Assembly (NCBI GenBank): GCA_965285935.1
Contig: OZ260661.1
Location: 102,610,001 to 102,674,000 of the forward strand
Source of the DNA: Ophelia neglecta
Lineage: Eukaryota
Length of the DNA: 64,000 nucleotides
Reading direction: 5' to 3'
Positions 1 to 64,000 of the stretch are shown one piece after another (the stretch's first letter is position 1; the number at the start of each line of letters is the position of its first letter). Made by a program: the position numbers and the translations under genes. The notes under the pieces are model-generated. The model was given only the letters and a program-made list of their open reading frames with translations. It did no database searches and was not told where the DNA came from.

Positions 1-3000
1 TTTGATAATATAATGTTGTGTCATGTTGACCAGTTATATAATATTCCCGGGATCACATGTGTCCATTGGTACGCCATTGACTTCTTTGCAACGACATATA
101 CTGGGCTTAATACTGTTTTCAAGACTAGCTTCATTAGTGGCAATAATTACTAAAAAGCAGTAGTTAGATCCAGTGTTATAGCTTACCTTAAATAAAAAAA
201 GTAGAAGTGGATAAATGTTTTGGAAGTCAATATTACTAAAATTTACTTATTTCTTCTTATGGTAGGCAATGGTTAACTGTAGTCGACGCTATAAGGCTAT
301 ATAAATGCGAAAGGGCCCTGGAGATTCAAGAATGTAAACAGTTAAATACTATGAATGATAGTCGTGCCTCATCAATGGTCTATCGAAAGATAATGTTCTC
401 CCCAATTACTCATATCACATTTAAAGCTGCATGTAATAGTTATTTCTATGTACAACGTAATAAGAGTAATCGATAATTATTGTTTAGTCAATATTAGGTT
501 GTTTCTATTTGTGCTAAGCACACGCTTATTATTGATACTTATATCAGACATTCACCTTTAGTGACCCAATTCTCAGCGCAAGTGATAGATCTGTTTTGTA
601 TTTTCATTTTCATTGAAAGTTTATTTACCGTTCATGAACATGTTTGGCAGGCGGGTTTAATGTTTGCAGTCTGCAGCTGGTGACTTAACTCCCTTAGTCT
701 GCCGGGTATTCGCAAATAGTCCTATATCATATATGATAATAACTCACATCTAGCCAGTACATTAACTATATATTAATAAGTTACTTACCAGATATTTCCA
801 ATGTATTCTTAGCAATGAATATGATGTAGGCTAATTTTTTTTATAGATATGAGTTTTAATCCGGTTATTATTGTAAAATCGACCCACAGAGGACCACTTT
901 CCATGCTCTTTATGCATCTAAAATGCATTGAATTAAGATGAACATTTTAAGTTGTAAAGGTGGACCTATACCTCAGGAATGGTCCCATAAGTGATATCTC
1001 GAACCATGAATTGGCAACTTCTTCAAGTGAGCTGATTTGCGTATTGCAACACATAGTGCTACCTTGACTATGCATTTATGAAAAATAGCGTCCCCTGCTC
1101 ATTTCGTCTATCCAGTGTGATGCACGATAGAGAAACTTCTCAATCCTTAGCGGTATGGCGATCATGTCACAGGGAGTCAACATAAAAAAATATACATTGC
1201 GTTTCCAGTCTAGCATCAATGTTGAACATGTCACCTATGGCAACAGGGAAATCTGTATTTCCTGCGCCAGTGCCCACAAAAGAGCACCGAATGCTCTTCA
1301 GAAGAAACGTTGAGAATTTATGTTACCACGCCTATACATTTACACCCTCATGTCAACAGATTGTACAATATTTCTGTTTGTTATCAAAGTTTCACTACTT
1401 GTAGCAGGAGACAAAGATCATCTTACAGCTTTAAAGTTTGTCGGAAAGGAAATATGCCTCAGACAACACAATTATCAGCGTTGAGAGGTATATCACTAAA
1501 ACGCGTGTCAATATGTTTGGAAGATTCGACCGCAACGGGTCCTCGCCATCTCGGAAGATTTTTGCTAGACTTGGAGATCAAGAAATACCGTTTCGTCGAC
1601 CTAAATGGAACTCTTATCTGCATGGCTTGAAGTATAACTCTCGAGCTTCCCAATTATAAATAAGTCTGTAACGAATGTTTTAGGCACACATATATATATA
1701 TATATAAACCGACATCGCTTGCAATGAGAAAATAATAATCAATAGATTTCCATGATGTGAGCGAAACCAGAAAACAAACGAGTCAATGGTTTACGTACGA
1801 CAAAGAGAATATATTCCCAAGACTCCATGCCCTAAAAGAGTCTATTACTCACAAAGCTCTGTCATAAATGCGGTACTATAGATGGCTTGTCTCATAACCC
1901 AAGACAAATAAAGAATGTAAAATACCCTGTAGCCTGAAGTGGAAACCGGTTTTATAGCTTATTGACGGTGCATTTTCCCGTCGTACAAGAGGCGATATAC
2001 CCTCGTTCACATCAAAAGTAAACCAATCGCACTTTTAGTTGTAACTGAATACGTGTATCTTGCATAAGAGTGTTTAGGGATAAATATAAAAGTATCAGCT
2101 ATAATTCAGAATAATTATTTGACCATACATAATAACGAAAATATAAGATCAGATAGACATTAACATCAAACTAGATAATTTATTAGGATACTATATATAT
2201 ATATTTCGGAAAGACTCTGGCTAAGTTTTAAAATGGCGGTTGCATGAGAGCCATCCTATCAATTGGAATGATCAATTTGGTTAATAATGTAAGCCAGCTT
2301 GTGATTGGTTACAATACATGTCATATTCACTCCGGCTAGTGATCAGATTCAAAATTGCAACACTATTTGTAAATATCACATCATCTAAGACAATGTGTTT
2401 AATGTATATTTTGAAAATATTATGAAATCTAGGATGTGTTTATTCTCAAGAAATTGTGTGAGTATCAATGCAGAAAAACAATTCTTAACTGATGTTACCT
2501 GTTGATCAGGATGACATTTGTGTCGCCAATTATCGAAGCAAAGTGGCTTCATATATTTAAATTTATTTTATAATGTGTTCGGCCAGTTTGTTTACAATAG
2601 GCTTATATGAATAGCATTGCCCTACATAGTGCTCCTTACCTTAAAGACGGCTTGAACCATTTTTAGAGATTATAAATTGTGTTCGACTATATAAAACCGC
2701 TAGCTCAATTAATTAGCCCATAGAACCGATTTAGAAAAATAACATTGACCGTTTTAGTTCGTTTTCTGGGCCATGAGCATTTTACCATATTGTATTAATT
2801 CAGAGGGTTTAAGTGGCTTTACCGGCATCCTGCCATCCGCTGTGGGCAGCTGTTTGTCCGGAACACATATTAATATTCTGACAAATAAACATGACATGTT
2901 GCCTGTGTTCCTGCTTTGCTTGAAGGCGTTTCCTGGTATAATTGAATTCGCGAATATTTACACCAAAAAAGGAGCTTATGTCGAGACCTTAAGACTGATG

Positions 3001-5287
3001 GGTATAAAAAAAGCAGGACTAGGGTGGATTATATGTGCACCGTGCACCGTTCTTACGTGTTCTGGTTATTAGCATGGCGAAGGGGGAAAGTGTCCAAGAG
3101 GGTTTGCACACCTCTTCTTATATATTTCCCTTCACTAAGATAATAGTGGGAGTAATACTTTCATGACTATATGTATATGTAAAACGATTGTGATCAAATA
3201 AATGATCTTGACCACCCGCCATTTAAGGTGACCAAGAAATTCACATAAGCCAAAAGGGAAGGATTGTGCCTATTGCAGGACTACATGCCAATAGGTAGGA
3301 AAAGCATCACGTCTTTCGACAGGCAACACAACGATGGTTCCAAACAAACCAGACGCCATCTTGAGCCCATTAAACTTACATACACAGTTACCCTGCTTGC
3401 TACATTTCGCGCAGTTCAGACACTTGGAACCATATTATTGTGCACACTAAACCAGGAAAGATAGTTACAAAACGTTTAAAGCCTGGGGCAGAGTGATACT
3501 ATGTTTTGTAAAGAATAGCAACCACCAGCCTTTAAGAGACACTGATTTACCAATTCCCCCTCGACCCACTTCATGACATAGTCACATTGATATTTCGTTT
3601 ATAAGACTATTGTTATAACTTTGCATATAAATGAGTAGCCAACTTCTGTGACACAAAGGGAATTCTTTACCAACGGATTTTTAAAACTGCACCAGGGTCG
3701 CCTCTAAAGACAAGACTTTGAAAAAAAAGAAGCGGGATCGATATCTGGCAGACACAGTAAAATCAATAATCAAGAATAGTCTACTGAATAGGTTCGAAAT
3801 CCCCAGGAACCACAATAGAGCCTACATACATCAGCTCCCAGGCTGAGCTCAAAAAAAAGAAAGCAAATTTAAAACAAAACATAAAAAATGGATATAAGTT
3901 ACAATGAGAAGTAGTCAGGAGTGATCCATGATGCCAGTCAGAGCACAAATCAAACGAGACCGAGGTCAACGGAGGACAAAGAGATGAAATATGCTATTGG
4001 ATAGTGTACGATGGTCTCAGCTTTCTTCAAAAGTTAGAGAATTAAGCTAATATTGTCTCGATAAACCCAAGACAGGAAAATGATGTAAAAGGTCCAGGCA
4101 AAAGCTACCCCGGGATTGCTATTCTTTCAAGGGCTCCCGCTCCTTAATTGTTTTTTTTTCTAGGCTAGACTCTGTTTCACACAACTTAATGTGGTTCTAT
4201 ATACAAACCAGTGCTTGAAAATTCACCGTGCCCTTGCGGAGGCGAGTCCGAGCCGCCCGACCACTTTCCTTTGCATGCTCGTCTTATGCGGCGCATAGAC
4301 CAACTCTGGTTGGTTTATTTCACCCTATTCATAAGCACGGCTGGTTGACTTTATAACGCATGAAACGGATTACCCAGTCAATGACCTTCACTATATCAGC
4401 GCACCTGATGAGTATCTGTCCGCCACGGAGAGCTTCCGGCACCATCAGTCCCGGAGTTGATGATCGATGCTGGGTACGCTCTGTGGTCGATAGATATGAA
4501 GTAAGTGGTTTCAACCTGTTCTGTCAAGTGTTACAACAGGCAACAGACAACATCGGTGATAATTTCACTAATATGCGATGAAGATTTATTATGTCGTATA
4601 AGGAATAAAGCGAACAAGACACACTAGGCTTGCTATTGTTATGTGCCTCCACGAAGTATAAGGGAAGAAGGTTTCTATCGGCAAAAACCGGTCTTCATTC
4701 TCCTTACGCTATCCGTGTATCAATTAACATTAGTTTAAGAATCAATAAGATTTGGTTCAAAATACACTGAATTTAGAGAGAAATAGTCATCTCCACCGAA
4801 AAATGTGGCGGATGTAAACAAAACAGTGCTATAAGGTGCGTGCGCGTCAACCTGTTCGCTAATAGGCTGAGCGAGTACCATAATTATTAGGTGCAATAAA
4901 TCGAATTCCTTAAAAATAGTGCCTCCTTTTTTAAGAAAACGATTAAGTTATGGCCATTTCCTGCACCCATTTTCAAATGTTCGGACCTTATAGAGACGAG
5001 GAAGTTAGAAGAAAAGCACATGATCGGAAGTTCAGGTTTAGGTGATGTCGAAAGACCATCTCGAAAGACACTATAATTGTGGAACTCAAGTATTGAATTA
5101 GTATTCAATAAACATTTGAGCACTAATCCATTATAACAACTTCTATAAAGTCACATAAACCAATCATTTAGGTCTTATGCATCGATTCGCCGCATTTTAA
5201 GGCGATTTACCAACGAATTATCTCAAAATCGGGACTATTTTTGCGGAGCATTATATCATTAGGAACCTTTTCCCATCTCGAAATGTA

Positions 5288-5288
<1 letters not shown>

Positions 5289-5349
<61 letters not shown>
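5289..5349. repeat. (TA)n microsatellite
   Basis: About 30 TA dinucleotides with one interruption. Confidence 0.97.
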
Positions 5350-5354
<5 letters not shown>

Positions 5355-6332
5355 AAACTCGAGTACTGATTTAGCTGAACGATATCAGTATTCAATTTAC
5401 ATTTGAGCATTAGCCTAATCATTTAGCAACTTTTTTACAACATCAAACTCGGTTAAGCCAATTAAAATATGCATTGAAACCATAACTTTTCAATTATGTA
5501 TGTTTGGCCTGTCCAAAGTGGGGGCGTCTGATTGTGCCAGTGTTCAAACGTATGTAATCATATGATCGGCAAAATTATGACATGTCACCCGCAATATTTA
5601 CCCGTACCCTCGTAGGTTTCTGGGCTAAGAAGCAAAACTTACCTTCCTAGTTATTTATCAATGGATTTGATGTCTTGGTATAAAACTCGTCATGGCGCAA
5701 AATTTCTCGCTATTGAAAAGGGTTATTAGTTAATCTTAGTATTTCTTTTTTGTCTTTTTTCATGTTATTTGTTATGCAATATGCATATTTGTTTGTATTT
5801 ATAGGGGAGGGGCCATTCGATATGCCTTTTGTTATTTGACCAATGATAATATATACGTCTAAACTAGAGGAACTAAACTAATTCTGTAACATGGTATAGT
5901 ATGAGTAGATCAAAGCTGTATGAATACTCAGCTATTGTCTAATACTGTGTCGATCTGTATTGAGAACCAAAAGCAACATCCTATATTATAGGCATCAAAA
6001 AGCTTGGCCTTCTGACGTTATTTTGCCACTTAAAGGAAGGTAATGTCTCGGTTTCATCTTCATAATCATTATTCGACTCGACAGGCCATAAAACTTTTGA
6101 CGTGAAGTGTAAAAATGTATTTCTACCATCATCCTGCTCCCTGGTCTTTGGAAATTCAGCACCTTGTCCATAGTTTCAGGCAATATCGGCTTTCAAAAAT
6201 CTGGATGTTTAGCCTAATGCCTGCATGAAGCTAGTTCGCCATTATCTATACATAGCGGTGCTGATTGGGAGCCACGAGTCTGTTTCAGGTGGTTTAAAAA
6301 AATCCTTTTAATATCAATTGGCAGCACTGCCC

Positions 6333-6539
6333 AAGGGTATTAAGGTATGGACAGAGGATATTAACGATATACCTTAACAGATTTCTTTGTGTCATCATAA
6401 ATTCATGACATTTTCCACATCACAAAGCATCTCTAATATGGGTGCACTATGCCGTGTACACGTCGTCACGAATTTATGACAGCACAAAGAACTGTCAAGG
6501 TCGTCTGTCAAGGTCCTCTTTCCATATTTTAATACACTT
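6333..6539. mobile_element. Foldback/MITE-like element with ~75-bp imperfect inverted arms
   Basis: 6333-6409 (aagggtattaaggtatggacagagga...tttctttgtgtcatcataaattcatgac) approximates the reverse complement of 6465-6539 (gtcacgaatttatgacagcacaaagaa...tcctctttccatattttaatacactt). No clear target-site duplication. Confidence 0.65.
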
Positions 6540-8206
6540 TATGTATATGACAGTTAACCCCCCCCCCGGGCCCCCCGGTCGTTAATATATAAAGCCAATG
6601 TATAAATAGATGATCGAATGCGAGCCTATTTGCATCATTTTGTATGGCTCACCCTCTGTGTTAGTCCCATCTAGTGACAAATAAGATTGTTGGCACTAGG
6701 TGGCAAGGCTTTAATAAGTGCTGCCGTGTTAACAGCCTTTTTTGAAAGACATATTTCCGTTGACCCGTCAATTTCGATCTACCTCCCGTGTGGCTTAGCC
6801 GCTTGGCGGAAATGCTCACTAAAAGGGGGAAACAGGGTGATTGACCACAATTTGGTAACCAAATGACCAGCTGAATCAACAGGAAGATGTATTGGTATCC
6901 AACTGGCAGACAGCATCATGGCCAAGCCGAAATTGAGACGCCTTGGATAGATACTTGCCAGAATTTGTTAATATATTCATGAAATTTCTTAACCTAGAGA
7001 TTTATGGTGATAAAGTGTTGTGCAAAACGCCCGTCTTCGGTCGCCCGTAATATTATAAAAAATCTAGGACAAGATAATTGATCGCTTTTTTATGTAGACG
7101 GTTCCCAGGCTATTTTCATCTGTAATAGGTTTTGTCAGATATTCTAGCCATTGCATATGCCAATCCACTTTAGCCCTCGATGCCGCTCCGCTTTGTCTCA
7201 TACGTACCAAACGGGAGAGCCTATGTTCAGACCAATAGAGTCAACCTATCTCACAAGACTCGCCTCACAGGTATATATACCTTTTATCTGAATATTCCGC
7301 TTAAAAAAACTTACCAATTATTGCATCACCCATTATTGCTAGTTATTTTACAAATTTTCAATATATTGTGCTTATTTGATTTTTTAAATTGCACTCCCAA
7401 ATGTAACTACATGAATCAACCTTTGTTGCAAACTATGTAGAATCAATAAGTTACTAGTAACAAAACGTTTAATACACCTTCCCTCTCCACCTGTTTTTTA
7501 ATGAGTTCTTTCAGCCGAAAGTTTAAATCAGCATGGGGAAGTGTAGTAGCCTATACAGGGTAGAGAATTCCTCCCAGGTAGAAAGGAAGACACTAGTTGC
7601 TATCAAACGGTGTTTATATGAGCTTTTGTGCATTTTCGGTTGCCAGTATAATCTAGGAAGATCCAAACCAGAAGCTATTATGTCGTTAGTTGCAAGGGAC
7701 TATTATTTCAAATAATATTCTGAATTGGTGAATTCATAGGCGATATTGCATGTCTTATTTGTAAAGAAAACCAATTATTTAGTGATGGGATTTGGAATCA
7801 CAAGGGTAAACGACGTACCGCGGGAGTGTCTCCTTTTTGAATCATGGATTAGCACATTTGGCCATAAATTACATGATATAGCACTATCGAGGAGAGTTTT
7901 ATTCCCTATTTTTTATTCCCTTTCCCACCAGTACGCAACGACCTTTACACCTCTAATGGGTCTTGTGTTTATTGAGCAAATTTCATCTGTAGTCTCTAAA
8001 ATTATGAGAGCTTGCGCCATCCAAGACCCATTAGGGCATATCAAATCTCCGTCCTACTGACCACTGACCCCTCTGTGTTATGCTCTGACTAGAATCATGG
8101 TAAACTGTTGAATACATTTCATTGCAAATGGTATTCGAATCATTTTAATGTTTTCGAATTTAGAATTCGTTACAAGTTTATTTACTGTTTCGGAGATGCG
8201 CATTAA

Positions 8207-9560
8207 TGGCTGGGGTCTGTGGCTGCTGGTTCTCATTAATGCATGGTGTTTGTGTGTGGGTCTTTGGCTGCTGGTTCTCATTAATGCATGGTGTGTGTGT
8301 GGGTCTTTGCCGCTGGCTCTCATTAATGCATGGTGTGTGTGTGGGTCTTTGCCGCTGGTTCTCATTAATGCATGGTGTGTGTGGGTCTTTGGCTGCTGGT
8401 TCTCATTAATGCATGGTGTGTGTGTGTGGGTCTTTGGCTGCTGGTTCTCATTAATGCATGGTGTGTGTGTGGGTCTTTGGCTGCTGGTTCTCATTAATGC
8501 ATGGTGCGTGTGTGGTTCTTTGCTGCTGGTTCTCATTAATGCATGGTGTGTGGGGGGGTCTGTGGCTGCTGGTTCTCATTAATGCATGGTGTGTGTGTGG
8601 GTCTTTGCTGCTGGTTCTCATTAATGCATGGTGTGTGTGTGGGTCTTTGGCTGCTGGTTCTCATTAATGCATGGTGTGTGTTTGGGTCTCAGGCTGCTGG
8701 TTCTCATTAATGCCTGGTATGTGTGTGGGTCTTTTGCTGCTGGTTCTCTTTAATAAATGATGTGTGTGTGGGTCTTAGGCTGCTGGTTCTCATTAATGCA
8801 TGGTGTGTGTGTGGTTCTCAGGCTGCTGGTTCTCATTAATGCCTGGTATGTGTGTGGGACTTTTGCTGCTGGTTCTCTTTAATGCATGATGTGTGTGGGT
8901 CTTAGGCTGCTGGTTCTCATTAATGCATGATGTGTGTGTGGGTCTTAGGCTGCTGGTTCTCATTAATGCATGGTGTGTGTGTGGGTCTTTGGCTGCTGGT
9001 TCTCATTAATGCATGGTGCGTGTGTGGTTCTTTGCTGCTGGTTCTCATTAATGCATGGTGTGTGGGGGGGTCTGTGGCTGCTGGTTCTCATTAATGCATG
9101 GTGTGTGTGTGGGTCTTTGCTGCTGGTTCTCATTAATGCATGGTGTGTGTGTGGGTCTTTGGCTGCTGGTTCTCATTAATGCATGGTGTGTGTTTGGGTC
9201 TCAGGCTGCTGGTTCTCATTAATGCCTGGTATGTGTGTGGGTCTTTTGCTGCTGGTTCTCTTTAATAAATGATGTGTGTGTGGGTCTTAGGCTGCTGGTT
9301 CTCATTAATGCATGGTGTGTGTGTGGTTCTCAGGCTGCTGGTTCTCATTAATGCCTGGTATGTGTGTGGGACTTTTGCTGCTGGTTCTCTTTAATGCATG
9401 ATGTGTGTGGGTCTTAGGCTGCTGGTTCTCATTAATGCATGATGTGTGTGTGGGTCTTAGGCTGCTGGTTCTCATTAATGCCTGGTGTGTGTGTGGGTCT
9501 TTGGGTGCTGGTTCTCATAAACGCATGGTGTGTGTGTGTGGGTCTTTGGCTGCTTGTTCT
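8207..9560. repeat. Minisatellite, ~42-bp unit (ggctgctggttctcattaatgcatggtgtgtgtgtgggtcttt), ~32 copies, with a 512-bp higher-order duplication
   Basis: Direct tandem repetition. The ORFs at 8458 and 8970 are identical and offset by 512 nt. Confidence 0.97.
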
Positions 9561-9770
9561 CTAGTTTTCGGACTGATTTAATGGGGAATATTTTGGATTC
9601 ATGAATTTGTTTTTTCTGTCGGTATGCACTCCCATTTTCTTTTATTGCAATTGATATCAAACTGGCTTTTTTTTAACCAATTCCTTTGCAACTTACAGTA
9701 AGCGAGCTGTGAATTGATATACACGGATTTTTTTGTCTGCTGGTTATATATATATACATACATTTCACAG

Positions 9771-9916
9771 GAATAAACTTGTTAGGCAAGACATTAATCA
9801 ACCTCAAGTTGGTAATAAGCTGAACAGGATGGGTGGTAACAGTTCAAAATGGAACAAATCGTCTAACAGCAGCTCTTTGTCCCAAAAACAGCAGTCATTA
9901 ATCCTTTGGACACTCG
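9771..9916 (+). other. Candidate isolated exon with ATG (MGGNSSKWNKSSNSSSLSQKQQSLILWTL)
   Basis: Acceptor tttcacag ending at 9770, donor gtaggt at 9917, MG-x-x-x-S-K start. No downstream exons identified. Confidence 0.2.
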
Positions 9917-12900
9917 GTAGGTGACAAAATTTCACGCACAGATACGTATTCCTTATATTTTTAACTCAAGCGTTGATGACTTGTGGGATCCTATAACGAT
10001 TTCCATCAGGATTGCGGCGAATAAATACTAAATCAATGGCTCTTTTGTGATTATATGTGTAACTGTTTAAGTGGCCATTGTTTTAATACGCAATAAAGCC
10101 TGCAAAGGGATTGAATGATTTATTTGGTTACCCTAATTCTAGGAGCTATATACGCCTGCTTTAAATACGTCATTTAATGCCCGTGTTCAGACACGCTAAA
10201 GAACGGAGTGGGTTGTTGACAGAGAAAGCAATATCAGTAATTAAGAATATTTCAATGAATCGAGCCACGCTTTTATTGTTACTGAATGCATGCATATGCA
10301 ACGTACGATATCATGTCAGTATGATGCAGATGCACGTTGCCCCTATGCCTTAGATGAGCGAAATAGCACGTTTCAAGCCATTGCAGTTTTTAACTGCGTA
10401 GATGTTAAAACAATGCCGACTAGAACCTGAACATAATCAGTCTAAAAGAGAGTAATCGTTCCTATATTGATTGTAGGAATCTACAAATCCACATGGCGTG
10501 TGTTATACTTGTTGATTTATTGATGTGTGTGGGGATGTGGCTGCTGGTCTGATGTTTCGGGCCGACTATACTTGACTACTAAATATGCTTTGTCTTCCGG
10601 ATACCCACTCCAGGTTTTTTGGATACATTGGGACAATATTTCTGTGAATTTGAAAACTGTCCGTTTTAACCGGCATAGTTTATAAACCTGGGTCCGTGAA
10701 CGTATCCACGAGGCTCCGTGTCTTTAGTTGTGATCAGACAGATAGGCACATACTCTTGCAAAGGCCACATGACTCGAAGTATTCTCATGAATGTTGCTGA
10801 AATAGTAATGCTGCTATCAAGGAATGGAGAGTTCACTTTTGGAAAATCGAAATACTCTCTATTGTCATAGAAAACTTGGGATAAGAGAATGTTTCGTTTT
10901 TAAAGAAAAATAATAAGAACAGCCATTTGGGAGTCAATGTTTTATTGAAATTATAAAATTATATCATCCATATACCGAAATTAGAAAGAAGGTGTCCTGG
11001 CTATATGCTATTTCCTATCCTTCCGCCAACTTTCATATAATATCGTATTCATAAATAAATAGATTTAAATTCGCTAACGAAAGCGCGCAGTTGGTCCATA
11101 TTGGGATCCTAACAGATCAGTGAAACTGCTCACTACCCACCTAGTCAAGACCATCCTAGGCATCCTAAGGCAGATTTCATCTCTGTCCTGCCTTAACCAC
11201 TGACTCCTTTGTTCTGTGTTTTGTTCTTTGTTCTGACTAGCATCATGGAACACTGTTGACTACTTAGCATTCCAAGGCATATACTTGTTTTCTTTTTTGA
11301 TTTGTTACGACCGGATTAAACACTGTTTGGGTTGAGGATTGATATATATATGTGCCTGCTGTTGCTGGTTCCAAAATGTTTCCGAACGACTGAATGGAAT
11401 GAATGCATGATTTATTGTCTAGTAATGTCAATTTACAATAATGTATTATTGGTACAGTCAAATTACAAATATAAAGTAATATATGGTAAATAAAAAACAG
11501 AAAAGGTTGGTAACTTTGAAATAATAAAATGTTTCAGAGACAGAAGCACATATGTGCTAATATGCCTAACTTGTAGTTAGTTAGTAATAAAAAAAGTAAT
11601 GTTGCAATAAAACAAAAGAATATATTAGTCGCAGTAAAATGATCAAATAAAGGTTAAAGAGTATAAAAATTTCACAACTTACTGAGGCAATTAATCATGA
11701 ATTTTTAGATGAGTCTAAACAATTGTAACCTTCACTATGAAATTACATTAGGATACATATCATCAAACAAACGAGTCGGTGGTCAAACAAGGACAGAGAT
11801 GATACAAGCACTTGAAACCTCACTCTAACAAAAATGGTTATCGATTTGGAAATTTAATAGCTCGACAAACTTAAAAACACTACATATGTGTTAGCCTTGA
11901 CATTTAGTGTGTGAAAAAAAGCTTTTCTATTGCTTATATTTATTAAACGGTATCCTGTTCTAAGAAATATGTTTTTATGACCTCTTTTAGACGCAACCTT
12001 AAATCAGCGTGCGGTGTAGTAGACAGGTAGTAGAGAAGTCCCACGGGGCAAAAGCCGGTGTTCGGTTTGACCGAGATCTTCTTAACGTTGTACCAGATCC
12101 TTACTGTTTTTAAGAATCCACATAGGTTTGAAGTTTGAGTTACGAGTTAAGGACTAAAGCGCAATACCTTTCCTAATATTCCTTATCACCTTGTAAAGCT
12201 TCAGTAAGCAGTGCCGAAAGATCTTCGGTGGTTTAATTTTCTAGTCCTAGCTATGAAACGGTGTTTATATAGACTGTTGTGCATTTAACGTAGCCAGTTT
12301 ATTTTACGATGATCCAGACCATAAGCTATAGGAAGCTCTGTGGTGGTCGACTCGACCCTTTTATCGTCATACCCGGTACAATCTTAAATGTTCCAAGTAT
12401 TGGTTGATATTTGGGTTTAACATAGGTTCATAGCTATATCAATGTCTTTCATCGGCATAATGACCTGATGAGTTTTTGCGCCCAACAATATTTTTCTTTT
12501 TCTGGCCAACACAAATGGCAAAACATTGCAATTGAGTAAGAATTTAGTGTCAAAAAAGTCACCCGGATCATAAAATGATCCCTTTCTGTCTTTATTTCCC
12601 ATTTGGTATATGACTAAACATATTGTGTACACACTGCACCATGCAAAGTCGAACGTATATGATTTGACACAAATGTACTGGTCAACGTGCGGTAACTGCA
12701 CCTCTGCCCAGTATTTCAGGTAACAATGATTTCTAGGATAATTGTTGGATGCCATTACGCCATTATATATGTAATCGGTTATTTGCATTGATGATCATAC
12801 ATCACACAGAATCATGTTTCGTTCGTAAATTATTTACCGTTTAATGTAGATGCCCGAAGTAGCTAAAACGGATATATTTTACAATCAAATAGTAAATCCA

Positions 12901-15899
12901 AAAAAAAATTGTCAGTCGACAGTGACTATTCTATATTACAATGACCAGAAATTATTCAGGGAAGTCTTATTGGCCAAGGTTAAATGTCAAAATATATAGG
13001 ATGTTAGTTTTGTTCCAACGATGGTCTTTGGTGATAGATTATTGCCTGCTTATATATCTGTGTCTAGAAAACGAGGCAGATATTGTTTATTCTGCGCATA
13101 GCATTAAAGAATAATGGAATCATTTTATGAGGAATGTAAGTAACAGGTCCTACAAGGTTATTCATACTGTCCTACAAGGTTATCCACATTGTTCCATAAT
13201 CAGCGGCAGACTGATCGGTCGAAGGCAACAGAGTCACTCAGAACGTAAACAAGCTAAATGCATACCAGATGCCAAATCGCCCGACCCATTTTGATATCTA
13301 TATTTTAGTAAGTTTAATGATAACATCTACACATAAGTGCCACACTGGGAATGGTTGACCTTTGTCTTGAAAACGGAGATTGCATTATATCATTTATCCA
13401 TTAACAAACATTTAGAATGCATCCTTGAATCTGATTGATTAAGTATTGGTTTAATGAACAAATCAATACCATTGCAGCAACAGAATTGAATCCGAAAATG
13501 TTTATAATTGTAGCTATTCACCCAGGATGTGTGGTTGTTCTGGCTGTTCAAATGTGGTGTAGTACTGCTCGAAGTGAACGCAGGTTTCGGATTTTAGTGT
13601 TTACAAAAAATATATATAATGAGTTCTTTGTATGAATAGGAACAATGGTTAAAACTCAAGCGGATGTGACACTTACTATAGAGCCCGGCTATAGAGCTTA
13701 CACCTATTCGGAATTTGTTTAATACGAGCTAGTTGAATTATAACATTATTCAAAGAGATTCTCGATCCCTTCCCTGTCTTGAATAACATCGTATTCACCA
13801 GAGGGTTGCCTAGCGTCGATATACAGACAAACACCGCTCTCTTTTCTGATCGTATTTTCTGATTGGAACTGTCTCTGTAGGTGCCTGTTCGTGTCCACAT
13901 AATCCAAGCAGAGTTGGGTGTAATAAGATTATCTGCCTAGTCGAGTTAGGAAGTATCTGGTCCAAAGTTAACAGAGCTCACGGAAAGATTTGATTTGTGA
14001 CTCGCCGTCTGCCCTTTGTTGAATGATAGTGGTTCAAAGCTCGTAAGATGCTCTGGCATCTTTGATCACGTAGTTCGTTCTTTGATGTTTTTGGCGCAGT
14101 TAACATGATTTTGTGACCAAATCAGAGTCAGCAATAAACTGTACAAGGGGAAATTCAGCATTTCATTCTCGAAAAGTGCCTTTTTTTTGGTATTAAATGG
14201 TTTATCCTTTACTCCAAACTTCGACAGTTTTTATGACCATTTTCCCACCAAGCATATTGGACTTTTGTCGTCATTTTCCTTGCTAATTCATCATCTGTAT
14301 ATCTCAATGCTTCCAAATACCTAAGTATTTATATCCTTTTACAGCATATGCCAAAGGTCTATGTTAATTTTGGCAATTATCGAATGCAGTGGCTCCAAGT
14401 GTAGGGAGAGAAGGCCTCGTTTTCAGATGCATTATAAGTGTAAGATACAGAAGGGAATGGTGGCTTTGATATGAGCGCGCACAAAGGGCTACGGGAAACC
14501 CACCTTCTAAAATCTATAGAATATTGTAATTGAAATATCATGAATGAGGTGAGAGATTGCTTTAATGGCACGTGATTGCCCATGCAAAGCATGGGATTTC
14601 TGAACGAATTAAGGCCCTTTTCTTGATTGTTGATTTCGATTTGTCTTTCGGCTGTTTAGTCACGTTCATTTTATCAGGCTTTAAATAACACACTTTTTCC
14701 GTGAGTAAAGAGTTCCCCCATTGAGGGAAATAGTTATGGGATCTGGTGCCTCGAGGGATTATGCCAAAGGGGATAAGGCATTTGAAGCATATGAAATGAT
14801 GGTGCCCTACCAATAATGGCAGTTCCCCATATTTTCCTACATATATTAATGCAACATCAATGAAATTTTAAGTCATTCTTGAGTTATTTCTTTGAGACCA
14901 AAACTCTCTTATCTCACATTTATAAAAGAGCTTAGTCCATCGTGGATTCCAGGGTTCATTTCATCTTTGTCCTACGTCTGGACTATTGTCTCGTTTGTTT
15001 TGCGCTTTGACTCACATTATGGCAGACTTTCTTTAATTACTTGTTAATTTGGTACAAGCTTATTTACATTTAGGAAACCTGGGGTGGACTCTTGGGCGCC
15101 TGCACTTGTCGGTTCCTGATAATTCCAGACGGAGTTCATTGGGAATTCCTTTATTGCTGCTTTTGCTTTGACTTTCAGGTATTAAGCCTTGTTTTTTATT
15201 CTAAGGTAAAACCTACCATTCAGTTAAGGCTGTGATATCCTATCATTGCTTGGCCTTCTAATACAATTGATCCAAGTCTGTATTCAAGGAAATTATTCAA
15301 GAGTCACCCGCTAAACAAGTAACTTTTAACTCGTGTGTTTTCATTCCTGTAATTTATGTACATTTTAAGTAGAACATAGCTTTGCAAATGTATTGATGTT
15401 TGTAAATAGACAGTTTAAGCACTCTCTCTCTCTCTATATATAATATAACACTTTGTCTTACTTCGTTAATCATCTAGCGTAATACTATAAGCTTTAGTAT
15501 TAAGCTAATGTATGTTAATTTTCATATGAGCGGATGCTTCTTGTTAAGGCGTACTCTTTAAAAACTTGTTTAACGAGGGCGTGTCAGTGTATTGTACCGC
15601 AGGACAATTTCTTATTATGTATGAAAATCATACAAAAGCAAAAAATTATATATTGTTTTTATAATTCTTATTTTTCCAATTAACAACTTAAATATAACAT
15701 TGCAAAAATTATATATTTTTATTAGTTTGACGGCACCGTGCACTTCGGAAATATGAAAAGGAGGAATTGTAAAAAAGAAATTTATCAAATGGTCTGAACA
15801 GTTTGGCTTTTTAAATATACAATGCAGATTGTACTTAATACTATTATGCTTTCTTGTGCCACTTCTAGGATCAACTGACTTCTGTCATCTTTAAATAAA

Positions 15900-18800
15900 A
15901 CAAACTGAGGAAAATATTTTCACTAGATTTCTTTTATATGAGTTAAAGTAATTTACAATTTATTGCAAAATGGTGGAATATTGCAACGACGTTATCGTAT
16001 AATACAAGATGGTAAGACGCCAGTTCTTTTTAATGCGAACTTCAGAAGAGAGAAATCGATTTCAGTAAGTGAGTGATCTCGTCGTATTTACACATTGACA
16101 GGTGCAAGAAACTACAAGAACATAGTGTATATTTAAATACAACCGCAACCTTCAAATGTTCCAATTAGTAGCGTGAATTACATATGTTATAACCATCAGA
16201 ACACTAAATCTTTCATGCCAGATCTTCATCCTTATTTATGGTCATAGATAACAGTATTTATGATAAGAGTAACTGTGCTACATTAGCATCGGAAGACAGA
16301 AATGTTCGATACCCTTGAATCTGATAACAAAATATCCATGTAAAAGGTACAAGGCAGATAACTAGCAAAAAACATCGTTTTCCAATAAAAATGTCTTGCT
16401 ATTATTATAAATTAATACACTATTTTACCTATCAGGAAGAGTACATAGTAAGAAGGAGGTTTTTAAAGACAAGCTATGTAAAGTGTACAGAAGTTTTGCG
16501 AAATACTAATAACAATCGACAAAGCTCAAGAGAGCAAAATGTGCACTCATCCCATTTTAAATGACTTCCAACTTTAAATGTTCAAACCCAAAATTAATAA
16601 GCCGTACAGTGTTGATTACGTGAAAACAGTTAACTTGAGCTTACCTAATATAAGTGTTAACAATTCAAGATAAGAATTCAATTACATGATTAACAACTGA
16701 CAGGTGCGAGGTATATCTGTATATATATTTATATGTAATAAGATTAGTAAAAGATAACATGTATTTTGATATGATAAAACATTTCTTTTCTCAGTAACCT
16801 TACATCATTTCGAGACGTGAGCGTGTACCTATACTGCAATAGTGGCAACACTATAAAAAACTGTGTCGAATAATAATATTTACAAGACTCGACGTGCATA
16901 TTGCATAGTAAAAAAGTTATAACTGTACAGGAAAAAGTCATTAATGATGAGCTTTGAAAAGCCGTGAGCAATGAATTCTCAAACATATAATTAATTAGTA
17001 GGTATTGCATATGAAATATATTAAATGTTGGCATACAGCTACAATAATATTTAATGTGTCACTTATATGAACATCTAGTTGTGAACACATGAAGAAAAAA
17101 ATTGCTCAAACCCCTCCAGCTAAACTTGCTACCGGTCGACTCAGTAGAAATAAGCATACGCCCTGTGTCTCATATGTATTCCAGTTTAATGTAAGCATTA
17201 ACATTTAGGAATGGGACACATCAAGGCATTCTACATAAAGTAATGTAAATCAATGGTACACTACACCACGCTTAGATACGTTACTGAATCAAGCCTTACA
17301 AAAAGAGATCTAGTGCCTTAAAACACTACTCGGTCTGGTTAGGGAAGCAAACATCTACTGAGGCTAAATACGAGGCGAAGTTGAATCTAGACAACAAAAC
17401 ACATGCTTGTAGGAAATAGCAATGAAATTGCTTTTTCATGAAATGGGGATGGTCGTTAATAACCATGTACAATAACCTTGCTCTCCTCCCCCCCCCCCCT
17501 CCCCTCAGGATCCTTGTTTCATTAAGAAGTGGAAATATGATGAAGGTGTAAGTCAGCACTTTTGGCTTTAAGCAATCCAATGCTGCTGATCCAAAGGCTA
17601 AGGGGGCTCCCGATTTCTCAATATTTAAACGACCAACCAAAGGTGGGGACCGGAACTGGTTCACCCTAGAAAAGTTATTGAACGCCCAGACTGCTGCCGT
17701 GGATGCATTCATCCTAAGGCAGACGGCACCAAAATAATGACCAAACTACCGGCCGGCGTGATTTTTACCAGTCTCCGGTGAAATATCTTGTCATCGCCCA
17801 TGGTCACCATAAAACATAATGCATCGTGGTAATTTAAAGGCAGTGGGGACAGCAATTGTTCTCTATTGCATTTGACATGCATCTGTCACTTCACTTCCCC
17901 AAAACTGCACACCGAAGCGTGTTACAATATATAATGTATTACATCCTCAATGTCAATGGAGGAAAGCAACATGGCACACAGCCCAAGGCTGGAAGATGTA
18001 TAAAACGGTATTACCACAGACAATATTGATCGTCGGGGTAGTGCTTGACATAACATTCATAGAAGAACAACATTGCTGTTTTCTATTTGCTGGCAATCGG
18101 GTCTCCCATCATACCAGGAGACTTCAGTCCGTTACTGGTGAATATGGGCGTCGATAAAGTCGATTACTGTGCCAAAGCCACTAAAGTCTGGGCCAATATG
18201 GGTGCCATCTTATTAAACATCCTCTTCTAGCAGGAGAAGGACCAGAAAGGAGTAGAGACACGCCTATGTGTGTATGAAGCACAGCCACACAGAATCACAG
18301 TATATCTGACTTTGTGGGGTTGCAAAGCACTGCAACAAATGGGCACTTAAAGAGGTTCTTCGTGTACATAGAAATACAATTAAAGATAAAAGATTGAGTT
18401 CATTCTTCCAGACCCCACTGGATAGGCAGTTTAGCATACATAAGAGGGACATGTCTGTGTTATGCCTCAGTATGAAAGACTATAAACACATTCAAGTGTT
18501 AACGCATTCCCTATACCAAAGTTAAGTAGTCTGAGTAAGACATTCTAATACCGATCCGAACCATATCACCAACATACTTCTAATGGATTCCTTGTTTGAT
18601 TTCACTTGCAGTTTCAATATTCACACAGCATAGATCAGTAATTGCAAATAGAACACCAGGAGCAATACAATTTCAAAAACACTATTTATCTTATGAACTG
18701 CAAAATAACAAGACCTCCATTAGATAGGATAGCTCCGGTTTGTGATCGGTTATCATATAATCTCAGTGTGGTGATCATGCAATTCCAAGTGAGTCATTTC

Positions 18801-21608
18801 AATTATATTAAGTGCGTGGTGGTGGTGCAGGTTGTGTTGGAGGTGGTGGTAAAAATGGGAATTGCACCAACATACCAGCAATTAAATGACAATGGCAACA
18901 AAAGGAGCAATCGTTCATCAACACGTAGATACCTGATATTATGAAGTGATACCATTAAACATACAATCATCCGAGAAACTGTCCTATACGAGGCATTTGT
19001 GTACCAGGACTTCTTCGTTTGAGCAAATATAAATACCTTAGAATATCAGCGAAATTGTGCGCATCCACCTTCTGCATTCAGCTATTGGTGGGTTAACGTA
19101 GCTCACGCTACCAATCACAAGTCAAGCGAAGAATCAAGCCACAAAAAATCACGTGGCTTTCGGTGTAGTTGATTTAGTCACAAATGACTAGATTGCTTTG
19201 AAATATGCAGACATTGCATGTCCGTAGACACGGCACACAATAACGCCGGCTGACACTTGCCGGCGTTCTTCGCCAAACATCAAGCACGAGGAACGAAAAG
19301 GGACATGAACGTGATTTGTGAAAGCCAGGCAGCAACAGGGCCAAATGCAAGTGTGGCTAGCTTCACCTCATTCTTAGACCGCGGTGCTCAGGTGTTTTCA
19401 ATGCTCGGTATATTGCGCATTTGGTAAATCACATCCGGGGATTAATTTACATCGGATTTGCCGCTCAAAAAATGAAAAACTCTTATTTTTGACCAAAACA
19501 TGCCAGAGTTGATATATCATGCTTTAAAGCGAAGGCGAAATTCTGAGAATGTAGAAATACCTACGCTTTTAGTGGAAAATACAGATATATAATAATTTCA
19601 TTGTTTATATAAAAAAATAGTATGATAATTGTAGTCCACAATAAGAGTGCCAAAAAGAGTTATATTCCCTTATATGATCATAAACTGTGTTTCTTCCCCT
19701 TTAATGATGTGTTCCAAGCATTTTAACCGCACCGGATAAAGTTTATATTAGGCATATAGTTGCATTTGAATATGATACTGCCATAGTCACTGAGCCACCA
19801 TGGATAACTGACTGACAAATGCACCATAGCCTTGGCCACAAGCTGCGGCACTATCGTTGTTCATTGCAGAATGCAGGATTAAAATCCTCGAACATTTCGA
19901 CCCATCTTTACTAGGCGCGCTTCCCTAAAGTGCCCTCTTCTTCAAGAAGCGTTCGGCCACATGCTTTAGAGATCTCTACAAGGAGCTAAAATTGCACGCA
20001 AGTGAACTGGCCACTTATTATATAGTTCCTTGTGTGAGAAGTCCCGAGCCTGGAGCCTGGAACAATATATTACCGTATTGCTCGGTTAAAATAGGGGACT
20101 TGTCACATTGCCGAGAATGTGTATTCCCTGCTCGCCTGATTTCTGTGGTTGGAACGGCACGAACACAGACATGGCTCCGATGGTTTTACTGATGAGAAGC
20201 TATTGATTGAGACTAATCAGCCGATATAGGGCCTTAAGTGGGAAGCGTCTGCTTAACAACAACGACTTGCGATAAACATGGGACGTAATGCAAGGGAGTC
20301 ATCCACGGATAAGTATCCAAACTGAGGACAGCCTTATATTCAGGCGACATTCCAATATTCAGTTTCTAAACCAGTGAGAGTAAACATTTGTCGGTATAAT
20401 AAAAAAGGCTTTCCTCGGTGCTCAACGTCTGACATATTCAGCGTATATCTAATATATTATCATACATTATTGCCATGTATGATGTTCAGCCGCAAACCCC
20501 TGGGTCTCCCTGCTCCCCCTCGGCTATCGGGAGGCCCAAATACATAACTTAAATAAGACCGGACTCCATATTATTTTTTGTAGGTGGACCTCAATGCAGC
20601 ATAAGCAAATTAAACAACACACGACAATGTCATGTGCTTCATTCATTCACTACACAAAGGGAACCCCGCATACACGTGCTTCAAACAGAATCTTACAACC
20701 AGATCAAAAATAACAACAACAGAAACAACAACACAACGGCCGAATCAGGCTCAACGGATGAGAATGAGACGACCGAGTACGTTTGTCGCTGCCGAATTCA
20801 CACACGCAGACACAATTTCATCGTTCAGCACATCGCCTTGTACAACATCTCACATACCAACTTGCACGCACCTTACACACCATTTTACGTGTTATCATGT
20901 GTACGGGGAGCACAATTCTGTGGTGATGAATAATTTAATTATGCTAAATGTACAGTTCACTACTACCACACGTTAAAGAAGGAGCTTCTCGTGTCTTTTG
21001 AGCGATAATGCCAGTTAAATAAAAAACAGGAATTTATACATCGCAATAATATGATATCAAAGAAAATTATATTAATGGTGAATAAAGACCTAAAATGGAA
21101 ATTAGTAGTTTCTAGAAAAAACAATTAAGACTTTAAAAGATATAAGACTTAAAATATATAAAATTCTTGGAACAATTTTGACTTAAAATCTTCGTAGTTA
21201 ATTAGGCCAAGCTCTCAAATTTCGAAAAGCAAGAACAACCTTATCTTAAACAATGAAATGAAATTAAAGGGAGCCACGTAAATCCGCGAAGAAAGACGTG
21301 ATCCTAAATAAAATAAGATCTGATACTTTTAAAAGTGGTAAGGAAACTAGAAAGTATAAATTTGAATATTAGTATTTATGCAGGTAGAATGCATAACACG
21401 TGTATTAAAAAGGCCGAACGTGAGTGTCATTAGAGAGGTGCACATACAGAAACTGGCAAATAGGTGTCTATAGTAGTATAAAACTGGAGCTCGACCAATC
21501 ATTATTGGTCTGACACAGAGAAGATGCTGGTTTGTCAGTGCATAAATTACAGCTCTGTTCCAACGAGGAGCACTCGTACAGGAGTGCCGACGTCGGGAGA
21601 GCCGAAAC
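15900..21608 (-). other. Probable long 3' UTR of Kv copy A
   Basis: U-rich on the minus strand, with blocks conserved against copy B. AATAAA on the minus strand at 15959-15964 (AATACA in copy B) lies close to where paralog homology ends. Confidence 0.5.
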
Positions 21609-22991
21609 TTACGCACTGATATACCCCCTTCCTTGGTCATGCCTGTAGAAGTTGTTGAAGTTCGCCACTACCACGGGCACGGGTAAAGCAATCGTCAGTA
21701 CTCCTGCGATCACACATAGGGCACCGACTAATTTGCCCCAGACACCAACAGGTGTGACATCGCCATAGCCCACGGTCGTCATGGTCACGATGGCCCACCA
21801 AAAAGCTCCTGGTATGGAAGTCAGCTGGGTGTTTTTTTCTCCGGCTTCTGCGTAATAGGCTGCGGAACTGAATATCACCATGGCAACGATGAGGAAGAAG
21901 AAGAACATGCCTAACTCGCGCAGGCTCGTCTTTATAGTCAATCCAAGAATGCGTAATCCTGCTGAATGCTTTGACAGTTTGAATACTCGGAAGACTCGTA
22001 GCACGCGTATGAATATGAACGATCCACTCTTTTTGGCATTCTCACAGTTTCCTGCAGTTGACACTGTGATTAATGTAATAAAATAGGGCAAAATTGCCAA
22101 AATATCAAATATATTCATAATGTTTTTGCAAAAAGTGAACTTCGAAGGCGTTGCCACCAGTCGAAGAATAAATTCAATTGTAAACCACGAAACACAGACC
22201 GATTCAATCATAAAGAACACGTCATTGTAGTTTGGCTCCAGGTGGTAACTTAGCCCATTGTCCGATGTAACATTTACACATTGATCTCGAACAAATGTAG
22301 GCAACGTCTCTAGGCAAAAGTTCACAATTGATATAAGAATGCAGGTGACAGATATAATCGCAAACACTCTGGCGGCTCGCGAGCTGTCCGGCTCCTCGCA
22401 AAATAGGTACAATTTCCTTTGCCAGTCCTTTTTGGGGAGTATTTTCACCTCCTCCATAAGGAATCCTTCTTTCTCTTTGTAGTCGTGTATAGTTTCTTCG
22501 CCAAGCTGGTAAAACTCGAGTTCCTCGAGGAAAATGTCCTCGGGGACCTCGATCGGTCTCCGCAATCGGCCCCCGCTCTGATAGTAATACAGAATCGCTT
22601 GGAACGAGGGCCGATGTCGGTCGATGAAGAACTCATTTCGTCGAGCGTCCCAGAACTGTTTCCGCTTCATCGGGTCACCCAGGAGTGTTTCCGGAAAGCG
22701 GTTGAGCGTGCGCAGTTGTGTCTCGTAGCGTTGGCCACTGACGTTGATGATGACTCTCTGGCAACCGGCCTTGATGCAGTCGTGATGCTGGTCCAGGATT
22801 TCCAGACAGGGCGGGGGTTGTAACTCCACCTGGTGCTGAGGGGTGCCACCACCACTCCCCACATTCTCGTATTTACTGCCGCGAGAAGACAAAGAGACAC
22901 GACCATTAGAAAAATTAGTTAAAGGAATCAGCGTGCCCTCAGGGCCAACAATAGACTTACGGTACTGTAGCAGAGCTGCGTTTATAGCCAT
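21609..22991 (-). CDS. KCNA: Shaker/Kv1-family voltage-gated potassium channel alpha subunit, copy A (460 aa, intronless CDS)
   Basis: T1 domain (RVIINVSGQRYETQLRTLNRFPETLLGD...YYYQSGGRLRRP), S1-S6, S4 RVLRVFRVFKLSKHS, pore TMTTVGYGD, S6 gate ALPVPVVV. The ATG at 22991 (cacaagATGG) matches the paralog start MAINAALLQYRKS. The track start at 23024 is a non-ATG extension. Confidence 0.96.
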   Translation of the reverse strand: MAINAALLQYRKSIVGPEGTLIPLTNFSNGRVSLSSRGSKYENVGSGGGTPQHQVELQPPPCLEILDQHHDCIKAGCQRVIINVSGQRYETQLRTLNRFPETLLGDPMKRKQFWDARRNEFFIDRHRPSFQAILYYYQSGGRLRRPIEVPEDIFLEELEFYQLGEETIHDYKEKEGFLMEEVKILPKKDWQRKLYLFCEEPDSSRAARVFAIISVTCILISIVNFCLETLPTFVRDQCVNVTSDNGLSYHLEPNYNDVFFMIESVCVSWFTIEFILRLVATPSKFTFCKNIMNIFDILAILPYFITLITVSTAGNCENAKKSGSFIFIRVLRVFRVFKLSKHSAGLRILGLTIKTSLRELGMFFFFLIVAMVIFSSAAYYAEAGEKNTQLTSIPGAFWWAIVTMTTVGYGDVTPVGVWGKLVGALCVIAGVLTIALPVPVVVANFNNFYRHDQGRGYISA

Positions 22992-25261
22992 CTTGTGAAT
23001 CACACAGTAGAGAAACACACACAATTAATAGCCACAATCCACTGCCTGCCTGCCAATAGACCTTTAGTCTCTCCCTCATGTGCAGTACAACATTTTACTG
23101 TGTCCACTGGGCGCTGAAACAAATCAGTCAATACCAGGGGCTGAAAATAAATGACCAATTCCACAAGTGAATTTCTTCGGATAAATACATGCGATACTGT
23201 GTAAAAATATACACGTTTATGAGCCGGGGCTTCTTCGTGTACTTATATATACGCAGTCAACACCTTATGCAGTTCTGAAAGATTTCCTGTAACGCCAGAA
23301 AAAGGTATTATAGTGATGTGTGTGATGCGGAGAGAGCAGCAGACGTCCGGCGGCCATACAGCTGAGAGCAGTCCAACATCCTTCAATAACAAATGGAGTT
23401 TATTTCAAACAATGCTTAAAAACAGGGTAATATGTATGATTAACACGGCTAAATGTAAAAAGGTATCCAGTATTAGGTGGCCATTATTGACAAAGGAAAT
23501 AGTTGATTCTCGGAAATAGCTCTACGTAAGACCACGAACTGTGTACAAGGTACGATTCGATTACGAAAGTCAGCTTCATTGCTGAATCGTTGCGAACACA
23601 ATGCAATCGACTGGCCTCCAGAATCGCATAAAACACGTAATTCGACCAATTCCACTCTTTGCCTTGCTGAACAATAATGCATTGGTAAGGCCCTCAGTGA
23701 GACCCGTATTGAAGGTGATGTAGCACGATATCCTATGGCAGATGACAAACAGTATGGCGGCTGTCACACCGAAATCAACGGCTGCTCCCGAAAGCATGTT
23801 GTCTGTTGTGCTCATCGCGCATCCCAACTGGCGCCACCAAATGCCACGGCCTAACCCACGCTCTATCGTCCGTCCCCAAGGACGAGGCTACTTTAGTGGC
23901 AAGCACACTGAACCCTCCAGACTGTGTGTTACTCAACTGGCGTGCCTTTTGACTCCTAATTAATCCTATTTATATTGACGAGTCGAGAGTTGGCCTACTG
24001 GATTTGGCTTAATTATCTGTTTAAGCCAGACATGCTAAATCCACGATCGACTTTCTACAGTAACTGTTTCATTCTCACTAACATTACATGCCTATTGTTA
24101 TTCACATAGAAACGATTAGTTTCCTCGTCCTGTTCTAAGATTGACCGACTACCAGTTAAAAGGTGGAAGAGTCGGAAAGAGGTCAATATGGGAGATACCT
24201 ATCGAAATAATGTGAAGGTTTCAGGCAAAACATGTCCAAGTCCCACCACTCCATTGATCAGATCATGACGCGACCATTTGCATATTACGAGCTGACTGCA
24301 TTCGTCTTTCGACATCAATGCCAGAGACGTGGTCAGACAGCTATAGGTTAGATAGCGAGCCCTTCTAACCAGTCGAGCGCTTAGCCAAAATACACTAAGA
24401 AACAAATAACGGACGGCAAATAGATTTGCCTGATCTGAACAGTCGCCTCCCTCTTTAATGACAGGCAAGCTATATCTTGGGCGGCCATCAGTTTTTGTCA
24501 TTATTTAGTCCGAGTTCAATGCCAAGAAAAGAAGATTATTCTACAAAGATTATCCTTATATAATATCAATATAGAAATCGTTCAATCCAACTGGACCGAA
24601 CCAATATTAAGGTCCTATTACGAGTCAAAATCAAAAAGTAAATAGGAGCTGCGCTTTTTATGTACTCCTCACTCATCAGTGACTTAACTTTAGAATAAAT
24701 TATGTGACCTTCTAAAGGTTAACGTGGATTTAAATATCGACACCATTTTATATTCATTTGCAATGGCATTAACCTTTTGTAATAAGTGTTTAGAATACAT
24801 TGGCATAAATCACTCGGTGCAAAGATTAAAAAACGATTGTTTCCACCATGACAGTTTAAATAAAGGATGTCCTCCCTCAGTGTGAGGATGGAGCTTGTGG
24901 TATTTCTGTTACGTCAGTAAGTTTGCCGATCATGCTGCTGCAATTTATAGAGGAAAACTTGTCAATTTGCAATATGCTTAGCAGGTGTATTGCACAAGCG
25001 ATGCGACAAAATAGCCCGTATTCATTCAACAAAATCTAAATATTATGTAATCAAAGTTGATCAAGTAAATTGTCGCCATTCTTTACAACAAAACATCCAC
25101 CAATAAGCATTAGTGTAAATTTAATACTATATTCAGTTTGCAGCTGATACCTTTCTTTTCGGCTTATTCGCACTCATGCAAACCAACTTTTGCAGTAGGC
25201 CTAATAGGTAGTTAAGTGATGCGAATTTGGTTACCTATACAAGACTTCATACACAATTCAT

Positions 25262-25284
25262 AAAAAAAAAAAAAAAAAAAAAAA
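25262..25284 (+). repeat. Poly(A) run of 23 nt between the two duplication units
   Basis: Direct observation. Confidence 0.9.
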
Positions 25285-25509
25285 TAACAAAATGAAAAGC
25301 AAAATAATTTTTGTTTTACTTCAAATCTGGCAAACCTGTTTACTTTAAATTCTAAATATATAGAAAAAAAGAAAGGAATTGTAACTTATAAGGTTTGATT
25401 AATTTCAGCAATTGATGTACCCCAAATTTAATTTATACTGTTCACCTTCTTAGTTCATGCTATGAATTAAAAATTTGTTCGGTCTTATAGAGTGTTGAAC
25501 AAAAAATAA

Positions 25510-28500
25510 AGAAGACATTTACACTAGATTCATTTATAGGAGTCAATGTAATTTACAATGTATTGTAAAATTGTTTTGCAACTAGATTATATCATAAAAA
25601 CCACGAGTGTAAGACGTCAAGTTCAAAAGAAAGAAATCAATTCATCAAGTGGCTCATCAGGTCTTATTTACAATTTCAGTGAGGCTTACTCCAAGAAACT
25701 ACACCAACACTGATTGTATATTCAAATACAACTGTAGATTTTAGGTCTGCCAAGCATCGGCAGCGTGCATATGCTTTTGTATTATTGAAATGGTAATATT
25801 CATCCGATCACACTAAGCATTTCATTCAAGATTGTCAACAATATTTATAATTTCCAATGAAAAGTTTTATCATAAGAAGAAAACTTTGCTAATCTATCAC
25901 AGAAAGATATAAATACTCGAAACCCTTGAATTTATACAAAAAAATACAACTTTAAGTTATTAAACAGATTTCTAGTATAAAACAAGTAATTACATAACTA
26001 ATGGATTGCTAAACATCCAATTAAGAATACATCTTAAACTATCAGCAAACGTTTGAACTTACGAAATGATATTTACGAGGCAAAAGTTGCCCAGTACTCA
26101 TATTAACCAAAATTAATCACAATCGACAAAGTTCAAGAGATCATATTTAAAGTCTTTCATTTAAACGTTAATGGCGCACAACTTTAAACGTACAAATTCA
26201 AGGTTAACATGTAATATATTTGTAGGATAAAACAGTTATTTACTGGTTTATCTTACAAGTTATCTTGAGAGGTGAGCGTGCATCTATACTGCAACATCTG
26301 CGACACTACAAAAACCGTGTCGACTAATCATATTTACAAGATTCGACGTGCATGTTGCATAGTAAAAAAGTTAAAACTGTACAGGAAAAGTCATTCATTA
26401 TGAGCTTATAAGAGCCGTGAGCAATGAATTCTCAAACATATAAATAATTAGCAGGTATTGCATATAAAACATTTTAAACGTAGGCATACAGCTACAATAA
26501 TATTTAATGTGTACATCTAGTTGTGACCACATGAAGAAAAAAATTGCTCAAACCCCTCCAGCAAAACTTGCTACCGGTCGACTCAGTAGAAATAAGCATA
26601 CGCCCTGTGTCTCATATGTATTCCAGTTTAATGTAAGCATTAACATTTAGGAATGGGACACATCAAGGCATTCTACATAAAGTAATGAAAATCATGATAA
26701 CACGGTTAGATACGCTACTGAATCAAGCCTTACGAAAAGGGGAGTTACAAGGCCATGAAACACTACTCAGTCTGGATGGGTATGTTAATAAGCACTGAGC
26801 CTAAATACGAGAAGAAATGGATGCTAAGCTACAAAACGCATGCATACAAGAAAAGGTTAATGGAAAAGCCCCTCTGTAAAATGGGCATAATTTTCTCATA
26901 ACTACGTAATATAACCCTACTCTGTAGCTATAAGAATTATTTTCTGACTTATAAATTTAGCCAGATGAGCCGTTCTACCTTGGATCAACCCAAAATTGTA
27001 TGACCAAATGTAAAATGTGACGCTGAATATATCCATAAGCAAACGACCAAGCAGAGGCCCGGTCTGTACATTGTACAGCACTTGAAACCCGCCGATTTAG
27101 AGAATGAAAATCTCCAGCGGAGGCGGCAATATTCCCAAGAAAGACGGCACCACCGTATTGTACAAGCTATCGGGGTGCTGCACCAGTCGACGGTGATGTA
27201 TTTTTGTCAACGCTCTTGGTCACTTTAAAACGATGTGCATTTCGGTAGTTTCCGGTCATTTGGCACAGCAATTTTTATTGCGTTTGCCATTCGGCAGTAT
27301 ATGTCACTTCCCAACCCCGTACGTTTTAGTTTGTTACAATATGCAACGGATTTAATCCTCATTGGTAATTGAGAATGCAAAAAATAGCAAACAGCTCTAT
27401 GCGAGCTTGCACAGCTGATGGAAGGTGCATAAAGCGGTATTGCCACTGACAATATCGATCGTAGGACCAGTGCTTGACATAACATTTATAGAAGAACAAC
27501 ATTGCTGTTTTCCTATTTGCTGGCAATCAGGACTTGCATCCCAGGAGATTCTCCAGTCCGTTACTGGTGAATATGGACATCGATAAAAGTCTATTGCTGT
27601 GCCAAAGCCACTACAGTCTGAGCCAAGATGGTTGCCACCTTGCTGGGTCTCATCATCTGGCAGTAGAATGGCCAGAAAGGAGTACAGACTCGCAGGCTTG
27701 TGTGCACAGCCACAAAGCAGCACAATATATCTGACCTTGTGGGGTTGCAAAGCACTGCAACGAATGAGTGCTTGAAAAATGTTCCTTATATACATATAAA
27801 TGCATATTAAAAAGCAGAATACGATTTCAGTTCATGCTTCGAGAACTGTTTAGAAATGCAACATAGCTTACGAAGGAAGGGGCATGTGTGTATTAATTAT
27901 GCCTCAGTTTGAAAGATTATGTCATTCAAGTTTTGGCCCTAACGCATACCAACTTTATTTAATAAGTAGTCTTGGTTAGACATTCTTATGCCAGCCCGAA
28001 CCATTCTTTCAACGTAAATTTGGAAGGGGTTCATCTTTTAATTTTAAGGCAGTATCAGTTGAGACTAGTCATTTTGAATGCAACATCTGATGACGTATCA
28101 TCACATTTTCCAGAACAGAATTTATCATATAAACTGCAAAAATTAAAATAAACGATTAACATGGACCACTAAGGTCGAGAGAATGGCTCAGGTTCGTGTT
28201 ATCCTATATAAAATAATCTCAGGGCGGTGATCATACAGTTCTAAGTGGATCATCTCAATATAAGTACATGCATTAAATTGGGAATTGCACCAACATTTCA
28301 GCAAAAAATTGACAATGGCGACAAAAGGAGCAATCGTTCATATCAATACCCAGATATGCTACCTGATATAATGAAGTGATACCTTTCAACATAAATCCTC
28401 TGATCATCTGTCCTGTTCGAGGTATCTTCATACGAGGATTTCTTCTTTTGAGCAAATGTAAATACCTTGGAATGTGTCTCGAAACTATGGGCAGCAAAGT

Positions 28501-31500
28501 TCGCAATTTTCATTTGATGGGCTAACGTGAGCTTTCATTAACAAACTAAGAATAATGCCACATTAAACAAAGTTATACTTTTGAGGTGACCGTAAGACCG
28601 GCGTTTCTTGCGACACATCAAATACGACGAATGAAAAAGGGAAATGAATGTGATCATGTCTCCCGAGAAGCAACAGGGTCTAGTTTATGTGACACCATTG
28701 TTAGTAACAATTGTGTTCACATGTTATATATAGGCTTTTTTGTTTTGTTTACCAACACACAACTTGGGAATCATCCGCGACTGAAGTGCCGTTTCAAACA
28801 ATCTGTACCCGTCCAAAAGAAGTAAAGGTTCATTATTTCACACCAATCTTTCCTAAGTTAATTTGAACACTGTAAACGAGGCCAACCTTGAGGGAAATAC
28901 AAGGACATAACTATTATATTGCTTATTAAAATGCAATATAATTATTTGGTATCCGCAAAAATAATACGAAGAAAAGATGAAAATATGCTAGAATTTAAAT
29001 ATCCATCATTTCGCTTTCATTATTAATTATCTTTTGCCTAGAATCTAAACGCTCACTGAGAAAAAACGAACGTTTGGCGTATGATAGTTTTTCCCAAGAA
29101 TAGGAATCCGCCGGAGTCATTGAACCATGACTAACCCTATCTATTGTCTATCTTATGGTTGCCGACCAGATGCTGCACTAGCGGAGAATCACACAATACA
29201 GGTTGATAAGCCCGGGAGGCATTTCGGTCCATCTTTATGCCGCGCGGTTCAAAACGTACCCAAAACCAACATGCATTACCAACATGCAATGATCATTTCG
29301 GGCGGATGCGACCCCTATCTGTTTTTTGTCTCATTTACAGCTGTTTAGATGGGTGAATTTAACCGGACTCTAAATGGTAGTCAGCGGAATCGGCTGGTTG
29401 CTACGCTATTAGCTTATCATAACACGGTGATTTATAGATTAACATTATCAAATATGCGATCAAAATACGTTGACGTTTTGAATATTTTATGATTTTGGTA
29501 CGATAAAATGCACTGATACAAACAAAATACGGCCTAATTCTTGCCTAATAGGTATAGATTTCACCGCGGAAACGTTTCCCCTGCTTATAAAATATTTTTC
29601 TATTTCGGTAAAATTACAGACTTGACTCAGCCTGATCAAGGTTAAACAAAAGTGAACTATTGTTTGAGACTAATGAGCCGATCTGCAGACGTACACCATG
29701 ACTGAACATGGAAAGTCATGATTTCAAACAATACATTGATGTTACCTAACAAAAACCATTGAATTTTATGCAATAATTCCACTGGCAGGAATATGTTAGG
29801 ACTGCCAGCTACTTTAAATCTAGACAGAACAGCTGGGAGAATATGAAATATCCTAGAATTGTCAGCCATTTTAATGGTTTATTTATATTTTGCTTAAGCT
29901 AGTATTATTTAAGGTTTCTGCCGCCTCACAGACATTTTATAGCCTGCATTTCTGGCTAACTCGGAGAATTATAGGTTTCACCTTCCAGCCTCACCTTCGA
30001 TATCTCTATACCCAGTGTGGAATATATCCAGTTCGGAATTTACTTTGACCAGAACGCGCAAGTTGACATATCTGCCGAAAGGAGTGGCTAATTTGTTCAT
30101 GGTGTACTCGTGCATGGATGTAGGACATGAGAAGTGCCTGAAAACAGCGTCCTGGCAGTAAAGATGGACCGAAAACGTAAGGGCGTCATCTACGGATAAG
30201 CTACCTAACTACCGACTTTTTAATTTGTGCACAGAATTCTAATCTAAATTTCCTAAACACAGTGCATACACTTTTATCAATGAAATGAAACGAAGGCTTT
30301 TCTCAGCGCTCAATATCTAACATATTCAGCGTATATGTAATATATTATCATACATTGTTCCCATGAATGATGTTCAGCCGCAAACCCCTGGGTCTCCCTG
30401 CTCCCCCTCGGTTATCGGGAGGCCCAAATACGTTACTTAAAGACCATCGGACTGCATAAATAATGTTTGTTGGAAAACATCAATGCATCATCTACAAATT
30501 AGGCAACACATGACATTGTCATGTGCTTCATTCATTCACTACAAAATAGGATCCCCCCATGAGCAGATTCAAACTGAATCTAACAGCAACAAGAAACAAT
30601 AACAACAACAACAACACAACGGCTGAATTAAGCTCAACAGAATGAGAATGAGACGACCGAGTTGTGTGCGTTTGTCACTGCCGACCTCGTACACACAGAC
30701 ACAATCACGCAATTTTCACACCACCATGCAATCTTATGCACACCCAGACATACACCATCTTACCGGCCATCGTACACACCATCACACGTACCATCTTGTA
30801 CGTCGTTATTCATAACATCGAACGCACCTTCTTACAAACCGACGTGCGGGGAGCACAATTCTGTGGTGACGAATAGACTAATTAAGCTAAATGTATTTCA
30901 CTGCTATCACACTTCCTTAAAGAAGGAGCTTCTCGTGTCTTTGGAGCGTTAATGCCAGTAATATAGTAAACAGGAATTTATATATCGCATTAATATAATA
31001 TCAAACTATATTAATGGTACATATATACATGTATATAGACCTAGAGTTGAACACAGTTTCAAATTGAATCAACCGAGGCTATCAAGGGGAAAGAATATAA
31101 AATGTATAAATAATACAGAACTATTTGAAGTTTGATATTCTCATAGTAAAGTCGGCCAGACCTCAAATAAATGAAAGAATCTTTATCTTGGACAATCAAT
31201 TCAGGGAAGCTAAAACAACAACAAGCAATTCTCGCGAAGAATACTTGTTCCCCTAGGCATATTGACAAATGAGTTGAGCCGGAATGATTTTTTGAAAATG
31301 TGTTCTCATTCGTAGCGGTAGTGAGGTTAGAAGGTTTAAATTTGGATATTAGTATCTGAACTAAGAATGCATAAAGGTGGATTTAAATGCTGATCGTGAG
31401 ATGTACCATTAGGGACGTGCATAGGTCTAGGAAACTGGCAAATGGATGTCTATAGTAATATAAAACTGGAGCTCGACCCTTTATTATTGGTCAGACACAG

Positions 31501-31590
31501 AAAAGATGCTGGTTTATCACTGCATAAATTCAAGCTCTGTACCAACGAGGAGCACTCGTACAGGAGTACCGACGTCGGGAGAGCTGTCAC
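25510..31590 (-). other. Probable long 3' UTR of Kv copy B
   Basis: Paralogous to 15900-21608, with the same conserved blocks. Confidence 0.5.
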
Positions 31591-32970
31591 TTATGCACTA
31601 ATATACCCCCTTCCACTTTCATGCCTGTAGAAGTTGTTGAAGTTCGCCACTACCACGGGCACGGGTAAAGCAATCGTCAGTACTCCTGCGATCACACATA
31701 GGGCACCGACTAATTTGCCCCAAACACCAACAGGTGTGACATCACCATAGCCCACTGTCGTCATGGTCACGATGGCCCACCAAAAAGCTCCTGGTATGGA
31801 AGTCAGCTGGGTGTTCTCTTCTCCGGCTTCTGCGTAATAGGCTGCGGAACTGAATATCACCATGGCAACGATGAGGAAGAAGAAGAACATGCCTAACTCG
31901 CGCAGGCTCGTCTTTATAGTCAATCCAAGAATGCGTAATCCTGCTGAATGCTTTGACAGTTTGAATACTCGGAAGACTCGTAGCACGCGTATGAATATGA
32001 ACGATCCACTCTTTTTGGCATTCTCACAGTTTCCTGCAGTTGACACTGTGATTAATATAATAAAATAGGGCAAAATTGCCATCATATCAAATATATTCAT
32101 GATGTTTTTGCAAAAAGTGAATTTCGAAGGCGTTGCCACCAGTCGAAGAATAAATTCAATTGTAAACCACGACACGCAGACCGATTCAATCATAAAGAAC
32201 ACGTCATTGTAGTTTGGCTCCTGACGATAACTCAGCCCATTGTCCGATGTAACATTAATACAATGCGATCGTTCAAATGTAGGCAACGTCTCTAGGCAAA
32301 AGTTCACAATTGATATAAGAATGCAGATGACAGATATAATCGCAAACACTCTGGCAGCTCGCGAGCTGTCCGGCTCCTCGCAGAACAGGTACACTTTTCG
32401 TTGCCACTCTTTTTTGGGAAGTATTTTCACCTCCTCCATAAGGAATCCCTCATTCTCCTTGAAATCGTGTATCGTTTCTTCGCTCAGTTGGTAGAACTCG
32501 AGTTCTTCGAGGAAAATGTCCTCGGGGACCTCGATCGGTCTCCGCAATCGGCCCCCGCTCTGATAGTAATACAGAATCGCTTGGAACGAGGGCCGATGTC
32601 GGTCGATGAAGAACTCATTTCGTCGAGCGTCCCAGAACTGTTTCCGCTTCATCGGGTCACCCAGGAGTGTTTCCGGAAAGCGGTTGAGCGTGCGCAGTTG
32701 TGTCTCGTAGCGTTGGCCACTGACGTTGATGATGACTCTCTGGCAACCGGCCTTGATGCAGTCGTGATGCTGGTCCAGGATTTCCAGGCAGGGCGGGGGT
32801 TGTAACTCCACCTGGTGCTGAGGGGTACCACCACCACTCCCCACATTCTCGTATTTACTGCCGCGAGACAAGGATACAGGGCCATTAGAAAAATGAGATA
32901 AAGGAATCAGCGTGCCCTCAGGGCCTGCAATAGACTTACGGTACTGCAGCAGAGCTGCGTTTATCGCCAT
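31591..32970 (-). CDS. KCNA: Shaker/Kv1-family voltage-gated potassium channel alpha subunit, copy B (459 aa, intronless CDS)
   Basis: Same domain architecture as copy A (T1, S1-S6, TVGYGD, PVP). Uninterrupted ORF from an ATG in cacaagATGG context to TAA. Confidence 0.96.
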   Translation of the reverse strand: MAINAALLQYRKSIAGPEGTLIPLSHFSNGPVSLSRGSKYENVGSGGGTPQHQVELQPPPCLEILDQHHDCIKAGCQRVIINVSGQRYETQLRTLNRFPETLLGDPMKRKQFWDARRNEFFIDRHRPSFQAILYYYQSGGRLRRPIEVPEDIFLEELEFYQLSEETIHDFKENEGFLMEEVKILPKKEWQRKVYLFCEEPDSSRAARVFAIISVICILISIVNFCLETLPTFERSHCINVTSDNGLSYRQEPNYNDVFFMIESVCVSWFTIEFILRLVATPSKFTFCKNIMNIFDMMAILPYFIILITVSTAGNCENAKKSGSFIFIRVLRVFRVFKLSKHSAGLRILGLTIKTSLRELGMFFFFLIVAMVIFSSAAYYAEAGEENTQLTSIPGAFWWAIVTMTTVGYGDVTPVGVWGKLVGALCVIAGVLTIALPVPVVVANFNNFYRHESGRGYISA

Positions 32971-35001
32971 CTTGTGGCAAACACACTAGACGCACACACA
33001 CATACACACATACACTACCAACAACCACCATTAACTGCTTGGCCGTCAATAGATCCTTAGCATCTTATCATTTATATTACACCAAAGCAACACCTTTGCT
33101 CGTCGCTGAAACAAACCAATCATTCCAAGATGCTGAAAAAATGGTACATTGTAATCAATTTCACAAGCCAATTTCTTCGGATAAACAGATGAAACACTGT
33201 GTGAAAAATAAACATTAAAGAACTGGGTCATATTTTTGTGGTTATATCAGAAGTGGACAGCTGACTGGGTTTGCAGTTCTATAGGGCTTTCCTGTAATAT
33301 CAGAAAGAGGCATGAACATAATTATTGATAATTCCCAGTAACAGTAAGCAGCAGGTGTCCGGTGGCCACTGAGGTGAGAAAAGTCCTTGGCTCTTTAATA
33401 ACAAAGGTATTTTATATCAAACATTGGCTGAGATAGAGTAATTAGTTTGATGGGCAAGGTGAATATGAACAGTATATCCAGTAATAAATGGCCATCAGTT
33501 CAGCAGAAATTGAATCCACATATGATTGAGAATAGTGTGTGCCAGCTGCGAGTCACGTCAATTCTTTGCTCCATTGTAAAGAACAATGCAGTTTTAATTG
33601 CAGATGCAGATGCGATTTACCGCCGGGTCTGCATAAAACGTGTCACGTTGCCAATTTCGCTTTCCGCTTGATTGTTACATAACGCGTGGGTAGGTTTATC
33701 GACGTGTCCGGTATGGACGGGGGTATAGCACGAGCTCCTCTTGTTCAGTATTGCGGCTTCCACAACAGATCCGCTAAATACTCCACAAATGGCACTGTCA
33801 GCCATGCTCAATACAATCCAGATCCGGCGCCACTGTGTGACACGGCCTCAACCGGCCTCTACCGGCCGTCTGCCATGCAGGAGCAGGCTTCTTCAACAAA
33901 GACCAAACCAAACCTGCCAGGGCGTTATTCAACCGCTATCGCCAGTTGTTCTACAATAATTATTCGCATTAATGCTGCACAAGTTATTTGGTTTAGGAGG
34001 TTTTATCCACATTAACATAAACTTATTCCACAAACCGGGGCTTGATGATCTGTCTTCACACATGAGTAATTCTTCATCATGAACGCAGTCTAATTATTAT
34101 TCACATAATAGCTTAGCCTCTCATTACATGACCTTCAGTAAATGGTGGTTTGGTTAGCAGTAAGTCTAAAATGGGAGATGCTCGTCTGAATAATTCGCCT
34201 TGAGAGCCACAGGCTGTCCGAGTATAAAGACGCAGCATTCCCTTGATCATAAATATCATGAAACGAAGATTTACAAAAGGCAAGCAGCCTCAGAATTCGT
34301 CTTGCCAGACCAACGCACGGGCGTCCTATGACAGGGCTGCCATGCAGAGGCCGTCCTGGGAGTCGAACGATTTCAGTTGGCTAAAATGGACACAGGCGCC
34401 AATAACAGACTGAAGGCTTCAACAGATTCGCTTGATTTGAGCGATTGCCGCCTTTCCTATAATGAGTGGTATGCTATTTTTAAGCCACCTGCAAACTATT
34501 CTGGTCACAGTTGCCAAGCGCAGATCAAATAACACGCGGTCCACGGTAGGTCGCGAAGCGTCCAGCTCACACCCGTATGCTTTGGCCATAAGTATGCCAA
34601 GGCAGTGGTCGTGTGCGTTTTTGCCTTTAAGATGGATTAAGAACAATCTAAAATATGTCGCTAAACGAAACTGACTTTATAGGGTAAAGCCGGAAATGTT
34701 AAAAGCGAGCTTGGCAACACTTCTGGAAGAATATTAAAATGAGAACGGCAGTGCTTTAACTATCATAATATCGCGAGAAAGACGTATATACGAGAGTCAT
34801 TAAAAAAAGCGAAGAAGCCTACTTCATAAAACATGAACTGTGCAAGGTGATACAATAGAAGGATAGAAAATAAATTGTGCAGAAAGGTGAAAGGAGAGAA
34901 AGGCCACCACCAACCTTGCACGAACACTGAAGAGGCACTCTGAGTAAGGCAGACGACAAAGATGGGGAGATCCGGCCGAGGCTGGCTGAAGCGACACTTA
35001 C

Positions 35002-35560
35002 CTTCGAGTCCCGCGCCCTAGGCCCATAAGACGGTGCACTTCTCGATTTGTCGCTCCACAACTACTCTCAGGGTAGTCCGAAGCCTTTCCAAAGGCAGAC
35101 GTCTGCAGTCCAACAATCATGACAAAAAACGCACTGCCCAACTAGCCATAGGTAAAATGTCGCTACTGTCAAGCGACTGACAACCCCCCTGATGAAACAG
35201 GAGGGGATCTCCAAGAGGCCAATTTCCTCATAGGCGTATGTGAAATTCACATTGATCGCGAACATCAATGATAAACATCCACAAAGCTACTGTAACGGGT
35301 CTTTGTCGCGCCCTACACATCCTTACAGTCACCCGGCTACATCGACCTGCCTTTCGCCATCCGGCGACCACTCGTGAATAAAAGCTCACTGACACCGTAG
35401 CCAATACACAATACACAGCTCTGCCGTTCCCCTATTTTCGTCCGACGTAGATCCGAAACGATCACCAGAAGGGAAAACGAGACCGACCACAGAATAAAGC
35501 CATACTTGCGAGCGCCTGGCTGGTTACTGCACTTCAATATCATACCAGCCAATCATAAAA
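35002..35560 (-). promoter_or_regulatory. Candidate promoter and non-coding first exon of the Kv locus
   Basis: Locally GC/CpG-rich. CCAAT motif (agccaatca) near 35547-35555. Consensus donor GAAG|GTAAGT on the minus strand, intron starting at 35001. Paralog-conserved candidate acceptors upstream of both CDSs (ttacag|g at 33291 and 23286; ttttcag at ~33133 and 23141). Confidence 0.5.
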
Positions 35561-38500
35561 TATTGAGCGGTGCGTAGTGGAGTTCCATCTGTAGTATGGT
35601 AAAGGCTTGTACCGAGTCGGCTCAACGAGCCTACTATAGCAGTTGCAGGCATGTAAATTAGAGCGGTAGCTGTGGGGACCGGCTGTATGCAGACGACCAA
35701 GAGCGGTGACCGCGGGCCTTGCCATCCAGGGGACGCAGTCTTAATGTCGGGCTAGCCTGCTGGATAGAAGAGAACCCCGCACCTGGACTGTCGTGTGGGG
35801 CTATGCTAGTATGACTTCGCGTTTTTGAACAAACAATTAAAACAGTTCAATTCAACTGTTTTAGCCAACGTATATCATCGCTTAACCAGCCTCAGCCATT
35901 CAGTCTGGAACAGCAATTGATTTGAACGCCAGCGATGAGCCTTGTCTCCAATGACAGGACAACCAAGGGCAACACTACCAGCTGCTTAAAATTCAACAAG
36001 GCAGATGTCGCCACAAAAGGAATATTTAATAGCTTGTTTATTGCTTCCTATACAGTCATACCAGCAATGTGCATATATTGAGGTCGGATTTCTGGGTTTA
36101 ACGGGCTGATTGTAACGTGCTACTGAGGCGCGTGCAGGCCAGTGCCAATAGTATTAAGACACGCTCCTCCCTATAGCGTAGGGTACTACTAGCACGCCAC
36201 GCTAACGAGACCGCGGGCAAGTTACAGCCAAATTACTAACACATTATCATAGAAATATCTGCTACGAAAGGAGGAAATTTGGGTGAATTTGGGTGTGATT
36301 GTGTTCATTAAAAGTGAAATGTAACAAACGTTATATGAATCTAGCAATCAACATGCACAATCCATGAAAATATCACAAGGAAACAAAGAATAATATAGAA
36401 AGAAATGGTCCACTTCTACAATCATGGTGATTCAGCTGCATTCCTGTTAGATTGACAAAACTGGATAAAATTTTAATTAGTACACATACTCACACACGCA
36501 CACACACCTATATACATTTTGTATCAATAAGATGTGCCTGTAGAAAATCATTTTTACTTTATTCATAAATATTGAATATTAGTTATATTTATATATTCAA
36601 TTGAGATTCGGCTTCTTCATCAGCTTCTAGATATATAAGTAAGTTATAATGTAAAAACAAACAAAAAATTGGAAATTGTACCCAGTATATAATATATACA
36701 TAATTATTTGGTTATTAAGACGGCTAATGTAAGTGTGTTAGAATATAATTATAACCTACTGCGCATAAATATACATCTTTCTCTTTCTATATTTACACAC
36801 ACGCGTATATATATATATGTATATATATCATAGGCACTCTAGGTAGAAATAGAAAATAGTAACCAAGCAAGCTGAAATACTTGCAATTGAACTTTAGAAG
36901 GATATAAAAGAAACAAACCAGCTTACCACGTTACATTTAAGAAATAAGCGAATCATGAATAAGGCGATGAAATAGCGAGTTTGAGTAATATAAAGTCATG
37001 TTAGTCTCATGAATCATACACATTTATTTGAGGATTTTATATTACAAACATACAATTCATATGTGGTTTATATTTATGAGAGTGTACGTACGATAGTAAC
37101 TAATTAACATGGCAACAGTTACTTGCACATACCTTGATCAATAAGATGCAAATTGAAAGAAAGAAGACAGTAAGATGCATTATGTTGAAAAGAGTCAACA
37201 GACATGCTGAGGTGACAAGGCCTTAGAAGATAATAGCAAGTCAGACCGCGTAGACAAGAAGCAAGTCATATCTCATAGGATGCGAAGAATAATATCCATC
37301 TTATTTAGAATATAGACCTAAAATTATCAAATACAATACTTTGGCTACAAATGAAGTGGAAACTGACGAAGATACTCACCTCGGCACTCTACCTAGGGTA
37401 AAACATCGAGCAAACACTTGATTTTTCTTTTTAATATCCCAGAGTGTATTGATGCATTTCCGTGGCTCACTCATTACCTTTTCGACAGTGAAAATAAGCA
37501 CACTTTCTTTCGAAAAGGTTGCTTTTTTCGGAATAGGCATTACCTGCCAAAGCCGAACGTGTTGCGTCTAGAACAATTTAATCGTGTGGTGGGTAAGCCA
37601 GGACTGTCTGTAAACTAAAATGCGTTACATTCTTTTCTATTGCTATCTCAGCATCACTGGAAATCTCAGAAGCAGACGCCTGGCTAGAAGTACTTCACCT
37701 CGTCGTTCGCCTAATCGGTCACCACACCGGCAACCAAAAAAGATACACTTCTGACAGTTCACAAAGGAAGCTGCATATACTGGTAATCTGATGTTTTGGG
37801 ATCAATTTAATGGACTTTTGTTCATTAATAATTTTGCTTTTCCTGTCGTACAGGTACCCATTCCAGTTCTTTTATAGATGCAAGCATATGTAAGGTGGAC
37901 GACACGTGATATAATGGAGAGTCTTCATGAATATGAGTCGCGAGATGCACGGGTCCGAGAGGTTGTGAGAGCTGGTGGAGATTGTATAACTCTTCTTACC
38001 AGCCAGTGAGGTGCAGAGTTTTGCACATGCCAGACACACGATTTTGAACGGAGTTTGAAGAAATGCCCGGAGGCGACAGAGATTTATTGATTGACTGGCT
38101 CCATTTCCGACTAAAGGACAAAGATAGCCCAAAACATAAGGAATATTATACACAAATGTGCGAACCGGAAACCATTCGTTCCCTTTGCAATTATTGCACA
38201 AATGTGATCTCTTTAGAAGAAAACATGGGTTTATGGCGAAATGTGCAAGTCATTCGAATGATTTCGTTCCACAACTTTTAACGGCATCGGAAAGGTTGCC
38301 TTTGATACCGCATATAGCAATTGTGCTACCATGGTGCTTACGCGAAAAATAATTCTATGCCGATTGTTTTTTATTTTAGTTACATCTATTGGATGCCTAA
38401 GATCTCATCTGCATGGGAGAATCCAGCAACTTGTTCGTTATGTGCATTTATGAATATGTTGCTGTTTATACCTAAAGTGCTGATCGAATCTCAGTTAAAT

Positions 38501-40949
38501 TCAATATCATTGCATTGTTGTTGGCGAAAAATCCATTCCAATTGTTTGTGCATGACAGATCTTGTTTGTGCAAAAAACTTTAATTAAAATTCTATCCTAT
38601 TGCCATAAAATAAGATTATGAGGCGTCAAAAAACTTGGGATATGTATTGAAAAATGTTAAAGGTATAAATGTAAGTCAACTTGATAATCGTGAAAACATT
38701 ATTCAGGAAACACCAATATTTTGAATAGCACAATCAGATGATTGGCTTATCAGCTTGGGTAAAATAGGCACACGCAGCATTTTCATTATAAAAGGTTATA
38801 TAAATAAAACCCACATACTGTGTCTTAACTGCTTATGGGAGGCACAACTGCCTCATAACTTGAGTTTAAATTCAAATTACTGATATAAAGAAGAAACAAA
38901 TACATTATTTGATACTCGAAATTCACCCTTTTGCACATGCACCCAAATATGAAAATAACTTCTAAATCCAATCAGAAAAAATTGGTCGAAAGGTGCTTAG
39001 AATAAGCTTTTTCCGGCTTATACTAAACATTATTTAAAAGCACTCAATGCTTGTGAACATCTTATCTCATGAACTGTCGGTATGTATGCTTAACCTTTTA
39101 ACAAAAGGGAGCAAATGGTCCCTCCATGACCTGACCGCCTTAAAAAGTAGTTCCCGAAATTCAAAATTCCCATTTGGGACTAGTCTTCTTGGTTGGCACA
39201 ATATGACACCATGACCTTTTTCCCATCAAACTACCACCTGTCCCCTGTGTCCATTAACTGCAAAAGCAAATGCCAAAGCCTCGACACTTGAAGCCAATGC
39301 CATCGTCTGCCCGCCAGACATCCTACAGTTGGTGCCTCTGGAGTGGTTCATTGCCAATTGATTTTGGTTGATGTGATGTAGACTGGCCTTAATTTGCCAA
39401 CATAGTTAATCACACGAGACCGCTCACCAGATTGGCGAAAGAATATTAAGCTGCTCATATACCCTCGAATGGCTGCAATCATATTTGATATTTGAATGAA
39501 CCAAGCAAATGCCACATTTAGCAATCAAGCTTCCACAACCAAGCAAGTAGAAAATCTAACTCCGAAAATGTTAATTAAAATGAAGGTTTTTTTGTTTGTT
39601 CTCGCCTTCGATATTGTCAGCTAGGCCTGAAACAGAGGCTTGGACTGAGCCTTTAAAAAAATACCTATATGAAGAAAGCAGGCATGGTTTTCATGCACTA
39701 ATTTCCAGGGACGCTATGTTCCATTATGCATAGTCATGCAGCTTCGGATGCCCATTTTCTTGGGCGGAACACAGCAGTGTTTGGTTGCATAAGCTTCTAA
39801 TGCTTCCCGTATTTATTTAAACGCTACCTTACTGGTGCTCTCTTAATACTAACTAGAAATCATTTTGGTCTGGGTCATTCAAGATCTCACATGGCTCGGT
39901 CACTAGATTGTATTGCCTTTTCAAATGGTCGTTACTTGACTTTGGATAAGCGGCATTAGCTTATACATATAGGCACTTGTTTGCATTTTGTGAAACCGTC
40001 CAGCACACCACACCATACACTGTTTCAGGCAAAATGCTTGGTTAGGATCATCTCCTGTCTTTTGCGACACGCCGTGAATATTTCATCATCCTCTCGACCC
40101 TATGAACATCACCAATCAATAGCGCTACACAGGCAACAAATACTGACTGCATCTGGTGGCCGTCGGCCATTACGGCAGACGACACATGAGGTGAGCTTGT
40201 CAGTGTCATGGCGCCTTGCTTTATGTATATCAAAAAAACTCTTTTCCCCCAGGAAGGACATGTTTTGAATTAATTAGAGGCAAGTTCATTAATCACTGGG
40301 TTAGGTATCAAAGCCATCTGATTATTAAAATAAAAACCTTAGCTTCTTTTCTGATTTTGTTTTGCTCCACTGCTCTATTCGTTTTAGCCTATTCAGATTG
40401 TTTTCGTGACTCAAGCAGGAATATATTTTGTTCTACCACTACAGAAATAAATAGCTTGGTATTATTATGCTCTGTAATAAATTCGAAATAAAATGTACAA
40501 TGGCAAATGATTTTGGTGATCATAACTAACAGTAACAAAATCAACAGCAATCAAAAGAAAATAAGATAGACCATCATTATTTCGCAGTGTCCTCTGTCGA
40601 ACAGTTCGAAAACTGTAAGTAGTGTTCAGTTGTAATGAGGCCAAATCTAGCTAACTCAGCTACTGGCGCCGTCTGTGGCTAAATTCACTGTAGTAACCGC
40701 TAAATGTCGGTGAAAGTCAATCGATCCATTGAACTGGCGTTCAAGCTGAATGATTTGCTGGCTGCTTTCGCCACAGGGCGACAGACACATTAACATATTA
40801 GAAATAGTGAAGTTACCGCGTCTTGTCCATACCCTGAAGTCTCAGACTAAGTGGTTTCCACACAGGGGGCCCAGGACAACAATGACGGTTGCCCCTGCTA
40901 CCTCGATCATCCGGCTCCTATTGACGCTTTAAATTTCTATTCCACGAAT

Positions 40950-41300
40950 GTCTTCTGCTTGGACACTACGCATTAATAGACCGTAATACATCTTGAGCTA
41001 ACTTAACCTTACAGTGTATGCAATAAATTTCAAAAAAACTGGAAATAAATAATAGGCAACTAGATACTTATTCAGATGATTTCCGGCTGTAAAAGCCCAC
41101 GTGTGTGCTGTAGATTGTGGCAATGATCTTGCAGATGAGCTTTATTTGTTTTATAATGACTCAACCGATATTTATCCGTCTCTGTTCCCTCATTTGGATC
41201 TCACATCAAACACATTAGTTTGCTCGTTACTATCCAAATCATCTATTACTATGGCTTTTCATACTTCGCAGTTTACTAAATGTGAGTCGATAATCCATTT
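40950..41300 (+). mobile_element. Possible highly decayed LINE ORF2 C-terminal (CCHC-type) fragment
   Basis: AINFKKLEINNRQL...VCAVDCGNDLADELYLFY loosely resembles the KFR.SNH.L.IE.GR...R.C..C...DE.HF.F.C tail of non-LTR element ORF2 proteins. Frameshifted, and the match is weak. Confidence 0.3.
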
Positions 41301-41868
41301 GTCAAAGGGTTGTGATAAGTTGGTCGTTGTTTTATTAGTCCTCTTTTCAAGGATGCTAAATTAAATTTTACAATACATATACGAGTTTGCTCCGGCACAC
41401 TACAATTAACGTAGTTATCCAGCCTTGCAGGGTGAAAAACACCCTGTTAGAGTTTGAAATGTCGAAGGTGATATAATACCCAATCGAGGCCTCCTGTATT
41501 ATGCAGTTGTCCTCCAGGGACACATTAGTGGAGAGAAGCGGTTAGCTATATGGCGAATTTGGCATGTTAGAGGCTGAAAGTGGTAAAAGTTCAATGATCA
41601 CATGCGACATTTTCTGGCGTAAACTGAGTATACACACGGCCAACTAATGTAGACTATCGTCTGTTATATTATGATGTGTTACACAGACGGATCATAAATA
41701 ATGGCCCGCGTGTCGATGAGGAAGTTCAGTAACACAAACAAGGATAATTATGAAGGCACCAGACCACAAGTGATAAATGCAGTATTTGAATTCTACTAAG
41801 CATCAAACATTACCTATAGTGGTGCCACTGACACTGCTACATGAATGCACGACGGAACTGCCTCACTG

Positions 41869-41953
41869 TCTAGAGGTCATTGCCTAGATGTTATTGCCTA
41901 GAGGTCATTACCTAAAAACCTATTGTCTGAAGGTCATTGCCTAGAGGTCATCG
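41869..41953. repeat. Short degenerate 14-bp tandem repeat (ctagaggtcattgc), ~6 copies
   Basis: Directly visible periodicity. Confidence 0.8.
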
Positions 41954-44900
41954 CTGGTTTGACAGTTTTCTTGTGTTGGAACGCAGCAATTATTAGGCCC
42001 TATGCAAAATATTCTAATTGAACTGGGCATCGCTAGACAAATAAATAACAGTCGTACATGGGTTTCTAAATACACTGACAAAGGCATAGATCCCTTGTAA
42101 TGAAGTAACGCCAACAGCATTACTTCCCTCTGCAAAAGAGTATTCCTCTCAGAAATTTTGACTCATTGGTAAGCAGTACGGTAGACGTGCCAACTGACAT
42201 ATCAACATAGGATGAATAGTTTTCGTTCATGCAATTGCCATGTAAGAATTAACAAGTTCTTGGGTATACAGTCGATTGTCGATGGACGGGACAGGACAAT
42301 GGCGTCTTTGAATGTGCATGCCCGATAGACCTTACCAATCCAATATCAGTCCATTTATGGAAAATACCCAAGAGTGTATTTCATCTCGACCTAATTTAGC
42401 CGCTTACTCGTTTGTACTGAGGGTGTCTCCCATCTTTGGAGACAATGGGACACTTTCCAATTAAAGCAACTTTACGTACCTACTTAATAACATACATCAG
42501 TCTATACTGTTTGATATGGAACTGGATTTTGGTGTTGTGTGCGCCTGTGGCGACCGATTTCTGGTGAATATATTTTAAATCATCTGATGATCTATATAAT
42601 ATATGGACATTGATTCTAGTATTTCCGCCTGGTATTCGTATCCTTTTAAAGGCAATGTTTGACTAACAAGTATGATAATCATGTGATAATATAATAATCT
42701 CGTTTTTTTTTCTTTGATTATGCAATCAGTTGAACATTTAGTTCACTGTGCTAAGTATCCCTGGTTAATATATAAAAGCTTAATGATTGTTTAAAGCTTG
42801 GAAAGATTAAATAATAAAAGCCTTCTACCTATAAAAATAGCGGACGTATACATATATGAAAACAAGACTAAGCCTTTTCCCAACCCACAGTTGTGAATAT
42901 TTCAATTGTCATGTTTCCTGTCTGTATCAATTGTCCCGACCTTATTTCAAATTCTCCTGGCCTTCTTACTCTTCGCTTTAAAAGGAGGACTAAGTCGGTG
43001 AGGCTTTTAAACTGTCAATGTAGTTCTCGGTAAATGAAGACAGGACAGCACTTATGGCGCCTTAGATGCTCAATATTCCTCTCAGGATTCACACTGTTGT
43101 AAATTTCAACAAGGCCTATATTGTAAATATTTATAAACTACTAGTTTCTGTGCGGCATGCTCAACGGATCAATAAATAAGTTATTTCAACAACAAAACAT
43201 GAATCAAGTTGTAATTCAGTGCTGGAAGTAAGTAACCGTCCCAACGTCCGTGACGGGGTAAAATGAGAAGGACGTGTAACTCTTCAAAGTAGCCAATCCT
43301 TTTGGGTGTTCCTGCTTGTCGCACGTTTCACGCAGCCATAAAACACGGAGCAGTCGAATCAGGCCCCGGCTGATACTACATTTATATATGCCCTGTCTTG
43401 TACCAGTGTACAGTCCAGTTCGATTGACGTTTTGGCGTATCCGCGTTTTGCAGTTAACCAGTAAAAGCCCTTCACCGCATAAAGCCCGAATGTCCATGTA
43501 CAGAAGTGTAATCTCGTGCACACGTATGGCCAAACCAATCTGCAAACAGCTCGAAATACCAAAGCTGTTCGAACATTATTTAAACTCCTGAACCCGAGAA
43601 ACACGCACAAAAAGCAAAGGCTAAATAATGATCGGGAAAGCGTAAACGGACAGTGATATCATAGTGGACATCTGAGTTCAAATGGCTAATAACGAACGAG
43701 CAGAATACTGTCAAACATGTTGAACTAAATTTTGAATATAATTTTGTTATTTATTCGAAAATGGTCTTTGCCAATATGACATTAGGCATAACTGATTTAT
43801 CACTATTCTAGTTAAAACACCCATTTCTTCGGGAGAAAACATTACAAAAGCTGGGACTGCTAACTGTTTACAGGGCATAGTAACTTCCTGAAGTTAACTG
43901 TCCTTTGGACTGTTAAGATTTTGGGCCTTATTTCCAAAACACTGGCTATATATTAGCAGAATATGTTTTCTATTTAGGCCTAATAGGTATAACACACTTG
44001 GATTTGAATAATGAAAACACTTCGCCGTCGAATAGGCCTACTGAGTGTGTGGGCTTATTAGCAGAAGCAGGATGATAAGATGAAAAGGAAGGTTGGCTTT
44101 CAACCAGTGAGAGTACTCATCCAGTGAGAGTACTCAATACTTGATAGTACAGTGAAGCAGAACATGCTTTGCCGGTTGACTTACACAGTTATCATATAAG
44201 ATTGCCACAGTATTAATTGACTGAACATCTTTTTAAACAGCCAGAAGTTCACTTTGGTTTTTCAAGTCGTTACAGCTTTGTTTTTTTCTCTTCTTTGATA
44301 ATTGGCAATTAGCAAAACCACATACACATGGCGGTGTCTAAACGGAAATTAAATCTAGTCAAATATGGCACAGCCTCGTTTTGACTTTGTATTTCTCAGT
44401 AAGCATTAGACTAACGGTCTAAAGGAATCATATCTTATTCTATACACCCGTATAATATTGTGAAAGCCGTTTATTGTTCTACCAAGCTTGAACCCGAACT
44501 ACCATCAATCAGAACAATGCAGGTTAACAGAAAACTGTCTCGGTGCATCTCGAGATGAATGTATGGTCCGTCCCTGGGGCGCCCAGCCCGACCCGGCTGC
44601 CGTTACTGGTTGGCTAACCAAGTTTTCCCAGGCCAGGCAGCCATCAGTTATCCTTGTATTCGGAAACAAGCGAGGAAGAAGACAAGCATTATGCCGGGCT
44701 GAAATTCATTTACGTAGATAAAATGCCATCAGGCCATGGAGTCAAAGGATTTAACTAAGTGGTGGAGAAATGCTATATAGTAAGCTATATGAGTGCCACC
44801 ATCAATTAGAGATATGTGTACAAAACCTTTTGTAGACTATATGTTTAAGGAGTTTTTAAAAATCCGAATAAAGCCTCATTAAATCACTCATTCTCTTATT

Positions 44901-46403
44901 TCAACGTAGTTATCTGTGCTTGGTAAACACATCACACTAATTGTCTTCCCCGTGAGTGTTTTCTCCTGCCATCAGTAGTTTGATGAAAGGGACAATTTGG
45001 CCTAATAAATGTCTCATTAGCGTCAACGCAGCTAGTGTAGATGATAAATGGACTGGATTTCTAGATCCATAACGCCACGTGTATTTGCAATACATATCAT
45101 GTACATGCTTGGAACTGAGAACAGTTTCCCAGCAATGGGGTTGCTACGCTGTTTTCAGCCAACCCGCAACAGTAATTTCGTGACAAAACCGCTTATTTGA
45201 TACCATGAATTATGTCCTTGTGACTGTTGTTATAACAGCAATAGAGTACCAGCTCTGAATTGGCGTTGAAATCACGCTGGGCAAAGGTTTCCATTTGAGT
45301 TTCATTTCCGCTTTGTTCTTTGCAGATAATAGACTATCTGCTCTGCTGAAGATCCCCCGAGAAGGTCTACTCAGAGGCGGCATTGCTTGTCAACCTATTG
45401 ACGACAAAGCCATCAGACGAGAGTAGCATTGAATATTGCGTGATGCTGCCAAAACAAACCGAATGCAATCCTTCACTAAAAGAAAGAATCAATGTCAACA
45501 ACTTGTAAAACGAACGACTATTCATCGAAATAGACAAGACTTCGCTAATATTCATGCATGTTCTTGGCCACACGACAAATGATGAAATGAAAAATGCAAA
45601 TGAGTCGCGTTAGTTCGCTAAGTTTGATTGGATGGCCATGGGTACAGGACGTGAGATAGATAGTTTTAATGCCTGGTTAAACCTGACATAGGTGCTCTGA
45701 TACGTATTATGTCTGAGCGCTATTGATTCAAAGCACACTTTCTTGAGGTTTTGGCCCAGCCTGTGTGTGTACAAGGGCGCCACAGGAAGATATCTCCCCA
45801 TCAACTTTCTCAGATTATGTAACGACTACAATGTTCTGAATATCCCGCCATTTACCACCAATCCATTGTGAGCCTTAGAAGAACCGACGTTTTTTTTTCA
45901 CTCCAATGATATCAAAGTGATTAGACAGATTCCATCGGGCGTCAGAAGCGATTCATATCTGCAAGAAAATCGCCCACCTCATGCAAAATGATGTATACAT
46001 TTGCATATAAACTTCAAGGAAAAAGCCAAAAGAACCCCATGGTTGGAACTGTTCTTCCAATGCAAAATCGATTAGAAGCTGCTGTAACACTCGTCAAAGA
46101 TAAAAACTACAAAGGCACAGCCAGCTTTTTAAATGAATGACACAATTATTCATTCCAGACAATATCTTTATATTTAAAATACATCTTTTTATCATTTTGC
46201 TCATTACACATGCGAAGATCAGCAAACCGATGTTTCTCACATTGAAAAGTCGGTGTTTGACCCATTTTGGAACTTATGCTGTCTTTTTCTAAGAATAGAA
46301 TAATATTGTCATTTCATAACTACTATAAACATTCATGAGCAAGGGTTTTGCAAATGAACTTCCTAGCCATTACCAAACCAGCCAGGCCGGTGTTGTCGAT
46401 ATG

Positions 46404-46972
46404 AACTAGAAGACAGCCCAGGCCCCTGGTATTTCCTGAGGGTTTACTCGAAGACAGCCCAGGCCCCTGGTATTTCCCGAGTTTGTACTAAAAGGCAGCC
46501 CATCCCCCTGGTATTTCCCGAGTGTGTACCAAAAGGCAGCCCAGGCCCCCTGGTATTTCATCAGTGTGAACTAGAAGACAGCCCAGGCCCCTGGTATTTC
46601 CCGAGAGTGTACTAGAAGACAGCCCAGGCCCCTGGTATTTCCCGAGTGTGTACCAAAAGGCAGCCCAGGCCCCCTGGTATTTCATCAGTGTGAACTAGAA
46701 GACAGCCCAGGCCCCTGGTATTTCCCGAGAGTGTACTAGAAGACAGCCCAGGCCCCTGGTATTTCCCGAGAGTGTACTAGAAGACAGCCCAGGCCCCTGG
46801 TATTTCCCGAGAGTGTACTAGAAGACAGCCCAGGCCCCTGGTATTTCCCGAGAGTGTACTAGAAGGCAGCCCAGGCCCCTGGTATTTCCCGAGAGTGTAC
46901 TAGAAGAGAGCCCAGGCCTCTGGTATTTCCCGAGAGTGTACTAGAAGACAGCCCAGGTCCCTGGTATTTCCT
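46404..46972. repeat. Minisatellite, ~41-bp unit (actagaagacagcccaggcccctggtatttcccgagagtgt), ~14 copies
   Basis: Direct tandem repetition (period 41 at 46741/46782). A variant 3-unit block repeats at 124-nt spacing (46527/46651). Confidence 0.96.
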
Positions 46973-48949
46973 GAGGATAACAATTACTGACCATTGGCAT
47001 GTCTTCGAGGATGGTGTTTTCTGTGACCCACGCCACATAATCCCCTTCACACGACATACGACACCTGCCAGTAACAATAAAAACGCTCTTTACTACCCGG
47101 CCTCTTTACCCCAAATAAAATATCCTGTTTGCCTGCCAATTCGATCTACCATTACCAGGGCCGTGCACGCACACATCGGTGCCGTCAATTCGGCTTCTCA
47201 CTAAGCGTAGTAAATGATGGCCTATACTAGCCAGGACGCTGGCAAATAACATGGCACAAATACGTTTTTATTCTACTGACACGTAGATTCCATTAGGTTT
47301 CTAGTTAATTCTGCTACTGTGGCACGATAATTAGCGTTCGATAAAAAGAAAAGAAACCCAAATGGCTTGACTCGAACAAACCAATGCTCCATTTTGGAGG
47401 CGGTAAGTGTTGTTATCAATCTCTTTTCCACACGCCATTGTTTGTACTGTTTGGTGATTTGTCTTGTTGCGTTTCAGCCAATTGTTTGTTCACTAGAAAT
47501 GGTGGTGATTTGTATAAATCTGCCCCCCCCCCCTTTCCCCAAAAAAAGGCCAGTAAATGCGATGGGTCACTGCAATTAGACCACCGATTACTTCAAGCAT
47601 CGTGCAAACTACACATACTGTCTACAGATTAGTGGCTTCCAAGTAAACATTACCAACTTGGTGTCATGTGTCTGCATTTCGCTTAATACTGATACTCAAA
47701 TTCCGCATCCCAAGCCCCGAGAATCGACTGATGCATGCGACTACGCATGCGGGTTACACTAGAGTGCAGGAATCTGCCGACATCAAGAGTCACCAGGTCG
47801 GGAACAGCGGATGGTACACGCAGACGACATTGATTGAGCCGGGGCCCGCCTGCTCAAGACTCCCCGCTGTATGAATTCAGACAACTCGACAAAAATACCA
47901 CGTGTGTTGTCCGACCCAAAAGGCCTTGGACAGAACGAAAGATATGTATGACCAAACTTGGTAATAAACTGTCTGCATTTTATTTCATAATAAAGCTTGT
48001 AGACGCCAGCATGGTATTTTTTCTATGGAGATGGATGTTGATTGCATACAGACCTAGATCAATGGGGTTTGGCCCAGGTTTCCTTACTTAAAGACAGCTC
48101 GTTAGCTAGCTGCTGTAGGCTCGTTCTTTTCCATATAAACGACGTAAGCATGCTCTACTGTGGGCGTTTTGCCTTATTCTACAGTATCGCGGTGGCATAG
48201 CTGGCCATACCTCACCAGCAGCCGGATCTGTACGCTTCCTCTTGAAAACAGCCACAATGTCTAGACTGGTCTGGAGTCACCTCAATCCTGCGGTACCCCC
48301 AAGGACATTTGTACACTGTGCTTTATTAATATGAGCATGGCATCAGTCGCAATATGATACAACAGAAGATCGGAACTGTCTCTTTACTTTGATGGAATTG
48401 CTGTGTCTCTTTATCTTGAAGGAAACCAAGCAATCATAAAACAGGAGTGTGAGGCTTCTACGCTAGGACTATCAATTTGGTGAGACAGATACCACGCCAG
48501 TCCGTGAAGTACTAACGTAGACTCGGAGTAGTATCGGTGTGTATGGCATTTTACTCTTTACTTGGTCCATAACGACAGGCCAAGTAGTTAACAAAAAGTT
48601 ATCACTTATTCAGTGCGATGTCCAAGATACAGTCGAGCAATCAATGCGAACGAACCTCAAACAGGAACAATATGCTGCATAAATACAGACGTGGACTTGA
48701 ACAGCCTACCACAGAAATGCGATTGGTTACCAGTATGCAAATCGGTAACTGGTTCAAACTCCCTAAACACTGTTTGTATGCTACGGATATTATAATGCAA
48801 AGAGAAAGGCTGACCACCAATGTGTATTATTTTATTCTAGACATACAAACAGAGGCAGAGTTAAGAGTACCCTCTACGTATGCTGTTCAGATATAAATGA
48901 AACGATATAGATCTGAGGCCTATAACTTCATGCAAATGCGTACACAGAT

Positions 48950-49723
48950 GAATGAAACTATTAGAAAATGCATTTTTTGTCAGGTGCTCAACATAGTTCG
49001 ACGTTAAACCTACCATACGCTACCACGTAATATATATTCACTAGAACCCGCACTAGATTCGCTTTCATAGTTGAGCCACAAGGAGCAATGCGAAGCATAT
49101 TGTCGCCTTGACATAGTTAAAAAACTTGGCTTCAACCCCTTCCCCAAGCTTAGAGAATATTTCATGAATAAACCCATCTTTAAATGTATCAAAGATCAAG
49201 TTCCTGTCATACTAAAGGACACTTTAACCTTGGCCCAGCTACTTCATTCGCGTAAATTGCGCCGAAACAGCTCTAATTTATTGGTTCCTCAAAAGCTCCA
49301 ATGCCAACCTTTTGCGCCAGTCCATTGAGTACATTGCCCCAAGCTTACGGAACCAACTCACTGGTGATATAAGCAACCTGACTATTAACCACTCCTTTAA
49401 AAGGGCGATTAAATCTAAACGATTGTGTTTGTACCAATGACTTATTACCATTATAGTGATGGGGCTGTTCACACAGTTTTTTCATTTTACCTATTTGTAA
49501 TTGTTCTTTGTATAGGTTTTAATTTTACAGAGTATGTGTATAATACCTGTGTACACCGGGTTTTCTTCTATGTTTTCGCTTTGTTGCGTGGACATTTATT
49601 GCATTTTTAACTATCTATCTCGTATTTAATGTGTATAATGTCTTTTACTGTATCCGGGCCCCAGGCAAGGACAGCTGCGGCTGGCAGGGCTATTCAGCAT
49701 AAATAGATTCGATAAAAAAAAAA
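48950..49723 (+). mobile_element. 5'-truncated LINE remnant (CR1/L2/Crack-like ORF2 C-terminus, 3' UTR and A tail)
   Basis: Translation KKLGFNPFPKLREYFMNKPIFKCIKDQVPVILKD..HSRKLRRNSSNLLVP, then after a frameshift QSIEYIAPSLRNQLTGDISNLTINHSFKRAIKS. This resembles the S.Y.GP.LWN.LP..IR...FK..LK tail of CR1/L2-clade ORF2. It is followed by a T-rich UTR and an A-run at ~49713-49723. Confidence 0.65.
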
Positions 49724-51592
49724 TTAATTAATAGTTTGAAGTCGCTCTTGGTCAAGTCGCTCTTTTATCGTTTATTCTATAAAATACGAAACTGAATTAT
49801 TGTGTCTGTTTTGTTTATGCTAGTAGTGTATGTGGTAGATGTAAATGACCCGGTAGTTAACTTATACCAATCTTCTCTATTACGCTTAGTGCGATGTAAA
49901 AGTGAGGACGGAATCATGGAAAAAACCGTTTTGACTGGTTCCCAGGCTAGCGCTATCAACCTGTAATTGTTTGATAGACTTGTGTTTGTAAGAAGTTTAT
50001 TTACAACCACAGGACGTGAGATGGGTGTTTTGAGTGCCCGCAGTATATGGTACCTGGTGATTTTTGATAAATGACTTTGGTTTGTCTGTCAGGTATCCAC
50101 TTTCATTATTACGTGTCACATGATAAAGAGGAGAGCAGCCCATGAAAACACCTTGTAAACATATAGAAATATGGGGCACTGCAGATATTGATAGCAGCGA
50201 AACCTGAAACATCACGAGACATGATCCAGGAAGTGAGTCTTCTAGGGACCAAAAGTTTCATAGATAATGGAAGATTTACCGTTCTCTTAGTGGATTGTAA
50301 ACTATGCAGACGACATTTCTGGTCATGGACACAACACATCAATACCATCACCTGTCGTCTGCTATATGTAATGCAGGTATCCGCATGGCTGTGCATGGTT
50401 TAGCATCTGCAGTGCTTTAATACCGACAAGGCCAACGTCGTCTGGCGAGCTTCTCTGTTTATGCGATAGTACTGCCGTTTCCTTGAAGTCAACGATAAAT
50501 GATTCATCACGTAGTGATGGCTGCCGCGCAGCCACCTACCGTTATCGGGCTATTGAGCATAAGCCTCCGCTACAATGTCGGGTTTGGGGAAAAGTCTTTT
50601 TTTTAATGAAAGGAAAGTCGACGTCTGCTGTTGCCGACCAATGACCCCGTAATAAGACAAGTTGCTAATATAAAAATAAGGGTGGTGCGGCCTCTGCTTT
50701 AATGATAGGGCCTACCAGTCTTTCCTTGGCATGTCCGACAATTAATCCCGAGGACTAGTATAACGTTACGGCTCTCCTCGATATGCCCTTCAGCGGCATC
50801 TGCAAACATCAGTCGGCAGGCCAAATCTGACTGATGCTCTCTGAATTTTAGATTTGATATACTTATAAGTCCATGAGATAAACAAAAGACAAAAAGCCAC
50901 CACGAACAGAACATTTCAGATTGTAATAGTTGTACATGGCTGAACGTTGTGAAATGATGACCTTTAAAATGGCGATGCATGGGCTTCATGTATCTAAATG
51001 GGTCACCATGTTGTGCTATAAGGAACCTAAATGGAAGTGGGCAGACCTGCCGGTGAACGAGGAACCTTTCTAACCGCCGTGTTAGGCTAATGCCCTTTTG
51101 GCGTACCTGGTCCCTTGCTCTCAGTCCAGGGGCCAGGAACACCTAAAGATTAATGGCAAAGTATGAGCTACTACACCCAGGAGGAAGCCATGGATTGTCC
51201 TGGTTTTGCGGAAGAAAAGCCGCCAAAGATGGCTGAGTAAGACTTGAATGCCACAGTGCAACCATTTACTGATTTAGGCGTCTAAAAACATGAAATGCAA
51301 TGTATGCATTGGCAATGGGATTAGCATTGGTTTTATAACCATTCACAGCTTGGGGAGGGTGGGATGAAAGTGCGGTGTTCAAAGGCTTGTTTAGCCTGCA
51401 GACGGTGAAATGTATTAGACATCAGGGTATGGATTATCTTAATCAACGCAGCGCACCTGAACGTCCGCCTTATTCATACCTGTCTATTTGCTCTTTGCTC
51501 TGTCCGACTTAATTCGAGCGAGCAAATACAGACAAATAGGACGGATTGATGAGGTGGCTTGAACTGATGTCCGTCCACGTGTAGTATATGCC

Positions 51593-51923
51593 AAGGGGGG
51601 GGGGGGGGATTCCAAATAGGGCCAGGATATATTGGTGCGGCAATTTTGACCCCCTTTTATGGCCATGATCTCGATCTTTTAGACTCCCAGTTTTAAAAAA
51701 TAGGAATCTTTAAGACTATGTATTTTCATATGAGCTTGATCTCTTTTACCTAAGTTTTCACACAAGGTCTTTAGGCCCCCTTATTCCATTCTAGAAAACT
51801 CTTTTTGGAAGGATCTTTATGGCCCCAATTTTCTCATAGCAGGCAGATCTTTTAAGCTCCTGATTTCAAGTTGTTGCCTTACACCCGAACTATATTTTGG
51901 GTCTAGTGCCCCCTCCCCCTCGG
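51593..51923. mobile_element. Non-autonomous element bounded by G-tract/C-tract inverted termini, with internal degenerate subrepeats
   Basis: Starts with a G-run then attcc, ends agtgccccctcccctcgg. About six internal gatcttt(t)agrcccc-like motifs. Confidence 0.45.
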
Positions 51924-53892
51924 AGTATATTGCCCCTGGGCAACGCGGGATATATCTGTCGGCTATGTTTATCATGTTTCAGACTTTATGTATTACAAAT
52001 CATTCAACCTCGTCCGCAAACAACAATATAATGATTTAACCATAAATCGTTTGGTATTTCATTAGGACTTATCATAAGAGATGGCTGTTTGTTCTCATAT
52101 TGCTATTAATTTGGACTATGACTTTTCCACACGGATCAGTCGATCAGTGAATAGCCTCGATTCACATTCTTGAATCCTAGGCTGATTATGCCGGTAAATA
52201 TTCAGCAAACTAGGCACATCGACCACTCAATGATTAACACTCAAAAACCAATCGATTGAATTAACCAGCTCCTGACCAAACCGGAAGTGTCTTTTCATAC
52301 CACGAGGTAGTTCATTAGTTAGACATGAAACAGGATAAAGGGCAGACTCGTTTCAACACAAATTATCACCAATTAAAACACAGTCAATGATAATGGAAGC
52401 AAATTGTATATGAAGAAAATGGGGGAAATATTCAAGTGCTATGTTCCATGAACAGGTGTAGCGGTGGGGGGCTATGGTTTGGTGAAGGGATATAAGATTC
52501 TGAGGCGAGTATGAATATATTAGCAAATTATCCCCTCCGGTAAACCTTCTGTGAGTTCTCTCAGTAGCGCATCACCCAAGGCACAGATAATGAATTCTCT
52601 CCGTCATCAATCAAGGACCTTGCATAGGAATTTCGCGTCCACGAACTTCAAAGAAAGTGCAAAACCTAATTTAGCATTAAAGTCATGTGCTGTGCATATA
52701 GGGTCGTATTGCACTATGATCTCGCCTGCGAAAGGTTGACATACACTGGAAGCAGATCCCGGTGTGATATGACTCTCGAGGGACGCCAATTAAATGGAGC
52801 GTATTGTGACATGCTTGTTAACGAAATGCTGTGCAAATGTCGAAAAAAACTGCGAGATGTCTGGCTACGGAGATAATTTAAAGCACACTAGGCCTTTAAG
52901 ATATGAGAAGGGCCTCAAAGGAGCAATGGAAAAATGCCCGTCTTGTACCCCATGTTTTCTATGGTACTTTATGTGTTTATATTAAAGCCTAAATCAGTCG
53001 CATGCCTCTTTTAAATGTGTACCATAGTTTGTTATAACAAAAATATTCTCAGTGTAAATGTTTTTTCTAAACATTTTCATCAGCAATAAAAACGCATAGT
53101 AGGCCTATATAAAATCTTTACCATAGACTGAGTGTAGCAAAAACTTGGCTAGTCTACAAATAGTAATCCTTATCACATGTGTTTACAAGTAATACATGGC
53201 AGACATCTGCCAAACTTTAAAAAATAGTTAAAAGAATCAAAAAAACATAACAACAAAAAGTTAGATTCAAAGGCTTTGCCAGGAATGAAAGATAGTTTAC
53301 TGTTAGGTTCAATTGTAAAGAACATAGGGCTCTTGTAAGTGGCATATTCTGACAAGGAATATACATTCAGCGATCAAGCTACAAGCATCTCCGTAATGAT
53401 ACCCGTCATTACACAAGACCTAGTAGGACATGTCACTCGATAACGAAACCCAATCGAGCAACGTAATTAGACATGTATTCATCCTTCTGAATGAACAATG
53501 CACAGCTTGTCAGGCCCACTGATGGACATTTGTTCCTTCCTCTACGAATTCATGGTTGATTGGGCTTTTGAACATGATTGGGGCAGGCAATGTCTGATTA
53601 TCTCTATTCACAGTATGTTTTACTCGCCTTTCTGCGCATGCTCAGACAGGCCTGTAAAGTTTAGGAGTTCAGCGTCCATGTCTTCCAAATATCAACACCG
53701 CAGGCACTGGAATTTGTTTTTGACTGTATCTTTTTCTTACATGCATTGTGTAGTACATTAGAGCACATATTCATGTATGTGCTATGAATATGACAAGTCT
53801 CTTTGCATGAAATATATACTTTATGCTACACAATATATGAGATTTCAAATACATAAAACAGTGCCTCTTTGTATATTTGTGTAAGCAAAGAC

Positions 53893-54162
53893 NNNNNNNN
53901 NNNNNNNNNNNNNNNNNNNNNNNNNNNNNNNNNNNNNNNNNNNNNNNNNNNNNNNNNNNNNNNNNNNNNNNNNNNNNNNNNNNNNNNNNNNNNNNNNNNN
54001 NNNNNNNNNNNNNNNNNNNNNNNNNNNNNNNNNNNNNNNNNNNNNNNNNNNNNNNNNNNNNNNNNNNNNNNNNNNNNNNNNNNNNNNNNNNNNNNNNNNN
54101 NNNNNNNNNNNNNNNNNNNNNNNNNNNNNNNNNNNNNNNNNNNNNNNNNNNNNNNNNNNNNN
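53893..54162. other. Assembly gap (270 N)
   Basis: Run of N. Confidence 1.
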
Positions 54163-57099
54163 ATCCTCCACAAACACGCTTGGAATGATTTGAGTTGGAC
54201 TACGTGAGGGCTATTAATGGTACATGCTCATGACCTTCAAACCCGTCTCCTTAATCTAAAAATCCCGCACCGGAAAAAAACAGTCAAAACCCGGAAGGAA
54301 AAGGAAATGAAGGATTGGTAGGAAAAATGTCACTTCTAAATCTAAGAAACAAAAATATTGCCTTACAATTTGACATATCTGACAAGGGAGCATCTTGCCT
54401 CAGGGGGCAGAATCGCCGCCGATACATTAATTCCAGGAGATGGCCTTTTTAGTCTGAAATGTCACTCCTGTTATCTGTGTCGTCATCTCAGGTGATGCGA
54501 GTGGAAAGAGACAAAGTAAAACCATTTGCTTTTTTCCTTTAAGAAAGCCCATATATTTTTTTCTTACATCTTTATGGCGTCGAATAAGTCTTTTTCAGAA
54601 GCAGTGAATAAATATGGAAATGGGACACGATGAATTGACTAATAATTCAGGCAGACTGCCCTCTATGGAGCCCAAATATACTATGGTAACAACACACGAG
54701 GGCTTCTCTGGCAGCTCATATTTTGCTTAGTGGTATTGTATACACGTCTGGTTATGATGCGAGATGCCAGAGAAGGCAGGCCTCTGGATACTTGTAACTA
54801 ATATCAATCGAGATGATTGCACTGTTGAAAAATCTAGGAGAAAAGAGAGCCACCGACTTGAATCAAGTCGAAATGTAGAGCTCTTTGCCTATCTTTTTGC
54901 ACCGTTTACTCGTTTACAATTACGCAGCTTGCAGTGCTATCAGCTTGTACGAGCCAGGGAACCGCGCTGTAGATAGGATCGACCTTTAGGGCCACAATGA
55001 AGAGCATTAGACAGACAACTACTCTCTAAAACGGGCCGAATTTCACAATCCGCCTCTTAGCTGCAAAGAGCATGAATACCAGCCAGCAGACTGACACAAC
55101 CTCGCACCACCATGAACATCCAGCCCAGACATTATAGTCAAAATGCACTACAACCCCTACCCCCCCCCCACAATACTCTACCTGCGCGAATACCTCCCTC
55201 CCCCTTGATAGAGAACTCATCGCCCTTAAGTTACATGTCAAAGTTAACCACGTGGAATCATTCTTAGAACGCATACACATTTTTATCATCCCACAACAAC
55301 AGGGTAGATATAGATTACATTGGTCCGAAGAGGGAATACTGAGGCGAGAAATACTAACCTAGATGGCCTGGTGAAAGCCTAGGTGAGAAGCAAAAGCCAA
55401 TCAAGAACGGGACCGATATTGAGTCACAGACGAAGAAAATTATATCGGCTGGATTTTCTGAAGACGGTTCAACAACTGGAAAATTATATACCCGAATAAA
55501 CCACAGCCTCACCAAATTTCTCAACTTGATCATGACAATACATAACGGAATGTTTATGATTGTTCGACTGAACAAAAACGACGTGTATATGTTTATACGT
55601 ATAACTAAACTCATGTTTGATGTCATGACACGAGAATCGTTAACTGTAGATACAAGGTGACTGGACAAGAGGGACGGGGGTTAACCATTCTCGTCTCACT
55701 AAGCCATGCGAGTACAACACCTTTAATCACATTAACTTCGTTGTTTGAGACGATTTAAGCTGTAAATCTAATTATTTAACGCGTCGCTCGCTGATCATGA
55801 TTCTCTCCTCATCCCTAATAGTCCGGCTACTCTAGTCCTTTACCTGCTCAATGGCCGGTAACATATATAGGTTATTTGTCTATATGTAGACAGCTTTCTA
55901 AAAATACTAATAAAAGAAGTATAATCGGAGTACACTGTTATAATCGAGCAGTTTCACGAACCACACATATTTAAATATAGCTTCTCGGCTTTTCTAAAGA
56001 TAAGCCCACTTGTATAGTCTCTTACTGTATAATATCGTATATCAAAAGTATGTACTTATGACGAAAATATCTGTTGATAGGTGCGTTTATAAAAAAAGCG
56101 ATCTATGAGAATAACTTCTACCTATGCATGGAGTACTACGTACATACGTGCATTCTTTGGGCCTATAGCAACATTATGGTAACCCACTTTGAAATATTTC
56201 TATATTGTACCTTGGGAAATTAGTCAGGAACTATTATGATTATTATAGTACTTTTATTCTCACGACAACGAATTAATATCAAGGGTTCCCAAGTGGGTAA
56301 AATAGAATCTGCTTGTTGATATCTTATGTCGCCTGAGCGTTTCTTCGGAATGTCAATCATGTGCCCAGTTTTCTGTACAAATCACTTCTAGTTTCTCCAG
56401 GTGACGCACATCTGTGGCCTTATGACGCACACCAGAATGGTGCAACCATGATAGCAATGTGATAGCAATGATATATTTTAAAAGCTCCCCTTCCCCGATT
56501 TCGGAAAAAAAAACTATTTCACAAGTGCTGGGATTGCTTTTACTTACGTTGGTAGATATGTAAATAATGTGTAAGGAGACGATCGCTTATGTACTTCCGG
56601 TTACTAGAGTTTAAACTCGGATTCCTAGCCATTGCTTCACCTGCACTAGTTTAGTTCAGACAAGTAGAACCACTTGAGTAATTTACTTATCGAATCATAA
56701 CATATTCTATAATTTGCTACAGTATTGCCCGATCTAATCCAATATTTGTTGATCTGTGCAGCAAGGAGCCCGGCTATCTATAGCGGAGAATGGGTTTATC
56801 TGCCTCTCGTCGGACCATCCCAAGCTATTGATTTCTGAGGCAATTTAATACAGATAAGTGAGAGGTTTAGCATCCTCGCCAACACAGTATATAACACTTC
56901 CTCCAACGATTAAGGCGAGATTGTTTACCATAAACCAGTGTAACGGGACAGATAGAGTTATGGTGACTTAATTAATGAGAAACGGGAGACGTTTAGTAAA
57001 TAAATGACAGCAATGGGGTTGGAGAGAAAGCTAAACATTCATTCGAGTTATTTTTATGGCACTTAATTTCGCACCACAATCCTTGAACTGATCCGATGC

Positions 57100-57482
57100 G
57101 TGAAGTAGACCCACGGATGGAGAAGTAGACCTACTCATGGAGAAGTAAACTCCTGCATGGAGAAGTAGACTCCTGCATGGAGAAGTAGACTCACGCATAG
57201 TGAAGTAGACCGAAGCATGGAGAAGTAGGCCCATGCTCGGGGAAGTAGACTTCTGAATGGAAAAGTAGACTCCTACATGGAGAAGTAGACCCACGCATAG
57301 TGAAGAAGGCCTATGCATGGAGAAGTAGACCCATGCATGGAGAAGAAGACCCACGCATGGAGAAGTAGGCCCATGCATGGAGAAGTAGGCCCATGGTTGG
57401 AGAAGTAGGCCCCTGCATGGAGAAATAGCACATGTTTGGAGATGTAGACCATTCTTGGCGAAGTAGGCCCATGAATGGAGAA
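57100..57482. repeat. Minisatellite, 20-bp unit (ggagaagtagacccatgcat), ~19 degenerate copies
   Basis: agaagtag recurs every 20 nt. Confidence 0.95.
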
Positions 57483-60400
57483 GGACACCTATACACGAAC
57501 TTCCAGGAAAAGAAGACAATGTGACTTTATTGAGTAATTACGTCACCAGTTCTAAAGAAACAGGTGTGAATACCCGGCAGACAGAATAAATTCAGTATTA
57601 ATAAATATTACATTTAATCGGTCGAAATCATCAGCGGCAGATGCAGACACACAGACATCATGCAAATTAGCTTGTAATGACGTCCCGACTAACATAACAA
57701 ATTTTATTTTGGCGAAAAAAAAGCCCTTTCTCAGGCCGTTTTGTTGTTTGTTTGGGTATTACTGCACTGTCCTGGTTTGACCTCTCGCTAAGAACTGATG
57801 GTGTGGCAAGCTAATGTAGTGGCAGGGTTAGGGTTTTCCACACATTCAACGTTCGATTGCAATTCTTTAGAGCCTATATCTAACTTGACCTTCACTGGGC
57901 CTTTACTCACCTCGTACATTTTCGCACCTGGGCACCGTAGGGTGTCGGCAGCCTGCGGAGACTAAGAGGTCTAATGAACGGTCGTTTGGCAACCCAGAGG
58001 TAAAAAATAACTCGCCTACGGCTCTCTATTCATCCCTCTGAGTAGCCGCAAAAACCGTCCAATAACCCCTTACGTATGATTAGGACAACTGATAACATCA
58101 AATTTGTATCAGTATAAGTCATGGAGAACCAGTCCAATGTAATAACTTTCCGAGTGTTTCGAGATGTCATCCATTCTTTTTGCGTGTGTTTGCAGTTAAC
58201 AGCGACGTTTCCGAGACGGGGGCATACATGTTTATAATAAAACGACCTACAGGCCTACCGAACAAAGGTGCGTAAATAAGTATTGGCTGTCTTTTTGGAA
58301 GCAATAAGACCTTTTATAATATTGGACTTCAGCAATTGATATTTGTATAAATATTACTTGCTCAGGGCCAATAGTGTTGCAATATAGTTCGTCGCCAATC
58401 CAATATTTGTATAATAACGCAAGACATATTATTTAGGAACTGGGGGAAGGCAATAAAGTTGAATCATCGTCAAGAAAATATATCGGAAGGGCCAAGAGTG
58501 TCAATCGTAATAAACTAACTCGGAAATTATTGTCCGTCTCGAATGGTAGCAGGAAAAATATGCTGTCGTAGTTTGGTAATAGACTACTGCTTAACCAAAC
58601 AATTTGGTGTGGGATAAGGGAAGTCGCTATTCGCATAAAATTGCCAGGTTTGCAGTTATTTACAGGAAAGCTAGTGATCGTGAAGAAACAGTTGACTGAA
58701 GTTCCTGCTAAGCCAAAACAGATTCATTCCAAAATGATAGGTTTTACTGGCAAATGAATGGAACTCCTTGTGTCTTCGATTTTGAAACTCCACGCTTGGA
58801 TCCAATATTGGATGTTTTTGCTGCATCAAACCAGAAAAATGAACATCTAATCATGGTTCTTCACTTAACCAAGAGAGTATTGAAACACAAAATACAGTTA
58901 TGAATATAGGAATCTCCAATAAGGCCCCAGGGATGGTTATTACTAAGGAACCGGAAGTAATGGGGCAGGAAATGGATATTTTAAACTGATTCGTATACTA
59001 ACATAATGTATATCTTCATTATTTAGGCCCTACTAGATTCTTTCAGTTCGGAATAATACTAACACTTCTTAAATAATACTAACACTTCTGACTAACGTCA
59101 GATTCTGTCCATCGCTGCAGATTCGGGTCTCTGTTATGCTGTTCATTGCCATATTCTTTATAGGAATATGTCAAATGGAGGAACTCGCATGTTATCAACT
59201 CCTCACATTTATTTAGAATATACTATATTAATGTTATGCCTCGGTCATGGTTTTTAAAGCATCACCCCACGATTGCTTTCAGCACGAGGATGTCGTATTG
59301 GCCATGAATAGATGTCTGACAATGAATATATATGTAGCTATTCGGCCAGGCTGAAAACAACTACAACATGCAAGCAGCCGTTAAAAGTTAGAAGAGGCAG
59401 ATTGTTTTCATCGACAAATTACGATGAAGTTATAGGTAAGTTATAGGTAAGTTACACGCACTTGGAGGATTGACGCCCTTCTCTTCTTGGGGGCTACTGC
59501 GTGAATAATCTTCATTTATGGGTTTATACAGTCCCTAGGGTGCTGGACTACAAAGGCAAGTGGCTATGTATGAGGATAATTAATGTCCCCGGGGAAGAAA
59601 ACATATGCATGCCTCGTCGCGGCAAGACTCATTACTCCAAAACCTCCAGCTTTGAATGGCATGAATGCCAAAAACAAATTATTTTTGAAATGAAAATGTA
59701 TCATAATGTGCTTCGGTAGAATTGCACACTCTTTTATTAACAAAACAATTTGCCCATTAAATTGATGTACAGATAGCGGCTTATCCAAGCAATGAGGTAC
59801 ATACGAGCGGCTGAAGGAAAGAGGCCTTGGCTAGGGTAAACAATGGAAGTCATTAAGGGCAGACGCTATTTGGCTGAGAGGAATATTGTCAGGAAAGACA
59901 GGCATATTCCCTAAGCTAAACGCGGATAACTGGCGTTAATTTGAAATTTTCGCCTAAGGCTTGCGGTGTTGTTAGTATCGTAAAATCTAAATTACCCTTC
60001 ACGAAATGATTAGCCTTTAAATGAAAGACCTCGCCACTGGAAAAATGGGTTAATGACTGGGAGTAAGATTATACTCAGAGGGCAACAACAAAAGTCCCAA
60101 GTCAATACCAACATGTCCCCGGGGTTAACAGTTCTGAGTGGGCGGGGGGAGGGCGGGGGGGGGGGGGGGTTGTGATAAACCACTTTTGACATCCTGATTG
60201 GCATGCAATGCTTAGACATGATACAAAACTCAGTGGTTATGCCTATAAATATTGTCTTTTTCACGGCAATGTAGTCAACACAACAGTCGCAATTAATCAT
60301 GAAATTTCGATCATGGAATATATGGAAAATGCCAATGTTAAAATAAAAGAAAGGTAAGCACTTCGATCAAATTCATCTGGTAGCTATGGTAACAAAGAGA

Positions 60401-61619
60401 ATACGATGATTTACCGGCGAAAGCAGTACAAACCTTGCCATATGTCTCGCTAACATCAAGCAGGCAAGAAGCCCCTGGCGGTCTGCCCCTAATCTGCCCC
60501 GCTCTTCCGTCACAATCCTTGTTCTTTTCTGGCATTGAGCCTCAGCGGATCATTCCGGTTTTAATGGTCCTCGCCTAGAGGCCGATTTCTCGGCAGCAGT
60601 TGGCAAAAGATTCAAATCACTGGCAGCTATTAGACTGGGTAGTTAACAATCGAGAACAGAGCTCAGGTGGTCCGTAGGACAAACCAGATGCATTTTCTGT
60701 AGGATCCAATGCTAGTGACAGATTTGTAATTTGCTATAAACAAACCTTTTTCTCCTCGATGTTGTCGGATCTGTGTTATTGGATTATTCAACAGTCCAAT
60801 ATGTTGTATTGCCTCAAGAAAAGAAACGATCTTGATCGCACATTGATTATCGTGATGATAAGAATCAATCAAATTTTGATGGCATCCCATGGCCACTCAG
60901 AAATAGCCTCTTGATTAGATATCAGATTATTCCGGTCGACTTTGCTCGCATCATGCAATGAGTTGCAGCCCATGTGAACTATTAGTATTCAGGGTGGGGG
61001 GGGGGGGGGAGGAAAAATGGTTTCAGGTTTTGAGGCAAGACGTTTCTGACAGACGCTAGCAATTCGCCGCATTTCTACTATAGGCAACGCAAAGCGAAAA
61101 GGTAGTCCTTACTTGCGGATCAAGTCGCTAGAAGTGGGGTGAATTGGTCGAGGGTGGGGTGGGAGTCAGGACTTTCCTTTTTCTGGAGGGTTATGCCCCG
61201 CTTTCCTCTATGCGAGGATCGCAGACTCAATTCCCAAACCCTGACACTGATAAGCATTTTTTTCAAGAATTCTAGATCCGGTATTATCCCTTCGGCTTTG
61301 CTGTGTGATCATCTCAAACCGTCAAGAGCAAGGCACAACTAGAGATAGAATTGTCTTGACAATTACCAAGCTCTGTCTCATTAATTTGTTAATTGCATGC
61401 AAGCCACGGTGTTTGAGAGTTAATAGGTGTCGACGCTTGGTTCAAATCAGTCACAAAATAGCTGACAACAAATAAGTCGATGTCGAATGGTATTAAAAAA
61501 CTCTAACCCCTCGGAAGCGACGAGACAAGACTTTTTATAAGCCAGCCCTCTTGCATAAATGACAAGCTCAACTCAAAGTCAGACTGACACAGAGCCATTC
61601 TCTGGTGGGTCGTGGGGAG

Positions 61620-62051
61620 GAGGAGGGGGGGGGGGCACTCCTTTACTTGGGCAATGAATATTATGCTGGGTGGTATCTGAGCGTTTTCTTATAAGAGATA
61701 CGTTACTCTGTTTACAACAATACTATCAAATACGGCCACCCATTTATTCAATATCTATAACAATGGGTCTAATTCGCCCTTCTGTCATTGACCATATTTA
61801 ACAGAGTGTTTAAGCATTTTGAGCCATGCACTTTTAGCAACAATATTCCAAAATAAAGGCTCACTCTATATACAATTCAAGGTGTAAGTAGTTAGTATTA
61901 CCTAGCCCTCTTCTCTTCGGGGGCATGTATATGATTCATAGTGCATGTCGCCTTAAACTTTTAATGATTATATAACCTTTTTTCCCAAGCCTGGATGAAA
62001 CATCTCTTCTCGAGGATATCCTTAAATTTACGATACCCCCTCCCCTCCCCC
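61620..62051. mobile_element. Non-autonomous element bounded by G-tract/C-tract termini
   Basis: Left end gagggggggggggcactcc, right end gataccccctcccctccccc. Same terminal architecture as 51593-51923. Confidence 0.35.
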
Positions 62052-63542
62052 CGTTTTTTCTCTACCCGTTGACTATCGCCCAGCTGAACCTATAAGGCTC
62101 TTGGGTTCTCCCCTGGCTTACATTCAGCCGACGGACGAAAACTGGCCACATACAGATTGTAGATTTGGATGATCTGACACCAGCGAACTTGCTTCCCATG
62201 TGTCTGTCTCAGGAAAGTCGTTAAAATAAACCTTGGCCATGCAATTTATTCGGCTGATTCAGGAGAGAATAGGCTTCCTCTCTAGGAAATGATGTGCAGT
62301 CAAGGCTATAAAACCAGGGCCTTCAGCTGCTGCCAGTGAGCTTGACTGCGAGGAATTAGTGCCAAATTCATCAAGAACTGGCAATAATAGTTACTAAGCG
62401 TAGTATAGGCCTGCTGGTCTGGTTTAGTCATAGATTTCGTTCCAGCTGTGGTACGCAATGAACGGATATTACCATATAGGGTACCTGTCGCACCTGTTTC
62501 TGTTTCTTTATCATGTTAATGTTCGAAATGATACAACGCTTTGTGCATTCATGATCATAATAGTATATTATAATGATGTTTGGGGGGAAGTGGAGTAATT
62601 CTGAGCAGTTAGGACGCCATATTCCGCGCACAACGAGTAGCGAATAAGGCTACTTCCTGCGCGCAATAAGACGATGAGGCAAACTCGCCACCTTTATACC
62701 GTGCGCGGAATAAGGCAATACTTCCTCCTCGATTAGTCGATTTTTGCGCGAACTTAAAAGATGGCCAATATTACACGACTTTTCCCTGATTCGAGTCAAA
62801 GCGAGGCTGTATTAGTACATGATTCTTGGTGTTATTGACTGTACTATTTTAGGTGTCATGCACTGACCACTAAGCCACCCCTTTAATTTTAACTTGGCTA
62901 GCAATTTGATATGGGTATTACCACTGCAAAGAAAATAATGGCTCAGTGAGGCCAGCAATATATTAAATTGCTTGAACCTAAAAAAGCGCATTTAATGAAT
63001 CTCTAGATGAGAAGCGTACTTTGTAAGACCCAGACGACAAACGTGGCTCGGTGTTATCCTGCAATATCCGACGGGGAAATCGGAGCTCTTTAAACGACAC
63101 GCCTGCCCCTTTTTGATGGCTATGCCTCGTCAATATGGCGTCATTTTGGAACATGATGGCAGTAGCGATTTTTCCATTTATTATTTAGGCTTCGAGGTTA
63201 GCTGTTCAAACCAAGAAGAGTGTTCGACAGAAATATTATAAAAAAACTCTTCAATGTTACGTTGTGTTTTTATGACCATGCAGTTTGACAACATGCCTCT
63301 GACTCTCTGAGTCATCAGCCTGCGGACGAGGAGACATTGCTAGCTCAAAGAGCAATATTGACTCTCCAAGGATGCAGATAATTGTAAGCCATTCTTCCTT
63401 CATTCGGGCGTTCAAACTCGAAGAATGTACCCCAATTGACATATAAATCTAGGTTTATCTACCGCTGTAGCACGTGGATGGAACATACACGCATTCATTT
63501 AGATCTGGGATATGATTCTATTTTCCATGTTAAATTTTACAG

Positions 63543-63850
63543 TCAATAGGGCATTCTGACTATTGAAATAACGAAAAGATTCCGATAGAGTGCTCTTGTC
63601 GATACCATGGTTCCAATCGCCGAAACTGCTTTGATGGATGTGCTGCCTCTGGAAGGACCGGATCTGATTGTACCAGCCATTGAGGGGGAAACCGAGACGG
63701 AAAGCAATGTAATATCTCCATTTCCAGGATCGTAATTATAGTTACTCTCACAGTCGACTGCTACTGCAGTATTCAAGCTGGCAACCAACTGTATACCAAT
63801 GGCTCTAGCCTGGTGTGATTGAAAAAATATGCTACAGTACTGCCCTAACG
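63543..63850 (+). pseudogene. Decayed Cys-rich EGF-like (MEGF/SREC-type) exon(s)
   Basis: After the acceptor ttttacag the frame reads SIGHSDY*NNEKIPIECSCRYHGSNRRNCFDGCAASGRTGSDCTSH*GGNRDGKQCNIS...VDCYCS, then, frameshifted, QYCPN followed by the donor g|gtaagc. Cys/Gly spacing is like EGF-like repeats. Confidence 0.45.
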
Positions 63851-64000
63851 GTAAGCTCCTTCATCTTGTGAAAGCAGCGCTTAAGCCGTTAATTACATAT
63901 TGCCAATACACTGCAGGTCCGCAACAGTCAAAGAAAGGAAACGTTTCCCCATATCCGGAAATAAAAGGGGAAAAACGAACCATTAACTCAGTCTGCTATT

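Follow-up and report, generated by a model that had tools for sequence, protein, structure and literature searches.

A conserved annelid Kv1 paralogue with three S4 arginines and a cysteine pair, present as two tandem copies in Ophelia neglecta

Introduction

Voltage-gated potassium channels of the Shaker family do not all carry the same number of arginines in their voltage sensors. Kv1 channels are described as moving four arginines and Kv2, Kv3 and Kv4 channels as moving three, Kv4 being a normal channel that holds three arginines above the plug when open (review, PMC13095418). What the outermost gating arginine (R1) contributes was addressed by Skerritt and Campbell, who studied Kv4, a channel without R1. 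With an arginine introduced at this site in Kv4.3 (V287R), the slope factor fell to 11.6 mV (14.5 mV without it), V1/2 moved by +37 mV and the apparent charge rose by 25%. R1 accounts for some but not all of the difference from Shaker; at rest, the field was proposed to fall across the first remaining arginine (PMC2582947).

Natural Shakers with a reduced S4 occur in hydrozoans (jShak1). Among annelid channels, leech LKv1 is reportedly a delayed rectifier. It has a V50 of +8.3 mV and sits on a long branch (PMC1208917), and four leech Shakers have been listed, by homology only (PMC6054404). According to Jiang et al. (2025), molluscs, annelids and platyhelminths duplicated Kv1 independently; the available main text of that study holds nothing on the S4 charge or the cysteines of these genes, and its supplements may hold sequences (10.1101/2025.09.21.677649). 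A literature search that included the cnidarian Shaker paper PMC3519636 found no passage on the S4 of jShak1 in the text available.

Here, a 64-kb stretch of the O. neglecta genome (contig OZ260661.1, forward strand, positions 102,610,001 to 102,674,000; hereafter the window) is compared with these systems. A preliminary description of the same DNA had drawn attention to two channels that lack R1.

Results

Two tandem Kv1 genes

By sequence, the window holds a conserved annelid Shaker (Kv1) paralogue that has recently been duplicated in tandem (Table 1). The copies are identical at 436 of 458 amino acids, with a dS of 0.13 and a dN/dS of 0.20 (A versus B), and are surrounded by a duplicated block of about 10 kb. 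An assembly artefact or sequencing error can be dismissed, since the intergenic patches of this block are just 80-85% alike and flank depth is even: in contigs from three runs of one sample (maybe the assembly's own), both copies and their flanks appear at similar depth, and among the matches listed neither S4 shows an alternative letter. As for transcripts, RNA run X1 gave 0 contigs on the 64-kb stretch, a result that carries no weight either way, and the run search returned no RNA run of the host organism.

Differences between the copies are patchy, with one change across codons 61-150, six across codons 301-450 and 40 across codons 151-300, a distribution that may reflect gene conversion. 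The amino-acid changes lie mostly in S1-S3 and the S1-S2 loop. Elsewhere in the window, tandem repeat arrays at 8213-9561, 46402-46975 and 57100-57483, with units of about 43, 41 and 20 bases, explain the repetitive open reading frames.

Table 1. Coordinates of the two Kv1 genes and their features in the window
Feature	Position	Strand	Remarks
Kv1 gene copy A, intronless CDS, 460 aa	21609..22991	(-)	single open frame; best PDB match Shaker, E 9.6e-148
Kv1 gene copy B, intronless CDS, 459 aa	31591..32970	(-)	single open frame; tandem duplicate of A
Extreme N terminus, copy A	22950-22991	(-)	like Capitella and Dimorphilus orthologues; hydrophobic, then basic
C-x4-C motif, clade-typical	22761..22778	(-)	copy A; immediately before T1
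Kv1-type T1 assembly domain	22458..22760	(-)	matches Kv1.1-1.3 T1 chains
Cys238, S1-S2 loop, copy A	22278..22280	(-)	candidate disulfide partner; N-glycosylation sequon two residues on; start of predicted beta hairpin
S2 countercharges and charge-transfer Phe (Shaker E283, F290, E293 sites)	22173..22205	(-)	intact; I287 site Val as in Kv4
S3 Asp (Shaker D316 site)	22104..22106	(-)	intact
Cys316, tip of S3-S4 hairpin, copy A	22044..22046	(-)	candidate disulfide partner; 13 residues before first S4 Arg
Two linker lysines	22029..22034	(-)	first one six residues above R1 site; not conserved
S4, copy A	21963..22019	(-)	three Arg, K5, Lys at R6; Ile at R1 site (22014-22016)
K+ selectivity filter TTVGYGD	21759..21779	(-)	copy A; intact
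S6 gate PVPVVV	21666..21683	(-)	copy A; sixth-position Val kept; canonical Shaker PVPVIV
Short C-terminal end	21612-21650	(-)	near-invariant across orthologues
Cys237, copy B	32260-32262	(-)	counterpart of A Cys238
Cys315, copy B	32026-32028	(-)	counterpart of A Cys316
S4, copy B	31945..32001	(-)	protein sequence identical to A; Ile at R1 site (31996-31998)

Full-length Kv1 chains in the PDB match the window protein at E values of 1e-140 or better, and Kv4 chains at about 1e-75 to 1e-79. An AlphaFold model of the membrane part (mean pLDDT 86.8) has Kv1.3, Shaker and Kv1.2 as its best fold matches. The T1 domain of copy A is identical to that of the genome's own Shaker at 61 of 90 positions (68%) and to that of its own Kv4 at 34 of 88; neither a Kv4-type T1 nor an overall Kv4 affinity is found in the window genes, and the true Kv4 of this genome is a separate locus (L011). 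Ahead of T1, the C-x4-C motif, itself preceded by His-Asp, recurs in 49/49 window-type proteins with a T1 domain, in 68/114 proteins of the sister type described below and in 0/54 canonical Shakers; it is a possible metal or redox site. The N terminus of copy A is a possible inactivation peptide.

A three-arginine S4 shared among annelids

The S4 register was anchored on the F-K-L-S lysine (K5) against Drosophila Shaker (PDB) and the canonical Shaker of the genome (L003). In this register, both copies carry arginines at R2-R4 and lysines at K5 and R6, preceded by Gly at R0 and Ile at R1 and followed by Ala at K7. The preliminary description had reported the absence of R1 from both channels, the retention of R2-R4 and K5, the replacement of R6 by Lys and of K7 by Ala, and intact S2 Glu/Phe/Glu and S3 Asp countercharges, and on each of these points the alignment bears it out. 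Four arginines above K5 are typical of studied bilaterian Kv1 channels, though not universal; the window genes have three, which makes them less likely orthologues of canonical Shaker; in this genome that orthologue is L003. In human Kv4.2 (PDB), the R0 site is Gly, the R1 site Val and the K7 site Gln.

To see how far this S4 extends, the best 120 of 3809 matches from a protein search with a window gene were scored. The R1 site is non-basic in 63 of them (Ile 42, Val 15, Leu 3, and Ala, Ser and Thr 1 each), the rest being two four-Arg proteins with the cysteines described below and 55 canonical Shakers. Named three-Arg matches come from Capitella, Dimorphilus, Ridgeia, Helobdella, Owenia and Intoshia, all annelids where named. 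Because the same S4 is conserved in these 63 of the best 120 homologues, the pattern is not chance. Within the best 120, Lys occupies R6 in 65/65 window-type proteins, Gly occupies R0 in 53/65 and Gln occupies K7 in 56/65, which leaves Ala at K7 as the only near-private S4 residue of the window genes. The 63 three-Arg orthologues all keep the E283, F290, E293 and D316 sites and the filter (one with Asp at E283), and most have Val at the I287 site (54/63) and the gate PVPVVV (57/63). A private mutation can be set aside, an R1-less S4 being common among annelid and sister-paralogue matches. The preliminary description had allowed that this S4 variant might be widespread and characterised; widespread it is, and characterised by analogy, in Kv4.

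Other Kv1 genes and channel loci

A genome search returned at least 39 matches and 30 loci, among them five Kv1 genes. Four of these are without R1, namely the window pair, L004 (Ala) and L005 (Met), the latter two lying about 410-430 kb from the window genes on the same contig. A search with L004 (best 120 of 2541 matches) added 119 new proteins, in which the R1 site is Ala in 92 and Ser in 27. They come from annelids, molluscs and flatworms, and also from a nemertean and a brachiopod. R1-less Kv1-like proteins that do not have the cysteines also exist among 133 scorable representatives (50% clustering), one of them named from the ctenophore Bolinopsis; R1 loss therefore recurs.

L004 (L004:733-2259, + strand; G000:C1, ~103.061-103.062 Mb) is a pan-spiralian sister paralogue. 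Besides Ala or Ser at R1 (119/119), this type has Thr at the Shaker I237 site (115/115 scored), Thr, Ser or Asn at the I287 site (119/119) and, in 112 proteins, the gate PVPIIT. Thr at 287 is the Na+-channel residue tied to faster gating (PMC9545881), and L004-type proteins look like better candidates for a gating-pore or fast-gating channel than the window genes. The fifth Kv1 gene, L005 (G000:C1, ~103.043 Mb, - strand), forms a long branch within the cysteine clade and combines Met at R1 with the gate PTPIIV and an altered S4-S5 linker; it could be a regulatory subunit. Farther afield, L006-L030 (contigs C5, C7, C8, C9, C12 and C1) make up a large expansion of divergent Kv2/Kv3-like genes, many of them with reduced S4 charge and with clusters on C12 and C7.

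Substitution or indel

How the fourth arginine disappeared was addressed by comparing a no-gap model with the removal of each triplet in turn, at zero gap cost. Against the genome's own Shaker, a deletion model fits best in 65/65 window-type and 119/119 sister-type proteins, and against a four-Arg Lingula protein in 64/65 and 119/119. The mean gain (own Shaker / Lingula) is 10.7 / 15.9 for the window type and 22.8 / 25.9 for the sister type, the deletion and no-gap scores over Shaker being 48.4 versus 37.7 and 59.8 versus 37.0, respectively. For the window type, the gain over Shaker is no larger than a usual gap cost, which makes the case modest. For the sister type, which follows Shaker as far as the first Arg and from there is shorter by a triplet, the alignments make a firm case.

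Spacing tells a similar story: the distance from the S3-S4 loop cysteine to K5 is 22 residues in 53/65 window-type and 116/119 sister-type proteins, and 25-26 in 3/3 four-Arg members. The best-fitting deleted triplet varies by subgroup, being the second in some and the third or fourth in others. A single clade of the 24 three-Arg rows in the tree described below is not rejected (AU p 0.40), and the best tree leaves the base open. These alignments suggest that the fourth Arg probably went via a three-residue indel in the R-x-x repeat and not by Arg-to-Ile substitution. The earlier statement that R1 is Ile thus stands as a structural register; by descent, the indel looks likelier, and the residue is probably not a mutated R1.

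A cysteine pair and the clade that carries it

Both window genes have one extra cysteine in the S1-S2 loop and one at the tip of the S3-S4 hairpin. Over the two best-120 sets, the S1-S2 cysteine is present in 182/182 proteins that have the S3-S4 cysteine and a parsable loop (2 more were unparsed), and either cysteine occurs in 0/55 canonical Shakers of the window-gene search. Their positions are largely fixed amid variable neighbouring residues, at +10 from the S1-end Glu in 167 of 184 scored proteins and at +14 from the S3 Pro in 177. In the AlphaFold model, one cysteine starts the S1-S2 beta hairpin and the other lies at a three-residue turn between S3 and the long S4 helix. Since two extracellular cysteines are conserved across five phyla, they are candidates for a disulfide, and a bond between the two loops is probable on this pattern.

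A wider sample suggests some caution. Of 150 representatives (50% clustering), 17 were without an S4 anchor and 133 were scored: 17 have both cysteines and three Arg; 10 have the S1-S2 cysteine without its S3-S4 partner and keep R1; 8 have a cysteine in the S3-S4 region and an unparsed S1-S2 loop; 1 has both out of register; and 9 are R1-less with the pair unscored. The 10 with the S1-S2 cysteine alone are the reason for caution on the bond. The distance from the S3-S4 loop cysteine to the first Arg, in turn, is constant at 13 residues in three-Arg and two four-Arg members, which would fit a tether fixing the resting position of S4.

For the tree, 46 rows were hand-picked from about 450 proteins and 312 columns were used, with both loops and S4 removed (LG+G4, one long outgroup). 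The 27 cysteine rows fall on one side of a branch (99/98) adjoining canonical Shaker, and the cysteine clade and the canonical Shakers share a branch (99/90) with respect to the Kv4 outgroup, a single long row under LG+G4. An earlier FastTree analysis did not recover the cysteine clade with support. As the cysteine rows form one clade, the co-occurrence of the pair is a single inherited event and not many. Leech members include Helobdella and Hirudo verbana Shaker3; no record named LKv1 was present among the 30 proteins of the cluster look-ups. Literature searches, thin on subscription papers, showed no Kv1 S1-S2/S3-S4 disulfide in lophotrochozoans among 20 of 60 listings, and nothing on such a disulfide among all 8 listings for annelid Shaker voltage sensors.

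Discussion

A probable Kv4-like sensor in a Kv1 channel

By analogy with Kv4, the window genes most likely encode homomer-competent, normal depolarisation-activated Kv1 channels with a three-click sensor, a shorter stroke, less gating charge, a somewhat shallower curve and no appreciable gating-pore leak. The fourth Arg would have dropped out through an indel of three residues within the R-x-x repeat. When the channel is open, K5 would occupy the charge-transfer centre, just as it does in Kv1 and Kv4; at rest, the hydrophobic plug would be filled by the first Arg that is left and not by the Ile, as proposed for Kv4.3. A bond between the two cysteines would join the tip of S3-S4 to the S1-S2 loop and may keep the sensor from moving further inward.

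A lower gating charge is likely because Kv4.2 shares the layout and reversion in Kv4.3 steepens the curve. The preliminary description had expected this, together with a shallow or shifted voltage dependence; it is a fair inference by analogy, favoured by the R1 add-back in Kv4.3 and tempered by the finding that R1 does not explain the whole difference from Shaker. The missing Arg alone is unsurprising, since Kv2, Kv3 and Kv4 move three and the Kv4.3 reversion exists. Less familiar is the cysteine-pair Kv1 clade with its probable disulfide; R1 loss itself is common and has a studied analogue.

Alternative readings

A more elaborate proposal makes the disulfide the organising element: in an old second spiralian Shaker branch, a native bond would staple the S1-S2 loop and the S3-S4 hairpin together and set the resting position of a short three-Arg S4, the first Arg would plug the gating pore, and extracellular redox could tune gating. 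We regard this as a tentative idea that is possible but doubtful as a whole.

Gate substitutions mark silent Kv subunits. If the window genes encoded regulatory subunits, they would work only in heteromers with a canonical Shaker, shifting its voltage dependence, and their sensor need not be complete. Silent Kv1 subunits are described in cnidarians (PMC3519636), a canonical partner (L003) is available in the genome and the gate is altered in two of the sister paralogues (PVPIIT and PTPIIV); however, neither a degenerate S6 gate nor a degenerate filter is seen in the window genes, which have PVPVVV and TTVGYGD, and the conserved gate with its sixth Val, the intact filter and a T1 domain so close to that of Shaker make this reading unlikely.

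Somewhat less likely still is a natural gating-pore channel, in which strong hyperpolarisation would bring the Gly (R0)/Ile (R1) gap to the plug and let cations leak through the sensor. Shaker leaks when R1 is changed to Ala, Cys, His, Ser or Val (PMC10651576, PMC2443804, PMC3361024), and a double gap suffices (PMC10651576, PMC2443804). Gly with Ile or Val at R0 and R1 is accordingly not proven tight, because Shaker R362V passes omega current (PMC10651576, PMC2443804) and A359G/R362S has a larger omega conductance than R362C (PMC3982104); the prevalent Gly at R0 and the smaller Val at the I287 site point the same way. Yet Kv4.2, which combines Gly and Val at R0 and R1 with Val at the I287 site, is absent from the natural gating pores named: a 2014 review, in the part available, names only N.at-Kv3.2 and Hv1, an argument from silence (PMC3982104). 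The R1 site is moreover bulky and aliphatic in 60/63 orthologues. The natural case, N.at-Kv3.2, is without both R1 and R3 and has altered countercharges, and its marks, a small or polar residue at R1 and at a second Arg site plus altered countercharges, are not found in the window genes.

It is highly improbable that a Kv4 gene supplied this S4, by chimera formation or gene conversion, in an annelid ancestor. Without gaps, 20 of 29 positions of the S4 region agree with the genome's own Kv4 and 17 of 29 with its own Shaker, and the Gly at R0 and, among orthologues, the Gln at K7 are likewise shared with Kv4. The difference amounts to three residues, however; T1, S1, S3 and S5 all resemble Shaker more (S2 ties), and the sister paralogue keeps a Shaker-like run ahead of the first Arg. 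The R1-less Kv1-like proteins outside the clade, one of them from Bolinopsis, therefore make convergence simpler than Kv4 copying. Just as hard to sustain is the alternative, raised in the preliminary description against its own reading, that a linker lysine (AKKSG) stands in for R1 and keeps gating charge Shaker-like: the predicted S4 helix does run up through these lysines, the first in three-residue register, but this lysine lies about two helical turns (six residues) beyond the R1 site, and among the 63 orthologues that keep the same S4, the linker is without basic residues in 6 and has a single one in 22.

Meaning

Of potential importance is that a large share of the annelid, mollusc and flatworm Kv1 repertoire, including leech and snail model neurons, falls in the cysteine-pair clade, which is set apart from textbook Shaker by the length of its sensor and by a disulfide that probably links two loops. 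The clade offers a natural comparison of three and four arginines within one Kv1 background, and a native tether would constrain the travel range of S4. If the disulfide proposal described above holds true, four-Arg brachiopod members and sister paralogues with a polar plug would form a natural series linking stroke length, gating charge and omega leak.

Comparison with known channels

Shaker, Kv1.2 and Kv1.3, the best matches in sequence and fold, share with the window genes the T1 domain, the six-helix fold, the countercharges, the filter and the gate. The window genes differ from them in having three instead of four Arg above K5, Lys at R6 and a non-basic K7, Val at the I287 site, extra cysteines in the S1-S2 and S3-S4 loops and a short C terminus without the ETDV end of the canonical matches.

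In the sensor itself, Kv4.2 and Kv4.3 are like the window genes: Gly at R0, an aliphatic R1, three Arg, K5, a basic R6, a non-basic K7 and Val at the I287 site. The rest of the window protein is Kv1, unlike Kv4, and its first S2 countercharge is Glu where Kv4 has Asp. Kv4 also has two S1-S2 cysteines in one loop and none at the S3-S4 tip, which again sets it apart from the window genes.

Leech LKv1 (Weiss et al. 1999, J Neurobiol 38:287) is a divergent annelid Kv1 that has been expressed, and a possible member of the cysteine-pair clade. The flatworm channel N.at-Kv3.2 exemplifies, as here, natural R1 loss in a spiralian Shaker-family channel. It is a Kv3 with His at R1, Gly at R3 and altered countercharges that acts as an inward rectifier (PMC3982104, PMC2443804), whereas the window genes keep R2-R4 and their countercharges.

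Follow-up and report, generated by a model that had tools for sequence, protein, structure and literature searches.

Introduction

In the C. elegans gene unc-60, which yields ADF/cofilin A and B, a common first exon precedes two tandem, homologous downstream series, and the proximal series is skipped to make the distal product (PMC3469465, in the part of that source available to us). The competing docking/selector pairings described for other genes may be rarer in 3′ regions, as far as the accessible parts of two further sources go (PMC6191721, PMC9013439). Within the Kv channels, the accessible part of another source gives Kv1AnID a conserved Glu at position 2 (PMC3634772).

Here we describe a locus of the annelid Ophelia neglecta, studied in a stretch of 64,000 nt (the whole stretch analysed, hereafter the window). 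We read it, with a probability of about 0.6, as one Kv gene with a tandem-duplicated last exon, comprising the T1-S6 body and the 3′ UTR, in which the upstream exon E1 and the exon pair E-1/E0 are predicted to be spliced to either body. The best model would thus count one gene, three N-termini and two alternative last exons, and we think this count probably right. Different Kv N-termini would probably alter inactivation or targeting.

Results

Self-alignment of the window revealed a tandem duplication of ~9 kb that carries two intact minus-strand Shaker-like ORFs. Unit A (15897..24475, minus strand) consists of 1.5 kb of upstream sequence, the ORF and ~5.7 kb of conserved 3′ region; unit B (25498..34480, minus strand) was delimited by the same alignment. 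Between them lies a spacer (24476..25497) of 1.0 kb, unique and AT-rich, with an A25 run near 25261-25285 and, in the self-alignment, homology to neither flank. A first-pass annotation of this DNA had put the paralogous homology upstream of the ORFs at ~1.5 kb, and this was borne out: it ends at 24473 and 34477, and all ten 200-nt windows starting at 24500-25400 gave z<=2.3 against the sequence upstream of B. The same annotation had the duplication taking in the CDS, 3′ UTR and acceptors without the first exon. Its last part stood, in that no trace of E1 was found upstream of copy A (local DNA score 22, shuffle mean 22.9), while the unit proved much larger on its 3′ side than had been stated. 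Alignability may stop short of the true breakpoint: E1 may never have been duplicated, or its copy may since have been lost in the 1 kb spacer.

The 3′ homology runs about 5.7-6.1 kb beyond the stop codons and ends, in both copies, just past a common TATAAA and U-rich tract, a poly(A)-like end identified by motif alone. In copy A the candidate poly(A) signals (15933..15964, minus strand) are AATAAA at 15964 and TATAAA at 15938, followed by U-rich sequence; the partner in B is TATAAA at 25538. Five of the six 3′ blocks are 72-94% identical between the copies and one is 65% identical. This arrangement fits long 3′ UTRs, each copy presumably having its own end. In three sequencing runs of one sample, introns and flanks were covered as DNA would be, with no splice joints. 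Because reads lie on the unique flanks of both copies, and because most flank blocks are 63-80% identical, an assembly artefact is argued against. Pfam detected no further protein in the 72 stop-to-stop frames scanned (90 are listed for the window, 18 of them left out as repeat, N-containing or Kv-overlapping), and a genome search that skipped common words matched neither the spacer nor 34.3-36.3 kb to repeat families.

ORF A (21609..22991, minus strand) encodes a Shaker-like Kv channel of 460 aa with its own N-terminus, T1 and S1-S6. ORF B (31591..32970, minus strand) encodes 459 aa and differs from A at 23 amino acids (95% identity). Pfam BTB_2 and Ion_trans scored above cut-off in both, giving a T1/BTB domain and then a 6TM ion-transport domain, and both translations contain the K-selectivity filter TVGYG and a basic S4. 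S4 and the pore filter are identical in the two bodies; the T1-S1 linker, S1-S2 loop, S3, turret and C-tail differ. The named matches of both copies are Shaker, or subfamily A, Rfam K_chan_RES matches both, and the closest named relatives are annelid (Capitella, 76% identity; Dimorphilus, 73%; Ridgeia, 70%). A and B are the only close copies in the genome, the next paralog being 60% identical, and they were sisters (SH-aLRT 95) in a quick tree of 44 rows that skipped P0041 and P0045 and was built without Kv2-4 references; gene conversion could give the same result. A hairpin at the stop codon was significant in both window copies. It is not a general feature: tail-to-UTR duplexes beat all 100 shuffles in one of 12 loci and tied in one.

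Each ORF contains a candidate splice acceptor. The acceptor inside ORF A (22875..22925, minus strand) has a branch-point-like CTAAT at -34, 15 pyrimidines in 20 and CAG/T, and its first exon base, 22875, lies in phase 2 before the residues KYENV. Its counterpart inside ORF B (32857..32907, minus strand) has CTAAT at -31, 14 pyrimidines in 20 and CAG/T, with first exon base 32857. The codon pattern for KYENV matched ten times in the window and related loci. Nine matches are Kv copies, all of which have YAG/Y and 12-15 pyrimidines in 20 at the switch point; the tenth is a chance hit on the opposite strand, with no acceptor. CTAAT or CTAAC lies at -31 to -37 in all six read-through copies, and three of the nine copies (the second of L039, L041 and L073) have no in-frame Met ahead of the acceptor. 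A three-feature acceptor filter, picked after the sites had been seen, was passed by 6 of 1746 minus-strand YAGs, both internal sites included. These acceptors inside the ORFs, the strongest, were missing from the first-pass annotation. Over the ~70 nt that follow them A and B hardly differ, so that short reads across a junction could not distinguish the copies; copy-specific sequence lies in codons 161-200 and 234-251 and in the 3′ UTRs.

Upstream of B lies a single-copy coding exon, E1 (35002..35120, minus strand), which runs for 119 nt from an ATG at 35120 to the phase-2 donor AAG/GTAAGT and encodes 39 aa beginning MIVGLQ. The donor at 35002 (AGGTAAGT, a sequence that the minus strand of the window contains only twice) is 520 nt outside the duplicated unit, and E1 has one match in the whole genome. 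Annotated N-termini beginning MIVGLQSS are present in a Ridgeia model (P0044) and two Dimorphilus models (P0151 and P0152). When 5578 ATGs in 134 kb were scored against the first ten residues of the Dimorphilus and Ridgeia N-termini, the E1 ATG reached 76; the runner-up scored 46 and the mean was -7.9 (sd 12.2). As judged from its sequence, then, the exon at 35002 codes for an alternative N-terminus that is conserved. Joined to the internal acceptor of either body, E1 gives 461 aa with no internal stop. A corresponding pair occurs in Dimorphilus, where DgyrCDS8143 and 8144/8145, which bear consecutive ids, have the same body behind a read-through and a MIVGLQ N-terminus, respectively, and switch exactly at S-KYEN; going by their annotation, we read them as isoforms.

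Two more coding exons lie beyond the window, 31 and 51 kb upstream of E1. E0 (G000:C1:102676405-102676506, minus strand) is a phase 2-2 exon of 102 nt, 2.4 kb past the window's right end and with one genome match, and E-1 (G000:C1:102695967-102696013, minus strand) is an exon of 47 nt, 19 kb beyond E0. E-1 plus E0 joins to either body in frame with no internal stop. The third N-terminus, which ends NWK before KYENV and maps to E0 in our locus, is present in P0125, which falls into one cluster with the nearest relative, and in P0142. In both of these, on contigs of 1,959 and 5,270 nt, E0 directly adjoins KYENV; since E0 is 33 kb from B in our locus, these short contigs are probably transcripts. 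A word search with E1, HMMER on 50% representatives, a word search with P0142 residues 1-45 and Atlas returned no further carriers of E1 or E0. Apparent E0 matches in L039 (229) and L040 (3390) were rejected, as they had no donor and no extended match.

The core of the first-pass idea, one upstream exon before two duplicated terminal exons that would be chosen by splicing and polyadenylation, survives and is better grounded; that exon is not the sole shared candidate, given E0 and E-1. In the model we prefer, the upstream coding exons E1 or E-1/E0 would join in phase 2 to the acceptor within the B body. Alternatively, distal transcripts would skip B's exon and its poly(A) sites and end in A. 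With read-through isoforms from each copy's own ATG, the outcome would be up to 3 x 2 subunits. From homology, we consider it very probable that the acceptor inside B receives E1 and E0, and moderately probable that these exons can also skip B and reach A. The obstacle to the latter is that the shared exons meet the B acceptor first and that B's poly(A)-like signals (AATAAA at 31485, 29883, 27959 and 27279, and a TATAAA) must be bypassed. By analogy with the related sequences, we infer that this body is combined with each of the three N-termini.

Other annelid loci carry comparable duplications. L039, and L040 together with L041, each hold two same-strand Kv copies, which the tree derives from a duplication separate from that of A and B. 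The downstream copies in L039 and L041 begin at the acceptor, with no proximal start, and are strongly constrained, their proteins being 96% identical although third codon positions agree at only 51%. The 4.9-5.0 kb between the copies of each pair holds conserved non-coding blocks, but none of its 21 and 26 donor-like sites marked a conserved phase-2 coding exon, and the 1.0 kb (L039) and 10 kb (L040) covered upstream of the pairs yielded neither E1 nor E0. Exon sharing in these loci is argued from absence; a private exon of low conservation might have escaped the comparison. By analogy, a proximal start lost and an acceptor kept in another annelid duplication would favour exon sharing at our locus as well. 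A third group has three different bodies, 75-86% identical, whose longest contigs agree in length in three cases (44,572, 1,139,551 and 2,444,693 nt). Triple arrays are a likely reading of this, and in P0142 one body of the group is joined to E0. Among the related sequences compared, no relative was found with one upstream exon joined to two different bodies.

The rival explanation that survives best, though we consider it unlikely, is that A makes up a gene of its own, a partial duplicate that yields only the read-through isoform from a proximal promoter in the duplicated 1.5 kb, with E1 and E0 serving B alone. Copy A's ATG is in a strong context (ACAAGATGG), and each copy retains its own ATG and a 38-residue N-terminus that overlaps the branch point and pyrimidine tract of the internal acceptor. 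This proximal N-terminus is constrained (dN 0.048, dS 0.227), and across the whole CDS a dN of 0.024 against a dS of 0.133 indicates that copy A is under constraint; as A is expressible from its own ATG, that constraint does not require the shared exons. Inside the unit both copies have a GC- and CpG-rich stretch (23501-24000, GC 0.49, 29 CpG; 33501-34000, GC 0.48, 28 CpG), and each copy may have a separate proximal promoter. In addition, distal transcripts would by default be captured by the acceptor they reach first and by the poly(A) signals of B. The spacer is only 1 kb, so that B's 3′ region begins no more than 2.5 kb upstream of copy A. However, the blocks 0.5-1.5 kb upstream are the least conserved of the nine measured (63-64% identity between A and B), the downstream copy that lost its proximal start elsewhere stays constrained, and A's internal acceptor is intact, although this last point is weak evidence because the acceptor lies inside coding sequence and the duplication is young.

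We regard as very unlikely the first-pass proposal of a shared non-coding leader, in which the exon at 35002 would be spliced to 5′ UTR acceptors (33291/23286 or 33132/23140) before complete ORFs. Copy A's candidate acceptors in the 5′ UTR (23286, 23140 and 23113, within 23113..23290, minus strand) do have partners in B at 33291, 33132 and 33105, and the claimed conservation of the sites with first exon bases 23286/33291 and 23140/33132 in both copies was confirmed. A different leader further up, with donor-like sites at 35327 and 35390, is also possible for the read-through isoform. Against this reading, the exon codes for the conserved N-terminus with its MIVGLQ match, and E1 joined to the UTR acceptors makes upstream ORFs of 43-46 aa that stop before the channel ATG in all four joins. 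The UTR sites have no CTRAY branch motif, unlike the internal acceptors, and it is the phase-2 acceptors inside the ORFs that fit the donor. The annotation had also described a GC-rich first exon with AAG/GTAAGT as occurring only once. The donor is indeed single-copy, but 35001-35500 (GC 0.51, 32 CpG) is comparable to the stretches inside both units. It was right that 24500-25500 holds no equivalent strong donor or GC-rich segment; GC there is 0.32, and only weaker donor-like sites are present (TAG/GTAACC at 25235 and AAG/GTATCA at 25151).

Less likely still is that copy A is silent and has been kept intact by gene conversion from B. Conversion itself is indicated by identical CDS tracts of 281 and 238 nt, set against 63-80% identity in most flanks. 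Yet unconverted stretches favour synonymous change (12 synonymous and 5 non-synonymous changes in codons 161-200), and the 3′ blocks are conserved out to the poly(A)-like end. At the 23 differing sites, the residue of the outgroup P0001 is kept by A at 12 and by B at 8, and at 3 neither copy has it; change has thus occurred in both. That the acceptors receive a trans-spliced leader, as acceptor-like sites with no strong donor nearby upstream of B (none by pattern in 32971-34480) might hint, is scarcely credible, because cis donors exist in the right phase and Dimorphilus is described, in the accessible part of the source, as without spliced leaders, ‘similar to other annelids’ (PMC7854359).

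Discussion

The reading we favour is a single gene in which shared N-terminal exons would serve two duplicated channel bodies. Should the distal joins prove real, an entire voltage-gated channel core would be exchanged as an alternative last exon. The locus would then represent an intermediate state, in which the duplicates are at once independent ORFs and cassettes of one gene, and other annelids would show the next step, the loss of the cassette's own start. If so, annotation miscounts such loci as intronless paralogs and misses their N-termini. At slightly less than even odds, annelids may repeatedly have made this Shaker-like gene combinatorial: separate lineages would each have duplicated the terminal body exon, two or three times, downstream of N-terminal exons that the copies share, with sets of N-terminus and body made by splicing and possibly A-to-I editing of the C-tail, and the conserved ‘L(S/T)NG...S’ protein motif would be a by-product of placing a branch point and acceptor in coding sequence. 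In the literature searched (mostly non-subscription sources), which covered annelid Shaker/Kv1 splicing and tandem duplication and Kv terminal-exon duplication, we found no paper on this locus or its design.

The nearest sequences for comparison are the annelid orthologs Capitella ELU04025.1 (76% identity), Dimorphilus CAD5119543-45.1 and Ridgeia KAK2184898.1. They belong to the same subfamily and have the same S-KYEN switch point, and the Dimorphilus and Ridgeia models also share the MIVGLQ N-terminus; all are unnamed hypothetical proteins, for which no functional study was found in the literature searched. Shaker varies its ends around one core, whereas here the core itself is duplicated. 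Kv1-type T1 and 6TM bodies with alternative N-termini are nonetheless shared with Drosophila Shaker and the bilaterian Kv1 N-terminal variants. The conserved Glu of Kv1AnID (PMC3634772, in the part available) is absent here, as E1 has Ile and the proximal N-termini have Ala at residue 2. In the ChAT/VAChT cholinergic locus the shared exon is non-coding; the common exon E1 here is coding and does not fit a leader of that type. Two products with a common first exon are a point of likeness with that locus, but its products are unrelated while the bodies here are paralogs (PMC3469465, in the part available).

Like genes with shared 5′ exons and duplicated 3′ cassettes, the locus has upstream exons, E1 and E0 with one genome match each, ahead of tandem, same-strand homologous cassettes, each with a frame-compatible acceptor. 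In the accessible parts of the sources, the 3′ variable regions of Drosophila pip, CG42235 and PGRP-LC are likewise tandem terminal cassettes, used in a mutually exclusive way downstream of common 5′ exons (PMC6191721, PMC9013439). Unlike genes of the PGRP-LC type, ours yielded no competing docking/selector RNA pairings in the limited regions searched, where the best duplexes were within or near the range of 3 shuffles and only one 9-mer was shared. The locus resembles unc-60 in having one common exon region before two tandem homologous series, of which the proximal would be skipped for the distal. It differs in having two upstream exon routes, in a cassette that is one exon with the whole channel body, and in that each cassette has its own start overlapping the acceptor; splicing to both series is proven in unc-60 and predicted here. 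The shared-exon, duplicated-cassette design is thus already known from unc-60 and pip; for a Kv channel, the literature searched yielded no report of it.

Stop-codon hairpin and C-terminal changes

In both copies of the tandem-duplicated Shaker-like Kv channel, the proximal 3′ UTR pairs with the final codons and the stop codon within a long hairpin, located on the minus strand at 21480–21680 in copy A (z = −6.4) and at 31460–31662 in copy B (z = −3.8). In two annelid loci with same-strand Kv copies from a separate duplication (L039 and L040+L041), the upstream copy is followed by a block of 3′ UTR (L039 2576–2681; L041 440–546) that is 92% conserved and partially complementary to that copy's final codons. 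When P0125, a probable transcript from a relative, was compared with the genomic call P0001, A-to-G could explain four of the five C-terminal changes and 8 of 19 overall; in a second such comparison (P0142, also a probable transcript, versus the genomic P0141), it could explain all three changes at the C-terminus. Judged from sequence, it is possible that the C-tail is recoded by A-to-I editing.

Further 3′ and upstream elements

A non-coding block (16900–17300 in A; 26354–26734 in B) is 94% identical between the copies, which are its only two matches in the genome; it could be read as either a conversion tract or a strong 3′ UTR element. An AATAAA at 31485 (minus strand), ∼100 nt past the stop of B and absent from the corresponding place in A, might provide B with a short 3′ UTR of its own.

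Upstream, a consensus donor (GAG|GTGAGT, 37380, minus strand) closes an ATG-initiated, phase-2 frame of 53 codons, a possible candidate for a fourth N-terminal exon; we saw no homolog of this frame. The window also contains tandem repeat arrays (8001–9500, 46402–46975 and 57100–57495), unrelated to the Kv finding.

Other Kv clusters and comparison with known channels

Elsewhere in the source genome, Kv matches cluster on contigs C1 (103.04–103.06 Mb), C5 (61.97 Mb), C7 (100.20–100.23 Mb) and C12 (5.97, 7.03–7.06 and 55.02–55.06 Mb). Several adjoining S1–S6 exons lacked a T1 match next to them among the matches listed. These clusters could be more shared-exon arrays.

Both copies match the Rfam potassium channel RNA editing signal, K_chan_RES, above cut-off (minus strand; 21660–21773 in A, 31642–31755 in B), matches which may reflect conserved S6 coding sequence. 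The position equivalent to Kv1.1 I400V seems to be valine already in the copies. S4 in both ORFs seems to lack the outermost arginine of Shaker-type sensors.
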